A stretch of 64,000 nt of DNA, taken from positions 2,048,001-2,112,000 of the forward strand of contig CAWIAD010000002.1 of the NCBI GenBank assembly GCA_963833985.1. The letters are read 5' to 3'. The translations under genes were made by a program, and so were the position numbers. The notes beneath the pieces are model-generated. The model had not been told where the DNA came from. It saw nothing but the letters and a program-made list of their open reading frames with translations, and ran no database searches. This document shows, piece after piece, positions 1 to 64,000 of this stretch (the stretch's first letter is position 1; each line of letters starts with the position of its first letter). The stretch is from an uncultured Planctomycetaceae bacterium. GTDB lineage: Bacteria > Planctomycetota > Planctomycetia > Isosphaerales > Isosphaeraceae.

Positions 1-50
1 GCACCGCGGCCGCCGTGGGTTGAGCCGCAATTTGGGGGTTTTTTCGTGCC

Positions 51-577
51 GGGATGATGGGAGCCGTAGGGTGGGTCGAGCGAAGCGAGGCCCACCAGCA
101 GCCGCGGGAATGCACGGAGAGATGAGATGAGCTGGTGGGCCTCGCTGTGCTCGACCCACCCTACGAATGATGAAAGAATACTTTGCGTGAGCGTGCTTCG
201 ATCTGTGGCCGGTGTGCTCACCTGGCGCGGATGATGGGAGCCGTAGGGTGGGTCGAGCGAAGCGAGGCCCACCAGCAGCCGCGGGAATGCACGGAGAGAT
301 CAGATGAGCTGGTGGGCCTCGCTGTGCTCGACCCACCCTACGAATGATGAAAGAATACTTTGTGTGAGCGTGCTTCGATCTGTGGCCGGTGTGCTCACCT
401 GGCGCGGATGATGGGAGCCGTAGGGTGGGTCGAGCGAAGCGAGGCCCACCAGCAGCTGCGGGAATGCACGGAGAGATGAGATGAGCTGGTGGGCCTCGCT
501 GTGCTCGACCCACCCTACGAATGATGAAAGAGAGGCTCGGAGTCGTAGGGTGGGTCGAGCGAAGCGAGGCCCACCAG
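51..577. repeat. GTAG-family REP array (BIME/REPIN-like): three ~177-bp tandem units, each an inverted REP doublet, plus a seventh solo REP
   Basis: GTAGGGTGGGTCGAGCGAAGCGAGGCCCACC starts at 66, 243, 420 and 545. Inverted copies (GGTGGGCCTCGCTGTGCTCGACCCACCCTAC) start at 134, 311 and 488. Linkers are near-identical between units. Confidence 0.85.
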
Positions 578-638
578 AACCCTGGGCCGGGCTGCTCACG
601 AGAGCGCGGTCCGCTGTCTTTACTGGAGAGCTTCAATC

Positions 639-2272
639 GTGACCCACCGCGTTCTGGTGACAGACAAGCTGGCCGAAGAGGGACTGGTGCTGCTACGCGC
701 CGAGAAGGGCATCGAAGTCATCGTCGACACGAAGCTGGCGAAAGATCCTCAGGCGCTCAAGGCGGCGCTTGCGGAAGCCGACGGCATCGCGGTCCGCTCG
801 GGAACACAACTGACCGCGGAGATCCTTCAAAACCAGCCGCGGCTCAAGGCCATCGTCCGCGCCGGGGTGGGCGTGGACAATATCGACGTCCCGGCCGCCA
901 CGCGCCAGGGCATCGTCGTGATGAACACGCCCGGCGGCAACACGGTCTCGACGGCCGAGCACACCATGGCGCTTTTGCTCGCGCTGGCGCGGAATGTGGC
1001 CCCGGCCAACGACAGCCTGAAGACCGGCAAGTGGGATCGGAATACGTTCACCGGCACGCAGCTCGAGGGGAAGACGCTGGGGGTGATCGGCCTGGGCCGG
1101 GTGGGACTGGCGGTCGCCCGCCGCGCCCTGGGTTTCGGCATGACCGTGGTCGGATTCGATCCCTTGCTCTCCGCCGAGAAGGCGCTCGAGCACGGCATCG
1201 AGAGCCTGCCGCGCCTCGACGAGCTCTGGCCGCGGTGCGACTTCATCACCCTGCACACGCCGCTGAACGCCGAGACTCGCCACCTCATCGACGCCCGCGC
1301 GATCGGCATGATGAAGCCCTCGGCGCGGATCATCAACTGCGCGCGGGGCGGCCTGATCGACGAGTCCGCGCTGGTCGAGGCGCTCTCCGGCGGCAAGCTG
1401 GCAGGGGCGGCCGTGGACGTTTTCGATCCCGAGCCACCGCCCGCGGATCTGCCGCTGGTGAAGCATCCCCGGGTCCTGGTCACCCCGCACCTCGGCGCCT
1501 CCACCGAGGAGGCCCAGGTTTCGGTCGCGGTGGAGGCTGCGCGCCTGCTTGCCGACTACCTGGTGAAAGGCCAGGTCCGGTTCGCCGTGAACATGCCCAC
1601 GCTTGACCGGGCCGAGCTCGAGGACGTGCGGCTCTATCTCGACCTGGCCTGGCGGCTGGGCATGCTGCATGCGCAGATGGACCGGGGAACCATCAAGAGC
1701 GCGCGGCTGATCTACCGCGGCGAGTCCGCGAGCAAGAACACCAGGCTGATCACCGCGAGCTTCGCCGCGGGGCTCATGGAGTCCGCGCTGGAGCAGCCGG
1801 TGAACCTCGTCAATGCGCTTTCCCTGCGCACGAGCGGGGCCTGGAAATCGAGGAGCGCGCGGCCGACGCCCCGGGCGATTTCGGCACCATGGTCCAGAGC
1901 GAGGTCACAACCGAGCGCAAGACCTACGTGGCCGCCGGCACGCTCTTCGGCAAGCAGTTCCTGCGGCTGGTGCGGCTCGGCTCGTACCCGCTGGATGCCC
2001 ATATCGACGGCACCTTGCTGGTCTTCACCCACGTGGACCGTCCCGGTCTCATCGGCTTCATCGGCAAGACGCTGGGGGACGAGGGTGTGAACATCGCGCA
2101 GATGAACGTGGGCCGCGAGCACCAGGGCGGCGAGGCGATCGGCGTGGTGAACCTCGACAGCATCCCGACACCGGCGGCCCTGGAGACCCTTCAGCAGCAT
2201 CCGCACATCCTCAGCCTGAGCGTGATCACGCTGCCCTCCCGGGGAACGCTCCCGGCATGGCTGTCACTCTGA
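639..2272 (+). CDS. serA: D-3-phosphoglycerate dehydrogenase (with ASB and ACT domains); one apparent frameshift near 1826
   Basis: RAGVGVDNID, GLGRVG, INCARGG and TPHLGAST motifs. The C-terminal ACT domain (DRPGLIGFIG...NIAQMNVGR) is in ORF 1889-2272. Adding one G at CTG(G)CGCAC restores LAHERGLEIEE...MVQ. Confidence 0.9.
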
Positions 2273-2306
2273 GCTTCCACGCCAATCGACAGGTGAGGAG
2301 ACGGTC

Positions 2307-2738
2307 ATGGATATCAAGTCGCTAAACCCAACCAAGCATGCGCTTACGCTCTTCGACGAATTCAAGAGCTTCGCCTTCAAGGGGAACGTGGTTGACCTGG
2401 CCATCGGCGTGATCATCGGCGGCGCGTTCGGCAACATCGTCAAGTCGCTGGTGGAGAATATCATCACGCCACTGGTGAGTATCATCTTGCCCGGCGAGAA
2501 TCGTCTCGAGGAACGGCACCTGACGCTCCTCGGGCACGTAATCCACTTCGGCAAGTTCCTGGCCGACCTCATGAATTTCATGATCGTGGCCGCGGCTCTC
2601 TTCCTCTTCGTGGTCAAGTTCCTGGGCTGGATCTTGCGGCTCAAGAAGGAGGAGGCAGCCCAGGCCCCGCCGGAGCCGACGAAAGAGGAACAGTTGCTCA
2701 CCGAGATACGCGATCTGCTCAAGCAGCGCACCGCCTGA
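2307..2738 (+). CDS. mscL: Large-conductance mechanosensitive channel
   Basis: EFKSFAFKGNVVDLAIGVIIGGAF and the C-terminal LLTEIRDLL; GAGGAG RBS. Confidence 0.95.
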   Translation: MDIKSLNPTKHALTLFDEFKSFAFKGNVVDLAIGVIIGGAFGNIVKSLVENIITPLVSIILPGENRLEERHLTLLGHVIHFGKFLADLMNFMIVAAALFLFVVKFLGWILRLKKEEAAQAPPEPTKEEQLLTEIRDLLKQRTA

Positions 2739-2744
2739 GCCCGT

Positions 2745-5206
2745 TCATCGGCCACCCAGTTCAAGCCGCGTGCGTTCCGCCGGCACTGAACTCTCGGGGA
2801 GCGCTGGCACGGGCAAGCGCGGCTGAGCAAGCAGGCGGACGGCATCTGTTCCCTCCGTGATTTCCACGAAGCTGTCCGGCTTCAGCCCGTGGAATGCCTG
2901 GCTTTTCCTGCTCGCCGGCCAGTTCACGGTGACCGCGGCAATCGATGCGGCATCTCCCAGCCCGATCAGTTGCACAAGGCTGCTTCCTCCATAGCTGGTG
3001 GCAGCACCGATCGTTCTGTAGATTGAACGAACGGTGCCGTCGGACTTTTGCAGATCAACGCGGAGATTTGCGCCGCAGCGCAGCGCGGTTGGTCTGCGTC
3101 CCCACCAGCTTGACCTTCAGCCAGTGCCTGTCATGCCCCGGGTTCTGAAAGAGCACGTTGTAGGCGGCATCTCCCGGTACGGCGCCACCGACTTCGAGGA
3201 AGAGGTCCAGGTTGCCGTCACAGTCCCAGTCGGCCAGGGAGACGCCGTGCCCCTTTTGCAGGTGTCCGGTGCCCGAAGATTCGCTCACGTCTTCAAAGCG
3301 CTCGCCGCCGACGTTCTTGTAAAGAATGGCGGGCATGAGCGCCGAGTAGTCGGGCCGTCCCGTGCCGAGATAGAGATCGAGAAAGCCGTCGTTGTCGATA
3401 TCGCCTATGCCCATTCCCATCGCCAGGACCACCTTGTCGAGGCCAGCCACAAGCGAGACGTCCTGGAAACCGGCCTTGCCCCGGTTCTTGAAGAGGCGCG
3501 GATGAGCGGCCTTGCCGTTGCTCTTTCCCAGGAAGGCTGTCGCCCAGTCGTTCATCGAGGCCGCGTAGTCGACCACGAAAAGATCAAGCAGTCCGTCGTT
3601 GTCGTAATCAAGGCAGCCGCATGTGAAGCTCACCAGCGGCTCGGTGATTCCCAGCCGCGGAGCCACGTCCTCGAAGGTCCACTCGCCACGGTTGTGGTAA
3701 AGCCGGTTCTCCTGCGCAATTGGAGACGAAGATGTCGAGCAGGCCATCGCCGTCAAAGTCGCCGCACACCGCGGCCTTGGCGTAGCGATCGTTGGTGACA
3801 CCCGCCTGCCTGGCGACGTTGACGAAGGTTCCGTCGCCCCGGCTGCGGTACAGCCGGCACTGGTTGATCTTGTCGCCCACCAGGACCGTATCGCCGGCAA
3901 AAAGTCCGTCGCCGCCGGCCGACGCGAATTCCCCGCAGACGAAGAGGTCGAGCCGGCCGTCGTTGTCGAAGTCGCCCCAGACGGCACAGTGCGAGGCGAT
4001 AGGCTCTCCCAGGCCAGCGGCCGCCGTGACATCCTCGAAGACCCCGTCTCCCTTGTTCCTGAGCAGTGACAGCGGCGCGGGGTTTTCCCAGCCGCCCCGT
4101 AGCATCACCACGTCGAGCAGTCCGTCGTTGTCGTAATCGGCTTGTGCGCAGTTGACCGAATAGACCTGTGCGCTCAGGCCCGCGTGCGACGACACGTCGT
4201 CGAATGACCCGTTGCCCCGATTCAGGAAGAGCGAAGCCCCCAGGTCCACATCATCCGAAGTCGTGAAGATGTCGGGCAGGTTGTCTCCGTTGAAATCATC
4301 GAAGATGCTGCCCCCGGCCAGGTTTGCTCCACGCGTGCTCAGGCCCGCCAGCGGCGCGATGTTGCGGAACCGGCCCACATCGATCCGCGACCGGAGTCCC
4401 TCCATCGGAATCAAGAACTCGGCGGGCACGCTCTCGGGATACTTGCCCAGCGTCATGTAAGCCACATTCAGCAACCAGCGCACGCCCATGTCCTCGGGCC
4501 GCTGGCGGAGGTACTCGGTGAATTGCTGGATCGCCGCGCTGGAGCCGGAGGTCTTCTGATGCACGGCCTGCCTGGAAAGCGGAAAAATGCAGCTCGATGG
4601 TCCGATGCACTCAATGCAGTTCTCGGTCTCTCCCCGCCTCAGATGGATCACGCCCAGCAGTGCCCGCAAGTTAATCTGAAGACCGTTCGGAGTGCCGGGT
4701 GCGCCCGCGTCGGCAATGGCCCGCTCGGTCCAGAGCGCCGCGTCGTTGAATTTCCCCTGGTACATCAGCAGCAAGATCAGCGAGTACTCGGCCTTGAGCC
4801 TGCGCACTGCCTGGTCAGGCACACCGTCGGGGACGGATCTCAGCTCTTCGAGGCAGGCGCGAATGCCACGCTCAGAGCGGGTTGCGATCGCCGCCCGGAC
4901 GTCCGCCAGCGAACTTCGGTCCGCGATCGGTCCCGTGAAACGGGTGGCGGTGCCGAAGCCGGCGTTCTCAAAGCCCTCGGTCGTGAACAGCGGAAAACGG
5001 AACTCTTGCGATGGCGACGGCTCGCTTCCCGCGTTCGCCGTCGCGGGCATCCACCGGGAGCCCGCACCATCATGTTCGCCCCCCAGGGCGACAGCAAGCT
5101 TCCCCAATCGCGCCACCGTTTCCGGCTGACTCAGCGCAAGAACGCCAAGTGTTGAGAGAACCAGGCAGATGCATCCAGCCAGTGTGAGCCGAAGCAGCAT
5201 TCTCAT
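2745..5206 (-). CDS. CRTAC1 / FG-GAP repeat + ASPIC-UnbV protein, split by apparent frameshifts (~3715, ~3070)
   Basis: Repeated DxDxDGxxD FG-GAP motifs, GETENC, GHLQKGHG, HWLKVKLVG and IGLG..V.WP, spread over ORFs 3608-5353, 3055-4032 and 2745-2975; N-terminal signal-like hydrophobic stretch. Confidence 0.8.
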
Positions 5207-5554
5207 CAGCCGTGCCTTTCGGAGACCAGGGCGACTTGCAGACGTGAGGCAGAGAATGTGAGCCCACCTCTTCATCTCAGAGCGGCAAAAAGCGAGCCGT
5301 GGCCCCGAATTTCTTAGGAGAACCGCACAGGGTTTGACTCGGTGCCCCGACACAGTGTCCCGGCGGTTTCTGAGATGGTGCCTCCGCGCTCGATCCGCGT
5401 CACGAGTCAGGTCGGAATTGCGGCCGGAGGGTGAGCCGAAAGCGAGTCGGGAATGTGAGAAGATGGGCAGGAAGATTTGTGCCCGGCGGTCTGGCGAAGC
5501 GCGGGGCTTCGCCAGATCGGGGAGGTGATGGATGTGCAGGAACTGTTTGGGTGC

Positions 5555-7030
5555 TCAGCCGAGAGCCACGGTCACCGTCTTGTGCTCGGTGTAGTTGTCG
5601 AGCGCCTTCTCGCCCAGCTCGCGGCCGAGTCCGCTGCTCTTGAAGCCGCCGAACGGGGCCGCGGCGTCAAACACGTCGTAGCAGTTGATCCATACCGTGC
5701 CCGCACGGATGCGGTTGGCGATCGCGTGGGCCTTGCCGATGTCACGCGTCCACACCGCCGCGGCCAGGCCGTAATCGGTATTGTTCGCGCGCTGGATCAC
5801 GTCTTCGATGTTCTTGAACTTGAGTACCTGCATCACCGGGCCAAAGATCTCATCGGTGGCGATGGCCATGGCGTCCTTGACGTCGGCGAAGACGGTGGGC
5901 TTGATGAAGTATCCCTTGTCGCCGAATCGCTCGCCCCCGCTGACGCACCGCGCCCCCTGTGCCTTGCCCTTCTCGATGTACGAGAGAATCTTCTTGAACT
6001 GACCCTCGTCGATCTGCGGCCCTTGCTCGGTGCTGGGATCAAACGGATCGCCCAGCTTGCGACTGGTGCTGCGCTCCGCAAGCCGCTCGACCATCTTGTC
6101 GTAGACCGGCTCCTCCACCAGCAGCCGGCTTCCCGCACAGCAGCACTGGCCCTGGTTCAGGAACAGGCCGAGCATGGCCCCGTCCACCGCGGCATCCAGG
6201 TCGGCGTCGGCAAAGACGATGTTCGGGCTCTTGCCGCCCAGCTCGAGGGTCACGCGCTTGAGCGAATCGGCCGCGCTCTTCATGATGATCTTGCCGGTCG
6301 TCGTCTCGCCCGTGAAGGCGATCTTGTCGACGCCCTTGTGCGCCACCAGCGGTGCGCCAGCCGTCTCTCCGAAGCCGGGAACGATGTTGATCACACCCTC
6401 GGGGAAGCCCGCCTCGAGTGCCAGTTCGCCCATCCGCAGCGCCGTGAGCGGAGTCTGCTCGGCCGGCTTGAGCACCACGGTGCAGCCGGCGGCCAGGGCC
6501 GGGCCCCATTTCCAGGCCACCATGAGCATCGGGAAGTTCCAGGGGATGATCTGCCCGACCACCCCCACCGGCTCACGCCGGGAGTAGCAGAAAAAGTTGC
6601 CGCGGACGGGAATGGTCTGGCCGTGGATCTTGTCGGCCCAGCCGGCATAGTAGCGCAGGCAGTCGATGACCAGGGGCAGGTCACCGTTGCGGCTCTCGCT
6701 GATCGGCTTGCCGTTGTCGAGCGTCTCGAGCTCGGCCAGCTCGTCGATGTGCTCCTCGATCAGGTCAGCCAGCTTGAACATGAGCCGGCCGCGGTCACGC
6801 GCATCCATCTTGCTCCAGGGCCCGCACTCGAACGCCTTGCGTGCGGCCTTGACGGCCAGGTCGATGTCGGCCGCGTCACCCTCGGCCACCTGGGCGATGA
6901 CCTCCTCGGTCGCGGGATTGATCGTCGCGAACGTCTTGCCGCTCTGGCTGTCGCGGAACTTCCCATCGATCAGGAGCCTGGTCTGAAAGGAAGGGGCCGC
7001 CTTGCGGCGCGGTTCGGTCACGGTGGCCAT
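5555..7030 (-). CDS. NAD(P)-dependent aldehyde dehydrogenase
   Basis: [33 protein letters not shown] and DEIFGP motifs; start MATV chosen from the AAAGGAA RBS. Confidence 0.95.
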
Positions 7031-7300
7031 GAGTCGAGTTCCTTTCATCGGAGCGAGTCGCGGCACATGGGGAGAGGGATTGCCGCCTTTGCGCGTCCGC
7101 GCCAGGCAGGCCGCTACGGGCATCTTACGGGTCGGCCTGGTACCATTCAAGGTAAAGCCCGCTCCTGGTCCAGGGGGGCTCACTTCCGTCTCTCGCTGAT
7201 CGCGTGTCGTGGTTTCGGCGGGAGAATCCAAAATCGTCGGAACCGAGAGCCTTCAGGCTGCACTCTCAGAGATGGATCACCTGTTCGGGAGATGTCGGTC

Positions 7301-9274
7301 ATGTCTCAGGGAGACCTCGCCCCGGTGCAATCGTCGCTGGTGCGCCTGCTCACTCATGGAACCATGACAGGGGCAGGCGAAAGCCAGATCCTGGAGCGAT
7401 TCCTCGCGCACGACGATGATTCCGCGTTTGAAGCTCTCCTTACGAGGCACGGCCCGATGGTGCTGGCGACCTGCCACCGCATCCTCGACGATCCGCACGA
7501 TGTGGAAGACGCCTTCCAGGCCACGTTCCTGGTGCTGGTCCGCAAGGCCCCATCGATCCGCGACCAGGCCGTGCTTGGTCCATGGCTTCATGGTGTGGCC
7601 CGGCGGGTTGCCGTGCGGTGCCGGGCGAATACCCGGCGCAGGCGGCAACGCGAACGTTCGGGCATGGAGATGACCACGTGGGAAGATCGCCGCGCAGACC
7701 ATTCCGACGCACATGAGCTTCGCGCCGTCATCGATGAGGAAGTGGCCCGACTGCCCGAGCACTATCGGCGAGCCCTTATCCTGTGCGACCTGGAAGGCCA
7801 GACTCAGGAGCAGGCGGCGGCGCAGTTGTGCTGTGCGGTCGGCACCGTCAAGAGCCGCCTGGCACGGGGTCGCGACAGGCTGCGGTCGCGCCTGGCACGC
7901 CGCGGCCTGGCCTCGTCGGCGGCCGTTGTGGCCCGGACGCTGGCACCCGAGCCGGCCTCGGCGGTCACTGCCGAATTGCTGAAGTCGACACTTTCGGCCG
8001 CGACCCGGTTTTCGATGTCAGGCGGCACGACAGCCGGGACCGTCTCGGCTGCGGTCGCCACGCTCGTTCAAGAAACCCTCAGGAGCATGAGCATGAACGC
8101 ATTCAAATTCGCCACGGCCCTGCTGACGGCTACGGGGCTCGTCGCCACCGGCGCGGGCGTGCTGGCCTACCAGGCACCCGGAAAGGCCGCACCCCTGCCA
8201 GCGGCCGGAGCGGATCTCAAGAAGGCGGAACCTGCCACCAACCCGAGCCCCGAAACCAGGAAAGTCGAGGCCGGAACTGAAACGTCTGAGACTCGATCGA
8301 TCGAGGATCTGGCCAGGGCACGATTGAGGGTGGCGGAGAACATCCTGAATCGAAATCAGGCATTGGGCGTGGAGGGTCCGTTCGCCGATGAGAGTTTCGA
8401 TTTCGTCCGCACCAGCGCGCTCCGCGTGCTGGAGGCCGAGCGCGACCTGCATCGCGACCGGGCCGGCCAGATCGCTGCGCTCGAGCGTTACCTCAAGACC
8501 GTCAAGGAACTCGAGGCCAAGACACGGTCGCTCGCCGATTCCAACAGGGTGTTAGCGGGAGAGTACTATCGCCTCGAGGCCGAGATGTGGCTCGCGGAAG
8601 CCCGCGAAGGCAAGGATACGAAACGCCCCGGTCCGAACCTCGGAGCTTCCGCCGGCGCGGGCGTTCGCCCTGGCACCGATCCGAAGTCCCAGGTGCTGCT
8701 GTCGCGGCTGGAAGAGACCATCCCGATGCGGTTTGCCAACCCGACGCCGCTGGGCGACGTGCTCAAGTACATTGAAGCCGCCACGTCGAGTCACGGCCGC
8801 GAACCGATCCAGATCTACGTCGATCCGGTCGATTTCTCGGACGGTGAGAACAAGAGTGGAGACCTCATGAAGAGCCCCATCACGATGGATCTGGAGGGGG
8901 TCCCCTTGCGGCGAGTTCTCAAGTTCATTGCCGAGCAACTCGGCATGGGTTACGGCATCAAGGACGGCATGGTGACGATGCGGCCGCCCGACATGCGCAA
9001 ACGCAACTGGCAAGAGCTGCTGGTGATGGAAGAGTCGTTCCCGGAGTCGTCGCCGCTGGCGACCGAGGTCGAACGGGCGCGGCGCGGTGAACTGAGTACC
9101 GCCGAACTCGAGCAGTTGAACGAGAAGATGCAGGCCATCGAGGCCGTGACCAGGCGCTACTCCGAGATCCGGACCGTGCTGCGGCCGGGGATGGGCATGA
9201 TGATGAACCGTCCCGCGGGTGTGACGCCCGGAAGCCCGGCGCAAGTGGGTCAGCCTGGTGGACCTGCCAGGTGA
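7301..9274 (+). CDS. ECF sigma-70 factor with long C-terminal extension (planctomycete type)
   Basis: AFEALLTRHGPMV, DAFQATFLVL, WLHGVARR and GTVKSRLARGR, followed by a TM-like segment and a putative extracytoplasmic domain. Confidence 0.88.
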   Translation: MSQGDLAPVQSSLVRLLTHGTMTGAGESQILERFLAHDDDSAFEALLTRHGPMVLATCHRILDDPHDVEDAFQATFLVLVRKAPSIRDQAVLGPWLHGVARRVAVRCRANTRRRRQRERSGMEMTTWEDRRADHSDAHELRAVIDEEVARLPEHYRRALILCDLEGQTQEQAAAQLCCAVGTVKSRLARGRDRLRSRLARRGLASSAAVVARTLAPEPASAVTAELLKSTLSAATRFSMSGGTTAGTVSAAVATLVQETLRSMSMNAFKFATALLTATGLVATGAGVLAYQAPGKAAPLPAAGADLKKAEPATNPSPETRKVEAGTETSETRSIEDLARARLRVAENILNRNQALGVEGPFADESFDFVRTSALRVLEAERDLHRDRAGQIAALERYLKTVKELEAKTRSLADSNRVLAGEYYRLEAEMWLAEAREGKDTKRPGPNLGASAGAGVRPGTDPKSQVLLSRLEETIPMRFANPTPLGDVLKYIEAATSSHGREPIQIYVDPVDFSDGENKSGDLMKSPITMDLEGVPLRRVLKFIAEQLGMGYGIKDGMVTMRPPDMRKRNWQELLVMEESFPESSPLATEVERARRGELSTAELEQLNEKMQAIEAVTRRYSEIRTVLRPGMGMMMNRPAGVTPGSPAQVGQPGGPAR

Positions 9275-9311
9275 CGGAATCAAGATCTGTCCCGCATCCA
9301 GCTCGGATGGC

Positions 9312-10295
9312 TCAGTAGCTCGATGCGCTGATGACCTCGCCCCCGGCGATCGTCCCGACCGCCGTCCACAATCTCGGCTCGATCGAGTCCTTGATGAACC
9401 GCACAGCGCCGTCGACCGTCGCCAGATTCACTCCTCCCGGGTGCCGGCTCGATGCGGTGTCAACGACCGGGCAGCCGTGATCGGTCGTGCCGCCCAGCAG
9501 ACAGCTTGGCTGGTTGGGCGGCAAGATGTGATTGTAGCGCGTGTAGAAGAGAGCCCCGTCGCCCCAGCGCTGGCCTGAAAGCTCGTGCGGCACGGTATAG
9601 CGGGAGGTGAACCCGGGAGTCAGGTTCTGGCAGGCAGCCTGGTTCCGACCGATCAGGTAGAAGTCGGCTCTCATGTCAGTGAACGCGGCGGTGCCCAGGC
9701 AACGCTCGCTGAAGAGTGCGGTGTTGGAAGTCCCGTCGGTCACCTGGGCAACCCGCACGGCACTCTGGTACCAGAAGATTCCCGTGTTCCGGCCGGTACC
9801 GTCGGGCGAGTCGGCCGCCAGGTTGTAAGGAAGCGTGCCCGCGTTGCCGCGATAGCTGTTGTGCCCCAGGTCGTACGGATCGGCGCTCCAGTCCGGGTCG
9901 GAAGGGCACAAGAAGGAAGAGACCTTCGTGGCCAGGGCCGTCTGGTTGGGCGGTCCGTAAACGGGGTCGGCCATCCAGGCGACACCGCTCAGATTGATTG
10001 CGTTGTACAGGCCGGTCTGCTCGAGTTGAGGCAGGAGCTGCGATTGGGTTGACCAGCGCGGTACGCGTCCCGGGCCCGGCGGCGCACTGCCGCCCACACC
10101 ATAGGGATAGACGCCGTGAGTCGACTCGTAATTCGCCGTCGCCAGTGCCAGTTGCTTGAGGTTGCACACGCACTGGGCCCGCCGCGCGGCTTCGCGAGAG
10201 GATGCCACCGCGGGCACGAGAAGACCGCAGAGGATCCCGATGATCAGGATCACGACCATCAGCTCCAGTAGCGTGAAGCCACGATTCCGGCCCAT
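9312..10295 (-). CDS. DUF1559 prepilin-type / H-X9-DG protein
   Basis: GFTLLELMVV prepilin motif, REAARRAQCVCNLKQ, DGTSNT, and SRHPGGVNLATVDG. Confidence 0.93.
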   Translation of the reverse strand: MGRNRGFTLLELMVVILIIGILCGLLVPAVASSREAARRAQCVCNLKQLALATANYESTHGVYPYGVGGSAPPGPGRVPRWSTQSQLLPQLEQTGLYNAINLSGVAWMADPVYGPPNQTALATKVSSFLCPSDPDWSADPYDLGHNSYRGNAGTLPYNLAADSPDGTGRNTGIFWYQSAVRVAQVTDGTSNTALFSERCLGTAAFTDMRADFYLIGRNQAACQNLTPGFTSRYTVPHELSGQRWGDGALFYTRYNHILPPNQPSCLLGGTTDHGCPVVDTASSRHPGGVNLATVDGAVRFIKDSIEPRLWTAVGTIAGGEVISASSY

Positions 10296-10386
10296 GACGC
10301 ACCTCCGGAAAAACGTCTTCGGCGTTCGAAGTGTCCCTCTATCTTACATTTGTCATTGAATCTTTCAAGACGCTGGTGGTGAACCT

Positions 10387-11478
10387 TCACCACTTATCGA
10401 TGGGTCCGGCCGGCACGGGGACGTGCAGATCGAAGTGGCCGGGCAGGCCGCTGGACGGACCGGTGTCGCGGACGGCGGCGAGTGTCTCGTCGAAGAGCGC
10501 GGCGCTGGAAAGCTGGACGAGGCGCAGGTAGAACGGCTTCGGCATGCGCGTGAAGTGGTAATACCACTTGAGGATCTTGCGAAACTGGAGGCAGGCGTAG
10601 AACTCGCCGCGGCGGTCGACCAGGCCATGAAAATGGCGGCTCATCAGGTCCAGACGTTCTTCGAAGCTCGGTTCCGGGCCGGTGGTGCCGGTGCGTACCC
10701 AGCAGGCGAGCTGGCGGAAGAAGTAGGGATTGGCCAGAGCGCCGCGGCCAATCGAGACCGCCGCGCAGCCGGTCTCCTGGAACATCCGCGCCGCGTCCGC
10801 GATGGTCCGCACGTCGCCATTGGCGATCACAGGGATGCGCTCGACGGCCTCGACCACGGCGCGGATGCCTGCGCGGTTCACCGCGCCTGAGAAACCCTGG
10901 GCACGCGTCCGGCCGTGCACGATGACCCCGGCCGCGCCCACCTGCTCGAAGGCGCGCGCCAGCTCCGGCGCGGTGAGCGATTCGTCGTCCCACCCCAGAC
11001 GCATCTTGATGGTGACCGGCACGGTCACGGCGCGCACCACGGCGGCCACCAGCTCGACGGCGCGATCGACCTGGCACATGAGGGCGGACCCGCCACCGCT
11101 ACGAACCACCTTCCGGACCGGGCATCCCATGTTGATATCGACAACGCTTGCCCCGTTTCCCTGCACCCAGCGCGCGGCTTGCTCCATCTCGGCGATCACG
11201 TGTCCGTAGATCTGGATGGCCAGCGGGCGGTCGGCCGGGCAGGTCTCGGCCAGCTCGATCGCCCGGCGCCGTTTTTCGATGAGCGATCGGGCGTTGACCA
11301 GGTCGGTGGTCGCCAGCCCGAGCCCGCCACACTGACGCACGGCCAGCCGAAACGCCAGGCTGGTGTAACCGGCCAGCGGTGCCAGGAAGAATCGCGAGGG
11401 CATTGCGACACCGCCCAGCTCAAGCGGCTCGCGGACAATCGCCGGCGCCGAGGGGTACAATGCGGGCAGGTGTGACAA
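10387..11478 (-). CDS. dusB: tRNA-dihydrouridine synthase
   Basis: LAPLAG, DINMGCP, KMRLGW, VHGRT, IANGD and IGRGALANP motifs. Confidence 0.88.
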   Translation of the reverse strand: MSHLPALYPSAPAIVREPLELGGVAMPSRFFLAPLAGYTSLAFRLAVRQCGGLGLATTDLVNARSLIEKRRRAIELAETCPADRPLAIQIYGHVIAEMEQAARWVQGNGASVVDINMGCPVRKVVRSGGGSALMCQVDRAVELVAAVVRAVTVPVTIKMRLGWDDESLTAPELARAFEQVGAAGVIVHGRTRAQGFSGAVNRAGIRAVVEAVERIPVIANGDVRTIADAARMFQETGCAAVSIGRGALANPYFFRQLACWVRTGTTGPEPSFEERLDLMSRHFHGLVDRRGEFYACLQFRKILKWYYHFTRMPKPFYLRLVQLSSAALFDETLAAVRDTGPSSGLPGHFDLHVPVPAGPIDKW

Positions 11479-11547
11479 CGGGCTGACCTCCTGGAGACGC
11501 CGGACGGCTCGAAAACCTTATTCTATTGGTGCGGACCCTGAGACACG

Positions 11548-12810
11548 ATGTCAGTTGGCGATCCTTCCAGCAACGGAATCGACGCGGAAGCCTGGGTGCT
11601 GGATACCGAGCCAGGCCAGCGGCTGCTGGCTGAGGCGTCCGCGATCCGCGATCCACGTCCGGCCGATTATACGCGCTGGAGGAAGATCGCATCGGCCCCG
11701 CGGGTCGCTGCCGCCGTCCGGCTGGCATCCTGCCGGGCCAGGGCAGGCGCGAAATTCTCACGCGGCAATCGCATGTGGCTCGATCCTGTTGGAATGGAGC
11801 AGGCCACCAGCGAGGTCGTCGCCCGGTACAAGGCCAGACGCTTCGAGACGGAGCATGTCGTCGACCTCTGCGCCGGGATCGGAGGCGACACGATCGCCCT
11901 GGCGGGAAGATCGAAGGTCATGGCCGTCGATCTCGACAGGGCCATGTGCCGCCGGCTCGCCTGGAATGCTGCCGTCTACGAGGTCGCGGAGCGCGTGCTG
12001 CCTTGCCGCTGCCGCGCTGAGACCTTTGCGATCCCGCACGGGGCGTGGGTTCACATCGACCCTGACCGGCGCTCCGGCGGGCCAAGGCGAGCCAGACTGC
12101 TGGCTGATTACCGTCCCGGCATCGAGTTCCTCAGAAGCCTGATGATAGCTGCGCCTGGCGGTGCCCTCAAGCTCAGCCCCGCCAGCGACTTCGCCGTCCA
12201 TTTCGATCGACCGCAACTCGAGATCGAGCTGATCAGCGTGAGCGGCGAATGCAAGGAGGCGACGGTCTGGTTCGGTGCCGCGGCCACCTGCCGGCGCCGG
12301 GCCACGCGACTTCCGGAGAACGTCACCTGGACCGACCGTGATGGCGATTCCAGGCTGGGTTTCCAGGTTCCCGCCGTACCGGTCTCCACGTTTGTCTTCG
12401 ATCCCGACCCCTCCCTGCTCCGCGCCGGACTGCTCGATTCATTCGCCGCGGCTCATGGGCTGAACCGGATCGCGGCCGATGTGGATTACCTGACCAGCAA
12501 TCGGCTGCTGAACGCGCCGTTTCTTACCGCCTTCGAAGTCCAGAGCGTCCACCGCCTTGACCTCAAACAGCTCCGGCGCCTGGTTGCCGAGCAAGACCTT
12601 GGGCCGCTGGAGATCAAGATCCGGGGGCTGGACCTTGCACCGGAACACGTCCGCACACAGCTTCGTGCCCGGGGCACGCGTTCGGGAACGCTGATACTTT
12701 CGGGAGGCACTGGACCGGCGCGAGCGATCATTGCCCGCCGAGTGGTCGCGGAGACCGCCACTGGCGGGACCGAAGCAAACGGGGAGGACGGGCCCGGGGT
12801 TCGCGAATGA
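11548..12810 (+). CDS. Class I SAM-dependent methyltransferase with THUMP-like C-terminus
   Basis: EQATS, DLCAGIGGD (motif I), DPDRR, KLSP, and LEIKIRG. Confidence 0.8.
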   Translation: MSVGDPSSNGIDAEAWVLDTEPGQRLLAEASAIRDPRPADYTRWRKIASAPRVAAAVRLASCRARAGAKFSRGNRMWLDPVGMEQATSEVVARYKARRFETEHVVDLCAGIGGDTIALAGRSKVMAVDLDRAMCRRLAWNAAVYEVAERVLPCRCRAETFAIPHGAWVHIDPDRRSGGPRRARLLADYRPGIEFLRSLMIAAPGGALKLSPASDFAVHFDRPQLEIELISVSGECKEATVWFGAAATCRRRATRLPENVTWTDRDGDSRLGFQVPAVPVSTFVFDPDPSLLRAGLLDSFAAAHGLNRIAADVDYLTSNRLLNAPFLTAFEVQSVHRLDLKQLRRLVAEQDLGPLEIKIRGLDLAPEHVRTQLRARGTRSGTLILSGGTGPARAIIARRVVAETATGGTEANGEDGPGVRE

Positions 12811-12843
12811 GAACAGGATCGGAGACTGAAGTCGAGAGGGCGT

Positions 12844-13617
12844 CTACTGCGGCTTGAGCACTTGTGCCCGCATCTGTGCCTCGAGTCGTTCCGCACGTTC
12901 CCGAGCCGCGGAGAGTTCGCGGGCAATCGAGTCGCGTTCCTGCGTGAGGGCATCGCGCTCGTGGACGGCGGCATCGCGTTCCTGGACCACGGCATCGCGC
13001 TCGTGGATGGCGGCATCGCGCTGCTGGACGGCGGCATCGCGCTCCTGGGCGAGTTCTCCGAACGTCAGGAATCGCTGTCCGGCCGGGTCGATCAGGATGA
13101 GTTCCCCCTGGGAAAGATCGAAGCGAACTCCGAGTCGGGGACTGACCCAGCCGTTCATCGGGTTAATTTCCTCGAGCCGCTCGCCCGCACGCATCCAGCC
13201 GTCGCACTCGTACGACTCGGGATCGTACACATAGTACTCCTCGATCCCGTACCGCTGGTAGAAGTCGAACTTCTTGACCATTTCTCTGAGGCGGTTTCCC
13301 GGCGAGAGGATCTCGAAGACGACCTGGGGTGCGATGCCGTCCTCGACCCATTGCATGTAAGATCCTCGGTCGCCCTTGGGACGTCCGAAGACGACCATGG
13401 CATCGGGCGCCTGGCGGATTTCGGGAGATCCCTCCACCGGATACCAGAGCAGGTCGCCGGCCACGAAGACGTCGGGGCGATCGCGAAAGACCCGCTCCAA
13501 TCCTTCCTTGATGGTGACGATCCAGCGAAACTGGACGGTATTCTCCGCCATCGGGTTCCCATCATCCTCGGGATAAACGACACGAGCCTTCACGGGCAGG
13601 GATGTCGAGATGCTCAT
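12844..13617 (-). CDS. Uma2-family (DUF820) endonuclease, copy 1, with six C-terminal xxRDxxx heptads
   Basis: YPEDDGNPMAENT, APD, FEILSPGN and YGIEEYYVYDP motifs; coiled-coil tail. Confidence 0.9.
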   Translation of the reverse strand: MSISTSLPVKARVVYPEDDGNPMAENTVQFRWIVTIKEGLERVFRDRPDVFVAGDLLWYPVEGSPEIRQAPDAMVVFGRPKGDRGSYMQWVEDGIAPQVVFEILSPGNRLREMVKKFDFYQRYGIEEYYVYDPESYECDGWMRAGERLEEINPMNGWVSPRLGVRFDLSQGELILIDPAGQRFLTFGELAQERDAAVQQRDAAIHERDAVVQERDAAVHERDALTQERDSIARELSAARERAERLEAQMRAQVLKPQ

Positions 13618-13668
13618 GGGGAAACCCTCTTTGCCGCATCCGGGCCTCTTACGGAATCTCCTGCCAAC

Positions 13669-13697
13669 ATCTTACACGCTCCGGCCATGGGCGTGAA
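13669..13697 (-). promoter_or_regulatory. Putative sigma70 promoter of Uma2 copy 1 (repeated at 14790-14818 for copy 2)
   Basis: Minus strand reads TTCACG-17 bp-TAAGAT, ~50 bp upstream of the ATG. Confidence 0.45.
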
Positions 13698-13826
13698 TTC
13701 GACAGCTTCCGCAGTCACCATTGAAGCCGGAAAGGCAGACGATGTGGTGGCGGCTGGACCATCGAAGGCGTCGTCGCCGCTCAGCTCGTGACCGGGTTCC
13801 GGTAGAAGCCGGTCAAATCATGGAAG

Positions 13827-13914
13827 CGGAGGAGGTGGGATTCGAACCCACGGTACCCCGGAGGGGTACACCGGTTTTCGAGACCGGCCGTTTCAACCAC
13901 TCAGGCACCCCTCC
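13827..13914 (-). tRNA. tRNA-Ser(CGA)
   Basis: Minus strand GGAGGGGTGCCTGAGTGGTTGAAACGGCCGGTCTCGAAAACCGG...GGTTCGAATCCCACCTCCTCCG; long variable arm; anticodon CGA. Confidence 0.95.
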
Positions 13915-14006
13915 GGACACTGGAAGCCGTGGCCGGGCCCGGGCTTTCCCGTGAATGCACTGCGCCAGACGGTAGGTTTCCCGATATCCATTGGAGTTGC
14001 TGGCGT

Positions 14007-14738
14007 TTACTGCGGCTTGAGCCCTTGTGCCCGCATCTGTGCCTCGAGCCGTTCCGCACGTTCCCGAGCCGCGGAGAGTTCGCGGGCGATCGAGTCGCGT
14101 TCCTGCGCGAGGGCATCACGCTGCTGGATGGCGGCATCGCGCTGCTGGACGGCGGCATCGCGCTCCTGGGCGAGTTCTCCGAACGTCAGGAATCGCTGTC
14201 CGGCCGGGTCGATCAGGATGAGTTCCCCCTGGGAAAGATCGAAGCGAACTCCGAGTCGGGGACTGACCCAGCCGTTCATCGGGTTAATTTCCTCGAGCCG
14301 CTCGCCCGCACGCATCCAGCCGTCGCACTCGTACGACTCGGGATCGTACACATAGTACTCCTCGATCCCGTACCGCTGGTAGAAGTCGAACTTCTTGACC
14401 ATTTCTCTGAGGCGGTTTCCCGGCGAGAGGATCTCGAAGACGACCTGGGGTGCGATGCCGTCCTCGACCCATTGCATGTAAGATCCTCGGTCGCCCTTGG
14501 GACGTCCGAAGACGACCATGGCATCGGGCGCCTGGCGGATTTCGGGAGATCCCTCCACCGGATACCAGAGCAGGTCGCCGGCCACGAAGACGTCGGGGCG
14601 ATCGCGAAAGACCCGCTCCAATCCTTCCTTGATGGTGACGATCCAGCGAAACTGGACGGTATTCTCCGCCATCGGGTTCCCATCATCCTCGGGATAAACG
14701 ACACGAGCCTTCACGGGCAGGGATGTCGAGATGCTCAT
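14007..14738 (-). CDS. Uma2-family endonuclease, copy 2 (four heptads)
   Basis: Near-identical to copy 1 but 14 aa shorter in the tail. Confidence 0.9.
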   Translation of the reverse strand: MSISTSLPVKARVVYPEDDGNPMAENTVQFRWIVTIKEGLERVFRDRPDVFVAGDLLWYPVEGSPEIRQAPDAMVVFGRPKGDRGSYMQWVEDGIAPQVVFEILSPGNRLREMVKKFDFYQRYGIEEYYVYDPESYECDGWMRAGERLEEINPMNGWVSPRLGVRFDLSQGELILIDPAGQRFLTFGELAQERDAAVQQRDAAIQQRDALAQERDSIARELSAARERAERLEAQMRAQGLKPQ

Positions 14739-14947
14739 GGGGAAACCCTCTTTGCCGCATCCGGGCCTCTTACGGAATCTCCTGCCAACATCTTACACGC
14801 TCCGGCCATGGGCGTGAATTCGACAGCTTCCGCAGTCACCATTGAAGCCGGAAAGGCAGACGATGTGGTGGCGGCTGGACCATCGAAGGCGTCGTCGCCG
14901 CTCAGCTCGAGACCGAGTTCCGGTAGAAGCCGGTCAAATCATGGAAG

Positions 14948-15008
14948 CGGAGGAGGTGGGATTCAAACCCACGGTACCCCGGAGGGGTACACCGGTTTTC
15001 GAGACCGG
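14948..15008 (-). other. tRNA-Ser 3' fragment = att junction of the genomic island
   Basis: Matches the tRNA from the anticodon stem (CCGGTCTCGAAAACCGG) to the 3' end, with one T-loop change (TTCGAAT>TTTGAAT); similarity stops abruptly at 15008. Confidence 0.85.
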
Positions 15009-15065
15009 ACACCTCATCCCCTAAGTACCAATGATAGCAACGACTTGAGTTCCAGGCAATCCGAG

Positions 15066-15086
15066 TGTTGCACCGATTGTTGCACC
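15066..15086 (+). repeat. Direct repeat TGTTGCACC x2, candidate integrase arm-type sites
   Basis: Copies at 15066-15074 and 15078-15086, ~60 bp inside the att site. Confidence 0.5.
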
Positions 15087-15186
15087 CAAACGCAAGATTT
15101 GCCCACATTCCCCTCGGATCTCCAAGCCGTCGTTAGGGCCTGGTCAGGCCTTCCCGCTCATGTTCGTGAAACGATTTTGACGCTCG

Positions 15187-16125
15187 TTGTCGTCGCAGGT
15201 ACGTGTCAGGATCCCACGTCATGACCTGCCGAACGCTACCCTCATCAACCTTCGCGAGCAAGGGGTACCTAGCATCATGGAACTCGCAGTACTCATCCAG
15301 GCCTTCGAACCGATCATGGATCCTACGGGCGAAGCCTACATTCAGGTCTGCACTAAAGGAGCGATCGAGCCCATTCAACTACCACTGGAAGCTCTCCCAG
15401 CTCGACGCCTCATAAGGGCCGAACTGTCCAGGATGCTGGGGGGAGTACTCCCAACGGATCATCAGACCCGCAGCTGCATGGATGTCCTTTGGGCTTGGGC
15501 GTTCTACGGGAACCGCACGGTGGCCGCGTTGAGCCTCGAATACCTGTTAACTTACGATCCCGTCGCTCAAGCAATCATGGCTCTTTACAAGAAAGGCGGT
15601 GCGAAACAGCCGGCAAAACCACTCCTGTCCACCTTGGCCAGAATCGCCAAAATGGAAGACATCGACATCACAAAAGGGAATTGGCCTGCCAACGAGGACG
15701 CCTTGGGCTGCCGACTGAGAGCCTTCGTCGAGCCATTCGCGAAAGCGGGTATTGCGATTACGTACGACTATAAGGCTCGGCCACGGACTTGGTGCATTCC
15801 TCCGAGGATTCGACCAAGTGGCGTAAGTGACAGCAAAGTGTCGGATGCAACTGCCCACCACGTAATGGATTCCGCCTCACCAGACACTTTGGTCCCCTCC
15901 TCAGGAACCCCCCTACCACAAGTGACATGGCATGTCGCATCGGTAGCCACAGAATCTGCTCGGAGCCAGGAGGATCAGGAAATGGATCTCCTCACGAACG
16001 GCTCGGAATTGCCGCGGAGTAACTCATGGCCGAGCTTGGGAACAGACGCCACCCACGAGCATGACCGGGACGATGAGATACCGTCAGACGAGGAGATCCA
16101 ACACCTTTGGGAGACCACTCGATGA
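15187..16125 (+). CDS. Hypothetical protein with putative winged-helix region (replication-protein-like); start uncertain
   Basis: WPANEDALGCRLRAFVEPFAKAGIAI segment; stop codon overlaps the next ATG (ATGA). Confidence 0.5.
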   Translation: MSSQVRVRIPRHDLPNATLINLREQGVPSIMELAVLIQAFEPIMDPTGEAYIQVCTKGAIEPIQLPLEALPARRLIRAELSRMLGGVLPTDHQTRSCMDVLWAWAFYGNRTVAALSLEYLLTYDPVAQAIMALYKKGGAKQPAKPLLSTLARIAKMEDIDITKGNWPANEDALGCRLRAFVEPFAKAGIAITYDYKARPRTWCIPPRIRPSGVSDSKVSDATAHHVMDSASPDTLVPSSGTPLPQVTWHVASVATESARSQEDQEMDLLTNGSELPRSNSWPSLGTDATHEHDRDDEIPSDEEIQHLWETTR

Positions 16126-16964
16126 CCGTTCAGCAAAAACCACTTATCACTGCCAAAGAGGCTGAGACTGAAATCCCAGATCTCGAGGCGATGTTTCTGC
16201 CTGATAACCTACGCCGATACTTGGAGACGCGGCTGAACAACCCTCCTGAAAATGATGCCAACCTCCTGATCGAGGGAGACCCTGGAACTGGGAAAACAAG
16301 CGTCGAGATCGCCTTGATCCGACGACGACTGAACAATCCGAAACTCTTCAGCGGGGACTTCGAGGAGATCGTACAGGAGCCGGGCAACGAGGCATTGAAC
16401 GAATACGATGCCCGGTTCTTCCAGACAAAAACATATGGTGGTATCTATGTTTTTGTAAGAATCGACGGAGGTAGTGAAAAGAGAGTCTGTCTCGAGGAGA
16501 AAGTCCAAGACGTCATTTGGAGCCAAGGCGACCACAAGTTCGTTCTCCTGGATGAGGCAGGAGAGCTCTTCTTCCGAGGAATGGAAGAGTGCCTGCGTCC
16601 TTTACTCACACACCCCCGAGTAACCACGTACGCGAATGCCCAGAACTTTCACAGCAAGCGGAGAACGGACAAAAAGGCGGAGGAAGAAGCCCGACTGATC
16701 GCATTCCTGCGACGTTTTACGCACCGGTTCCACATGACGAACCCCACGCCCGATCAGCTCACTCGACTGCTGATCCGCCGTATGAAGCATTGGAGGATTG
16801 AGTTGGACCATCCATCCACACTTCGTCTATTGGTTGAAAAGTCCGAGTGTGTCGTGGGCTATGCCATACGTCCGCTGATTCGGGCTATCGACGATCCTGA
16901 TGGACGACGAATGCTTACTCGGAGAATCGTCGAGGAAGCTGACGTCAATCCGCTGCTCGGCTGA
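16122..16964 (+). CDS. AAA+ ATPase
   Basis: Walker A GDPGTGKT, Walker B VLLDEAGE, arginine-finger-like FLRRF; GGAG RBS. Confidence 0.8.
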   Translation: MTVQQKPLITAKEAETEIPDLEAMFLPDNLRRYLETRLNNPPENDANLLIEGDPGTGKTSVEIALIRRRLNNPKLFSGDFEEIVQEPGNEALNEYDARFFQTKTYGGIYVFVRIDGGSEKRVCLEEKVQDVIWSQGDHKFVLLDEAGELFFRGMEECLRPLLTHPRVTTYANAQNFHSKRRTDKKAEEEARLIAFLRRFTHRFHMTNPTPDQLTRLLIRRMKHWRIELDHPSTLRLLVEKSECVVGYAIRPLIRAIDDPDGRRMLTRRIVEEADVNPLLG

Positions 16965-17152
16965 TCGCCATCAGGTAACTCTACATAAATAGTTACATAT
17001 ATCTATTCAATGGCTAGCATCAATGTGCGGCCCAAAGGCTCACGAGCAGATTCCAGTCTCGCCGAGAGCAATATCAAGCAACTAATGATATTGGGATTCA
17101 TTTGGGGGTATGGATTGAAGAGTTGAATTCATACCCTTGGGAACCCAAGACC

Positions 17153-19474
17153 ATGTGCATTCCGCAAGAACGTCCCACTAATGATGGGAACCAGACCGAA
17201 GGAACCAACCCTGCTAGTCCATCCCTCCCTCGGACGCGAGACGGTCGGATCAAGTCGCGTCTCTCCTGGGAGGAGAAGCTCCAGATCCTCGACCCTCATT
17301 CAGCTCCCAAGGCAACCGAAGCTCGCCTGATCGAGTTCGCGAAGCTTCTTGCGTTCCGGGTCTCAAAAGCATCAATTACCAAGGTCGGAAAAGGTCCCCG
17401 TGCCTGGACCTCTCTGGTCGTTCCATTGACTCTTCTCCACATCGCTCGCCATCTCCTGGCGGATCAAGTTCCGACTCTGCCTCCCCAATGGATCGCCTCA
17501 CGGAGCTTATCGACCAGCGTTTTGATGGCGATTGATGTCGACTCGGACAGGACTCCCGGAGCCATGCTTAATGCCAAACGCGATTTGCTCCGAGATCAGA
17601 CGATGAAACCAATCGAGGCCCCTGACGACCCTCTCAGACAGCAAGTTCTCTCAAAGCCTGCGGATTACAAAGCTCCCTTCGCTCAGCGGAACCGAGAAGT
17701 GCTTTCTGCCCTCAGACTCTTAGGACTGAATCCGAGAAATCCAAGAGAGGTGTTGGTCCAGCACACCCCGTCGGGGGGTAGGCATTATTATGTATTCTTC
17801 GACACACCCAATCACCTTGATCAGTACCGAGCCTTGCTCGAAGCTGCGGGACTAAGGCACATCCCCGGTCAGATAGAGTTCTTTCCATCTACGTCTCAGG
17901 GTCTGCGGCTTCCATTTGGCTTCATACCCGGGAGGACACACGACCCCACGGCCTGGATTCAATTCATCGACGACTTCTCGAATGGCCGGATTCGTAGATT
18001 CTCACTGCAAACCCTTTACGAGAACCTGACGCGAAGAACTGAGACTTCAAATCTTGATCAGGAACCTTCGGATCGGCAAAGCAGACCCACCAAACCAAAA
18101 TCAGGCTCGGAGATCTCTGAGGGAAACCGGATCTTACATGGAACACCGAAGCATGTCCGGGTGCGGCCAGCACCGCTGACTGAGCCCCCTGGGCTCTCGA
18201 TGGAACCTTCCTTAGTCGAGCATTCGGCCGACCATTACCTACGGATCATCCAGAACCGCCCGCAGTCTCGAGAGGAGGCGAAGATTCTCTGGAAAGCCGG
18301 GATCCAGATATTCGGTACGCGGACTCAGATCCTCAAGCACTTGGCCGCCCACCTGATCTGGTTCAAAAACGTGTCTTCCGATCAGGCCGCCAAGTTGCTG
18401 ACCCAATGGGCCATGGATCCTCGACACCAGAGCCGGGACATTCAATCTGATCTGCGTGATGGCACTGCCAAGGTGACAGGCCAGATTGCTGAGATTTGTC
18501 GTTGGCATGGCGAACGAAAGGCGTCTCCGAATTTACAGGTCCAGCCGTCAGTCGATTCTCGGCCTCGCTTCGCTCCTTCGGAGCTTTGTGCCCTACACGA
18601 CGCTATTCAGTCGGTACCACCCAACGAGCGAAGAGATCTGAGTCACTTTCTTCTTAGCTTTCTGGGTTTTGCCAAGTCCCATGGGAAGCCGGCTGAAGAC
18701 GGATCCGGTTGGATTGCTTCAGCGGATGTAAAGGCGGTGATACGGCGGTGGCCCGGTTGCCAACATATGAACTATAGATATCGAATGCAGCTTGCAATGG
18801 CCGCCCGGGTATTCACGTTGGTCAAAGAGAAATGGCAGCGTCCAGGTGGCGGAGGAAGACCCAGAACCTACCTGTTGAATGTTCCAATAACACCGTCAGA
18901 AGCCTGGACACAAAGTTACGAGATGGCTTTGAAATCCCTCATAAGCATCACCTCACCGCAACATCCAACAGAGGAAGAAAGAACCAGGGACCATGTCTCA
19001 AGTTTCCCACGCGAATTCATCGACGAGAGAAGATTCGACGACATCAACTGGCACCCCGACGAGCATTCCGTTGACAAGGGACCTCTTTATCAGAGGAGTG
19101 CCCAGGGAACTCTGGGAGAGGCTTCACATCAACGCAATCCAGAGCGGACTCAGACTGAAAAACTATCTGATCCGCCTCCTGAAGGATGCCCAACCATTCC
19201 CACCGGAATAGGAATGCGGAGCTCACGGCGACATTTGCAGGCTTGCCAAGCCGATCTACGCCGATTTGGACTCAATTCAGAACCTCACCGGGAATTACCG
19301 ACACCGATTGTAGACCGGTCTGTCAATATGGAATCCATGAAGCAGGCACTACTGAATCTTCGAACCACCTACATTGAAGCACGTCTCAGGAATGAGGGGC
19401 TTGCCAACTTGGAACGTCCTACTCCACAAGTTCCCGTGAACGACTCGAAAGACGACACGACAAGAGGCCCATGA
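17153..19474 (+). CDS. AEP-superfamily primase-polymerase / Rep-like protein
   Basis: AIDVD (DxD), TPSGGRHYY (motif II) and IEFFP..GLRLP, then a helical PriCT-like region and a wHTH-like region; the last ~150 aa may be read-through. Confidence 0.65.
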   Translation: MCIPQERPTNDGNQTEGTNPASPSLPRTRDGRIKSRLSWEEKLQILDPHSAPKATEARLIEFAKLLAFRVSKASITKVGKGPRAWTSLVVPLTLLHIARHLLADQVPTLPPQWIASRSLSTSVLMAIDVDSDRTPGAMLNAKRDLLRDQTMKPIEAPDDPLRQQVLSKPADYKAPFAQRNREVLSALRLLGLNPRNPREVLVQHTPSGGRHYYVFFDTPNHLDQYRALLEAAGLRHIPGQIEFFPSTSQGLRLPFGFIPGRTHDPTAWIQFIDDFSNGRIRRFSLQTLYENLTRRTETSNLDQEPSDRQSRPTKPKSGSEISEGNRILHGTPKHVRVRPAPLTEPPGLSMEPSLVEHSADHYLRIIQNRPQSREEAKILWKAGIQIFGTRTQILKHLAAHLIWFKNVSSDQAAKLLTQWAMDPRHQSRDIQSDLRDGTAKVTGQIAEICRWHGERKASPNLQVQPSVDSRPRFAPSELCALHDAIQSVPPNERRDLSHFLLSFLGFAKSHGKPAEDGSGWIASADVKAVIRRWPGCQHMNYRYRMQLAMAARVFTLVKEKWQRPGGGGRPRTYLLNVPITPSEAWTQSYEMALKSLISITSPQHPTEEERTRDHVSSFPREFIDERRFDDINWHPDEHSVDKGPLYQRSAQGTLGEASHQRNPERTQTEKLSDPPPEGCPTIPTGIGMRSSRRHLQACQADLRRFGLNSEPHRELPTPIVDRSVNMESMKQALLNLRTTYIEARLRNEGLANLERPTPQVPVNDSKDDTTRGP
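18993..19211 (+). CDS. Small ribbon-helix-helix-like protein nested out-of-frame in the primase ORF
   Basis: LFIRGVPRELWERLHINAIQSGLRLKNYLIRLL; AGGGA RBS; paralogous to 21418-21642. Confidence 0.55.
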   Translation: MSQVSHANSSTREDSTTSTGTPTSIPLTRDLFIRGVPRELWERLHINAIQSGLRLKNYLIRLLKDAQPFPPE

Positions 19475-20279
19475 GCCTGGCGTTAACTTGTCACATAGAC
19501 TAATCAAGTCATCCGAAACTCGGGGCTCCTAAAGTCCCAATTAAGGTCATCGCCATGCTCCGCATGGGGCGTTGGAGTCTGGGTCTCAGCCTTAGAGGTC
19601 CATCCCTCCATTCGTAATACGATAGCTTATGAATGCTGATGCTTTGAGTTTCGAGTGGTTCTTAAGATCCTCTTCACGCGAAGCCTACAGGCTGTTTACC
19701 TCGGATAGTTCGCCCTGTGCCAGTGCTACTGAGTGTCTGATTGGGATTCTCAATTCAGTATTCGATCCAGTTCTACATCTTCATCGTTCTAATTCTGCTC
19801 ACGAGCAGGCCCCGTTTTCTCATCCCGGACACGTAATTGTATGGACCTTCTTGTTCCTCTAGGACTGAAAGGACTACCCCCAGTCTAAAGACCATGGGCT
19901 ACCGTGAAATTCCTCCCTCTGCAATTCAAACCTCACCCGGTAACAGAACCTGACGTCTCAAGTCCGTGATCAAATCCGCCAGCGAAAACCTCTACACTTC
20001 ATCCCCTTGATAGTCTGAATGGTCTGGTTCACTTGTATTCCCCGGTCTCCACTGACGAGCAGAGGCTTGAGGTCCTGCTGGGTCGCGTCAACGAATTGCA
20101 ACACCTTCACATACAAGCAACCGCCTGTATCCGTTGCCACCAGCATCGAGATGCTAGTAGTTGACGCAGGTTGATGTGGGAGAACCACGAGAGGCTTTCG
20201 ATTCCGGCAGTAACTGAAAACTACCCGGGGTATCACAAAGGTGAAACTATTCTTGATTCTTCAGTCTCCAGGAGGAACC

Positions 20280-20468
20280 ATGCCCGAGACATCTAAACCC
20301 AAGAGTACCGACAAGCAGTCTGTTGCTGTCCTGAAGGGCAGTCCTGAGTTCCATGCTTGGTTCAGTCGATTCCAGCGACAATTAAGGCTCCCCGCCGCCA
20401 TTCTTCTGGACGCTGCCATAGCGGAGCTCGCCCGATCAAAGGGCTTCGAGGACCCACCCCCTCGTTGA
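20280..20468 (+). CDS. Small RHH-like DNA-binding protein
   Basis: GGAGG RBS; VAVLKGSPEFHAWF...AAILLDAAIAELAR; paralogue at 24011. Confidence 0.6.
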   Translation: MPETSKPKSTDKQSVAVLKGSPEFHAWFSRFQRQLRLPAAILLDAAIAELARSKGFEDPPPR

Positions 20469-20702
20469 GCAGATCAGCTTCGGAGGACCCCGGCTCTATC
20501 GACGAACCTGAGATCCACAGCTGAAATCGTTTGATCATGCATCGTGAGCCAGAAAACACTTCCGTGCGAGCGATATGAGGATATCAAAGCAACGTAATCA
20601 ATATTCGGGATGATCGTAGATACGGAAATCTCAGTCGGAAGAACGGATGCCATTTCCTGACCGAGTGAGTTCAGAAGGGTGATCGCCCGTGAGGCCACAA
20701 CA

Positions 20703-21245
20703 ATGAATAATCTCCTTGAATATCTCCTGGACGCATACAACGTCCCACTGTCTCAACGACATAGAGCACTTGACCAGGATCAGTTGATCAAGATCGACGA
20801 TGAGAATAGTGGAGACGTCTCTTATCTGTTCTGCCAGATTCACGCTAGACTTCCTGATCCGCACGGCAAAGAGATCATTCTCACGTTTGACAAAGCTCCC
20901 TTCGGTCTAGCTGCAAGAGAACTAATCATCGAGCGAGACGGGACGATCGAGGAAACCTGGTTAGGTCCGATCGTCACGCTCCCTATCGACATCAAGAGCA
21001 TATCCTTCCTGAGAAAACTTGCCCGGACGGTTCGCAACACAGTCGGTCACAACCGTAGTTACGCGGACCCCAACTGGAAGTGGCTCTGCCCCCGCACTGC
21101 AACTTCCCTGGAACAGTTCGCGGACATCGTCATGGCGTATCGCAGTAAACGAAGGGCCGAGCTGCAGATAAATGACTCTCATGCTCGTCACCGTGCTGTC
21201 GGTGACCAAGCAACTGGGTTTGGAACTTCTTGCTTTGAAGGATGA
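20703..21245 (+). CDS. Hypothetical protein
   Basis: GAGG RBS; globular-looking ORF of ~180 aa. Confidence 0.55.
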   Translation: MNNLLEYLLDAYNVPLSQRHRALDQDQLIKIDDENSGDVSYLFCQIHARLPDPHGKEIILTFDKAPFGLAARELIIERDGTIEETWLGPIVTLPIDIKSISFLRKLARTVRNTVGHNRSYADPNWKWLCPRTATSLEQFADIVMAYRSKRRAELQINDSHARHRAVGDQATGFGTSCFEG

Positions 21246-21362
21246 CCCTGCTTCATCGAGGTCGCCCGCAGTCGCCGAGAGTATCAGGTTCTCCATGCAT
21301 GCTCTTATTGGAGGTGAACGTTAGGCAATTCCACACGCGAGTGTGAGCATGTTGAATCGGGT

Positions 21363-21407
21363 AAATGAACTCAATGAAACCAACGTTCTCAATGCGATCA
21401 ATTAAAC
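21363..21407 (+). repeat. Five 9-bp phased degenerate repeats (CAAT-type) upstream of an RHH gene
   Basis: AAATGAACT CAATGAAAC CAACGTTCT CAATGCGAT CAATTAAAC. Confidence 0.5.
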
Positions 21408-21417
21408 CGGAGCGGCA

Positions 21418-21642
21418 ATGAGTCTCAGGGATTTAAGCACGGCTTCCGCCACCTCGGTCGAAGCCCCTACGAAGCACAGGACTCCTGCTGGGCACAGAGT
21501 CATTCACCTGGTGGTTCCTGAATCCACGTTCGTCCATGTTCACAAGCAGGCACTGGAGTCCGGAATGCGGTTCTCGCAATACATGAATAAGTTCCTCTTG
21601 GAGGCATTCCCTTACTCATCTGGGCAAGGGTCCGCCTCCTGA
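21418..21642 (+). CDS. Small RHH-like protein
   Basis: GGAG RBS; VIHLVVPESTFVHVHKQALESGMRFSQYMNKFL. Confidence 0.6.
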   Translation: MSLRDLSTASATSVEAPTKHRTPAGHRVIHLVVPESTFVHVHKQALESGMRFSQYMNKFLLEAFPYSSGQGSAS

Positions 21643-21711
21643 ACAATGCCCAGTGCCGGGATGGCCGAGCACAACTTCGTCGATCCGGTTCAACAGAGAA
21701 AGGAAGTACAT

Positions 21712-22473
21712 ATGGCAAAACCTATTCACGAGCGGTCTCGCTACTACGACCTGGGTGACGATTTCGAACTGGCTTTGAGACGTGCTAAGCATGACGACTC
21801 CATTACCTTGCACTTACATAAGGACCTCATGTCTCAAATAGGCGTCGCTTTCGGCGATCGCGTGAACCTCTTTAGTGATGCCGGTGTTTTCCCCGATTCA
21901 ATTGCAATCGGCAAGGTGGATTACGGAGGTTCCAAGTATCGTCGCACTGCCCCGACTCGAGGTTCGGCACAGTTTCCACTGCCCAGAGAAAAGGTCAAGC
22001 AGTTCTTCCCCGACGATCAACGGCTCTATGTCCCCTTGAGACACGAGGTCGAGGATAGCCGACTGCTTTGGTTCTCACTTCCTCCCGGCAAGACCGCGAT
22101 AGAACTGGAGGACAACACCGCGTCCTCATCTCCGACACCAAGCACTAGCATCACTTCGGGCCAGGCTGCTCAAAACGAGATGGACTCGGAGGATGGTCTC
22201 CCCAGCGATCAGTCAGATTTGGAGGGCTCGGTAGATCGAACAGAACAGGAGAGCACTTGCACTACGGAGTGGGAGGAGTTTGAGGACGAAGCGGTCGCCC
22301 TCGACTGGGATGATTCTGAGATTGAAACCAACCCATTCTCATCATTCGACTCAGCTGACGCGGATACGACCGACGCTCAGCTCACGGCAAAGAGCGTCAT
22401 CGATGACACTTCGCTCGCTTCCACAACATCACAGGAAGATAACCAGCAATGTACGTTCGTGACGGGTCGGTAA
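21712..22473 (+). CDS. AbrB/SpoVT-like domain protein with acidic disordered tail
   Basis: SITLHLHKDLMSQIGVAFGDRVNL; D/E/S/T-rich C-terminal half; AAGGA RBS. Confidence 0.5.
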   Translation: MAKPIHERSRYYDLGDDFELALRRAKHDDSITLHLHKDLMSQIGVAFGDRVNLFSDAGVFPDSIAIGKVDYGGSKYRRTAPTRGSAQFPLPREKVKQFFPDDQRLYVPLRHEVEDSRLLWFSLPPGKTAIELEDNTASSSPTPSTSITSGQAAQNEMDSEDGLPSDQSDLEGSVDRTEQESTCTTEWEEFEDEAVALDWDDSEIETNPFSSFDSADADTTDAQLTAKSVIDDTSLASTTSQEDNQQCTFVTGR

Positions 22474-22791
22474 GGATACTGCTGATCTAGTTCGAACAGC
22501 GGTCGCCTAATCTCACGCACGCTATTCAATGCCTCGGTTCTGTGGGTCCCTCCCCCAGGTGAAATGCACAGATTCCGTCCAGATCCCTGGCCTTGAAGGG
22601 AACGGCGTGGGCTCTGAGGCAGCGGGGATCAAGGACATGGTTTGCTTTGACAAGCAACAAGGAAATCCACGATGAAAAGGAACTTGAAGTTTCTTCTCGG
22701 CCTCGAGTGATCTCCGGAAGACCTAGTCCTCACCCTAATCACGCGAAAAGATCACTCAGCTCTTGGTTCCCTTGGTTTTCGGGAGGATCCC

Positions 22792-23451
22792 GTGAGAGAC
22801 GATTCAACTTACCATTCACAGATCGAGCTCACGCCAATTGCGATCTGCTTGACGCTTCCTCATGGAGGGCCTGGTGTTGTCCGACTCGCGGCTAGCAACC
22901 CCTTCCGAGAGGTAGAGGACGATCGCCTCGAAGTTCAGGTCGTCAGTCCCAGTGATTGTTGGCTCGTACGTACTCGTCAATCATCTTGGCTCCTGCGGAT
23001 GTTGGACGTCGAGAAGGGGGTTTTCGAGGTAGAGCTAACGATTGAGTTGGTAAACCATCTCATCAAACTCGGTAATCCTGGATACGAACGTCTCTATCCA
23101 TTTCCCAGGTTACGAAGTACGGGACGCCCGAAAATGGGTCAGTGCCGTGGCCTGTTGGCCTCTGCTCCATGGGGTCTCATGCTCATCGACCTGGAAGGCT
23201 CGCCACGGGATAAAACCTACGTGGATTGCGGGCAGGTTTTCAGTCCGTTATGGATCAAGCTAGCGTCTTGTCCCAGCTCGAGGTTTTGGGTAGCTCTGAT
23301 CTCCTCTGACAAGCTGGAGACCTTCAGAGTACCATTCCCTAAATTGATCAATACGACTCTGTCTCATGCAGTCCTGCAAGCGTCCCAGTCGGATGAAGGT
23401 GCTGACTACTTCCCAAGAATCGCTGACGAGTTGGATGAGTCTGCCCTGTGA
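22792..23451 (+). CDS. Hypothetical protein
   Basis: GGAGG RBS before GTG; 219-aa ORF. Confidence 0.5.
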   Translation: MRDDSTYHSQIELTPIAICLTLPHGGPGVVRLAASNPFREVEDDRLEVQVVSPSDCWLVRTRQSSWLLRMLDVEKGVFEVELTIELVNHLIKLGNPGYERLYPFPRLRSTGRPKMGQCRGLLASAPWGLMLIDLEGSPRDKTYVDCGQVFSPLWIKLASCPSSRFWVALISSDKLETFRVPFPKLINTTLSHAVLQASQSDEGADYFPRIADELDESAL

Positions 23452-23519
23452 CGTTTTCGTCGAATTCCGGTCCGAATTCTGGTTTCGAGACTATTCATCT
23501 GACATCGGAGAATTAAGAA

Positions 23520-23795
23520 ATGCCGCGAACGTTCTGGACCCCGGAACGAGACCAACTTCTTCGAGACAAGTATCCGCTCATTGGACCAAAACTCACCGCG
23601 AGTCTCTTCGGAACATCTCGCCGGTCAATCATCAATCGGGCCCACCGACTGGGTGTGAGAGTACCGTATCCCAAGAATCGGGCCAGCCCCAGCTTTCCTC
23701 CCAAGTCCTGGTCATCGGCACAAAAACAATTGGCCACGGTCCTACTCGGTCTCTTTCAATCCGCCTCGATCACCCACTCGAACCGCTTGCTCTAG
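23520..23795 (+). CDS. Small Myb/GcrA-like HTH protein
   Basis: WTPERDQLLR...LFGTSRRSIINRAHRLG; GGAG RBS. Confidence 0.6.
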   Translation: MPRTFWTPERDQLLRDKYPLIGPKLTASLFGTSRRSIINRAHRLGVRVPYPKNRASPSFPPKSWSSAQKQLATVLLGLFQSASITHSNRLL

Positions 23796-24010
23796 CTCAA
23801 GTCCAGCCGAGGAGCACAGAACCGTTTGAGACCGCGTCCGTAGTTCTCGTCGCTCTAGGACGCGATATTCAGCCAAGGTCTGCCAAGGTCGGGGTCCTTA
23901 TGGTTGAGGTAGTTACTAGAACCTGAAAACCGAGCCTCCCAGGGAAACCCGTTTTATCCGGGGTAGCCAAAACGAAAACGAAAAGGTCCAAGGTTTCCGA
24001 GCGGCAATCC

Positions 24011-24201
24011 ATGCCCGAAACCCAGAAACCCCGAGATACGGAGAGACGGACGATTGCAGCCCTGAAGGGCGGTTCTGAGTTCCATGCCTGGTTTGGTCGC
24101 TTTCAGCAGAAGTTTCGATTGCCGGCCGCCACTCTCCTCGATGTCGCTTACGTGTGGAGCTTTGCAGAGCCCAAGGCTTCGATGAACCACCACCGGGGTG
24201 A
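24011..24201 (+). pseudogene. Paralogue of the 20280 RHH-like gene with a scrambled/frameshifted 3' end
   Basis: MPETQKP..LKGGSEFHAWFGRFQQKFRLPAATLLD; the GFDEPPP* ending lies in another frame. Confidence 0.55.
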
Positions 24202-24407
24202 TCCCATTTACCTTGGAGTTCTGGGCTCAGCCCTTTGGAGCAATACCAGATCCGACTCCAGACCAATCTCCCAGTCCAAGGCCGAGTATACCTGAGGGAA
24301 CTCGGCCAGGGTCCTACTCGAGCAACACGAGGCCATCACCTCGAGTGTTACGAAGATCTTACTTCCTGTGCCATCCACCCACCGAGAAGTTGAAAACGGA
24401 GAAAGCC

Positions 24408-25103
24408 ATGAGATCCAGGGATCCTGGTATATCCATCCGGTCAGCTGAACAGGGAGGTGTGCTTGTCCAGATGCAAGTGCCCCTGAAGTATGCCCGATGT
24501 ATTGGCATTGATGAACCTCCCATCCATTTGGTTCTTGTGACAACGAGAAAAGGGAAGGAACTCCGCCTGTCCAAGGAGGGTAGTAAGGGGGGCAGGCTCT
24601 TGGCAAGTACGGACAAGATACTCATCGTCGATGACTTCTTGAAGGTCACATTCCATCTCAACGGCCGACAATTCCGGAAAGTAAGACAACTTTGCCCTGA
24701 CTTCATCCCGAGAAGAATTGACTTGGACCATAAGGAGAGAACGCTTCTTCGATATGGCTTGGATGTCTTTGAGGTTGATTACGATGATAAGACGTACCAT
24801 GTGGTTATGATGCACGATCCAGAACTTATCATCGATGAAGATTCAGACGTAGCGGCAATCGTTACTCCGGTGACAAGTGATGGCAAATGGCAAGACGCCG
24901 CCAGCCCGCCAATGTACATCGATTGTACTGGACAACCAACTTGGACTGTGCCCCCGATTGAATACGTCACGGTGCGACCCAAGCAAATCAGATGCACGAC
25001 GCCATACGAATTATCGATCTTCGAAGTAGACCAGACTTCGTGGGATCGCGTTCTGCAGTGGCTGGACGAGAGGGGTGCTCGAGAGCAATCGGAAGGGAAT
25101 TGA
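24408..25103 (+). CDS. Hypothetical protein, paralogue A
   Basis: GGAG RBS; shares GG.LV, TFHLN.RQFRK, IEYV and SW.R...W..ER.ARE with 26467-27153. Confidence 0.7.
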   Translation: MRSRDPGISIRSAEQGGVLVQMQVPLKYARCIGIDEPPIHLVLVTTRKGKELRLSKEGSKGGRLLASTDKILIVDDFLKVTFHLNGRQFRKVRQLCPDFIPRRIDLDHKERTLLRYGLDVFEVDYDDKTYHVVMMHDPELIIDEDSDVAAIVTPVTSDGKWQDAASPPMYIDCTGQPTWTVPPIEYVTVRPKQIRCTTPYELSIFEVDQTSWDRVLQWLDERGAREQSEGN

Positions 25104-25596
25104 AATACTGATGAATAAAACGATGCTTTTGTACCTTGCACGAGGAGAACATGGCCGAGTGAATCTCAATACTAGAAGGGGACACTTCTATCCCACGCGA
25201 AGGTAACTTGTCGTCTGTCGCAGAGGGCCCAGGCTGGTCTTTCGCGTGCTGGAGGACGACCTTCACTTGGGGTATTCGAGCGATTGATGAACTCGATCTG
25301 GAGTGGGACCCAGTAACCTATCAAACATTCCTGGTTAAGATGCCGGTCGGGTATGGAGAGGCAAAGCATGAAGAATGCTGTATCGGCAAGCCAGGTTACG
25401 GGTTTCTGTTTCAGGAATTTTCAATCAGACAACACGTTCAATCACAGGAGATTCCAGCCAAAATCGGCTGCTGATCAAGCCGTTCGGGCGACTTTTCTCT
25501 TTGCGAGCCCCTAAGAGCCATGAGTTTCCTCCTCCTATCAGCGTCGGTGAAGCCGTTTCTCATAACGTCGCTGATAGCGGCTAGGAACATAATGGG

Positions 25597-25833
25597 ATGA
25601 TGTGCTGGTCCGAGAACGCCGGCAGGATCGACTACGTCCAGATCCCGGCAACATTGCTCCAGGACCCCATCCGTAACGGTTGCGAGTTCATAGAATGCGG
25701 CTTGAACCAATGGAACGAGGAACAGAAGGTCCGAATCGCCTCCCATCTTGAAAAAGAACTTCTCAGGCTCACAGATGAGTTCCAGCGAGATGCCTCAGCA
25801 CGCGGAAGTGATGTACTTCCGGTTGCCACTTGA
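25597..25833 (+). CDS. Small hypothetical protein
   Basis: 78-aa ORF with a helical C-terminus; AGGA upstream. Confidence 0.3.
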   Translation: MMCWSENAGRIDYVQIPATLLQDPIRNGCEFIECGLNQWNEEQKVRIASHLEKELLRLTDEFQRDASARGSDVLPVAT

Positions 25834-26466
25834 ATGTTGAAAAACCCGTCAATTATACGGCGGTTCTGATCATCTGAGGTAGAGAACTCTGCCCTCTCGG
25901 CCGGCCTAGCCTCAGCTCGAGAACCAAGAATTGGAACCTGGCCTCCTTCCTCCTTGTTGTCGCCCTGACAACCGTCATCCAATCACATCGACTTTATCAA
26001 CCCACTCTAGCCAGTCATCGGCCCCGGGAATCTCACGATTCCCCAAGGACCGCCTACGTCTCAAAAGCAGTACGCAACCTTCGAGGAGGATGCCCGCTCA
26101 GTCTGTCGCCGGGACCACTAGCATGACGTCGAGCATCGATCATCGACCGTCCAGCTACGATCGAGGAATGACAGGGAGCTGGTCCTCGTCGTGCCGCTGG
26201 ACTTTGTGGCCCGGCAGCGGCTTCTCGACCTACGGCGTGCCGAGGATCGGCAAGTCACGTCGGTAACGATGATATAGCAAAGAATTCCATTCATGTTTCG
26301 GGTATGAGAATTGACGAGAGCAAAGTGTTCTCGTGGGGAGAAATTGCCAAATTCGACCATCATTGCAGATTTGGCCAATTGCACAAACCACACTGATTAC
26401 GGTCCCGGCAGGCTTTCCGAGTGTTTTCTGGCGAATTCCTTTTCCTGCTCTCTTCGGAGATTACCC

Positions 26467-27153
26467 ATGGACTTCTTTGAAGGCGTGATTACTTACCAGC
26501 CACTCAACAAGGGCGGTATGCTAGTTCATTTTACCCTGCCCTTGACGACGGCTAGAGAACAAGGCTGGGATCAAGCTCCGGTCTATTTGACGCTCACGAC
26601 GGCATGCGAAAGCGGCATACGCTTGTCCAAGACTTCTGAGAGGAAGAGTCAAATTGCCGAGGTCGATAAACTGGCCGTGTTCGATGAGATGCTGAGGATT
26701 ACATTCCACTTGAATCATCGACAATTCCGGAAATTGAAATGCCGTACTCGTGGTCTCGTTCCAGACCATTTGGGTCTTACCAGAAATGGGATGGCAATTC
26801 GTCGGATGGGCCTTTACTTCTTCGTCGGTGAGATCCTGGATAGGGAGTGTTTCTTGGTAATTTTACATTACCCCGATTTCGTCATTGATCCAAGTGTGGA
26901 CACCTTAGATTTCTTTAACCCGGTGATAGTCAATGGCGTCTGGCAGAATGATCGTCAGAAGCCGCTGTATGTAGATCGCAACCTAATACCCACGGATTCA
27001 CGCCCGTCAATCGAGTACGTGCAACTGAAGCATAAGAAGATCAAGAGTAAGACAAACCAATTCGCTGTCTTTGAAACAACTGAGGCGTCGTGGGAACGCC
27101 TGAAGCGTTGGGGTGAGGAACGGTCCGCCCGTGAATCCTTAGAATCGAACTGA
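26467..27153 (+). CDS. Hypothetical protein, paralogue B
   Basis: GGAG RBS; colinear similarity to 24408-25103. Confidence 0.7.
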   Translation: MDFFEGVITYQPLNKGGMLVHFTLPLTTAREQGWDQAPVYLTLTTACESGIRLSKTSERKSQIAEVDKLAVFDEMLRITFHLNHRQFRKLKCRTRGLVPDHLGLTRNGMAIRRMGLYFFVGEILDRECFLVILHYPDFVIDPSVDTLDFFNPVIVNGVWQNDRQKPLYVDRNLIPTDSRPSIEYVQLKHKKIKSKTNQFAVFETTEASWERLKRWGEERSARESLESN

Positions 27154-27654
27154 GCTGCTCCGGCTCTAAAGTGCTACTTGTGATCAAAGTCGAGTCCCTG
27201 CCGACCTGCAATTCAACTAATCCGAGGAAGGTCTCCATTCCAGTAATACAACACCATGCCACAGTTTTCTGTGGTTCTCCGTGGCAATGCCCAGGGCTTA
27301 AGATGCCTCAGTTCATGAATTGACGTCAGAAACGAGTTCTCGCACTCACAACTGAATAACAATCGATAATGGACTTGGGGACCACCCCCAGTGAACTCCT
27401 TCGACTAGTTCCACCACAACCACCGGAGCGATGAAACCGTTACCGTCTTCTGAAAGACTTGGAATTCGGGAAGTATCCGGAGGTCAACCAGTCAGCCTGA
27501 GCAGTGACAGAACTTCCGAAAGAACTGAAGCTGCAATGTGACATGAGATTTCAGAGCAATACGGTTCGAGGCGACGTGGATCTCGCTCAGTCTTAAAGGA
27601 TCGAGATTAAAGAAACAGCTAGTCAGGGAGGTAAGTCGGGAACTCTCTCTTCAG

Positions 27655-28266
27655 GTGGGTCTGAAGTATCCTGCCTCTCAACCGGGTAACGGGGTTTTGG
27701 ATAACTTATCCAAGCACCAAGCTTGTACCAGCATCGATCAGGTACTGGTAAATGCCGCACTCGCCAACCATCACATCCAACATTACCTGTCCGATCCTCC
27801 CCTAAACCGGATCTGGACGCTCGAAGCGATCGATCGGAATCCAAACGTCCTCGTCGAATTTGAGCACGTGACCGTCATTGGAGGGCCCGGGGAATTACTC
27901 GCAACAGCCAAGCACAAGAAATTCGGCCATTTTCTCGGCATCAAACCCCTTGGACTGGACGACCCAGTCCATCCCACTCGCATTCTCTTCATCTACGAGA
28001 TAACCAGCCCCTACAACCGACGCGTTGAGCAACGACGAGCTCTCAAACGGATGCTGGGCCGGCAGCATCGCTCGCTCGTTACCAAAGCCGCCAGGGCCAC
28101 CAACAGAGACTTCCTGAAGTTCGATCTCACTCCTGAAGGGGCCAAGGCAATCAATCGACGCCTCAAACTGGACCCCGGTCGTTTCTGGCGAGTGGCCAAA
28201 GGCAAGGAGTTCCTGGACCTACCAAAACCAGCCCTCCAACTCCTTCTGTTCGATCTCGATCAATGA
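27655..28266 (+). CDS. Hypothetical basic protein
   Basis: 203-aa ORF with Arg/Lys-rich C-terminus ending QLLLFD; start uncertain. Confidence 0.55.
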   Translation: MGLKYPASQPGNGVLDNLSKHQACTSIDQVLVNAALANHHIQHYLSDPPLNRIWTLEAIDRNPNVLVEFEHVTVIGGPGELLATAKHKKFGHFLGIKPLGLDDPVHPTRILFIYEITSPYNRRVEQRRALKRMLGRQHRSLVTKAARATNRDFLKFDLTPEGAKAINRRLKLDPGRFWRVAKGKEFLDLPKPALQLLLFDLDQ

Positions 28267-28562
28267 CCCGTTTGGCCCCGGCATGGAATCGGAAGGGGTC
28301 GTCCGGCTGGGCCACGGGGCTTATCGTCTGGGAGTCCAGTCCGACGAATGAATTCGGGGACCTCGATCTAAGTCTCATCAGTCGATCTTGATCTCGCTCC
28401 GCTAGGTCCGACCTGTGTCCCTGGGAGCCGTGAAGTCGGTGCGTCCAGTCCCATTTAAGTCAAAGGCTTGATTCGGACTCCATATCCTGGCAGCAGAAGA
28501 GAGCATTCGGCCCTCTGGCCCCCAGGTCAGCGTGGGTCATCATCTTGCACAGGACCAACTCG

Positions 28563-28898
28563 ATGAAGCCCAAACCCAAGAATGAAGCCAGGCATCGATT
28601 TCTCTATCGCGTCTGGTTGAAGGACTCGAAATGGGTGGTCCTCCGCCACCTTATCGTCAAACAGGGTCCCAAACGGATCGTCATCCGGCCTGATCCCTTC
28701 GATGAATTCAGCGAGGTAACTCGCCGTACGAAGCCCCTCGTTTACTTGGACCGTGACGAGTTTGAACGTAGTGGTTCGGCTTTCAGGATCCCCTTTGGTC
28801 GGCTCTACATCAGCAAAGAGGCGGCACGGTTCGAGGTGGAAATCCGGGCTCTCGAACACCTGGAAGCTCAAGAAGTCGATTCAGACAGTCGGAACTGA
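28563..28898 (+). CDS. Hypothetical protein
   Basis: AGGA RBS; followed by a GC hairpin (GGGCCGGG...CCCGGCCC, ~28908-28937). Confidence 0.5.
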   Translation: MKPKPKNEARHRFLYRVWLKDSKWVVLRHLIVKQGPKRIVIRPDPFDEFSEVTRRTKPLVYLDRDEFERSGSAFRIPFGRLYISKEAARFEVEIRALEHLEAQEVDSDSRN

Positions 28899-29195
28899 TT
28901 CTCGCCCGGGCCGGGCTGAGTTTCCCACACCCGGCCCTCATCGATCCTGAAGGGGCCAATGCAATTCATCGACGTCTCAATCTGAACCCCGGTCGTTCGT
29001 TCGCCTCCGATTGCCACCGGAAAGCTCTTCTTATGTCCAGCTTTGGCGATCCATGAGTCAGTTTTGATGGTCAGGCAATCTGGTGATCTCCGATGCTCAG
29101 GTTCAACTTGTCATGAGATCGACGGCAGGTTGCCTAACCCCGGACCAGATCCGGATTTAAAGTTGCTCGCCTCGAAAACCAGCATCCAATAACAA

Positions 29196-29258
29196 GGAAT
29201 GGCATAAAATCGGATAGAATGGGACTTGAAATCGGATAGAACAGGAATAGAATAACAG
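29196..29258 (+). promoter_or_regulatory. 10-11-bp phased direct repeats upstream of the excisionase-like HTH gene
   Basis: GGAATGGCAT AAAATCGGAT AGAATGGGAC tt GAAATCGGAT AGAACAGGAAT AGAATAACAG; exact 13-mer AAATCGGATAGAA at 29207 and 29229. Confidence 0.55.
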
Positions 29259-29306
29259 TGATGATTGAACTGAGCAACAATACCGGACACCTCAGCCAAG
29301 CAAACC

Positions 29307-30041
29307 ATGAAAGTGCTCCTGATCGAAGAAGTGGCGAACATCCTCCGTTGCTCCGAGCAGGACGTTGTGACCGAGATCGAATCGGGCAAACTCAAGGCCT
29401 TCCGAGTATCAGGGCAGCTGCGGGTGCTCGAAAGCGAACTCCAGTGTTTTGTGTCAGGGACCCCTCCGGTCCAAGCACTACAACCATCTGCCGAACACAC
29501 AGGAGCTAGCATGTCCTCCATCGTCACAGCCGATGCCGTGCTCGTGAAGGATCTGGCAATTCAGGTGGAATCGATGCCTGGTTTCACCTACGTCTGGCCC
29601 GACGGGGAGCCCAATGAATATAAGGACCCCTTGAGCATCACGGTCCAGCAAGGCGATAGGAAGGCCTACTTCATCATCGGGAAGGCGAGATCCCCCAAGA
29701 AGCAGCTCGGTCAGCTGCGGTGGCGTTACAACATCTTTCTGACCTCGACACCACGAAGTGCTCAGGGCCTGATCTCCGTGCTCGACTTTGTAGGCGGCAA
29801 CGAGTTCGATCAGGACCACCTGATGGCGAGCCTGATCCGCCACCGCGACGGGAGCTTGGTGAAGGAGTCCGACGCCATCCCGCCGGAGTACATCGGTTTC
29901 AGGCTCGTCCAGTTCAACAGGATCGTCCATGGCCCCTACGCCCGCAGTGGCCTGGCCGTCGTGGCCCAGAAGGACGACATCGAAACGATGATTCAGCACG
30001 CCGTGATCCGGGCAATTCAAAAGGGATGGCTCAAGTGGTAA
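29307..30041 (+). CDS. Excisionase/MerR-type HTH fused to an unknown C-terminal domain
   Basis: LLIEEVANILRCSEQDVVTEIESGKLKAFRVSGQLRVLESEL. Confidence 0.75.
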   Translation: MKVLLIEEVANILRCSEQDVVTEIESGKLKAFRVSGQLRVLESELQCFVSGTPPVQALQPSAEHTGASMSSIVTADAVLVKDLAIQVESMPGFTYVWPDGEPNEYKDPLSITVQQGDRKAYFIIGKARSPKKQLGQLRWRYNIFLTSTPRSAQGLISVLDFVGGNEFDQDHLMASLIRHRDGSLVKESDAIPPEYIGFRLVQFNRIVHGPYARSGLAVVAQKDDIETMIQHAVIRAIQKGWLKW

Positions 30042-30118
30042 GCCACTTCCAGGATCTGTCCGTGGCTCGACGCGTCTCTCACCTGGTCCTGTCCACCCTC
30101 TAACCCTGTGAGGCTCGT

Positions 30119-31162
30119 ATGCAGTACACACCAGAGGAATTCATCGACAGGTTCGCAGTTGCCGTAACGTCCTTGGAAAAACACTTCGCCGCTGCCCCGG
30201 ACCGACTCGGGGACGTAAACGTCGAGGCTGAATTGCGAGGTTGGCTAGATGGTAACGACAGGCCGCTACCCTGGGCCGGTTTCGGAGTTACGACCGACGA
30301 GTGGTTCTTCGTCACGACCCTCTATGGTCAAAGGACGCGGCCCCTTCAGAGGGCTTTGATCCGGCGGTATTTCCCGCTCTTCGTTCACGAGGCCGGACGA
30401 GACATCAGGAAGCTCAGTCCCGAACTCACTCGTGATTGGGTCCTGGACCACGACTGGATGAAGCCCCGCCTGTTCCGCATGGCTGCTATCCTCCGTGATC
30501 GGCAGTTGACGATGAAGGCGTACGTCAATCAATTGAGGGAGCTGGAGCAAGGAGCCACAGCGGAGGATCCCACTCCTGCCCTAGATGCCATCGTCAGGGA
30601 CCATCGGGCGTCTGGGTGGAAGACACTCAGTGTGTTCGTACGCGACTGCGTGGGAGGCAACTGCTTCCCAATCGACAGTCGAGTCGAGAAAGAACTTCTA
30701 ACTCGCAGATTGCCAATGGACGAGCGTCAGCTCGTGTCTCTGTCGCTTAGCGTGGGCAGGAACCCAAGGCAAGTCGCCAGGATGTTCTACGAGGCAGGGG
30801 GTGAAGGAGGAGATTTCTCGATGACGAACTTTCGACAATGGAGTTCTCCTGGTTCGCAAGGGAGCCACGTTGCTTTTCCGATGGAACAACCAAAATCGGC
30901 ACCTTTTCCATCAGAGAGGTCGATCATGATCCGCGAATTGACCAGCCTGAAGGGAGCAACATCGGGCTACATCTTGAATCTCTACGGAGGGCCGACGGGG
31001 AAGATCGGCAATGTTGTTCACCCATATGACTGCCCCCATCTGGGAATGATGAAGATACCCCCTCGAAAGATCTGGGGATCCTCCGTTGAAGAGCTGGAGG
31101 AATGGGTCAAAGCCCATGGGGGCCATCTGGATCCAACCACTCCGACATGCGGCAACGTGTGA
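30119..31162 (+). CDS. Putative HhH-GPD-like (DNA glycosylase fold) protein with a small His/Cys C-terminal domain
   Basis: SGWKTLSVFVRD...FPIDSRVEK resembles the HhH G.K...[FL]PVD..V pattern; HPYDCPH...C tail. Confidence 0.5.
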   Translation: MQYTPEEFIDRFAVAVTSLEKHFAAAPDRLGDVNVEAELRGWLDGNDRPLPWAGFGVTTDEWFFVTTLYGQRTRPLQRALIRRYFPLFVHEAGRDIRKLSPELTRDWVLDHDWMKPRLFRMAAILRDRQLTMKAYVNQLRELEQGATAEDPTPALDAIVRDHRASGWKTLSVFVRDCVGGNCFPIDSRVEKELLTRRLPMDERQLVSLSLSVGRNPRQVARMFYEAGGEGGDFSMTNFRQWSSPGSQGSHVAFPMEQPKSAPFPSERSIMIRELTSLKGATSGYILNLYGGPTGKIGNVVHPYDCPHLGMMKIPPRKIWGSSVEELEEWVKAHGGHLDPTTPTCGNV

Positions 31163-31181
31163 AACCTCATGGGAAAGCTGG

Positions 31182-31210
31182 AGGGGCTGATTCATCAGGA
31201 GTCAGCCCCT
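31182..31210 (+). terminator. Stem-loop after 30119-31162
   Basis: AGGGGCTGATTC-ATCAG-GAGTCAGCCCCT, 12-bp stem with one G-U pair; weak U-tract. Confidence 0.4.
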
Positions 31211-31558
31211 TCTCCGTGCTCGACGCAATTTCAAGAGCTGCAATGGTCGGCCACGCCCCTAGTCGATGGGCCGCAGACGTCCGAAGGCCCCTGAAGACGA
31301 TAAAGTCGGTCAGAGAATAGGCTCAAGGCCTCGGCCAGCATGTTCGTGCAGTATCGCCTGTCCCATTCCCGCCTAGCTCTTCCTTGAACCGAGGTAGCCC
31401 TGGGCCTCTGACCCATCCACTTCGCACCGATTACATCTTCCAATCAAGAATCGGTCAGCGGAATCTCAATCCCCTCCAACGCGTTCGACCTCACCGCAGG
31501 GTAGTGGTCTCAGGGGCCAAACGCCCTCGATCACTCTCAACGCCGAGGAGTATCAATC

Positions 31559-32683
31559 GTGAGGAACCTGGATGAACTGAAGTCGGAGTGTGCCAGCCAT
31601 GGAATCACCGTCGCGTCTGAGGGGCGTGTAAGTAAAGGGCCCTACATCACTGCCCTGCGAGATCACTTCTGGCAACAGCACCACCATGGACAGCCTTTCC
31701 CGCCCCAGATACACCCCATGCTACTGGGTAAATGGGCCGACCTTGATCCCGCCGAGGTTCAACGAATCGAGGAAGAACCGGGCTGGATAGTCCAACCCAA
31801 ACTGGACGGCGTTCGAGCCCTCATGCACATCGAATCCTCAGGGATCCGGATCACCAGTCGATGTGTCAGCGAGGTCACCTACCGTCTGGGCGAATTTCAG
31901 GACAATCTGCCCCACTTGACGACTGGAATGTCAGGCCTCGAAGGAACGATCCTGGATGGCGAATTGGTCTTTCCGTCATCGACGTTGGACACCGGCAAAA
32001 CCCTGGCCCAACATCCTCTCCAGGCAGCCACGGCCATCCTGTCGACCAAGCCGGATCAAGCCAGGAGATTGCAAGATAGAGTTGAGACCCGACTACGATT
32101 CCATGCTTTCGACATCCTGAAATACTGCGGCGAAGACCAGACCAGGCTCCCTCTCCGGCATCGTCTCGATCTCTTGTCAGAAGCCCTCGCCACGGCAACC
32201 AATCCATTCCTGGAAGTGGTGCCGAGTTTCGTCATCGGCCGTCTGAACGTTCACCAACGCATTCTGGAAGCCGGTGGTGAAGGAACCGTCTGGAAGCAGC
32301 TGGACCAGCCCTACGAACCAGGTCGCCGAGTGGGTCACTGGCTCAAACGCAAGCACGAACTGACCGTGGAAGCCGTCGTCATCGGTTCTAAGCCCGGAAC
32401 CCTTGGATACGGACATGAGAGTCTAGTCGGGGCCGTCGAATTCGGTGTCCAACTCAGCGACGGTTCTGTGAGACCCATAGGGTGGGTGAGCAGTTGGAGC
32501 GATTCCGAACGCCGGGGGATGACCCAGATTCACTCCACCGGGAAACCCGAACTCGACCCGACTTATCTCGGCCGTCGAGCCCTAATAACTGGCCAAGATG
32601 AGTCAGTCCGCTCTGGACGACTTCGCCATGCCCGGTTCGGTCGGTGGCTTGGAGACGCAGAGGCAACGAATGAGCCAGGTTAG
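31559..32683 (+). CDS. ATP-dependent DNA ligase
   Basis: Motif I KLDG, III LDGE, IIIa FHAFD, IV EGTVWK, V WLKRK; OB-fold tail LRHARF; GAGGAG RBS. Confidence 0.85.
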   Translation: MRNLDELKSECASHGITVASEGRVSKGPYITALRDHFWQQHHHGQPFPPQIHPMLLGKWADLDPAEVQRIEEEPGWIVQPKLDGVRALMHIESSGIRITSRCVSEVTYRLGEFQDNLPHLTTGMSGLEGTILDGELVFPSSTLDTGKTLAQHPLQAATAILSTKPDQARRLQDRVETRLRFHAFDILKYCGEDQTRLPLRHRLDLLSEALATATNPFLEVVPSFVIGRLNVHQRILEAGGEGTVWKQLDQPYEPGRRVGHWLKRKHELTVEAVVIGSKPGTLGYGHESLVGAVEFGVQLSDGSVRPIGWVSSWSDSERRGMTQIHSTGKPELDPTYLGRRALITGQDESVRSGRLRHARFGRWLGDAEATNEPG

Positions 32684-35600
32684 ACGCTCGTGTCGGGCGG
32701 GCACGACTTGTCGATCCAAACGTGTAGCTTGACACGAAGTTCTTCGACCATCTTCCTGGGCAGTGGGATGTACCGAACTCCCGCCTCTTTCCCCTCGGAG
32801 CCTCGATCTGAGTCGGCTGCTTCGGCATCGGATGCCAAATCTCCCCCAGTCAGGACCTCGAAAGTCTGTGAGCGGAGTCTCAACTCCTCGTACATCCTCT
32901 CGTCATAAGTTCCCGCGAGGAAGGGTACACCCACTTCTAGATAACTGGACTCACCATCCGACAGTAGCGACCGCTCGCGAAACGCCTTGCTGCCAATGCG
33001 ATCCACCCTTCCCGTCCGCTGTTCGAGGATCGCCGGGTTCCAGGCAAGATCGTGATGAACCACATGGCGGCAATGGCGGTGCAGGTCGATTCCCTCCTGG
33101 CCGACTTGGGTGCAAATCAGTACCTCAGGCAATAGGGGGGTATTGAAGCCGGAAAAGACCCTCAGTCGGCTCCTATCGTCTGTCCGCCCAGAGACCAGGG
33201 TGACGTGCCGCTGGTCGCGAAGGCTGGTCGAATCGAACAAGGCGAACCTCGCCGACCGTGAATCCTTGATGTCACCACTGGCGGACAGCAGGTCTTCAAG
33301 GAAGACCGCGATTCGACTTGCCATAGATTCCTGCTGGTTTCGCAATGGCTTGAGGAACGACTCGACCAAAAGTTCGCCCCAGCCCGACTCTTCCCGCTCG
33401 CTCCTGTCGGGCAAGAGCCTCAACAAAACGGACTCTCGAAAGACGACACGCCTCATTGCCTGAAAAACGCGACGTCGAGCTTCCCAGTCATGCTCTCCTT
33501 CAGACCAGGATAGACTATGTACCTGTTCGTGAACGCTCCTCAGGACTCTCTCGATTGCCTGGTCGCTCCCCCCAAAGCTCGAATCCAATGGCAGCCGAGG
33601 TGGTGAGCCGGCCCATAGGCTTGGGCCTTCACAGTAAGTGTCGAGGATCGACGTCTGCCCTTTCTCCTTCGCCCGTTGCCGCCTCTCCTTCAACTCTTCC
33701 GCGACCTTTTCTATCTCACCCAATTTGGGCAAGGATTCCTCGGAATAAAGGGTGTGCACGCCACGATCGTCGAACTGAGCTAGGTCCCCGCCAAAGGAAT
33801 CGTGGTCCGTGGTGGGGGAAAGCCCGTAAGGACCTCGAATCCAATCCTCCCGGGCCACACGAGAAAGTAAGTCTGCGAGGGGACCGGTCGTGTTGAGCTT
33901 TTGGATTTGACGTCGAGCAAGGATGTGTTCGGTAGCCCGGTGGAGAAACACGCGATCGACCCTCTCAGCAAGAAGGTCGATCCTATAACGCAGGGATAAT
34001 TCCGCAAGTATCTCGAGTTCCTCATCGCGTAAGCGGAAATCGTCCAGACCGAGTTCTGATTCCGAAGAGCTGGCGAGTGCTGGAGACCAAGGAATCGACC
34101 ACAAAACTCGGTCGAGACCGATCACCACCAAGTCCCTGTCCCGCCCTGTGAGCCGGCTGCGGAGGGCCTTGAGTGATTCGGGTCCTCCCATGCAATGTTC
34201 TCGACGCTGATTCAGTTCTTTCCGGATCCTGTCCTCAATGATGGCCTCGAGACGCTCCGCGGTGTTGGTTCGGAAACAGAAAATCAAGGTCTTTTCGCCG
34301 TGTCTCCAATTCCTAACTGTGGCCTCGACTACTTCGTGGACCTTGGGGTGTTTTCTGTCCCGTTTTTCGTTCACCATCCGTCCTAAGAGGCCAAGGTATA
34401 GCTTCCCCAGAGCCGATTCGGACAGCTTTTTCCTGATGGTCTGACCTTCCGATCCACACATCAAGGTAGAGTAACAACCGGTCAGTGAATTGCCGAGTGC
34501 CGTTCGCCCCTTGCCTCCCTTCATTTCGGACACACAACGCATCAACAAGTAGTGGGGAAGCTCACCATCGCCTCGGACGTCGATTCCAGGGGATGCGTGG
34601 AGGATGTGCTGATCCGGGCGATGTTTCAACTCCTCAAGGCGATGCCGGTACTCATCACCCACCTGGACGAATCGATGATCTGTTTGTCGTCTATGGCGAA
34701 TGACCAACGCTCCGAGCACCTGAGAGAGAACCAAGTTGCGGATCAACAACCGAAGTCCCTCGCGGATCAGTTGGCGGACCACTGGCTCGACATCTCGGGT
34801 TGCACCCTGGATCATTGCCTCATCATCCACTTCCGATGCTCCGCTGGCACGGCTTATCTTGTTGCTCAGTGCATGTCGGCAGGAGACAATCTCCGGCGAA
34901 TTCCAGACGGCCTCGATCTGACCCTGCGTCACATGGTCTGGAAGTCGCGACCAAGTCCGTGAGAAGGACCGACTACTCCGCTCTGCTTGATCCAGGGCTG
35001 GATGGACTACCAACTCCCGGTGAGTACGAAGCCGCTTGTGGCGAATTTCCGATTCAACCCGATCGGGGGATGCCCTTAGAAGATCACCGACCTTCAGGAT
35101 CTCAAGCATCTCTGACGGCCGGAGTTGGAATGGTGTGGCTGTGAGCAATAGGACCCTTCGCATTCGGCCGTTCAATAGACTCTTAAACCTTCGATAGCCA
35201 TTGACCCCCATCGCGGGGCCATTCTTCCAGTTGTGGGCCTCGTCAACAATTACTAGGGGCAGTGATTTCAGTATCAGATAACGCATCAGCCGTCTGTAAA
35301 CGTCAGTAAGTCCCTCCGCTACCTCATTGAACGCTTCTCTCCTCCCTCGGAAACCCGGAGTACCAATATTCCTGCAGCGTTCGAGCAGCTCCTCGACGCA
35401 GGCTTCACGAGCGTTCAGTCTCTTGAGGGCATTCAGGAGTTCTTGCGACTTGAATTGAAGGCGGACAGCCTCCTCTGTGCTCATCCTGAGGAGGAGACGC
35501 CCATCGGAAGGCCAACCTTCAGGGGCCCCCTTGAGTAGGAGTCGCCGTCGGGAATGATTGAACCGTGCCCCCCAGAAGCGGAAGAGTAAACCCAGGAGGA

Positions 35601-36129
35601 ACTGTCTCTTCACGTTGAGATGAAGCAGCCTCCCACCATCGAAGATACCCATGTTGGCGATGATGAGCTGAGGACCCGAGCCCGGTCGGCGTAGTGCCTG
35701 AATAAGTTCGTCTAAACGGTCTACGGGGTTTGGGGCGAACCATCGTGCCGCTTCATTCTGGAATCGGGTCTCAACGCATCTCTTGACGAACTCACTGACT
35801 TCGAGCCGCCACTTTGAGAACAGAGCAGAATTCGTCGGAGTGATAACTAGCACACGCTGGTAGCAATTCTTCAGATCATTCTCCGGTAACCCGTCCTGCA
35901 TCGCCCGGAGCAAGGAATAGGCAGTGCCCAGGGCGACGAAAGTTTTCCCCATCCCCACTTCATCGGCCAGCACTTGGATCTCCCAACGCTGGTCCGGGTC
36001 GTGGTGGAAGAACCGATCGAGCAAGACCTGGACGGTCGCCTCCTGCCTTCGTGCGTCCCTGGGGTCCTTGATACGAGTATGATCCCTCCCGAGATCGAAT
36101 TGGTCAGACCGCGATATCATTGGAGTCAA
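32680..36129 (-). CDS. SF2/SNF2-like helicase (Azaca ZacC-like)
   Basis: LADEVGMGKT, DEAH, LTATP, HPKV, VGQEGIDLH and EQRTGRVDR motifs. Confidence 0.85.
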   Translation of the reverse strand: MTPMISRSDQFDLGRDHTRIKDPRDARRQEATVQVLLDRFFHHDPDQRWEIQVLADEVGMGKTFVALGTAYSLLRAMQDGLPENDLKNCYQRVLVITPTNSALFSKWRLEVSEFVKRCVETRFQNEAARWFAPNPVDRLDELIQALRRPGSGPQLIIANMGIFDGGRLLHLNVKRQFLLGLLFRFWGARFNHSRRRLLLKGAPEGWPSDGRLLLRMSTEEAVRLQFKSQELLNALKRLNAREACVEELLERCRNIGTPGFRGRREAFNEVAEGLTDVYRRLMRYLILKSLPLVIVDEAHNWKNGPAMGVNGYRRFKSLLNGRMRRVLLLTATPFQLRPSEMLEILKVGDLLRASPDRVESEIRHKRLRTHRELVVHPALDQAERSSRSFSRTWSRLPDHVTQGQIEAVWNSPEIVSCRHALSNKISRASGASEVDDEAMIQGATRDVEPVVRQLIREGLRLLIRNLVLSQVLGALVIRHRRQTDHRFVQVGDEYRHRLEELKHRPDQHILHASPGIDVRGDGELPHYLLMRCVSEMKGGKGRTALGNSLTGCYSTLMCGSEGQTIRKKLSESALGKLYLGLLGRMVNEKRDRKHPKVHEVVEATVRNWRHGEKTLIFCFRTNTAERLEAIIEDRIRKELNQRREHCMGGPESLKALRSRLTGRDRDLVVIGLDRVLWSIPWSPALASSSESELGLDDFRLRDEELEILAELSLRYRIDLLAERVDRVFLHRATEHILARRQIQKLNTTGPLADLLSRVAREDWIRGPYGLSPTTDHDSFGGDLAQFDDRGVHTLYSEESLPKLGEIEKVAEELKERRQRAKEKGQTSILDTYCEGPSLWAGSPPRLPLDSSFGGSDQAIERVLRSVHEQVHSLSWSEGEHDWEARRRVFQAMRRVVFRESVLLRLLPDRSEREESGWGELLVESFLKPLRNQQESMASRIAVFLEDLLSASGDIKDSRSARFALFDSTSLRDQRHVTLVSGRTDDRSRLRVFSGFNTPLLPEVLICTQVGQEGIDLHRHCRHVVHHDLAWNPAILEQRTGRVDRIGSKAFRERSLLSDGESSYLEVGVPFLAGTYDERMYEELRLRSQTFEVLTGGDLASDAEAADSDRGSEGKEAGVRYIPLPRKMVEELRVKLHVWIDKSCPPDTSV

Positions 36130-38240
36130 GCCTGATGACGGTAATGTTGACGAATCGTACTTGCGAAGAGCCTGAATTCCCGCGGAAGCTCCTCACGGAA
36201 CCCTTCCTCGAGCTTGGTGAGCATCCCTTGCACTCGGCCTATCGCCTGTCCGAGAAGATCGGTCCAGTCCGCCCGGTTCGGGGGATCGCCGAAACCTCGT
36301 GCTTTCTCGAGGCAACCTAGGATCTCGACGAGCTGGAACCCGGCTGCGGTCGGTGAACGTCTCTTCTCCGTCGCGGCGTCGAAGACCTGTCGGGCCAGGG
36401 AGACCGGGCTTACCGCACCCAGAAGGGCATGCCGCATACATCCACGAGAAGAGCTGGCGGCGGCCTTGAGGTCGTCAGTGAGCCCCTTCAAGGCCTCGAT
36501 GAATTCCCGAACAATGTAAGACTGGATTCGAGACGTGTCGACGCCACTTCGTTCACTGGGATTCTCATCCGGGCTACCTGGATTCTTTGGACTCTCGGGG
36601 TCTGGGAAGAGCTCCTCCCAGGCAATCCGACCCTGGTAGTAGGCGATGAGATGGCCTTCGTTGATTCGTCCACCCTCTGGACTGATCGGAAGCGAAGCCC
36701 GGGCCTCAATGTCGACATTCAGAGGAATTGGGCGGCCTTCAGGGCAATGCCACCAGGAGACAACGACCTCCTGCACTCCGAGAAGCCGACGTAGATGATC
36801 GGCACGTAGTGGGATTCGAAACTCTGACTTAGACCCCTCCTGAGCCTCGATCGACGACCAGATAAGCTCTTCCGGCGTGCTGCCCTGGGCGGCGATTGAG
36901 ACATTCCAGCTCCCCTCGACCTGGCTGGAATCGACCAATAGTCGTAGCTCTAGCGTATCCTGATCGAGCATAGAGGGCGACAACAGGACCGCGGTAAGGA
37001 ATCCGGGCCAGGGACTTTCCTCGGGTGAGGGCTCCGGTGTAACGAGTCTTCCTCCCCCAGTCCCGTCCAGCCGAACCGGCCGTCCTGCTCCCGCAGGGAT
37101 CAAGCCATTAAGGCCAGGGCGAGCGTCCCCGGTCTGCCTGATGACGATCCCCGCTTCGATGTTGGCCAGGAGGGGGTCCGAAAGAAATCCCCAGCCGTGA
37201 CGGGTGAAATTCGCGGATCCCAGATAAGCCAGCGAGGTCACATCACCCTCGACGATGACGACCTTGGCGTGGAGGCCGCGTAGTGCCGATAGTCCTGACC
37301 CAAGCCCGATCTCCGATGCCGGAACCCGAGGGTCGACAGCGATCGCTACTCCGTCGACCCCGATTGTCCGGGTATCAAAGGCTCGGAAGGAAGCGGGGAG
37401 TCTTGGCTTGAAGGTTCCTCCCGTGTCCGGTGCCGCGTCGGTGAACAGTTCGAGCACCGAAGGTTTCGCCAGTTGGCCCCTGCTTCGAAGCCTTAAGACA
37501 AGCGAGTGGATGGGGCCATTCTCGTCTTCCTCGGACCAGAACGGTGACACAATACGTATGTATCTGACCTGTTCACCTGATGGCCACCTGCTCATGAACT
37601 GGTCGAAGAGGCTCTCTCCACCGCCACCCCACACGAACCATCGTTCGTCCTTCCCGGAGTGCTCAGCCCACCCGCGGAGCCTCGACATGGTCTCCGCGGA
37701 GAGGTTCGTGGCACTGATCGTCGAGCAATTCTCACAGAGCGTACGGAGATTATCGAGAGCGTCGGCGATAAGGGCTGATTCTCTGGGTCGTTGGGGAGTT
37801 GCTGTTAGAACCGCTACGATCTCGCGGTTCCGCCGATAGCCTGGTTCTGTGAGATTGGCACTGCCAATGATCATGCGGACGGCCTTCGTGTAAACGGCCA
37901 CGAAGATCTTCGCGTGCAGTAGTCGCCTCGCTCCCGAAGGGTGTAAGGGATTGATCTCAACCCTCAGTGAACGGGGCCGGCCCTGGTAGGCTCGGGCGTC
38001 AAGCAGCACGACGGCGGCTTCAATTTCTGCCAACCGCCTCTCGAGGGTGATACGACTCGTCCAGCTCCGATCATCCCAGGCACCGAGTCCGAACAGGGTA
38101 GGAAGCAGATCTGTCTCCAGGAACTCAGGTTGCATCTCGTATGTCGTTGCCAAGAAGCCTACCAACTGACCCATGACCGGCTCGGGTCGGAGTCGGTCCA
38201 TCAGTCTCTTGGAATCCAGGGTCCCCGGTGACTTCTTCAT
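36126..38240 (-). CDS. Phospholipase D-family nuclease with two HKD-like motifs (ZacB-like)
   Basis: HAK...GSANLT and HAK...GSANFT..N.E; overlaps both neighbours by 4 bp. Confidence 0.82.
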   Translation of the reverse strand: MKKSPGTLDSKRLMDRLRPEPVMGQLVGFLATTYEMQPEFLETDLLPTLFGLGAWDDRSWTSRITLERRLAEIEAAVVLLDARAYQGRPRSLRVEINPLHPSGARRLLHAKIFVAVYTKAVRMIIGSANLTEPGYRRNREIVAVLTATPQRPRESALIADALDNLRTLCENCSTISATNLSAETMSRLRGWAEHSGKDERWFVWGGGGESLFDQFMSRWPSGEQVRYIRIVSPFWSEEDENGPIHSLVLRLRSRGQLAKPSVLELFTDAAPDTGGTFKPRLPASFRAFDTRTIGVDGVAIAVDPRVPASEIGLGSGLSALRGLHAKVVIVEGDVTSLAYLGSANFTRHGWGFLSDPLLANIEAGIVIRQTGDARPGLNGLIPAGAGRPVRLDGTGGGRLVTPEPSPEESPWPGFLTAVLLSPSMLDQDTLELRLLVDSSQVEGSWNVSIAAQGSTPEELIWSSIEAQEGSKSEFRIPLRADHLRRLLGVQEVVVSWWHCPEGRPIPLNVDIEARASLPISPEGGRINEGHLIAYYQGRIAWEELFPDPESPKNPGSPDENPSERSGVDTSRIQSYIVREFIEALKGLTDDLKAAASSSRGCMRHALLGAVSPVSLARQVFDAATEKRRSPTAAGFQLVEILGCLEKARGFGDPPNRADWTDLLGQAIGRVQGMLTKLEEGFREELPREFRLFASTIRQHYRHQA

Positions 38241-39607
38241 AGTCCTTTCGCCGCTCGAATCAGTGAATCCGCCGACGAGAGTCGGTAGGGATGAGGTGCG
38301 ATTTGGGAGGGGTCGCCCACTTCATGATCTAACCCACCGACGCGGGTCATCGTCAGGTTGATGCGTCCGGAGACCATCTCCAGCCAAGGCATCTTCCGAC
38401 GTCCACGATCAAACTTGCCCCGCTGGACGTCGGAGTGTCGATTAACCAGTTCGATGCAAAGCTCAGGTACTGAAGGGGCTATGGAGGCCCGCTCGAGGAA
38501 CTGGCGTGTATCGTTCAGGCGTTCCGGGTGATCCAGGAACTGGCCCGTGAGTGACGCGTCAATTACCTGACATAATCCGGCCGTGGCTCGCGTAAGCCGT
38601 TCGTGGACAAGCTTCAATGTCGCGTCCCCTACGGCTTCCCGAACAGGGACGGCAGCTGAGGGCACCGTTCTGCAGAGCCAGAGGAGCCTCTCGAACCCAA
38701 GTAACGAGAGCCGGTAGCACTCCTCGTAGGCGAGGATGCACTGAACTGCCTCGAAGAGATCTCTGTTCTTGGCCGTCCCACCCAGGACTGGAAGGAGTCT
38801 TTTCATCCGTTCCAGCTCGGTCTCATTGCTGTCCCAAACGGGATGCTTCGAGAGAACAAGAGCCATTCTCGAGCGAAGTGGATCCCGGTGAAGCACCTCG
38901 TCGAAACAACTCGCCTCTGTTCTCGTCATCTTGCACGACACATGGGCCTTACGTCCCCACTCGATGAGTTGAACTATGGCAATGTCGCCACCGACACGTA
39001 CTGCCTTGACCAATGCATTGGGTGCGTCCGTCTCATTCAGGAAACCCTCTGCCAGGCGTTCGCCGAGGTCAGGTGTCAGGCACAAGGTCTTCCGCTCAAG
39101 AAACCTCATGCCTTCGGCGACTGCTCCGTAGATTCCAATCACCCCGTAGGGAACCTGCCTGGAGAGGAGCGGAAAGTCGGAATCGACCCGGCGGGAGCCT
39201 GAACTCAGTACTATGCCTGCCTCATCCTGGGCATAGGTGATCCCCCGTATTCCCAAGGTCGAAAGCCCATCCTCACCATCCCGGTCACTCGCAAGAACGT
39301 TCGCCAAGGCCCAGAAACGTTCGATCCGCTGAACGCAGTCCAGCCTCTTTTGATACTGATCTCTTGGACTGTCCGCTGTACCTATTTCGGCCAGATATGC
39401 CCCCGAGCAAAGGACCGAGAAGTACCGGGGGCGATCGGCCACGTTCGTCAAACCAGGAAGGATCTTGTCGGCGAGATGGAGGTAACCACGCTCAAAACCG
39501 AGAGGGTCTATGCTGGAACCCGGCAGGTCGGACGGGTCGTAAGAGGTCAAGAAAAGGGTGAGGCCCAAGGCCTCGGGATCCATTCTCATGCCGGAAACCG
39601 AGGACAT
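38237..39607 (-). CDS. Hypothetical defence protein (DUF6361/ZacA-like)
   Basis: DPLG...LADKILPGLTNVADRPRYF N-terminal motif; first gene of the coupled trio; GGAGG RBS. Confidence 0.6.
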   Translation of the reverse strand: MSSVSGMRMDPEALGLTLFLTSYDPSDLPGSSIDPLGFERGYLHLADKILPGLTNVADRPRYFSVLCSGAYLAEIGTADSPRDQYQKRLDCVQRIERFWALANVLASDRDGEDGLSTLGIRGITYAQDEAGIVLSSGSRRVDSDFPLLSRQVPYGVIGIYGAVAEGMRFLERKTLCLTPDLGERLAEGFLNETDAPNALVKAVRVGGDIAIVQLIEWGRKAHVSCKMTRTEASCFDEVLHRDPLRSRMALVLSKHPVWDSNETELERMKRLLPVLGGTAKNRDLFEAVQCILAYEECYRLSLLGFERLLWLCRTVPSAAVPVREAVGDATLKLVHERLTRATAGLCQVIDASLTGQFLDHPERLNDTRQFLERASIAPSVPELCIELVNRHSDVQRGKFDRGRRKMPWLEMVSGRINLTMTRVGGLDHEVGDPSQIAPHPYRLSSADSLIRAAKGL

Positions 39608-40173
39608 TAGTGATTACCTCCATGTGCGAACGCTCATGGTTCGATAGCACTCGTCGCTTCCTCAAGGGTACACGCCAATTCGCAATCATGCAATTGCTTG
39701 CCATCATAAGCTCTGGTCGAGAAATGGGGTCGCTTGGCCGACCAAACGGGAACAGTGAGCTGATCATTGCGGAGCCTGTGGGCAGACTTCGAACCGTGCA
39801 AACTGTCGGGGTTCCGGTGCCACGGAGCGGTCACATGTTTGTATGGGCCCTGCTCTCGGCACGAATCTCAGTTGAAGTGCTCGCAAGCCCTTGCAGAATC
39901 GGTGAATTGTCGCCGAGAACCGAGTAAGCTAGTGTTAGAAGAATACCGGTCGGTGGTTAGACCGGGTGCGACGACAAGCAAGCTCCAGGCCGGCTACCGT
40001 GAGGCTCCGCGACAAAGCCCACAGCCTTAGAAGCATGAGCCCATGCCTTTTGTGCTAATAGCTGTTGCCAAGCCGGCTTATCGAATTTTGCTGATACCGG
40101 ATCGGCGAGCCTCTCGAGCCATGAGTGACCTATTGCCTCATCCTGCGTCGTCAATCGATGGAATGCTTGACCC

Positions 40174-40932
40174 ATGAAAGACCAAGTAGACGAGCAGACA
40201 GATGGTCTCATCTTAGCCGCTTTGAAAAGAGCGATTATCCGTGGAAAGCCCATACGCCTTATCGAGACCGGCAAAGGCGAAGGGCTCTTCCCGAAGGAAC
40301 TCGAGGGGCGGGTTAGGGACCATTGTATCTCGGAACTAGCACTCTTCTTGGAGGTTGAATCCACGGCGAGCTCCAGGGCGAAAGAAGTCGTGCCCGGCCC
40401 TGGAGCAATCGATTACCTCGCCAAGCACCTTGAAGCAGGCGAGGTCTCTCGACTCCTATCCGATGGATTGGAAGAGGTCGCCAAACGCATCAGGGAAATA
40501 GCTGGAAAGTGGGCCGTTGTCGTCTCGCAGAACGACGCCACTCAACGGCACTTGTCAGAGCTCCGTGATCGGGCATTGGAGGTCCAAGCCTGCCGTCGGA
40601 AGCAGTTGGAGGCACAGATAGCTGATGAACCTCTGCAGTCAGTTACACAGTCAGACTTCGATTTCCTCTGCCGCGTGGGAGTGCATCTTGTCAATGCCTG
40701 GTCGCAGGCAGACAACTCCGCCGTCAAGTCGCAGTACGAGTCGGTGCTCCTCAATGGCGGCTTCAGACCGATCGGAGAAGTTGAGGAACAATTGACTTTT
40801 TCGGCAAAGCTACATGAGAGCCCCCGACCATTATTCCCTGGTGATCCGGCGATCGTTGAACGACCGGGCTGGATGGCACCGCAACTCAAGGCCCAGTTTG
40901 TATTACTCAAGGCCAGGGTCAGGCCGGCATGA
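40174..40932 (+). CDS. Coiled-coil protein with GrpE-like C-terminal beta domain
   Basis: PIGEVEEQLTFSAKLHE...IVERPGW...VLLKARV matches the GrpE F.P..HE / V...G...LR.A.V pattern. Confidence 0.65.
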   Translation: MKDQVDEQTDGLILAALKRAIIRGKPIRLIETGKGEGLFPKELEGRVRDHCISELALFLEVESTASSRAKEVVPGPGAIDYLAKHLEAGEVSRLLSDGLEEVAKRIREIAGKWAVVVSQNDATQRHLSELRDRALEVQACRRKQLEAQIADEPLQSVTQSDFDFLCRVGVHLVNAWSQADNSAVKSQYESVLLNGGFRPIGEVEEQLTFSAKLHESPRPLFPGDPAIVERPGWMAPQLKAQFVLLKARVRPA

Positions 40933-42482
40933 TGAACAATCTCGAGCTTCCCGACGTTCCGTTGATCGGCATCGATTTCGGCAGTGCATACACCAAGGTG
41001 GCGTTTCGGAGCAAGCCGCGTGAGCCATCTCAGATATTGACGGATCTGAACCTAGCCTTCGATGAAGACCACATCTGTATCCCCTCGATCCTTGCCTCAA
41101 CCACTCGATCAGACGGCGTCCGGTGGGTCTGCGGGCCGGATGCAGATGGTCTTATCGAAGGCGACGGAATCAAGATCCATCGCAACTGGAAGCAAGCTCT
41201 GTTTCGAGAAAAAGGATCGCCATCACCCGGCTCGAAGAAGCTCTCTGACGATGAAGTGGATGAGCAGCTCGCGTCCTTTTTTCGGGATTTGACGGCTCGA
41301 TCGAAAGAAGATCAACTCATTCGAAGTCTAGCCAGGGTATTCGAGATCCGGCCTCGGGTTGTCCGTCGCCTGGTGATGACCCATGAACTTGACCCGAGCC
41401 AGCTGGAGTCAGCGGCGAGGATGGTCGGAGTTCTGGGGGATTCCATGGGGCCCCTGCCGACATCGTCGGGCCTAGCGGTAGCAGACTCCACGGACACCGA
41501 TGTCAGACTGGTTGCCATCGAATTCTTCAAGTGGCTCCGCGAATACGTCCAGGACTACGCCGGTCGCAATCAATTGCCGGCCCCAGATCAAACACGGGTC
41601 AGGATTTGCGGTCCGGCGTTCTCTAAGAGCACTGCCAGTGGAACCCCTTTAGGAGCAGAGCTGCTCCACGACATACTCGTCACGACTGGCTGGCAACCGG
41701 ATTCTGAGAAGTGGTTTGTCACGGAACCCTCCGCCAATGCGATTGGGACGCTGACCCATGGGAAAAACTGGTTATGGTGGCCTGATCGAGAACCCAGAAC
41801 ACTGAGCATTCATTGGGGGCAAATGTTCCAGAGCAAGGCTCTACGCTCGGCTTTCAGCGAACGGAAAGGAGACCATTTGCTCTGCGTCGTCGATGTGGGA
41901 GCTTTCACAACCGACTTCGCTGTACTTCGATTCAACACGTCCAATCCTGACCTTCCTCCGAAAACTCAATCACACTCCGTCCGTCTCGGAATCGCGAAGC
42001 TCGACGAAGAAATCATGGCTCAGCTACCTGCGGAGACCGCGTCGATTATCAAGCGTTTTAACGGGAATCTGTGGGAGGATTTCAAACGGCGGGTTTATTC
42101 TCGGCGGGAGCCCTTCTATTACGACAACAAGCAGCTGTGTGCTGGTACCGAGCGGGAAATCATCGATAGGATAATCCATGAATTTGCAGAGAGAGCGGCC
42201 CAGGAAGCCGACAGTTTCTTGGAAGAAAGCGGTTTCGATTGTATCGACCAATTGGTAATGACCGGCGGCGGCAGCCAGATTCCTCAAGTCTCCGAGGCTG
42301 TTTACTCACGGCTCAGGCAAACGCGGCCTCGGACCTTTAACCGGGTGACTGTCGTTCATGTCCCTGGTCAGCACCTCCTGGCATCGATGCCCGCAAGGCA
42401 TGTGGTCCCACGTGATCTCAGCCGTGGTGCGACAGCACTGGGCTGTTCGAATGTATTTTTTGGTCACCCGAGGACAGTGTGA
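40929..42482 (+). CDS. Hsp70/actin-fold ATPase, nucleotide-binding domain only
   Basis: Phosphate-1 GIDFGSAYTK, VTEPSA, phosphate-2 VDVGAFTTD, adenosine TGGGSQIP, RGATALG then stop; ATGA overlap with the GrpE-like gene. Confidence 0.8.
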   Translation: MMNNLELPDVPLIGIDFGSAYTKVAFRSKPREPSQILTDLNLAFDEDHICIPSILASTTRSDGVRWVCGPDADGLIEGDGIKIHRNWKQALFREKGSPSPGSKKLSDDEVDEQLASFFRDLTARSKEDQLIRSLARVFEIRPRVVRRLVMTHELDPSQLESAARMVGVLGDSMGPLPTSSGLAVADSTDTDVRLVAIEFFKWLREYVQDYAGRNQLPAPDQTRVRICGPAFSKSTASGTPLGAELLHDILVTTGWQPDSEKWFVTEPSANAIGTLTHGKNWLWWPDREPRTLSIHWGQMFQSKALRSAFSERKGDHLLCVVDVGAFTTDFAVLRFNTSNPDLPPKTQSHSVRLGIAKLDEEIMAQLPAETASIIKRFNGNLWEDFKRRVYSRREPFYYDNKQLCAGTEREIIDRIIHEFAERAAQEADSFLEESGFDCIDQLVMTGGGSQIPQVSEAVYSRLRQTRPRTFNRVTVVHVPGQHLLASMPARHVVPRDLSRGATALGCSNVFFGHPRTV

Positions 42483-42715
42483 TTTCATACTATATAGGTA
42501 TATTATTCTATAAACAGATATAGTAATACTAGACGTTGATTTATTCCGCAATTACTGGTCTTCTGATCAATCTCACAGGCGGCTCATCGGGCAGGAACAG
42601 GGATAGACAGGACGCGACGAGATCAGGAATATGCCAGAGGTTCTTCGGACATCAAGCGATCTATCTTGAAGAAATGCGTTTGACTTCGTCGTGCTATAAC
42701 GGAAGAGCCACGCAG

Positions 42716-45700
42716 TCAATCGGTTTGTTGAGTTTTCAGTCGATCGACAAGCTGAGTCCCCTTGCCCAGGTCTGCCGCCTGCAATTCTTCAACTCTCCAT
42801 GGCGGGGCCGCCTCTCTCAATCGACGCCGGATGAAACGGTCCCTTCGGTAACGCTGTCCCGTGTGGAAGGCAGCACCGTCGATGTAGATGGCGAGACGTC
42901 TCTCCGGCACAGCGAAATCGGCCACTGAGATCGGCCCTTCTGAATCAGACGGGCCAATTGGCACTTGCTTCATCGGCGTGAAGCCATGTTGCTCGAAGAG
43001 TCTCAGGAACTTCAGTTCGAGCGGTGAGCCAACACCAGCCTCGAAGGCTTCGAGCCAGGGCCGTGGATCTTCGATGTCCCCTGTCTCCAGCCGACGGGAT
43101 TTCGGTTCGAGGTGAGCCAGCTCTTCCAGGACGTCCATGACCTGGGGCCATTTCAAGGACTCGTGGAACCGCTGGTTCTGATAAGACTTCAAACACCGAT
43201 AACAAGCCGTTTCGCAATCCGGGTGATCCAGATGCTCGATCGTCCTGCGAGCAACCGAGTGGAACTCGTCGGCAATCCTCCGAAGGTAGCCCGATCCTCC
43301 CAGGCTGGGATCGACGAACGCCAGGGAGATCATGTTGTACTGTCTCCCCAGGTCGGAGTGGAGCCATGGCCCCTCCATCTCGAAGTCAAGTTCATTGGCC
43401 CCCAGCATGCAGTAGTGCTGCATTCCGTATAACAGTGAGTAGCCAAGCGAAAGTCCCCAGGAGAGCCATTGATCGTCATCGAGGACTTGCGGCACCGGAA
43501 GCAAGAGGCGAAGTATCTCAGCCTGTCCCGCAGTCGTGATTGCCAACGGGGTCGGATTCTCCGCTCTTCTAGGGCAGGCGTCGCTATGCCCATTGTTGTC
43601 GTGAGGTCCCTGGTTGCCTGCCGCTCTGCGACGTCCGCCTCTCGGCTCTCGTTCGACCGGTGGTTGGGTCAAAATTCGGCCACACGAGGGGCAGAGCAAG
43701 TATCCCTTTGCCTCAGTGTGCAGAACGGCGACCCCTTGCTCGATCTCCCGGGGAGACGGTGTCTTCCCCTCATTAAGCCAGCGAACCCCCTCGTTCTGAC
43801 ACAATCGGAGGGCCCAGCCGGTCCCGATTGTCCAGCGTGCTACGACATTGCCGTCCCATTGAGGGTGGGTCCTGACCAGATTTCGCTCGGCGTAGCGTTC
43901 TTCCTCATCGAGGACGGGGTTCTCATTCCGAGCGGCGACAAATCCCGCGAACTCGTACGAGGGGAATGCTCTCCCAGGTGCGGAATGTCCACAGCGGGGA
44001 CACTTTGGTTCATCCGCGTGGTAACGGAGGTTGCAGGCATTGCATAGACGATATGACCAACTTGGTCCCTCGCTCTTCGGATTCCATGGCGAAGATGTGT
44101 CGAGGCCAATGACCTTCCAGCGTCGAGTGCGAGCATAGACGCTGGCTTCAGGTTGGAACTGGCCGATCCCAAAGCGTCGGGTCACGGTAACCGGGTCGTC
44201 CTCGTGGGCATCGCCTAAGAGTCGCAGAGAGGCTGGTTCGGTCGGGAACTCATAACCTGGTAGAATTCCGAACTCGGCGAAGCGGCGGAGCGGATACCCC
44301 GCGGATCGGTCATCGGCTTCAACTCCGCCCCTCTGCTGATCATTCGGCATGCCGAGCAACCGGCTGATGAGATTCCCAGCCTGCATCGCGGAATACGGGT
44401 GGTCGAGTCCCTCGGCGTAGGTCGCGACGGTTTGATGAAGCTGGGCAACCTGATAGGCGGTGCATTCGATCACATATTTGATCTTCTCGGGTAATCGCTC
44501 CAGTTGTTCGCGGAGTTGCTCTGGTTCCCATCGCACCACAGCAAGGACGTCGGCTTTCCACGCCTCGTTGGCGACTGCGAGGGCGTGGTCGATTTGGGCC
44601 TTCACGGCCTCGATCAGTGCGTTGACGGCGTCCCATTTGACCTCACCCTTGGGACTGACATAGTCAAACATTCTCCCGGCCAATCCCGGCTCCGCTGCAC
44701 CAAAGACGATTGCGTTCAGATGGCGGATCAGCACGTCTCGGTTGCCGAGTGAGACAGCCGGAGCGGGCACTTCACCAGCGATCATCTCCCGCGGCTTATC
44801 GAAGAAATACTGATCATGCGGCGTGCTGCGTGAGTAACTGACCACTAGCCCCACTCGCGATCGTCTACCGGCACGTCCGCCACGCTGAGCATAATTATCC
44901 GGACGGGGCGGTATGTTCCTCATGATGACTGCGTCAAGGCCGCCAACGTCGATTCCCATCTCGAGAGTCGGCGAGCACGCGAGAACGTTGACTGGTGAGA
45001 CTTCCGGCGGTGCTTTGAAGTTTTCCTCCAGCTTCGCCCGATCACCGGTCGTGATCTGGGCTGTGTGCTCACCTGCCACAAGTGGGACGGCCTCGGGTTT
45101 GCGAATGTGTCTCACCCAGCGGCTCTCGGCGACATCACTGTCCGACCATCGGACGAACTTGCCATGGCACCGTGGACAAGGCGACCGGGGACTTACACCC
45201 GAACGTGCATGGCCACAAACGTCGCAATGGAATCGTCCGTCTTCCTTCAGAAGTTCCAGCTTGACGACATCGGCATTGAGCTGAATGAGCTTGGCCCTCT
45301 GGCTGGCACCACAGAGGTCGACTGCGGTGAGAAAATTGCCACGTTTAAGGAACATGAGAAGCTCAACCATGAGGTTCTCGGTCGGCTCTTGCGTGCCGAA
45401 TCGATCACAGAGGTGTCGAAGGATCGCCTCCAAGCTTGGAGCTCGGCCTCCTGTCCCGGGTCTCCTCCAGGCATTATGGCACCGAATCCCAAAGGGGATC
45501 TCGGCCGCGTTGATGTACGGGAGTGGATTCCCCGCATCGTCCGCGGGATATCCCTGAGGCTGGGCGATCCGGCGTTCCCACTCGGCTTCCCTGAAAAACT
45601 TCGGGCAAGCAGGGTGTCGAGGGTGGTATCGAAGCATGTCGCGAGAGAGGGCCGCCCGCGTGCGGAACTCATCGAGGAAGACCAGGAGGATGTGCTCCAG

Positions 45701-48043
45701 GTTCTCTGGAGTGACCCCGAGCCGTTGCATCAAGTCTCCGCCCCTCGTTTTCACGTACTCGTCAAGGCGATGGTATCGGATACCAGCCAAACCGAGGTTA
45801 AAGAGCGTGGCACGATATCCGGCTGTGACGGCGATCTCGTCGAGGAGTGGTGCTTCCTCCCAGGCCTGAATCCGTTCCAGTGCTGCGTCCGGAACCCAGT
45901 CTGTATGCTCTGGAACGTGAGGATTGTCGTGATGAGTGACGGCCTCTTCTCGAAGCAGCTCGACGGCTCTCTGAAGTGTCAGAGCCGGCTCTGATTCGAG
46001 GATCTTCATGATCAGTCGTCTCATCCGATCGTAGCGGCTCGCGAACTGGATGAAACGGGCCTGGTGAGCCGCGTCTTGGCGGCTATCACTGAAAACGAGC
46101 AGCCGTTCCTTTCCGTCGTGATTCGGGTTTGACTGATTAAGTTCAGCAAGAATCTCAACAAGTCCCTCACCGAGCACTTTGACCGCAGCCGATGTCCCGA
46201 GACTGACCGGTGTGATGATGTTATGGCTTCCGCCCGGTTTGCCGCAGCAGACGCAGCGAGTACGTGCAGGGACAAGGGTCACGTTGAGCGAATAGCAGCT
46301 CGGGTCGCGGCTGAATTTCAAAGTCCATGGATCGAGCGAGCCATTCAAAATGGGGCGTTGACGGACCTGCTCAGGCATACGGTTCGGTCTGCGGGCTCGT
46401 GGCCTTTGAGGTGCGTCCTCTTCGTCCTGGTCATCATCTTCCGTCACCCCTCGGCTCTCGAACCGATCAGGCTGGTAGATCATCCATTCCGGACCATCAG
46501 TCTCAACTGCACTCGGTCGCAATGTTTCGTTTCCATCGTCCAGATCGCCGACGACGCGAAGATAGTCGGCCCCGCAATTGCGGCACAAATAGAGAGGAGC
46601 CGTGAGGAAATGGCACTCCTGACAATGCTCCTCTCCCATGGGATAGACTTTCCCACACGAGGGGTTCGTGCACCGGTGGAACTTCCAGCCTCCCCTGACA
46701 AAGCGGTGCGTACGAAGGCGAAGTTCCCCCGTAACCTCATCCGGAAGGGCGGCACCAAGGACGAGAGCCGATTCCACTTCCGCATTCAGGAGGTCATCAG
46801 CAACATCGCGTCGGTCGGCCACCTCGGACCGGACTTGCTGGACAATCTGGCTCAGGGACATCGGCCTTTTGATGAGCCAGTGGTTCATGTCCCAGAGCAA
46901 TCGATACCGGCGAACGGCATCGGCGAGCGGTGTGTCCAAGGGGAGGTTGGCAAGGCGACACAGCGATGAGCGGACGACCTCGGGATCGGAAAGGTCGAGC
47001 AATTTCAGGTCGACCGAGCCGGGTGATGGCGGGTAAAGAGCCTCGCTCGGGATCTCGATTTCCTGTAGCTCCTCACCGAGAACGCGGATTGTGGACGTCT
47101 GAACGCCGGTCAGGATACTGAAGAACTCTTGGACCGCCTGGTCGCGTACCTGAATCACTTGCTCCTGGGGTAGCCCCTCCTCGTCCATGCTTTTGATGGT
47201 CGCCGATGTGCCCACTGGGACAAGCAGGGGAAACCGACGAGACTGCTCATCAGCGGAGACCTCAACTCGCCAATCTTGCCGAGCACGGGCCAGGTGGGTC
47301 TTGAGACGCCGAACCAAGAGGGCGATGTTGCTGCCGAGGATCCCTCTGTAGGTGTGAACTTCGTCGAGCACAAGAAATCGGCAGCGATGATTGGCGAAGA
47401 TCCCCTCGCGGTCTGCGGGCCTGACGAGCAGGTATTCCAGCATCATGTAGTTGGTCAAGAGGATATGCGGCGGGTTCCGACGCATCTCCTCCCGCTTGGC
47501 CTGCGATGTTCCTCGATCGTATTGTTCGACGCGAATTGCCCCCGCGAGACCAGATGCGGAGAGGTAGTCCTCGATCCTCTGCTTCTGGTCATTTGCCAGG
47601 GCATTCATCGGATAAAGGAGGATAGCGGTCAGCCCGGCTCTGGTGTAGCGGGTGGCATCCTCGAATGCATTCTGTATCACTGGGAGGAGGAATGCCTCGG
47701 TCTTGCCGCTCCCGGTCCCCGTAGTGATCACGACCGGGACGGGCTGAGGTCCGAGTAGTTCCTCAATCGCCTCGGATTGGTGGATATAGGCTCGTCGCTG
47801 CAGTGTCCTGGCTTCCATCACCTCGGCCAGCTTCCTGTCGAGAGGCAATTCAGTCCATAGCTTGCCCTGTTTGAAGGGGCGATGAGCCTGGTAGAACGGC
47901 TCCTGGGCGAGGAATCGAGGAGCATCTAGCTCGCGTTCGAGTGCGGATCGCAACTCGGGATCCTTGGCCCGAAACTCGGTCCTCAGATAGTCGCGGTATT
48001 CTTGAATGACGTGATCCAGGGCTCGGATCGGGTGAAGGGCCAT
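42716..48043 (-). CDS. Large DEAD/DEAH helicase with Zn motifs, DUF1998 and a C-terminal Vsr/DUF559-like nuclease
   Basis: TGTGSGKT, YPMNALANDQ, DEVH, FSDSRQDAA, TLEMGID, QRGGRAGR, CETACYRCL and ADF...IDG..FH. Confidence 0.88.
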   Translation of the reverse strand: MALHPIRALDHVIQEYRDYLRTEFRAKDPELRSALERELDAPRFLAQEPFYQAHRPFKQGKLWTELPLDRKLAEVMEARTLQRRAYIHQSEAIEELLGPQPVPVVITTGTGSGKTEAFLLPVIQNAFEDATRYTRAGLTAILLYPMNALANDQKQRIEDYLSASGLAGAIRVEQYDRGTSQAKREEMRRNPPHILLTNYMMLEYLLVRPADREGIFANHRCRFLVLDEVHTYRGILGSNIALLVRRLKTHLARARQDWRVEVSADEQSRRFPLLVPVGTSATIKSMDEEGLPQEQVIQVRDQAVQEFFSILTGVQTSTIRVLGEELQEIEIPSEALYPPSPGSVDLKLLDLSDPEVVRSSLCRLANLPLDTPLADAVRRYRLLWDMNHWLIKRPMSLSQIVQQVRSEVADRRDVADDLLNAEVESALVLGAALPDEVTGELRLRTHRFVRGGWKFHRCTNPSCGKVYPMGEEHCQECHFLTAPLYLCRNCGADYLRVVGDLDDGNETLRPSAVETDGPEWMIYQPDRFESRGVTEDDDQDEEDAPQRPRARRPNRMPEQVRQRPILNGSLDPWTLKFSRDPSCYSLNVTLVPARTRCVCCGKPGGSHNIITPVSLGTSAAVKVLGEGLVEILAELNQSNPNHDGKERLLVFSDSRQDAAHQARFIQFASRYDRMRRLIMKILESEPALTLQRAVELLREEAVTHHDNPHVPEHTDWVPDAALERIQAWEEAPLLDEIAVTAGYRATLFNLGLAGIRYHRLDEYVKTRGGDLMQRLGVTPENLEHILLVFLDEFRTRAALSRDMLRYHPRHPACPKFFREAEWERRIAQPQGYPADDAGNPLPYINAAEIPFGIRCHNAWRRPGTGGRAPSLEAILRHLCDRFGTQEPTENLMVELLMFLKRGNFLTAVDLCGASQRAKLIQLNADVVKLELLKEDGRFHCDVCGHARSGVSPRSPCPRCHGKFVRWSDSDVAESRWVRHIRKPEAVPLVAGEHTAQITTGDRAKLEENFKAPPEVSPVNVLACSPTLEMGIDVGGLDAVIMRNIPPRPDNYAQRGGRAGRRSRVGLVVSYSRSTPHDQYFFDKPREMIAGEVPAPAVSLGNRDVLIRHLNAIVFGAAEPGLAGRMFDYVSPKGEVKWDAVNALIEAVKAQIDHALAVANEAWKADVLAVVRWEPEQLREQLERLPEKIKYVIECTAYQVAQLHQTVATYAEGLDHPYSAMQAGNLISRLLGMPNDQQRGGVEADDRSAGYPLRRFAEFGILPGYEFPTEPASLRLLGDAHEDDPVTVTRRFGIGQFQPEASVYARTRRWKVIGLDTSSPWNPKSEGPSWSYRLCNACNLRYHADEPKCPRCGHSAPGRAFPSYEFAGFVAARNENPVLDEEERYAERNLVRTHPQWDGNVVARWTIGTGWALRLCQNEGVRWLNEGKTPSPREIEQGVAVLHTEAKGYLLCPSCGRILTQPPVEREPRGGRRRAAGNQGPHDNNGHSDACPRRAENPTPLAITTAGQAEILRLLLPVPQVLDDDQWLSWGLSLGYSLLYGMQHYCMLGANELDFEMEGPWLHSDLGRQYNMISLAFVDPSLGGSGYLRRIADEFHSVARRTIEHLDHPDCETACYRCLKSYQNQRFHESLKWPQVMDVLEELAHLEPKSRRLETGDIEDPRPWLEAFEAGVGSPLELKFLRLFEQHGFTPMKQVPIGPSDSEGPISVADFAVPERRLAIYIDGAAFHTGQRYRRDRFIRRRLREAAPPWRVEELQAADLGKGTQLVDRLKTQQTD

Positions 48044-48094
48044 GGTACCAATCTCCACTTCGAGACGCCGGAACACTATTTGTTTGGACGGGCT

Positions 48095-49066
48095 TTAATT
48101 GTTGCGTAACCGCTCGTTCTCAGGCCGTAGGGCGTCGTTGAAAGCCTCGAGCTTCCCAACTGGGTGACGGCGAACTACGATCATAGCAAGCCGGACAGCT
48201 TCAGGATTACTCTCGGCGACCCACGGTCGATGAGTCTGGTAATTTGGGGGTTGTTCTTCCAGGAGCTTATCGTAGGCTTCTCGGGGACCGAAACCTGGTT
48301 CGCTCAACTTATCTACAATTCTCTCTGTGTAGTATTGTGCCAGGCCTTCAACCAATCCATTGTCACTCTTTGCGAAACTTCGGTCGCTCCAAGATCCCCC
48401 ATTTGCGTCGCTGCCACGGTGCGTGTAGGCGTGGGCTTGCTCATGAGCCAAGACGACGGACGTGAGGTCTTCAATACCAACCCGGAGCTCGTCGGCCACA
48501 AGTCCTATCACTTGCCAGTAGATCTCGATTCGAGGAACCTTCTCTCCTCGGCTCTCCTCGGCTGGTGAGTTCGAGAAGATATACGCTCCCAAGGTATCAT
48601 GACCGCTCTGGAGGATGAGCCTCACGAGGTTGACACCAGAGCTCCTCTCAAGGAGATCGTCTATCAAGCTGATAACTGGTGGGATGTTCTCGTCCCTCTT
48701 ATTAACGAGCCGCCTTCCCTGCTCGTTGGACAATAATGACTCCACCAGATCCGTGATTCGTTCAAGGCCGTGTCTCGTGAGACGCAAGATCGATCGATAT
48801 GTAGCGATATGGACCGCGAGCGGGTCGACATCCTCGATCCGAAAGAAGTGGAGATACTCGGGGACTCCAGGCTTTATTAGCACGGGGACGTTTACGTTCT
48901 CCTTTCGGCGATTCTCGAGAGTCCGATTCCGCTGTTTCTTCAGCAGCCGAGACTCCCGTCGCAGAAAGTCCTGGATCTTCGGTTTCAAGTTGCGACAACA
49001 TTTCTCGACGATCGCCTCGGACTCATCAGGAACACCTTTGAGCAGATCCTCGATACTGATGCCCAT
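48095..49066 (-). CDS. Zincin-like metallopeptidase
   Basis: LAHEQAH (HExxH) with downstream EGLAQY; GGAGG RBS. Confidence 0.7.
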   Translation of the reverse strand: MGISIEDLLKGVPDESEAIVEKCCRNLKPKIQDFLRRESRLLKKQRNRTLENRRKENVNVPVLIKPGVPEYLHFFRIEDVDPLAVHIATYRSILRLTRHGLERITDLVESLLSNEQGRRLVNKRDENIPPVISLIDDLLERSSGVNLVRLILQSGHDTLGAYIFSNSPAEESRGEKVPRIEIYWQVIGLVADELRVGIEDLTSVVLAHEQAHAYTHRGSDANGGSWSDRSFAKSDNGLVEGLAQYYTERIVDKLSEPGFGPREAYDKLLEEQPPNYQTHRPWVAESNPEAVRLAMIVVRRHPVGKLEAFNDALRPENERLRNN

Positions 49067-49147
49067 TCCTCACCCCTCCAGTTGCATTGCCAGAAACAAG
49101 CACGATCGGTAGCCCTTCAGTAGAACTTGGCGTCGGTTTGGCCTCGA

Positions 49148-50977
49148 TCATTCATGGACTGAAGTGCTGTTCCCTGTCAGCGGCCCGCCGAACTCACGCA
49201 AGACTTCCTCGGAGTCACGACCCGCGACAGCCTTGCCCATTGCCCCTTCGATCAAGTCAAGCAATCGTCGAGCCCGGTCTCGGATGAACTCCTCGAAACC
49301 GTCAGACCGCAGCAGAGCGGGATCGATCTGATGGCTCTGAAGGATTTCATCGAGGCGGGTTCTGGGCATATGGTGGTTTTGCTCGATCGACTTCAGGTAG
49401 GAGCTCGGGGCCTTACCCCCGATAATTCGATTCGACCTGGCAGAGAGCGGGGCCTTGTTGACGGCACTGTTCCAGTGGCTCCTGCGGTACTTCTGCTTCT
49501 CGCAAAAGGCTTTGGGAAAAATGTGGTGGATATCGATATTCATGTCGAAGTAAGCGGCTATCTCGATGGAATCGCCGCTCAAGAAGTCGTGACTTCCCTC
49601 CTTCATGAGCAGGGCCATAAGACCCTTGTAAGCCGCACTGAGACGGGACTGAAGGGTGAGCAACCTCGTTGGGCTGAACGACGCATCGCGGATTGTGCGA
49701 GGCGAGTCACCACCATGGATCCAGGCGATGACATCAGGGACATCGAGTGCGAAGCGAGTCTCGTTGGCTCCGCCGTAGAGCTCGCCAAAAACGCCAGACC
49801 AGAACCATTGAGCCAGCTTCTTGTGGACGGTGTCCTCGTCAAACCCCTTGTCGATGATGGCACAAATGGAAGCGAGGGGAATAAGTTGGGTTGAGTAAGG
49901 AAGAGACTTCGTGTCAAGGACCTTCTGGCGGGTGAGGAATCTCGCGGTCTTCTTCAGGCCCCGCTCTATGGCGTCGGCGTTCTCCTGGTATTCAGCGAGG
50001 CTGAGCTTCAACACGTCCCGCCGCTTGCACGAGACGGCCAGTTCGGGGTGTAGAGTCGCTCTTTTGTAGCTCGTCAACAGAGTCACCGCGGTCAGGAAAG
50101 CCGTTGCGTCGAGCTCCTCTAGGACCTGGTGCTCATTGATGCGGTTCTTCCGCTTCTCCCAGTCGCTTCGGAGATTGAAATTGTCGGCAGCAAAGATCGC
50201 GGTAACAAGTTCGAAGACGGTAAGCGTAACACCGCCCGTGTTGACCTTCTCGAAAACCTGGCAAACAGCTTCCTTGGGCGTATCCCGAAGAAGCTCGATC
50301 GTCGGGATGCGATAATCCTGGAACCGCTTGAAGACTTCGATTTCGAATCGTTGTATGCGGGCAATTCGCAGGTGATCGCCTTGAAATCGCGTTTCATACC
50401 CGTGCCGCCATTCAAAATAGCGAGAATGGTCGAAGATCGCTTCCAGAGGGAAGTACCCCTGCTCGTACTCCTTTTCAACCGAGCTGAGATCAAGCTCGAC
50501 CTTGCGTCCGAAATCGGAAGTGATCTTACGGTCTGATGGCAAAGAAAGGACGGCATCGATGCGGTCCTCGCCTTCGGCGAGGCACTTGGCGATGTCGAGA
50601 TAGTAAAAACGGTGGATCGGGTCGCCCTTCTCGGTTCGCGTGGGAACGGGTTTCCCGCTGACCAGGGCGAGAAAGAGCGATGTCATTCTCTGCTGACCAT
50701 CGAGGATGAGCCGATCGGGCTTCTTGCTGGGATTGGCCGAGACCCCCTCGACCAGTCTGGGCTGGAATTGAGCCCCGTCCCCACCGGTCTGCAACAGCAT
50801 CACTGCCCCGATTGGATAGGACATTGAAATGCTTGCAATCAAAGACCGAATGTGATCATCGTCCCAGACCCAGCCACGTTGAAAATCGGGCAGTTGGATG
50901 TCGGCCGACTGGATCTCCCTGAGAAGATCAGGAAGCGATGGTTCACCGGATCTGAATGTGCTGTTAATGGCGGGCAT
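49148..50977 (-). CDS. GmrSD-family type IV restriction endonuclease (DUF262 + HNH/DUF1524)
   Basis: PDFQRGWVW, LDGQQR, FEKVN and DIHHIFP...N...SN. Confidence 0.88.
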   Translation of the reverse strand: MPAINSTFRSGEPSLPDLLREIQSADIQLPDFQRGWVWDDDHIRSLIASISMSYPIGAVMLLQTGGDGAQFQPRLVEGVSANPSKKPDRLILDGQQRMTSLFLALVSGKPVPTRTEKGDPIHRFYYLDIAKCLAEGEDRIDAVLSLPSDRKITSDFGRKVELDLSSVEKEYEQGYFPLEAIFDHSRYFEWRHGYETRFQGDHLRIARIQRFEIEVFKRFQDYRIPTIELLRDTPKEAVCQVFEKVNTGGVTLTVFELVTAIFAADNFNLRSDWEKRKNRINEHQVLEELDATAFLTAVTLLTSYKRATLHPELAVSCKRRDVLKLSLAEYQENADAIERGLKKTARFLTRQKVLDTKSLPYSTQLIPLASICAIIDKGFDEDTVHKKLAQWFWSGVFGELYGGANETRFALDVPDVIAWIHGGDSPRTIRDASFSPTRLLTLQSRLSAAYKGLMALLMKEGSHDFLSGDSIEIAAYFDMNIDIHHIFPKAFCEKQKYRRSHWNSAVNKAPLSARSNRIIGGKAPSSYLKSIEQNHHMPRTRLDEILQSHQIDPALLRSDGFEEFIRDRARRLLDLIEGAMGKAVAGRDSEEVLREFGGPLTGNSTSVHE

Positions 50978-51026
50978 TTTCCTACTCTTATTTGTGGCGA
51001 GTCTTGTGGGCGTTCTCAGCCGTTGT

Positions 51027-52100
51027 TCACCTGCTTGAATCCGCAGGACGTGAAGTGGCAATCAGACGAGCTTCGCCGGAGATGCTCGTAGATACAACGT
51101 GCCACCTACGCTGATCGTCTGTCTCATCCTCGTCGATAGTCAACATTGCTGGCCATTCTCCATCCAACTCGCGGGTCAATCTGTCCTCCATGTCTTGTTT
51201 TCCGAGGACGCTTTGCCAGAGCTCCTCACCTGGATTGAATAACTGACCCAGTGCGTCTATTGCCGGTTGCCCACCGAGAAGGTGTTCAAGGAGCGACAGT
51301 CCTACAACTGGCTCGCCTGGCACGAAAGGCTCCCCTTCGGAATCACCGAGTGGAGTGGGACGTGACCACAATCGAGTGGAAAGCTCCCAGAGACCTGATC
51401 GGAAGGTTGCCCAAGACAAAGCGATTATGTCCATATGGCAACGAGTAACAAGCACCTGATCCAAGGGGACCGGCGAGTCCGGCGAAACAGGCTTAATTAT
51501 TGATTCTGCTGGAGCCGCGGAGTCGGAGAGTGGCAAGAGCCGAACGGAGTCTGGAAGACCACGGCGTAGTGTTTCAGCAGGAGTCCAAGTCAGGCACTGT
51601 TGATACCAGTCCAACATTTCACCCTGAAGTCGATGGACTCCGAGCTCGACAAGGTCACGCAATCGCAAACGAGGAAGTACCGGAAGCATCACTTGGCGTT
51701 CCGGCCAATAGCAGAGCAGTCGCCGTGTGCGACGCCAGATGGGAGGGCCTACGTCCTCGGAGCTGAAACGTGGGGCCCCTTTGGGGATGGTCCACCGACC
51801 GGCTGAATCAACTGTCAGGCCCCCGAGAAGTTGAATGTTGCCTAGAATCAGTTCTACTACCGGGTCCGGAAGATGAAGCAGTACTGCGATCTGCTCTGAT
51901 GTTGGCTGACCGAGGAGCGAAACCGCTTCTTGGATGAAACCGCGGAGCGGGTTATGAGGCGGTGGAGATCCTGCGAGGATAGGGGTTTCGAATAGAACGA
52001 CGTCGAGCGGGTCCGGGGCAATCGCCAAGATCATGCGGCCCACGGTCTCGTCTACTTTCCGAAGAAGTCGCTCTACTATCCGCCAACGCTCCGGTCGCAT
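51027..52100 (-). CDS. Hypothetical protein with N-terminal winged HTH
   Basis: PTSEQIAVLLHLPDPVVELILGNIQLLGGL..GRWTI; starts 3 bp after the helicase stop. Confidence 0.65.
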   Translation of the reverse strand: MRPERWRIVERLLRKVDETVGRMILAIAPDPLDVVLFETPILAGSPPPHNPLRGFIQEAVSLLGQPTSEQIAVLLHLPDPVVELILGNIQLLGGLTVDSAGRWTIPKGAPRFSSEDVGPPIWRRTRRLLCYWPERQVMLPVLPRLRLRDLVELGVHRLQGEMLDWYQQCLTWTPAETLRRGLPDSVRLLPLSDSAAPAESIIKPVSPDSPVPLDQVLVTRCHMDIIALSWATFRSGLWELSTRLWSRPTPLGDSEGEPFVPGEPVVGLSLLEHLLGGQPAIDALGQLFNPGEELWQSVLGKQDMEDRLTRELDGEWPAMLTIDEDETDDQRRWHVVSTSISGEARLIATSRPADSSR

Positions 52101-52103
52101 CCG

Positions 52104-55007
52104 CTACACCCGCCACTTGGCTTTCCAGTCCGATGGGACTGGGAGAAAACCGCCACGAGATCTGGAATACTCAAGTAATTTGGACAGGTCGTGGGAGGTT
52201 TTTGCTTCTGAGGCCGTACGGTCGATTCGGTCCTCGGCTCGTTTTACCGTCGAGCCGTCAATCAGCACGATCAATCTAGCTCTGGCTCGAGACAAGGCGA
52301 CGTTGAGACGCTGCCTATTGTCCGCAAAGCCAAAAGCACCTTTGTCATTACTTCGTGTAGACGAAAATATGATCAAATCCTTCTCCTGTCCTTGGAAACT
52401 ATCCACGGTGCCTATCTGCAAGCTGCCTCTAGGAATCAGTTGCTTTAAGACCGCATCATACTCGGCCCTGGCTACCAATTCCTCAACCTGCCGCTTGTAG
52501 GGTGCGATGACGCCGATCGAAAATGGGCCTGAATTGGCACCAGATATTTTATGTTGATGCCAGCAGGGTAATCTGGCAAATGATCGCAGTAGGTGGATTG
52601 TTAGTTCGCATTCGGAAGCATTGAAGAATCCATAGCCCCGCTCATTGGGCTGCTCTGAGGGATCTCTCAGCCACCCCGTGTCAAGTACCAAGAGCCTCGG
52701 TTCCATGGGGAGAAAGGACGGACAAGGGATCGATTGCTCGGACGCATGAGGAAAATCACCCAGCTCTCCCCCATAGAAGTGCGAGACAAAACCGGAGATA
52801 TCCGGATGCATGCGACCTTGCCGGTCCAAGAAGACATAGCGTCCAATTTGCTTAAACGGGCCTTCTAGCTCTTCGAACAAAGAACGCGTCACAATCTCGG
52901 GATCGAGGCCTTCCTCGCTCAAACGGCGTTTCAGTGAATCGTCGGCGTATGGCGGAAGCTGTTGGTGATCGCCGACCAGTACCCAACGCTCGCCTCGAAT
53001 CAGAGGGACTAACAGCCGACGAGCTTCTTCTTTTCCGGCCTCGTCGACGATGACGTAATCGTAGACTGCAGCTCTAACCTCTCGTGTTGCACAACCGATC
53101 GTCGTGGCACACACGAGGTTTGCATTAGCCAGCAGCAGTTCAGAGAAAAAACGCGGGTTCGTTTGTAGAAAGTTCAGCCAGTGCTCTAGAAATCGAAGGC
53201 GATCCTCCGGACTAGTGCCCCGCGTATGCCAATGTTTCCAGGCCGATGCCCTCCCATCTTGACCTGTGACGCTTTCCGCCCACTCTGGGTCTAAGTCATG
53301 TGGCCAAACCGAACGCCATCCCATCTCCGGCAGTTCTCCCTGGGATAACGCCGTTGTCCAGGCATTTTTGTCCTGCTCCGCACCTGCTCCGAGGATGTCC
53401 AACATTAGACGGTCGAGTTTCAATTGCTCACGAGCGGCGAGAGCGTCTCTAGCTACTTGGTCCTCCAATCTTCCCCTATACTCCGTGTTAAGGCAGTCCG
53501 GTGTGCATGCACGCAGATTGTGAGCGATCTTTCGAGTTGATCCGACACGATAAGGCCCGACCCCAAGCTCTGTAAGCAGGTTTACACCTCGTCGAGGTGC
53601 GACGAGCCTCTCGAGGACGTTATCTACTGCGACGTGGGTAGGTGCAACCAGCAAAACTCTGAAGCTGGGAACCTTCCCGTGTGCACGGAAGAGCTGTCTC
53701 AGGATTTCGAGGATCACCGTCGTCTTACCGGTGCCAGGGGGCCCCTGAATCAATACCATGTCCGGACTGAAAACTGCCGCTCGAACGGCTTCCTCCTGGC
53801 GAGGAGAGAGCTGGAAAAGCGGCGGTGTAGGCAACTCTGGCCATGGCTGAGAGATTGGCTCGAGTTTAGATGGTTCTGATAGGATGCCTTGGAGGGTTCG
53901 GACAGAAGTATCATCAGGATCCAACTCATGCTCTGCAATGGCTCGCTGCTGCGGGCCGATTTGCTGGTTTGGATCGAGCACGTCCAAGGCTTCACCGATT
54001 CGCCTCAGCTGGCTGTCTGGCAGGTACAGCTCTGGTTGCAACTTATCGCCATTCTGAAAGCCGTCACATAACCGATCAAGCAAAGCTCGACCCTTCGAAT
54101 CTCGACAACATACCTTGAGGACGAGCTCGTCGGCTTCGACCGTAATAGATTCGATACCGAGAAGGGCAAAATCCTCCCCGACCGTAAGCTTTAACTTATG
54201 GTGCTCCCAGGTCACACCCTCCGGCTTCTCTGCCTCGAGTTGCTCGATCCACTCTTGGACCTCATCTTGTTGCTCTGGGATGAGGACGTAATGCGGCTCA
54301 GTAATGACAGGATCATCCTCACCTAGCTTTTGAAGTCTCGTTACGCCCACCTCGCTCAGATCCTGTTCCAGTTCGCACACGCGTCTCCAAGTTGCTATCC
54401 GTTCTGAAAGCTCCGGGGAATCGCCGTCAAGCTGCCGTCTCACGATCTGGATCTGGTCCGATCTTTCGTGCACGCGGTTTTGCAGCACAACCAGATCTCT
54501 GAGAAGTGCTTCAGCGTTCCCATCCAAAGGAGCCTGGTTATGCCTCCATCTGTCCCACCGAGCGTCGACTCGCCCGAATCCAGAGGGGCAGCCCAGTGTG
54601 TTTCTGCGGACGCACTGCAGAGTCCAGTCGGATTGACCAAGCACGACGACGTCATTGCCGGGAGGGAGTTCTGGATCAAGTAATAACCGAACCTCGATCT
54701 GGCCACCTGCAATCGATCCGATGATAGAGCGACCTTTGTCGGTTGTCGGTTCAATATCAAAAACCTCTATCCCTTTGCTTAGCTCTTGGAGGAATGAATC
54801 TCGGGTCATTCCCAAGGCGAGAAGATCCCTTTCCTTTCGGTCTAGATTGAACACTCGGAACGGCCCGCCAAGAACGGGGGCGACAGCTGCTTGTTCGTCC
54901 TGCAGTAGTCGAAGTACGTCATATTGAGCTGCGGCAACTGAACCACGTAGCAAGTATTGAGACAGGGGAAGGTTGCGAAGACCGGTGGTCACATCAGATA
55001 AGTTCAT
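52104..55007 (-). CDS. Upf1/DNA2-like superfamily 1 helicase
   Basis: QGPPGTGKT, APTHVAVDN, DEAG, GDHQQLPP, RMHP, TVDSFQGQEKD and RLNVALSRAR. Confidence 0.9.
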   Translation of the reverse strand: MNLSDVTTGLRNLPLSQYLLRGSVAAAQYDVLRLLQDEQAAVAPVLGGPFRVFNLDRKERDLLALGMTRDSFLQELSKGIEVFDIEPTTDKGRSIIGSIAGGQIEVRLLLDPELPPGNDVVVLGQSDWTLQCVRRNTLGCPSGFGRVDARWDRWRHNQAPLDGNAEALLRDLVVLQNRVHERSDQIQIVRRQLDGDSPELSERIATWRRVCELEQDLSEVGVTRLQKLGEDDPVITEPHYVLIPEQQDEVQEWIEQLEAEKPEGVTWEHHKLKLTVGEDFALLGIESITVEADELVLKVCCRDSKGRALLDRLCDGFQNGDKLQPELYLPDSQLRRIGEALDVLDPNQQIGPQQRAIAEHELDPDDTSVRTLQGILSEPSKLEPISQPWPELPTPPLFQLSPRQEEAVRAAVFSPDMVLIQGPPGTGKTTVILEILRQLFRAHGKVPSFRVLLVAPTHVAVDNVLERLVAPRRGVNLLTELGVGPYRVGSTRKIAHNLRACTPDCLNTEYRGRLEDQVARDALAAREQLKLDRLMLDILGAGAEQDKNAWTTALSQGELPEMGWRSVWPHDLDPEWAESVTGQDGRASAWKHWHTRGTSPEDRLRFLEHWLNFLQTNPRFFSELLLANANLVCATTIGCATREVRAAVYDYVIVDEAGKEEARRLLVPLIRGERWVLVGDHQQLPPYADDSLKRRLSEEGLDPEIVTRSLFEELEGPFKQIGRYVFLDRQGRMHPDISGFVSHFYGGELGDFPHASEQSIPCPSFLPMEPRLLVLDTGWLRDPSEQPNERGYGFFNASECELTIHLLRSFARLPCWHQHKISGANSGPFSIGVIAPYKRQVEELVARAEYDAVLKQLIPRGSLQIGTVDSFQGQEKDLIIFSSTRSNDKGAFGFADNRQRLNVALSRARARLIVLIDGSTVKRAEDRIDRTASEAKTSHDLSKLLEYSRSRGGFLPVPSDWKAKWRV

Positions 55008-57148
55008 GCTTCGCCCCGCTTTGACAAGCCTACGGCGACTCTAAAGCCGACTGGCACGGTGAAGGCTCCTGTCAAAGGTTCCATTGCCGATCGGTTGACA
55101 AGACCGAAGTCAGCTAGAGGTTTCTCAGGGGACCGGCCACGCACGACACGAAGTGCCTCATCTTCCCTGCTGGAGGTCGCTTCGACAAAAGGATCGAAGA
55201 TGGATGGAAAGCGGCGGTAGGCCTCCTCGTGAAACACATCCATTGTCCACTCGAGCAAGTGGCAGGCACGTATCCCGAACGGCGAAAGAGCACCCTCTAC
55301 CCAAACCTCGCCACTCGGATAACGACGCTCATCCTCTACTCCCCTGACCGCTTTCTCCCACTGTACTTCTGTGGGCAAGTGTCCACCTTCAATCGCCCCC
55401 CGAGCATATGCTTGAGCCGCGAACCAGGTGATATGGCTCGCATATTCATGATCAGTAACTAAATCACCGGGTCGCACCTGTACAGGGAAGAATCCCCGTT
55501 CAACACGTAGTATTCCACCATGCTGCTTTAGCCACCTGTCGAAAGCCTGTTGGGGGACGGGGTCCACATCGATCAAGTAGCTGCTGACGTGGACTCTACG
55601 CATCGGCGAGGTCACGTTGCTGTGATCGTCACCCCGAATGAAGGAACCAGAGGCAACCAAGACCATGAGCCCACCGTCGGATGGTCTCCGGAATCTCAAC
55701 GGCTGGCCTGGCAGGGCCGGGACAGGTTCTAGTCCAAGTTTCTTAACACGGGAGCCAAGGTCATTCGCCAACCTTGATCGTATAGGTTCCCGAGTAAGGA
55801 CACGATCACGGGACTGGAGGATTCGGTCGGTTTGCTTGAGAGTGAATCCTGCCTGGACGTCGAGATGTCGAGTCTGCTCATCCAGCAACCTCAGATCCTC
55901 CTCTTGCCCGAGAAACTCTGCAGCCTGACAGGCAGCGATCAAAAGGACTGGGCGGTTCGGTGATCTGGCGAACAAATCTCGGAGGTAACCACGAAGCCTC
56001 TCCCCCCTCTCTCTGTCTTGATATGTTCCGCGTATGCCCGGTGCTGGCCGAGATGGGAGAGATTGCCCACTGGCGATCATAGCAGCGGTCGATTCAACTG
56101 CCTCTGCTAGCCGATGATCAGAATGAGAGTCAGGCTGCGATCGATCCAGCTCGAGCAACTTCCCGAGGTGGTCGAGGAGCCAGCCGGCAATCCAATCGCT
56201 CGCAGCGGGTTCAGACTTCCAACAAGTTTCAGGATTGGCGGGCACGACCTCTCCGACGCCGATACGCTGGGTGTATATCCTCTCTAAAGCAGCAATCGCA
56301 CCACGGCAGCAATCGGGTGACGACGTAGTCGGTGTCCATTCCGGACCGGACAGCTCGACCTGGAGATAGGGTAAGGCGACTGCACCGATTCGCTCTGCCT
56401 TCATGAGCAGCACGACCTCATGCGGCTCGGGCACCGTTCCATCGCTAAACTCAGAGTGAGCTGCATATGGTGTACCGAGTCTTGGCTCATCCGTGAACAG
56501 GCTGGCAACATAGTTTTGTCGCTGCTTTCCCCGCTGGAACCAAGCGAGGACGAGAGCAATGACGACTGCCGAGTAGAAGGAAGAGAGAAGGAACATCGAC
56601 CACGTCGGCCATGCATCATCCCTGGGGATTCCCAAAACTAACACGAGCTTGCTAAGGACCACTGTCACGGGTGGCAGAGGAGCAACGGCCTGAATTAGAT
56701 TCGTCCGTAAGGCCGGCCCATATGCGGCAAGTCCCAGTGCGGCTAGGAGAACACCAACGAAGATGGAAAATAAGACGACCGCCGTGCAGGGAAATCGCAG
56801 GAGCCACGCGAAATACCTGGAAATCCTGGGGCGTGCACTCGCCCGAAGATCCTCATAAGCGACCTCGGCTTTGAGGTACTTGAGAACTTTGAGGAAGCTG
56901 CAAGTCATGAGCACCGGTGGAACTACGGCGGCGAAGGCCAAGAGAATCAATCCCGGTGTAACGGGCGATCTTCTCTCCGCCGGAAGAACCTGCGAGATGA
57001 GGAAAGCTGCCAAGAAGAGTGCACCCGCAACTCCTAGGTCAGTCCACAAATCAGTGTTCAGCCATTGGTATTTCACCCTTCTCCAATATCTGCCGACAAT
57101 CCGGATGATACGTTCTACAACTGTTTCAGCGTAATTAGGGCGAACCAT
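55004..57148 (-). CDS. Multi-pass membrane protein with C-terminal FGE-sulfatase (C-lectin-fold) domain
   Basis: 4-5 hydrophobic segments in aa ~35-205; GSFIRG, LPTEVQWEKA.RG, SPFG, EW, RVVRG and GFR. Confidence 0.8.
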   Translation of the reverse strand: MVRPNYAETVVERIIRIVGRYWRRVKYQWLNTDLWTDLGVAGALFLAAFLISQVLPAERRSPVTPGLILLAFAAVVPPVLMTCSFLKVLKYLKAEVAYEDLRASARPRISRYFAWLLRFPCTAVVLFSIFVGVLLAALGLAAYGPALRTNLIQAVAPLPPVTVVLSKLVLVLGIPRDDAWPTWSMFLLSSFYSAVVIALVLAWFQRGKQRQNYVASLFTDEPRLGTPYAAHSEFSDGTVPEPHEVVLLMKAERIGAVALPYLQVELSGPEWTPTTSSPDCCRGAIAALERIYTQRIGVGEVVPANPETCWKSEPAASDWIAGWLLDHLGKLLELDRSQPDSHSDHRLAEAVESTAAMIASGQSLPSRPAPGIRGTYQDRERGERLRGYLRDLFARSPNRPVLLIAACQAAEFLGQEEDLRLLDEQTRHLDVQAGFTLKQTDRILQSRDRVLTREPIRSRLANDLGSRVKKLGLEPVPALPGQPLRFRRPSDGGLMVLVASGSFIRGDDHSNVTSPMRRVHVSSYLIDVDPVPQQAFDRWLKQHGGILRVERGFFPVQVRPGDLVTDHEYASHITWFAAQAYARGAIEGGHLPTEVQWEKAVRGVEDERRYPSGEVWVEGALSPFGIRACHLLEWTMDVFHEEAYRRFPSIFDPFVEATSSREDEALRVVRGRSPEKPLADFGLVNRSAMEPLTGAFTVPVGFRVAVGLSKRGEA

Positions 57149-57279
57149 GGATCACTTCCCAAGTCGTATCCCATAAACTTTTAAACCATTCTTCTGAATG
57201 CGATTGCCTGACTTTTTTTGAGGCCCCTGCGTGCCGAACCCGACTCTTCCTCCGTCCAAGGACTCCTGTGCAGCAAGGC

Positions 57280-60200
57280 TCATCTCTCCTTCGTTTTTCG
57301 TCTTCGTCTCGGCCCATCTGTCAGACGAAAGGAGTCAACCTCGGTACGTTCACTTGCCCCTTGTTGGGTATCCAACTCGATGACCGGCTGGGGGAGATTC
57401 TCGTTCAGCGGGATGTCCCAATAGGGGTCATGTTTCTTGGTGAAGGCCTCAAGACCGATGACCTTCAGCTCGTCGAACATGGCCATGCAGAGGTCGGGGG
57501 TCTTGGGGTAGCTCGTGTGTTTGAAGGTCGAGAGTAGGTGGATGTACTGATCGCGTGAGACGCCGTAAGCGGTGGCGACGACGGCGTCGATTGCGGCACG
57601 GACCTGCCATCGCTCATCAACGGAGTCTAGTACGGGCCAGGTCCATGGCCGCCTGTTCGGCTCACGCCAAAAATCGGTGAGTTGCTCACGCCAGAGTTGG
57701 GAATACCCGGCGTGATTGCAGCTTAGACGGAGGGCCGAGTGAGCTATCAAGACCGATAAGTTTCCTGAAGGGACAGGAGTGGCCAGCAACATGAAGAGGT
57801 TCAGATGAGATCTGACGCGTAACTGAAGTAGCCAGTCGAAACAGTAACTATTCAGAATAGCGAGAGCCCAAAGAGCAACGCTGTTAGGCCTATTGAAAGG
57901 TTCTGCCTCGAGCGGAGCAGTGTGCCCTGTCGTTACTCCTGGTGGATGCAAGTTGAATATCGCGACGTTTTCGTCGCCGGGCCCAGCGATATCCCGGAAA
58001 CCGACTCGAAAGTGCCGTGCCCTCCGCAGGATAATCGGCCTATCCTCCAGCTTCCATGTTGCGACCAGATACCTTGGAGCAGCACCCCAGTGATCGTCGT
58101 ATTGCCTAAATGTTTTTCCTTCATGTAGCACAAGGTAGCCGCGTTCGATGACTTGCGTAGCGATCGCAGGATCTCGGGTGTCCTCAGCATTTGGCAGAAT
58201 ATCGATGGTTGGCGTGAATCGCCATGCGTCATCCGTCATGTTAAGTTCTCGACCGAGCCGAATACCCAACCGTTCGCAAACTTGCCCAAATGGTTCTCCA
58301 TGAGCGAAGCAGGTCTCGGCGACTCTCAGATCCTTAGTCGAGCGGAGCTCCAACAGGCTCAGGTAATCGCCACCAGTGCGACGGATGAACCCAATGTCGT
58401 ATTGAAGCGGTTCACGCTCTCTGCGATCACTGAAAAGCCATTCGTCATCGTGTAGATAGAAGGCACAGGAAACGGAGTCCGTTGGGAGTCCTGCCTGAGC
58501 GACGACCGTCGCAAACTTGAAACTCGAATGGATCTCGAAGAGCTTACGGCGGTTCTCAAAGGAGTAGCAGTGCTTTAGGGCCATTCTGCCCAAGTAGAGT
58601 TGTCGAATGCCGGTTGCTCCCTCGTTTGCATGAAAGGCCGACGGCACAACGACACCTGTCCATCCATCAGTCTTCAAGAGCTGTGCGTTTCTCTCGAGAA
58701 AGACGCGGAAAGCATCCTGCTTGCCGATCGTTTTCTCTCCATTGATCTCGACTACCTGAAAGGCGAAGAGCTTGTCGAGAATGTTCTCGATGGAACGAAA
58801 GTCCGACAAATATCGCTCGTATTGAGCCTTGATGCTGAGACTCGACAGCAGTCGTTTCTGAATACCTGCCCGTTCACGCTTGGTTGGAGCATCGAGAATT
58901 GCGAACTCGAATCCAGCGAAGAACTCTTTATCCGCGGGTAACATCCTGTCCCAGGGCGGGTTTCCCAGAACGGCGTGGAAACCCTGACGTCCGTGAGGAA
59001 CGCCGAGCGGATAGAAGACCTCGGGGAAAGTGAGGTCGTAGGACAGAGCTGGAACGCATTGCGGTGAGGTTGCGGCCTTTCGGAAGACTCCACGATCGTC
59101 GGGAACGTCATCGAGCCCCAAACCTCGAGCAATCTGCCGACGGAGGGGGTCCGATTCCAAGGCTTCAGGAAGTCTGCCAGTGTCGCCGATAGTCCTGAGC
59201 AAGTCAGCGTACGAACGGTCATCGCAGTTATCTGTTCCCAGCATAACTCCGCCCGCCCAAGCTGCAGCTGCGATTCGGAACGGAAGTAGGGCCTGATCAA
59301 GTTGGGCCTTGACCGCCTCCTTTTCCTGTACCTCCGCGAGGTCCGACCCGACTGAAGTTTCCAGCCGGCGGACCAGACTGAGGGCCTGATTCAGGACCTT
59401 CTGGAGCTTGGCGTAAATCCCCTGGCTGAAGAGGTCCTCCAGCGGAGTATCCGGTTTGCCGGGTCGAAACAGCAGCTTGTCCCAGAACGGACCAGTCAGC
59501 GAGTCTCCAATGACTAGACGGTGATCGAGGAAGGTCAGCGGCATTCCCTCGGCATGCGACTCCAGCCACAGAGCGAGCTTGGCCAGCTCGACGGCGAGCG
59601 GGTTCTTGTCGACCCCATAAAGGCAGTGCACCGCGACCAAGCGGCGACAAATGGCCTGTGCTCGGGCGGTCGAGACTCCGGGCGATAATGACTTGCTGGG
59701 CAGGTAGCCTGTCACCAGTTCAAGAGCTTCATCCCTGCTCTCTCGAGGTGCGAACTCGGTTTTCGCCAACTCATCATCAGGATCGGGAACGTCAATGATT
59801 CGTTGTCGCCAGCTTTGACCGGCCTCAAAGGCTGCTGCCCGCTTCTCGTCGGTCTTGGCTGACTCGGCCTCTCGTTCCGCTTCCAGGGCTTTCTCATCGC
59901 AGGAACGACACGCTTCGTAGAGCTTCTCCCCGAGGAAACGACAGGCTTCCACGAGGAAATGCCCACTTCCCATGGCCGGGTCGAGAACCCTGAGCTTTAG
60001 GAGCTCGAGCGGATTGGGGTCGTTCTGTGGACTTCGTTCTTCAACCTGCGGCCCGAGCGTCTCCTGCACGAGGAACCGTACGAAGGAATGGGGCGTGTAA
60101 TAGGAGCCACTCGACTTCCGTCCCAGGCCGACTCGCAAGTAAAACCGGCGAGGTGGGATCTCCTCGATCCAGAGGACCTTCGTCTTCTTGGCCCGCCCGT

Positions 60201-61629
60201 TCGATTCCTCCTCTTCGTCGGGCTCGGTTTCGTCATCCTCCGTCTCCAGTCCTTCCGCAAGGTCCTGATCGACGGGACGAGCCGGGCGGTACTTTTCTCC
60301 CTGTGCGAAGGGTACAACCACTTCCAGCTTCTGCCGACGGAGCCGGCACATCGAATCTGTCGAGATCCCGGGGTCGAGCTCGAGCAGGGCCTCGTAGACA
60401 CGCCCGAGGTCCTCGACGTCAAGGGAGCCGTAATGCACTCGCTCTCGGGTCTCGCTCCCGCGTTTCTTCGGGGTCCAGAGCAATCGGTCGAGCAACCATG
60501 CGACGGCCCGCTCTCCCCAGGCACGCTCGGTCAGGATGGGAGTCGCTTCGGGACCGAACAGTTTACCCCCCAGCGGCTTCACCACGAGCTCCGTGCACTG
60601 AAGACCACGCTCGAACATCCGGAACAGGTTGCGGAGCCCCGATTCCAGGAGCCGACCGGTTTCCAGGCCCCGTTCGAGGACATCCCGTGCGTACGCCGAG
60701 AGGGCCATGCTGGGTGAAAACGAGTTCCGCCAAAGGCTCATCGACGCGAAGCTGAACGAACGAGCGGGGTCGTCGCTCGACTCCAGCTTGAGGATAAACA
60801 GAAGCCTGTAGACGGTGATGAGCCCCTCGTGCCAGAGGTTCTTGGCCAGAGCCGACCGGTCGGGGTGAGTGTTGAACCAGTCGCGGTTCTCGGGATGATC
60901 AATGACCTCCTGAATGAATCGCTCAACCGCTTCTCGTGCCTGAACTCGAAGTTCTTTCGTCACCCGAGCCTGCTGAAGTCGGGCTTTGTCCACGATCTCG
61001 GGTAAGGCATTCACTCCCTGGGGGCAGCCAAGTGCCAGAAGAAGGAGGAAGGAATCCGGGATCTCCCGGTGTCGCTTCCAGCCCGGGTCCAAGGAGACGA
61101 TGATCTGAGAGTCGAGCCGGGCAGGATCGGAGATCAGGAGGCGAAGCTCCACCCCGTTCGTGAGAATGCCCATCCTCTCACCGGTTGTGAGGAGCACACG
61201 CTGTGCGATCCGCAGATGACTGAAGCGATAGGCACGTCCCCTCTTGGCAGGGGAGTCCAGATCCTCATTGAACGACGTGGTCCAGACTCGTAGCTTTTCG
61301 CTTCCAGCGGACGAGACCAGGAGATTGCCACCCGACTCAAGGTCTTCGCGAGTCTGTACGTCATCCGTGGCAACCAAGCTCTGGTAACCGAGCAAATCAA
61401 TCAGGGGTTCGATCACTTTGTTTCGAACACGAAGCGGTCCGCCACTCGCGGCGAGTTCTTGAAGATGCCTCCGGTAAACGTCCCATCGGCTGCGGATCTT
61501 CTTCCCCTCGTCCCCAATCTTCTTCGGAATCAGCTTCCGATTGGTGAGTTCCTTCTCCAGCTCGAAGCGGACAAAAGGCTCGGGCAGAGCGGGACCGAGA
61601 AATTGGCAGTCCGACAGGTCAAGAGGCAT
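57280..61629 (-). CDS. Large N6-adenine DNA methyltransferase (DrmMI/type IIG-like)
   Basis: SGSYYTP, LDPAMGSGHFL, YGVDKN, GNPPW; N-terminal GILTNG; TRD-like C-terminus. Confidence 0.9.
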   Translation of the reverse strand: MPLDLSDCQFLGPALPEPFVRFELEKELTNRKLIPKKIGDEGKKIRSRWDVYRRHLQELAASGGPLRVRNKVIEPLIDLLGYQSLVATDDVQTREDLESGGNLLVSSAGSEKLRVWTTSFNEDLDSPAKRGRAYRFSHLRIAQRVLLTTGERMGILTNGVELRLLISDPARLDSQIIVSLDPGWKRHREIPDSFLLLLALGCPQGVNALPEIVDKARLQQARVTKELRVQAREAVERFIQEVIDHPENRDWFNTHPDRSALAKNLWHEGLITVYRLLFILKLESSDDPARSFSFASMSLWRNSFSPSMALSAYARDVLERGLETGRLLESGLRNLFRMFERGLQCTELVVKPLGGKLFGPEATPILTERAWGERAVAWLLDRLLWTPKKRGSETRERVHYGSLDVEDLGRVYEALLELDPGISTDSMCRLRRQKLEVVVPFAQGEKYRPARPVDQDLAEGLETEDDETEPDEEEESNGRAKKTKVLWIEEIPPRRFYLRVGLGRKSSGSYYTPHSFVRFLVQETLGPQVEERSPQNDPNPLELLKLRVLDPAMGSGHFLVEACRFLGEKLYEACRSCDEKALEAEREAESAKTDEKRAAAFEAGQSWRQRIIDVPDPDDELAKTEFAPRESRDEALELVTGYLPSKSLSPGVSTARAQAICRRLVAVHCLYGVDKNPLAVELAKLALWLESHAEGMPLTFLDHRLVIGDSLTGPFWDKLLFRPGKPDTPLEDLFSQGIYAKLQKVLNQALSLVRRLETSVGSDLAEVQEKEAVKAQLDQALLPFRIAAAAWAGGVMLGTDNCDDRSYADLLRTIGDTGRLPEALESDPLRRQIARGLGLDDVPDDRGVFRKAATSPQCVPALSYDLTFPEVFYPLGVPHGRQGFHAVLGNPPWDRMLPADKEFFAGFEFAILDAPTKRERAGIQKRLLSSLSIKAQYERYLSDFRSIENILDKLFAFQVVEINGEKTIGKQDAFRVFLERNAQLLKTDGWTGVVVPSAFHANEGATGIRQLYLGRMALKHCYSFENRRKLFEIHSSFKFATVVAQAGLPTDSVSCAFYLHDDEWLFSDRREREPLQYDIGFIRRTGGDYLSLLELRSTKDLRVAETCFAHGEPFGQVCERLGIRLGRELNMTDDAWRFTPTIDILPNAEDTRDPAIATQVIERGYLVLHEGKTFRQYDDHWGAAPRYLVATWKLEDRPIILRRARHFRVGFRDIAGPGDENVAIFNLHPPGVTTGHTAPLEAEPFNRPNSVALWALAILNSYCFDWLLQLRVRSHLNLFMLLATPVPSGNLSVLIAHSALRLSCNHAGYSQLWREQLTDFWREPNRRPWTWPVLDSVDERWQVRAAIDAVVATAYGVSRDQYIHLLSTFKHTSYPKTPDLCMAMFDELKVIGLEAFTKKHDPYWDIPLNENLPQPVIELDTQQGASERTEVDSFRLTDGPRRRRKTKER

Positions 61630-64000
61630 GCTTCACCTCCGGGACGAGCATGAGGACTCCCAGGAGGATGACCTCGGGAGGACGAAGGTCCATAAGCATC
61701 TCGAGACTACGGGACCGCTGCTTGTAGATCCGCAAGACGCCGTCAGCCTCGCTCCGCTGCGAAGGCCGCTGCGAACGATCGCTGCCGAAAGCTGCTAACC
61801 GCTCCGAGGGATCAGTAATCGAGGCCCACTCGGCGGCAGGGGTGTCGAATGTTGCTTCATCAACGTCCGCTCCGAAGAGCTCTCCTTGCCGTGATTGGAC
61901 CGAGTCCACTGAACCAGTGAGCTCCTCGGCACGCTTCTTCAGCCAGTCCTTATGGGCGTGACTCTCGCTCTTGAGGCTCTTGCTGCGTTCGTCAGTGAAC
62001 AGCTCAGCGAGAGGCTTGAATCCTGCCGCAACGGACTTCGTCGCCTTATCCTGGGCCTGCTCGTACCAATCCTTGAAATGCTCCTCCCAGATCCCGGTCG
62101 TCCGGACGGCTTTGCTTGGGTCGGCAAGGGCAGACCATTCCGAAGCAGCGGTCATGAGCACGGTCCCCCCATCCCTGGTCGTTTTCACCGTGAGAACTCG
62201 CTCGAACTCACGACCATTCCGGCTCGAGACCCTTCCCAGGTAGGTGAAGAGCAGTGTTGGTTCCTTCACGTCTGCCTTGGCCACACTCGCTCTCGGATCC
62301 TGATTGGCCGTGCTCATCCCACCGAATGACAGGTTTCGCACGCGATCAAGAGCTCGCCGCACGAGGGGGTGTGCTCGACCCAGATAACCCACTTCGTCCC
62401 CGTTCGGATCGGTGATGATGTCGATGTTGGTCGTGAGTCGGATCAGTCTCTTCTCCGAATCGTAGCCCGGTAACTGGTTGAGCCCATAGGTCCAGGCCGG
62501 AGGGACGCGAAGGGTGAACACGGGCTTGCGAGTGTCCCCTTCGACCAGATCCCCCCCATCGAGTAGCACCGCATCCACGACAAACCTCGCGAGATCCACG
62601 TTCTCGGCCCTGTTCCCCTGTTTCCGGGCTTCTCCGGCCTCCTCGACGAGCGTCGTCTCAGCATTCAAGCCGGCATCTCCGAGCCAGACGTTTGTCTTTG
62701 CAGCCTGCTCGAATCCCTTCAAGCTGCGGTCAATCTCTTCCAGGAGTTCCTTGGTTGCCTCGTCGGCAACAGGAGTTTCCTCTTCGCTCTTGAAGTCGAA
62801 GAGTGTCGGGTCTTCCTTGAAAAGCTTCGCATCATCGTCCATGATCCCCTTCAACAAACGCTCCTGGCCTGCGTCCGTCGACGAAGAGAGCCCCAAGGTG
62901 TTTGGCACAAAGGTGAGCCTGGATCGCATCCGCTCATACTTGGCGATCAGCCGGAGCAGGATGCGGTCTTCAAAGGTCCCCCGCAGGAACAAGTATCGAA
63001 CCATCGGGTCCAGCCGCTGGCCATAGCGGTCGATTCGCCCGTTACGTTGCTCGAGACGGTTCGGGTTGAAGGGCAGCTCCAGGTGGAGCAGGTGGTGGCA
63101 TCGTTGATGGAGGTTCAGGCCCTCCGCAGCGGAATCCGTACTGACGAGGATCAGATTGTCCCGGCTCCGGAATTGCTCGGTGATGGAGCCTCGTGCTTTC
63201 TCTCCATCGAGTCCACTCATGGTCACGACCTGCCCGATCTCCGGAGTGTTATGCAAAGCTTCCGCGAGGGCTCTCTGGCTGTCGACGTACTCCGTGTAGA
63301 TCAGGATGTTCGCCCGGGGCTCGGCTTTGCGAATCTCCGCGATCACGTCCTTGACGCGATCGATCTTCGGGTCCTTGTGCAGGCAGGTTTCAGCCAAGCC
63401 GATCATTTCATCGAGCTTCTCGACGATATCGGAGACTTTGGTTAGCTGACGCGACCCGCTTCTGGTCTCGCGTTGGAGTGCCGCGAGTTGTTGAGCAAGA
63501 TCCTCAGCTTCGAGGAGATTTCGTTCCTGCTCCTCCTCGACGCTCAGGATGCCGAACCGGTCGAGCTTCCTCTGATAATCTCGGAGCGTCTTGATCCTCT
63601 GGCGGCGACTCTCCTGGGCTTCAGCAGTCTCGGAGATGATATGTTGAAACCGTTCGGCGACGACCTGAAGCGTTGACCTCAGGGCCGCGACCGTCGAAAC
63701 GCTCCGTTTGAGAAGCGAGATGAAGGCAAGCACGTCCGCATATCGCTTCGAGCGAAACGCCCGTCTCAATTCCGGTGCGATCAAGTCGAGGAGATTCCGC
63801 TGTAACTCGACGAACTTGCCGTATTTCTTCGGGTCCGGAATGACCGGGGTTGGCTCGACGATGCGATCCCTGAATCGTTGTTCCCCGGTCTGGGGATCGA
63901 TGATGTGCTTTTTCAGTCGCCGGATCACGTGGTTACGGTATCGCTCACCCCGAAGAGATCCGCGACCATCCACGAGTGACGGGTCGAGAAGTTCGCAGAG
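61619..64000 (-). CDS. SNF2-family helicase (DrmD-like), 5'-truncated by the window edge
   Basis: VIRRLK, DPK, IYTEY.D, STDSAAEGLNL and PFNPNRLEQRNGRIDRYGQ; overlaps the MTase start. Confidence 0.88.
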   Translation of the reverse strand, partial: LCELLDPSLVDGRGSLRGERYRNHVIRRLKKHIIDPQTGEQRFRDRIVEPTPVIPDPKKYGKFVELQRNLLDLIAPELRRAFRSKRYADVLAFISLLKRSVSTVAALRSTLQVVAERFQHIISETAEAQESRRQRIKTLRDYQRKLDRFGILSVEEEQERNLLEAEDLAQQLAALQRETRSGSRQLTKVSDIVEKLDEMIGLAETCLHKDPKIDRVKDVIAEIRKAEPRANILIYTEYVDSQRALAEALHNTPEIGQVVTMSGLDGEKARGSITEQFRSRDNLILVSTDSAAEGLNLHQRCHHLLHLELPFNPNRLEQRNGRIDRYGQRLDPMVRYLFLRGTFEDRILLRLIAKYERMRSRLTFVPNTLGLSSSTDAGQERLLKGIMDDDAKLFKEDPTLFDFKSEEETPVADEATKELLEEIDRSLKGFEQAAKTNVWLGDAGLNAETTLVEEAGEARKQGNRAENVDLARFVVDAVLLDGGDLVEGDTRKPVFTLRVPPAWTYGLNQLPGYDSEKRLIRLTTNIDIITDPNGDEVGYLGRAHPLVRRALDRVRNLSFGGMSTANQDPRASVAKADVKEPTLLFTYLGRVSSRNGREFERVLTVKTTRDGGTVLMTAASEWSALADPSKAVRTTGIWEEHFKDWYEQAQDKATKSVAAGFKPLAELFTDERSKSLKSESHAHKDWLKKRAEELTGSVDSVQSRQGELFGADVDEATFDTPAAEWASITDPSERLAAFGSDRSQRPSQRSEADGVLRIYKQRSRSLEMLMDLRPPEVILLGVLMLVPEVKHAS

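Follow-up and report, generated by a model that had tools for sequence, protein, structure and literature searches.

In CoCoNuT systems, the helicase CnuH is reported to carry a RelE/colicin D-like (RTL) domain (PMC11090510), the activity of which was left uncertain by Bell et al., and a RelE-like domain is also carried by ArmD of ARMADA (10.1101/2025.09.15.676423). In defence STANDs, sensing is among the roles of FGE domains (PMC13581612). Here, three adjacent genes from an uncultured Planctomycetaceae bacterium were analysed within a window of 64,000 nucleotides (the whole stretch of DNA under study), encoding a membrane protein with an FGE domain (gene 1), an Upf1-like helicase (gene 2) and a winged-helix (wHTH) protein (gene 3).

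Organization and distribution of the trio

The trio comprises three open reading frames on the minus strand, encoding proteins of 714 aa (57148-55004), 967 aa (55007-52104) and 357 aa (52100-51027). Genes 1 and 2 overlap by 4 bp at the sequence ATGA, and genes 2 and 3 are separated by a 3-bp gap (TAG-cgg-ATG), as had been noted in the first-pass annotation, which also placed the trio directly after a methyltransferase gene. The end of the latter, at 57280, lies 131 bp upstream of gene 1. At the seven loci of related trios where junctions were measured, the first was -4 bp in five and the second +3 or +4 bp in six; since identical junctions reappear in relatives, the coupling is not accidental. 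Scans for promoters (2 vs 3.1) and terminators (7 vs 5.7) remained at chance level. The trio, in identical gene order, is found at nine of ten other informative loci from approximately eight lineages, including Gemmataceae and Thermoguttaceae, and whether the FGE gene might leave the helicase and wHTH pair in other genomes is answered by the same loci, as it adjoins the pair in nine of the ten. In a quick tree, the trio helicases form a clade of their own (SH-aLRT 100; deeper nodes are weak, 81-86). A profile of the wHTH protein found no match in 13 genomes of the same genus, 120 other genomes of the order or 400 genomes of a phylum sample, and matched strongly in 5 of 401 genomes in a class sample, the window counted; no relative was found in IMG/VR. 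The GC3 of the trio is 0.54-0.57, compared with 0.65-0.71 for the flanking operon genes. Together, the three genes make up a mobile cassette that is conserved as a unit.

Related trios lie mostly next to other defence or mobile genes. One adjoins CRISPR I-G together with a TIR-like gene and an integrase (L099), another a type I restriction-modification (R-M) system (L219), a third portal/terminase genes and SNF2 (L098), and a fourth a D5 primase (L082). It is improbable that the trio is a rare planctomycete module for membrane-localised RNA processing or stress response with no part in defence: such a module would suit the two trios amid housekeeping or metabolic genes (L101, L092) and the separate SF1 helicase and wHTH pair, without an effector, in the housekeeping-like surroundings of L222 and L223, but it is opposed by the very patchy distribution, absent from all same-genus genomes, by the foreign GC3, and by repeated proximity to CRISPR, R-M, ARMADA and integrated elements. 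A function of the trio in defence is considered quite probable.

The host operon

The trio is flanked by genes on the same strand. Upstream, outside the trio, are a PglX/DrmMI-like adenine methyltransferase (57280..61629) and a BrxHII/DrmD-like SNF2 helicase of 1078 aa (61619..64000), the start of which lies past the window at 64855. Downstream, a GmrSD-like protein (49148..50977) probably starts at the ATG at 50977, 49 bp after the trio, and is followed by a fused, ArmC-like YprA-like helicase with DEAD, MZB and weak C-terminal REase regions (42716..48076). Best profile matches for the operon were to DrmD, DrmMI and DruE, together with MZB and, weakly, REase_MTES_1575 (E 0.03). By these matches the ARMADA feature set is present, namely a BrxHII-like helicase, a PglX-like methyltransferase and a single-gene YprA-like helicase with a C-terminal PD-(D/E)xK nuclease, the last being weak, and it is the same set that Bell et al. 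described for ARMADA (10.1101/2025.09.15.676423). The separate drmA, drmB and drmC PLD genes of DISARM class 1 are missing, as helicase and MZB form one ORF of 1786 aa and the operon contains no short DrmC. From its gene content, the host operon resembles an ARMADA system more closely than a DISARM system, and the reading of the trio as part of DISARM was rejected.

Nesting within a DISARM-related (better, ARMADA-like) operon, as first proposed, turns out to be incidental. All five orthologous operons contain other cargo at the position of the trio, so that here the trio is a cassette independent of the operon and inserted into it; no ARMADA genes were seen in the flanking DNA examined beside nine other trios. 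In L238, a GmrSD-like homolog 79% identical to that of the window directly follows the methyltransferase. ArmD resembles the trio helicase in joining an SF1 helicase with a RelE-like domain, and the ArmD gene of ARMADA type II (RelE-like domain with GajB/UvrD helicase) is missing after YprA here, where genes past 42716 lie on the other strand. The trio could then be an accessory of the operon whose RelE-fold helicase substitutes for ArmD, a reading to which the matching domain logic and the shared orientation also lend themselves. It is nevertheless very improbable, given that neither the other trios (0/9) nor the orthologous operons (0/5) repeat the association, that GC3 differs, and that the helicase is Upf1-like rather than UvrD-like. 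The trio sits as cargo in the interval from methyltransferase to YprA; ArmD is located after YprA. This interval of ARMADA-like operons is marked as a cargo hotspot.

The three proteins

Gene 1 (55004..57148, minus strand) encodes a 4-TM anchor, a helical domain and a non-catalytic domain of FGE/C-type-lectin fold. Four TM helices are predicted at aa 36-204 (56537..57043), with KD>1.6 in 16/18, 14/15, 20/20 and 19/20 alignment rows, respectively. By the positive-inside rule they are predicted to adopt an N-in/C-in topology, the mean K+R being 6.6 in the N-terminus, 0.9 in L1, 6.6 in L2, 1.9 in L3 and 3.8 in the C-terminus. A model of five helices with the FGE domain outside was rejected, the extra hydrophobic stretch in the TM3-TM4 loop passing in 2 of 20 rows. 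The conserved soluble domain that follows, aa 205-480 (55709..56536), is HEAT-like by eye only, had no library match, including in a HEAT Pfam search, and contains invariant PxxHE, H327, D344, C281 and C407. The FGE-sulfatase-fold domain, aa 481-714 (55007..55708), is identified by Pfam (E 1.3e-16) and alignment. Catalytic formylglycine-generating enzymes possess a Cys pair near the C-terminus. In gene 1 no CxxxxC is present and no Cys column follows C629 in 20 alignment rows, which rules out a catalytic enzyme. A target of a diversity-generating retroelement (DGR) was likewise discarded, since a blastn search of its own genome with the final 497 bp returned the self-match alone and no template repeat. 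Column identity is lowest in the TM region (0.63, against 0.74-0.77 elsewhere in the protein) and highest in the FGE domain (0.77); the TM region is nevertheless kept in every full-length relative, with E99 and P120 invariant and D37 and C121 near-invariant. Both the FGE domain and the helical domain are predicted to face the cytoplasm, and the picture of a diversified extracellular lectin is not supported for what is the most conserved part of the protein.

Gene 2 (52104..55007, minus strand) encodes an Upf1-like SF1 helicase (AAA_11/AAA_12, E ~1e-37) with all motifs intact, at Q404, Walker A 422, Ia 455, Walker B 655, III 679, IV 730, V 867 and VI 900; its best PADLOC match is MkoA (PDLC03920, E 9.6e-102). 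The first reading had suspected an effector within an unrecognised N-terminus of ~330 aa, and a candidate was indeed obtained, in the model of this region (pLDDT 83), as a single predicted domain of RelE/MqsR/BrnT (BECR) fold at aa ~48-153 (54549..54866). Residues 1-48 model as helices and not as an SmpB-like OB fold. In a fold search of 48,161 chains, MqsR (Z 5.8, rmsd 2.4, 74 aligned) and RelE (Z 5.5, rmsd 3.6, 78 aligned) were the only alpha/beta matches among the best 50, and a second structural comparison gave a Salmonella TA toxin (5.3), a colicin E5-type RNase (4.7), BrnT (4.7) and HigB (3.7-4.1), all of these Z-scores being moderate, i.e. <8. Foldseek against the PDB gave no match at E<0.001, ESM Atlas no usable match to the N-terminus, and Pfam on the repeat alignment and a PDB sequence search nothing significant. 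The extent of the unrecognised stretch had been overstated, in that some 110 of its ~340 residues are new, and the others most likely belong to the usual Upf1 region of stalk helices and 1B beta-barrel, placed at aa ~165-345 (53973..54515) by its position before the Q motif and a modelled helix at 165-193, following the architecture described in PMC11090510.

In 9 of 11 relatives the BECR copy occurs three times in tandem, and the single copy in the window is chimeric, combining repeats 1 and 3 of that triple arrangement. Collapse of repeats during assembly was ruled out, the repeats being only ~14-20% identical to one another and L090 equally short. Taken together, the helicase N-terminus is predicted to hold one to three RelE/BECR-fold domains. 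Conservation along the helicase is lowest in this region (0.64), the invariant residues of which are G79, D127, W128, L130, A149 and W151, none a classical catalytic His, Arg or Tyr. R134, at the end of the last strand, and R107, in beta4, are each present in 8 of 11 helicase-proximal repeats. RNase activity of the domain is unproven, invariant catalytic residues being absent.

Gene 3 (51027..52100, minus strand) encodes an elongated wHTH protein of 357 aa without a recognisable nuclease, resembling the CnuE/MkoB adaptors. Its wHTH core, aa 46-118 (51747..51965, structural Z 9-10.5), is flanked by long strands in an AlphaFold model (pLDDT 84) and matches VIA with Z 10.5 and rmsd 1.1 over 57 residues, in accordance with the original wHTH assignment. 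The protein itself matched no library profile, MkoB included; MkoB was the sole PADLOC family matched by its relatives, weakly, in 5 of 33 (best E 0.0011) and over the wHTH only (profile positions 16-77). Close relatives are all 334-438 aa long, against 610 positions in the MkoB profile, excluding from the count P0086 (2732 aa, 29 short matches), a repeat artefact. No direct match to MkoB/CnuE proteins was obtained with the wHTH profile, and hhalign to TerY-P-linked wHTH proteins gave a probability of 0.9%. No HEPN or HKD motif or long fusion was present among 31 gene 3 matches, and one unconserved HKD-like match occurred in 24 aligned relatives. Foldseek against the PDB returned nothing at E<0.001, and the fold matches listed included none for residues 120-357, which a whole-model search barely probes. 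Within the C-terminal half, a conserved cluster, R146-R148-D149-H156-Y166, could be a cryptic active site. In ESM Atlas, clusters of 392-424 aa, mostly from Actinomycetota, scored 0.94-0.96 with low recognition, and are a lead only.

Proposed mechanism and comparison with described systems

That the trio defends against phage through a helicase complex tethered to the membrane, for which cleavage of RNA is predicted, is given almost even weight. Helicase and wHTH protein would form a complex of CnuH-CnuE/MkoA-MkoB type, and the 4TM-FGE protein would replace the kinase of MkoA or the TerY-P regulator, keeping the complex silent at the membrane. Upon binding of a phage protein or envelope stress, the complex would be freed, and the helicase may then travel along RNA and deliver it to the BECR domain or domains for cleavage of mRNA or tRNA, halting translation. 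The effector would in this way be relocated from the wHTH C-terminus, where known systems have PLD/HEPN, to the helicase N-terminus. The broader reading, of a planctomycete immune architecture free of kinase and PLD/HEPN, in which a membrane receptor of FGE/lectin fold gates an Upf1-like helicase with one to three RelE-fold RNases and potency is set by the copy number of the tandem toxin, so that the bacteria would possess a membrane-localised RNA decay machine fed by a helicase, is put forward more tentatively.

The roles might also be inverted, with helicase and wHTH protein sensing phage nucleic acid or stalled ribosomes, the 4TM-FGE protein oligomerising to depolarise the membrane, and the RelE-fold domains being inactive RNA- or ribosome-binding modules. 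This is rather unlikely, although repeats that lack an invariant catalytic residue and tolerate copy numbers of one to three would fit it, as would the invariant residues of the ever-present 4-TM region, an FGE domain that is conserved rather than diversified, as for a fixed internal partner, and the lack of any nuclease motif across the whole trio. Set against it are the TM region being the least conserved in gene 1, the partial conservation of Arg on the BECR sheet, and the use of nucleases by every described relative of the helicase-wHTH core. As the cassette contains no other recognisable nuclease, the trio offers the cleanest natural case in which to test the RelE-like RTL domain of these helicases for activity, for which the one-copy and three-copy natural forms offer a built-in comparison, and is also a test of the recognition targets of FGE domains in bacterial immunity.

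In comparison with the FGE/FGS sensors known from conflict systems of the STAND and vWA-MoxR kinds (PMC13581612, PMC7159879), gene 1 likewise has a C-terminal non-catalytic FGE fold that follows other domains, in surroundings resembling those of conflict systems, but it lacks a STAND NTPase or vWA, is membrane-anchored and highly conserved, and has no DGR template repeat. CoCoNuT type II/III-A CnuH-CnuE (Bell et al. 2024, PMC11090510) shares with the trio an Upf1-like SF1 helicase with a helical insertion after Walker A, an RTL domain before the stalk (here a predicted fold, Z 4-5.8), an elongated wHTH gene after the helicase gene, and a regulatory gene set upstream within the operon. The trio differs in lacking McrBC-like CnuB/CnuC, the SmpB-like OB fold, a recognisable HEPN/PLD on the wHTH protein and TerY-P, and in having a 4TM-FGE protein upstream and, in most members, a triplicated RelE-fold domain; no McrB-like GTPase CnuB or CnuC was found in 12-13 window neighbours or in 75 + 16 proteins from the flanks of relatives. 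Mokosh type I MkoA-MkoB (Millman et al., 10.1101/2022.05.11.491447) is similar in that the helicase core matches MkoA best; the match of gene 3 relatives to the N-terminal wHTH of MkoB is weak. In contrast to it, the trio helicase has no Ser/Thr kinase (no kinase Pfam match) and belongs to its own clade, PLD is absent, and there are three genes; a motif scan of the three proteins found neither HKD nor kinase HRD, as the first-pass annotation had stated. The helicase and wHTH pair is thus the known core of Mokosh-I/CoCoNuT CnuH-CnuE type from which the kinase and any recognisable PLD/HEPN are gone. Of the candidate new system originally proposed, the conserved unit stands; as the helicase and wHTH arrangement has already been described (CnuH-CnuE, MkoA-MkoB), the trio is a variant and not a wholly new system. 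It shows that this core can shed its kinase and its recognisable nuclease and gain a membrane FGE protein, a variation in which the predicted RelE-fold domains are multiplied.

Gene layout and recurrence of the trio

The trio is encoded on the minus strand by gene 1 (57148-55004, 714 aa), which carries an FGE-sulfatase domain (E 1.3e-16), gene 2 (55007-52104, 967 aa), a Upf1-like helicase with AAA_11/AAA_12 domains whose top PADLOC family is MkoA (E 9.6e-102), and gene 3 (52100-51027, 357 aa), a wHTH protein with no match in Pfam, PADLOC or NCBIfam. The tight coupling behind the methyltransferase described in the first-pass annotation is confirmed: as read from the sequence, genes 1 and 2 overlap by ATGA and genes 2 and 3 are spaced by 3 bp, with 131 bp between the methyltransferase and gene 1. 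No paralogs of gene 2 or gene 3 were found in the 10.2-Mb host genome.

Relatives, self included, numbered 41 for gene 3, 23 for gene 1 and 4 for the gene 2 N-terminus. A helicase lies directly upstream of gene 3 in 17 of the 22 loci retrieved by means of the gene 3 alignment; four others end within 170 bp of gene 3 or inside it, and the sole locus without a helicase is L102, where the gene is broken. Eight of the 17 helicase-bearing loci contain enough DNA before the helicase to score gene 1, which is present in seven and absent from L100, where the helicase is spread over several frames. Further complete trios occur in L218 (Thermoguttaceae, gene 3 identity about 31%) and L219. The co-occurrence of the three families, listed earlier as a check, can thus be observed in 9/10 informative loci, representing about eight lineages, with the near-identical L082 and L084 counted once. 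The gene 1/gene 2 junction is -4 bp in 5/7 and the gene 2/gene 3 junction +3/+4 bp in 6/7 loci measured; frameshifts occur in the trios of L082 and L098. The trio is a conserved unit. The cassette is also rare: 120 further genomes from the order, 13 of them congeneric, and 400 genomes of the phylum sample gave no match. A wider profile gave strong matches in 5/401 class genomes, the window being among the five; three of the five had been in the alignment beforehand. No trio relatives were found in IMG/VR. Named records belong to Gemmataceae/Gemmatales and Thermoguttaceae, with one broken gene 3 in Fimbriiglobus.

Elsewhere, the neighbours of the trio are, in L099, CRISPR I-G, an integrase and a gene weakly resembling TIR; in L219, a type I R-M system; in L098, genes for SNF2 and portal/terminase proteins; and in L082, a D5 primase. 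YhcG nucleases lie downstream in the partial locus L083. In L101 and L092 the trio lies among plain metabolic genes. A non-defence role is considered unlikely. Upstream of the Thermoguttaceae trio, on the opposite strand (L221:12335-18103, +), are TerY-P-like components: a protein of 916 aa that weakly matches NYN/PIN, a PP2C phosphatase with a zinc ribbon, and a vWA protein. A separate pair, an SF1 helicase of ~976 aa and a wHTH protein of ~330-370 aa, occurs at L222:7470-11386 (-) and L223:6705-10867 (+) in housekeeping-like surroundings and with no recognisable effector; L226 holds a similar wHTH gene.

Host operon and low-GC island

In the host operon, an SNF2 helicase resembling DrmD/BrxHII accompanies a DrmMI/PglX-like methyltransferase and a YprA-like helicase; the last is a single 1786-aa protein with an MZB domain and, at its C-terminus, a weak REase match. 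This gene set matches the ARMADA definition (BrxHII-like, PglX-like and single YprA-like with MZB/REase) in the accessible part of its source (10.1101/2025.09.15.676423). A close methyltransferase was found in six class genomes, and of the six regions compared five hold ARMADA-like operons. In all five orthologous operons the stretch from methyltransferase to YprA is occupied by different cargo, and the trio is absent. GC3 is lower in the trio (0.54-0.57) than in the genes for SNF2, methyltransferase, GmrSD and YprA (0.65-0.71). The trio is independent of the surrounding operon, and a function as ARMADA accessory appears very improbable. Its position after the methyltransferase stands as first described; nesting in a DISARM-related operon gives way to an independent unit within an ARMADA-like one.

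The methyltransferase of L238 is directly followed by a GmrSD gene with 79% identity to the window's, and across L236-L240 the slot cargo varies between operons: GmrSD, a 1229-aa helicase-like protein, and gene pairs of 662-732 aa and ~347 aa. The methyltransferase-YprA slot is a defence hotspot worth mining. In the window, a 323-aa protein with an HExxH motif (HEQAH) and no family match lies between GmrSD and the YprA-like gene (48095-49066, -). GC is 51-60% over 15-64 kb of the window, compared with 65% for the genome. Within this island, an operon at 32680-39607 (-) is a candidate second defence system; it encodes an unknown protein of 456 aa, a PLD protein of 704 aa (ZacB/PDC-M27B-like matches) and an SF2 helicase of 1149 aa. 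Two genes overlapping by 4 bp (40174-42482, +) encode a 252-aa protein and an actin/Hsp70-like ATPase of 517 aa, and are convergent with the YprA-like gene. Near-identical tandem genes at the island's left edge (12844-13617 and 14007-14738, -) resemble those of Uma2-like nucleases.

Domains of the three proteins and a possible mechanism

Gene 2 keeps every helicase motif. Most relatives reach about 1230-1260 aa owing to three copies of an N-terminal module of ~140 aa (hhalign probability 96% for repeats 1 and 3, 94% for 1 and 2, 6% for 2 and 3). Three copies occur in 9/11 helicases and one in the window and L090, its front half like repeat 1 and its back half like repeat 3. In a quick tree these two helicases pair as sisters (SH-aLRT 91) and three copies are found in the deepest-branching member, so that a single collapse from three copies to one is the most economical explanation. 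Residues 1-200, modelled with AlphaFold (pLDDT 83), gave no Foldseek match. VIA-align against 48,161 chains returned mainly helical hairpins, the only alpha/beta matches among the best 50 being MqsR (Z 5.8, rmsd 2.4, 74 of 91) and archaeal RelE (Z 5.5, rmsd 3.6, 78 of 88), with further matches to a Salmonella TA toxin (5.3), a sequence-specific RNase domain (3ao9, 4.7), BrnT (4.7) and HigB toxins (3.7-4.1). The scores are moderate, yet consistent and spanning the whole domain. The suspicion that the unrecognised N-terminus hides an effector thus gains a predicted RelE-fold domain. Invariant module residues look structural. R107 and R134, on beta4 and at the end of the last strand, are each present in 8/11 helicase-proximal repeats; a last-strand arginine is catalytic in RelE. 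BECR catalytic residues vary widely, according to the available part of a preprint (10.64898/2026.08.28.747851). Residues ~165-345 most likely form an ordinary stalk/1B region. A leader, LR.LPLS.YLLRG...GPFR (aa 8-52; 54864-55007, -), is strongly conserved in one- and three-repeat forms and could be the peptide by which the helicase docks onto the FGE protein.

Gene 1 is predicted from hydropathy over 20 rows to have four conserved TM helices, and the charge pattern over these rows predicts both ends to be cytoplasmic. Its FGE domain, the most conserved region (0.77), is devoid of the catalytic cysteine pair motif of FGE enzymes. No template repeat for it was found in the host genome, and all other FGE matches in genomes cover the FGE domain only, at about 25-36%. 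In the accessible text of two sources, FGE domains are among the sensor types of defence STANDs (PMC13581612) and C-terminal domains in conflict systems (PMC7159879).

In the gene 3 model (pLDDT 84), residues 46-118 form the wHTH (Z up to 10.5) within a long beta-rich scaffold. The gene 3 profile found 31 proteins among 1.84 billion representatives; full-length relatives are 334-438 aa, with no long fusion except one repeat artefact. MkoB was the only PADLOC family matched by relatives (5/33, best E 0.0011, wHTH only). Non-detection of the MkoB-like proteins of L104-L107 by the profile and its poor alignment with TerY-P-linked wHTH proteins count against kinship with MkoB. Behind the wHTH (gene at 51027-52100, -), a cluster LP..PR.R.RD...H...Y (aa 139-166), conserved down to 25-30% identity, is a candidate partner interface or cryptic active site.

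We put forward, with nearly an even chance of being right, that the three proteins form a complex tethered to the membrane: the FGE protein would gate the active helicase, which would pass RNA on to the RelE-fold domain(s) it carries as putative nuclease, and the wHTH protein would serve as adaptor. The main rival, in which the RelE-fold domains bind only and the effector role falls to the 4-TM protein, is distinctly less probable, though to be taken seriously.

Comparison with known systems

No description of the trio combination was found in the literature searched, most subscription journals lying outside it. The word helicase is absent from the available portions of PMC11980606 and the BECR preprint, 10.1101/2025.09.30.679545 holds no Mokosh/UPF1/FGE passage, and the CoCoNuT supplements, as far as accessible, have no FGE or Gemmata entry. 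In the part of PMC11090510 available, CnuH-family helicases bear a domain similar to RelE/colicin D, whose activity is uncertain, and are typically followed by CnuE, an elongated wHTH fused to a nuclease; Mokosh I is outlined, in the accessible text, as a kinase-helicase plus PLD (10.1101/2022.05.11.491447; 10.1101/2022.12.12.520048). The trio helicases form their own clade (SH-aLRT 100; quick tree, 30 rows), apart from sampled Mokosh-like and TerY-P-linked helicases. The candidate new system of the first-pass annotation therefore stands in part: the trio falls outside membership of both CoCoNuT and Mokosh I, but it is of the same kind as CnuH-CnuE and Mokosh I.
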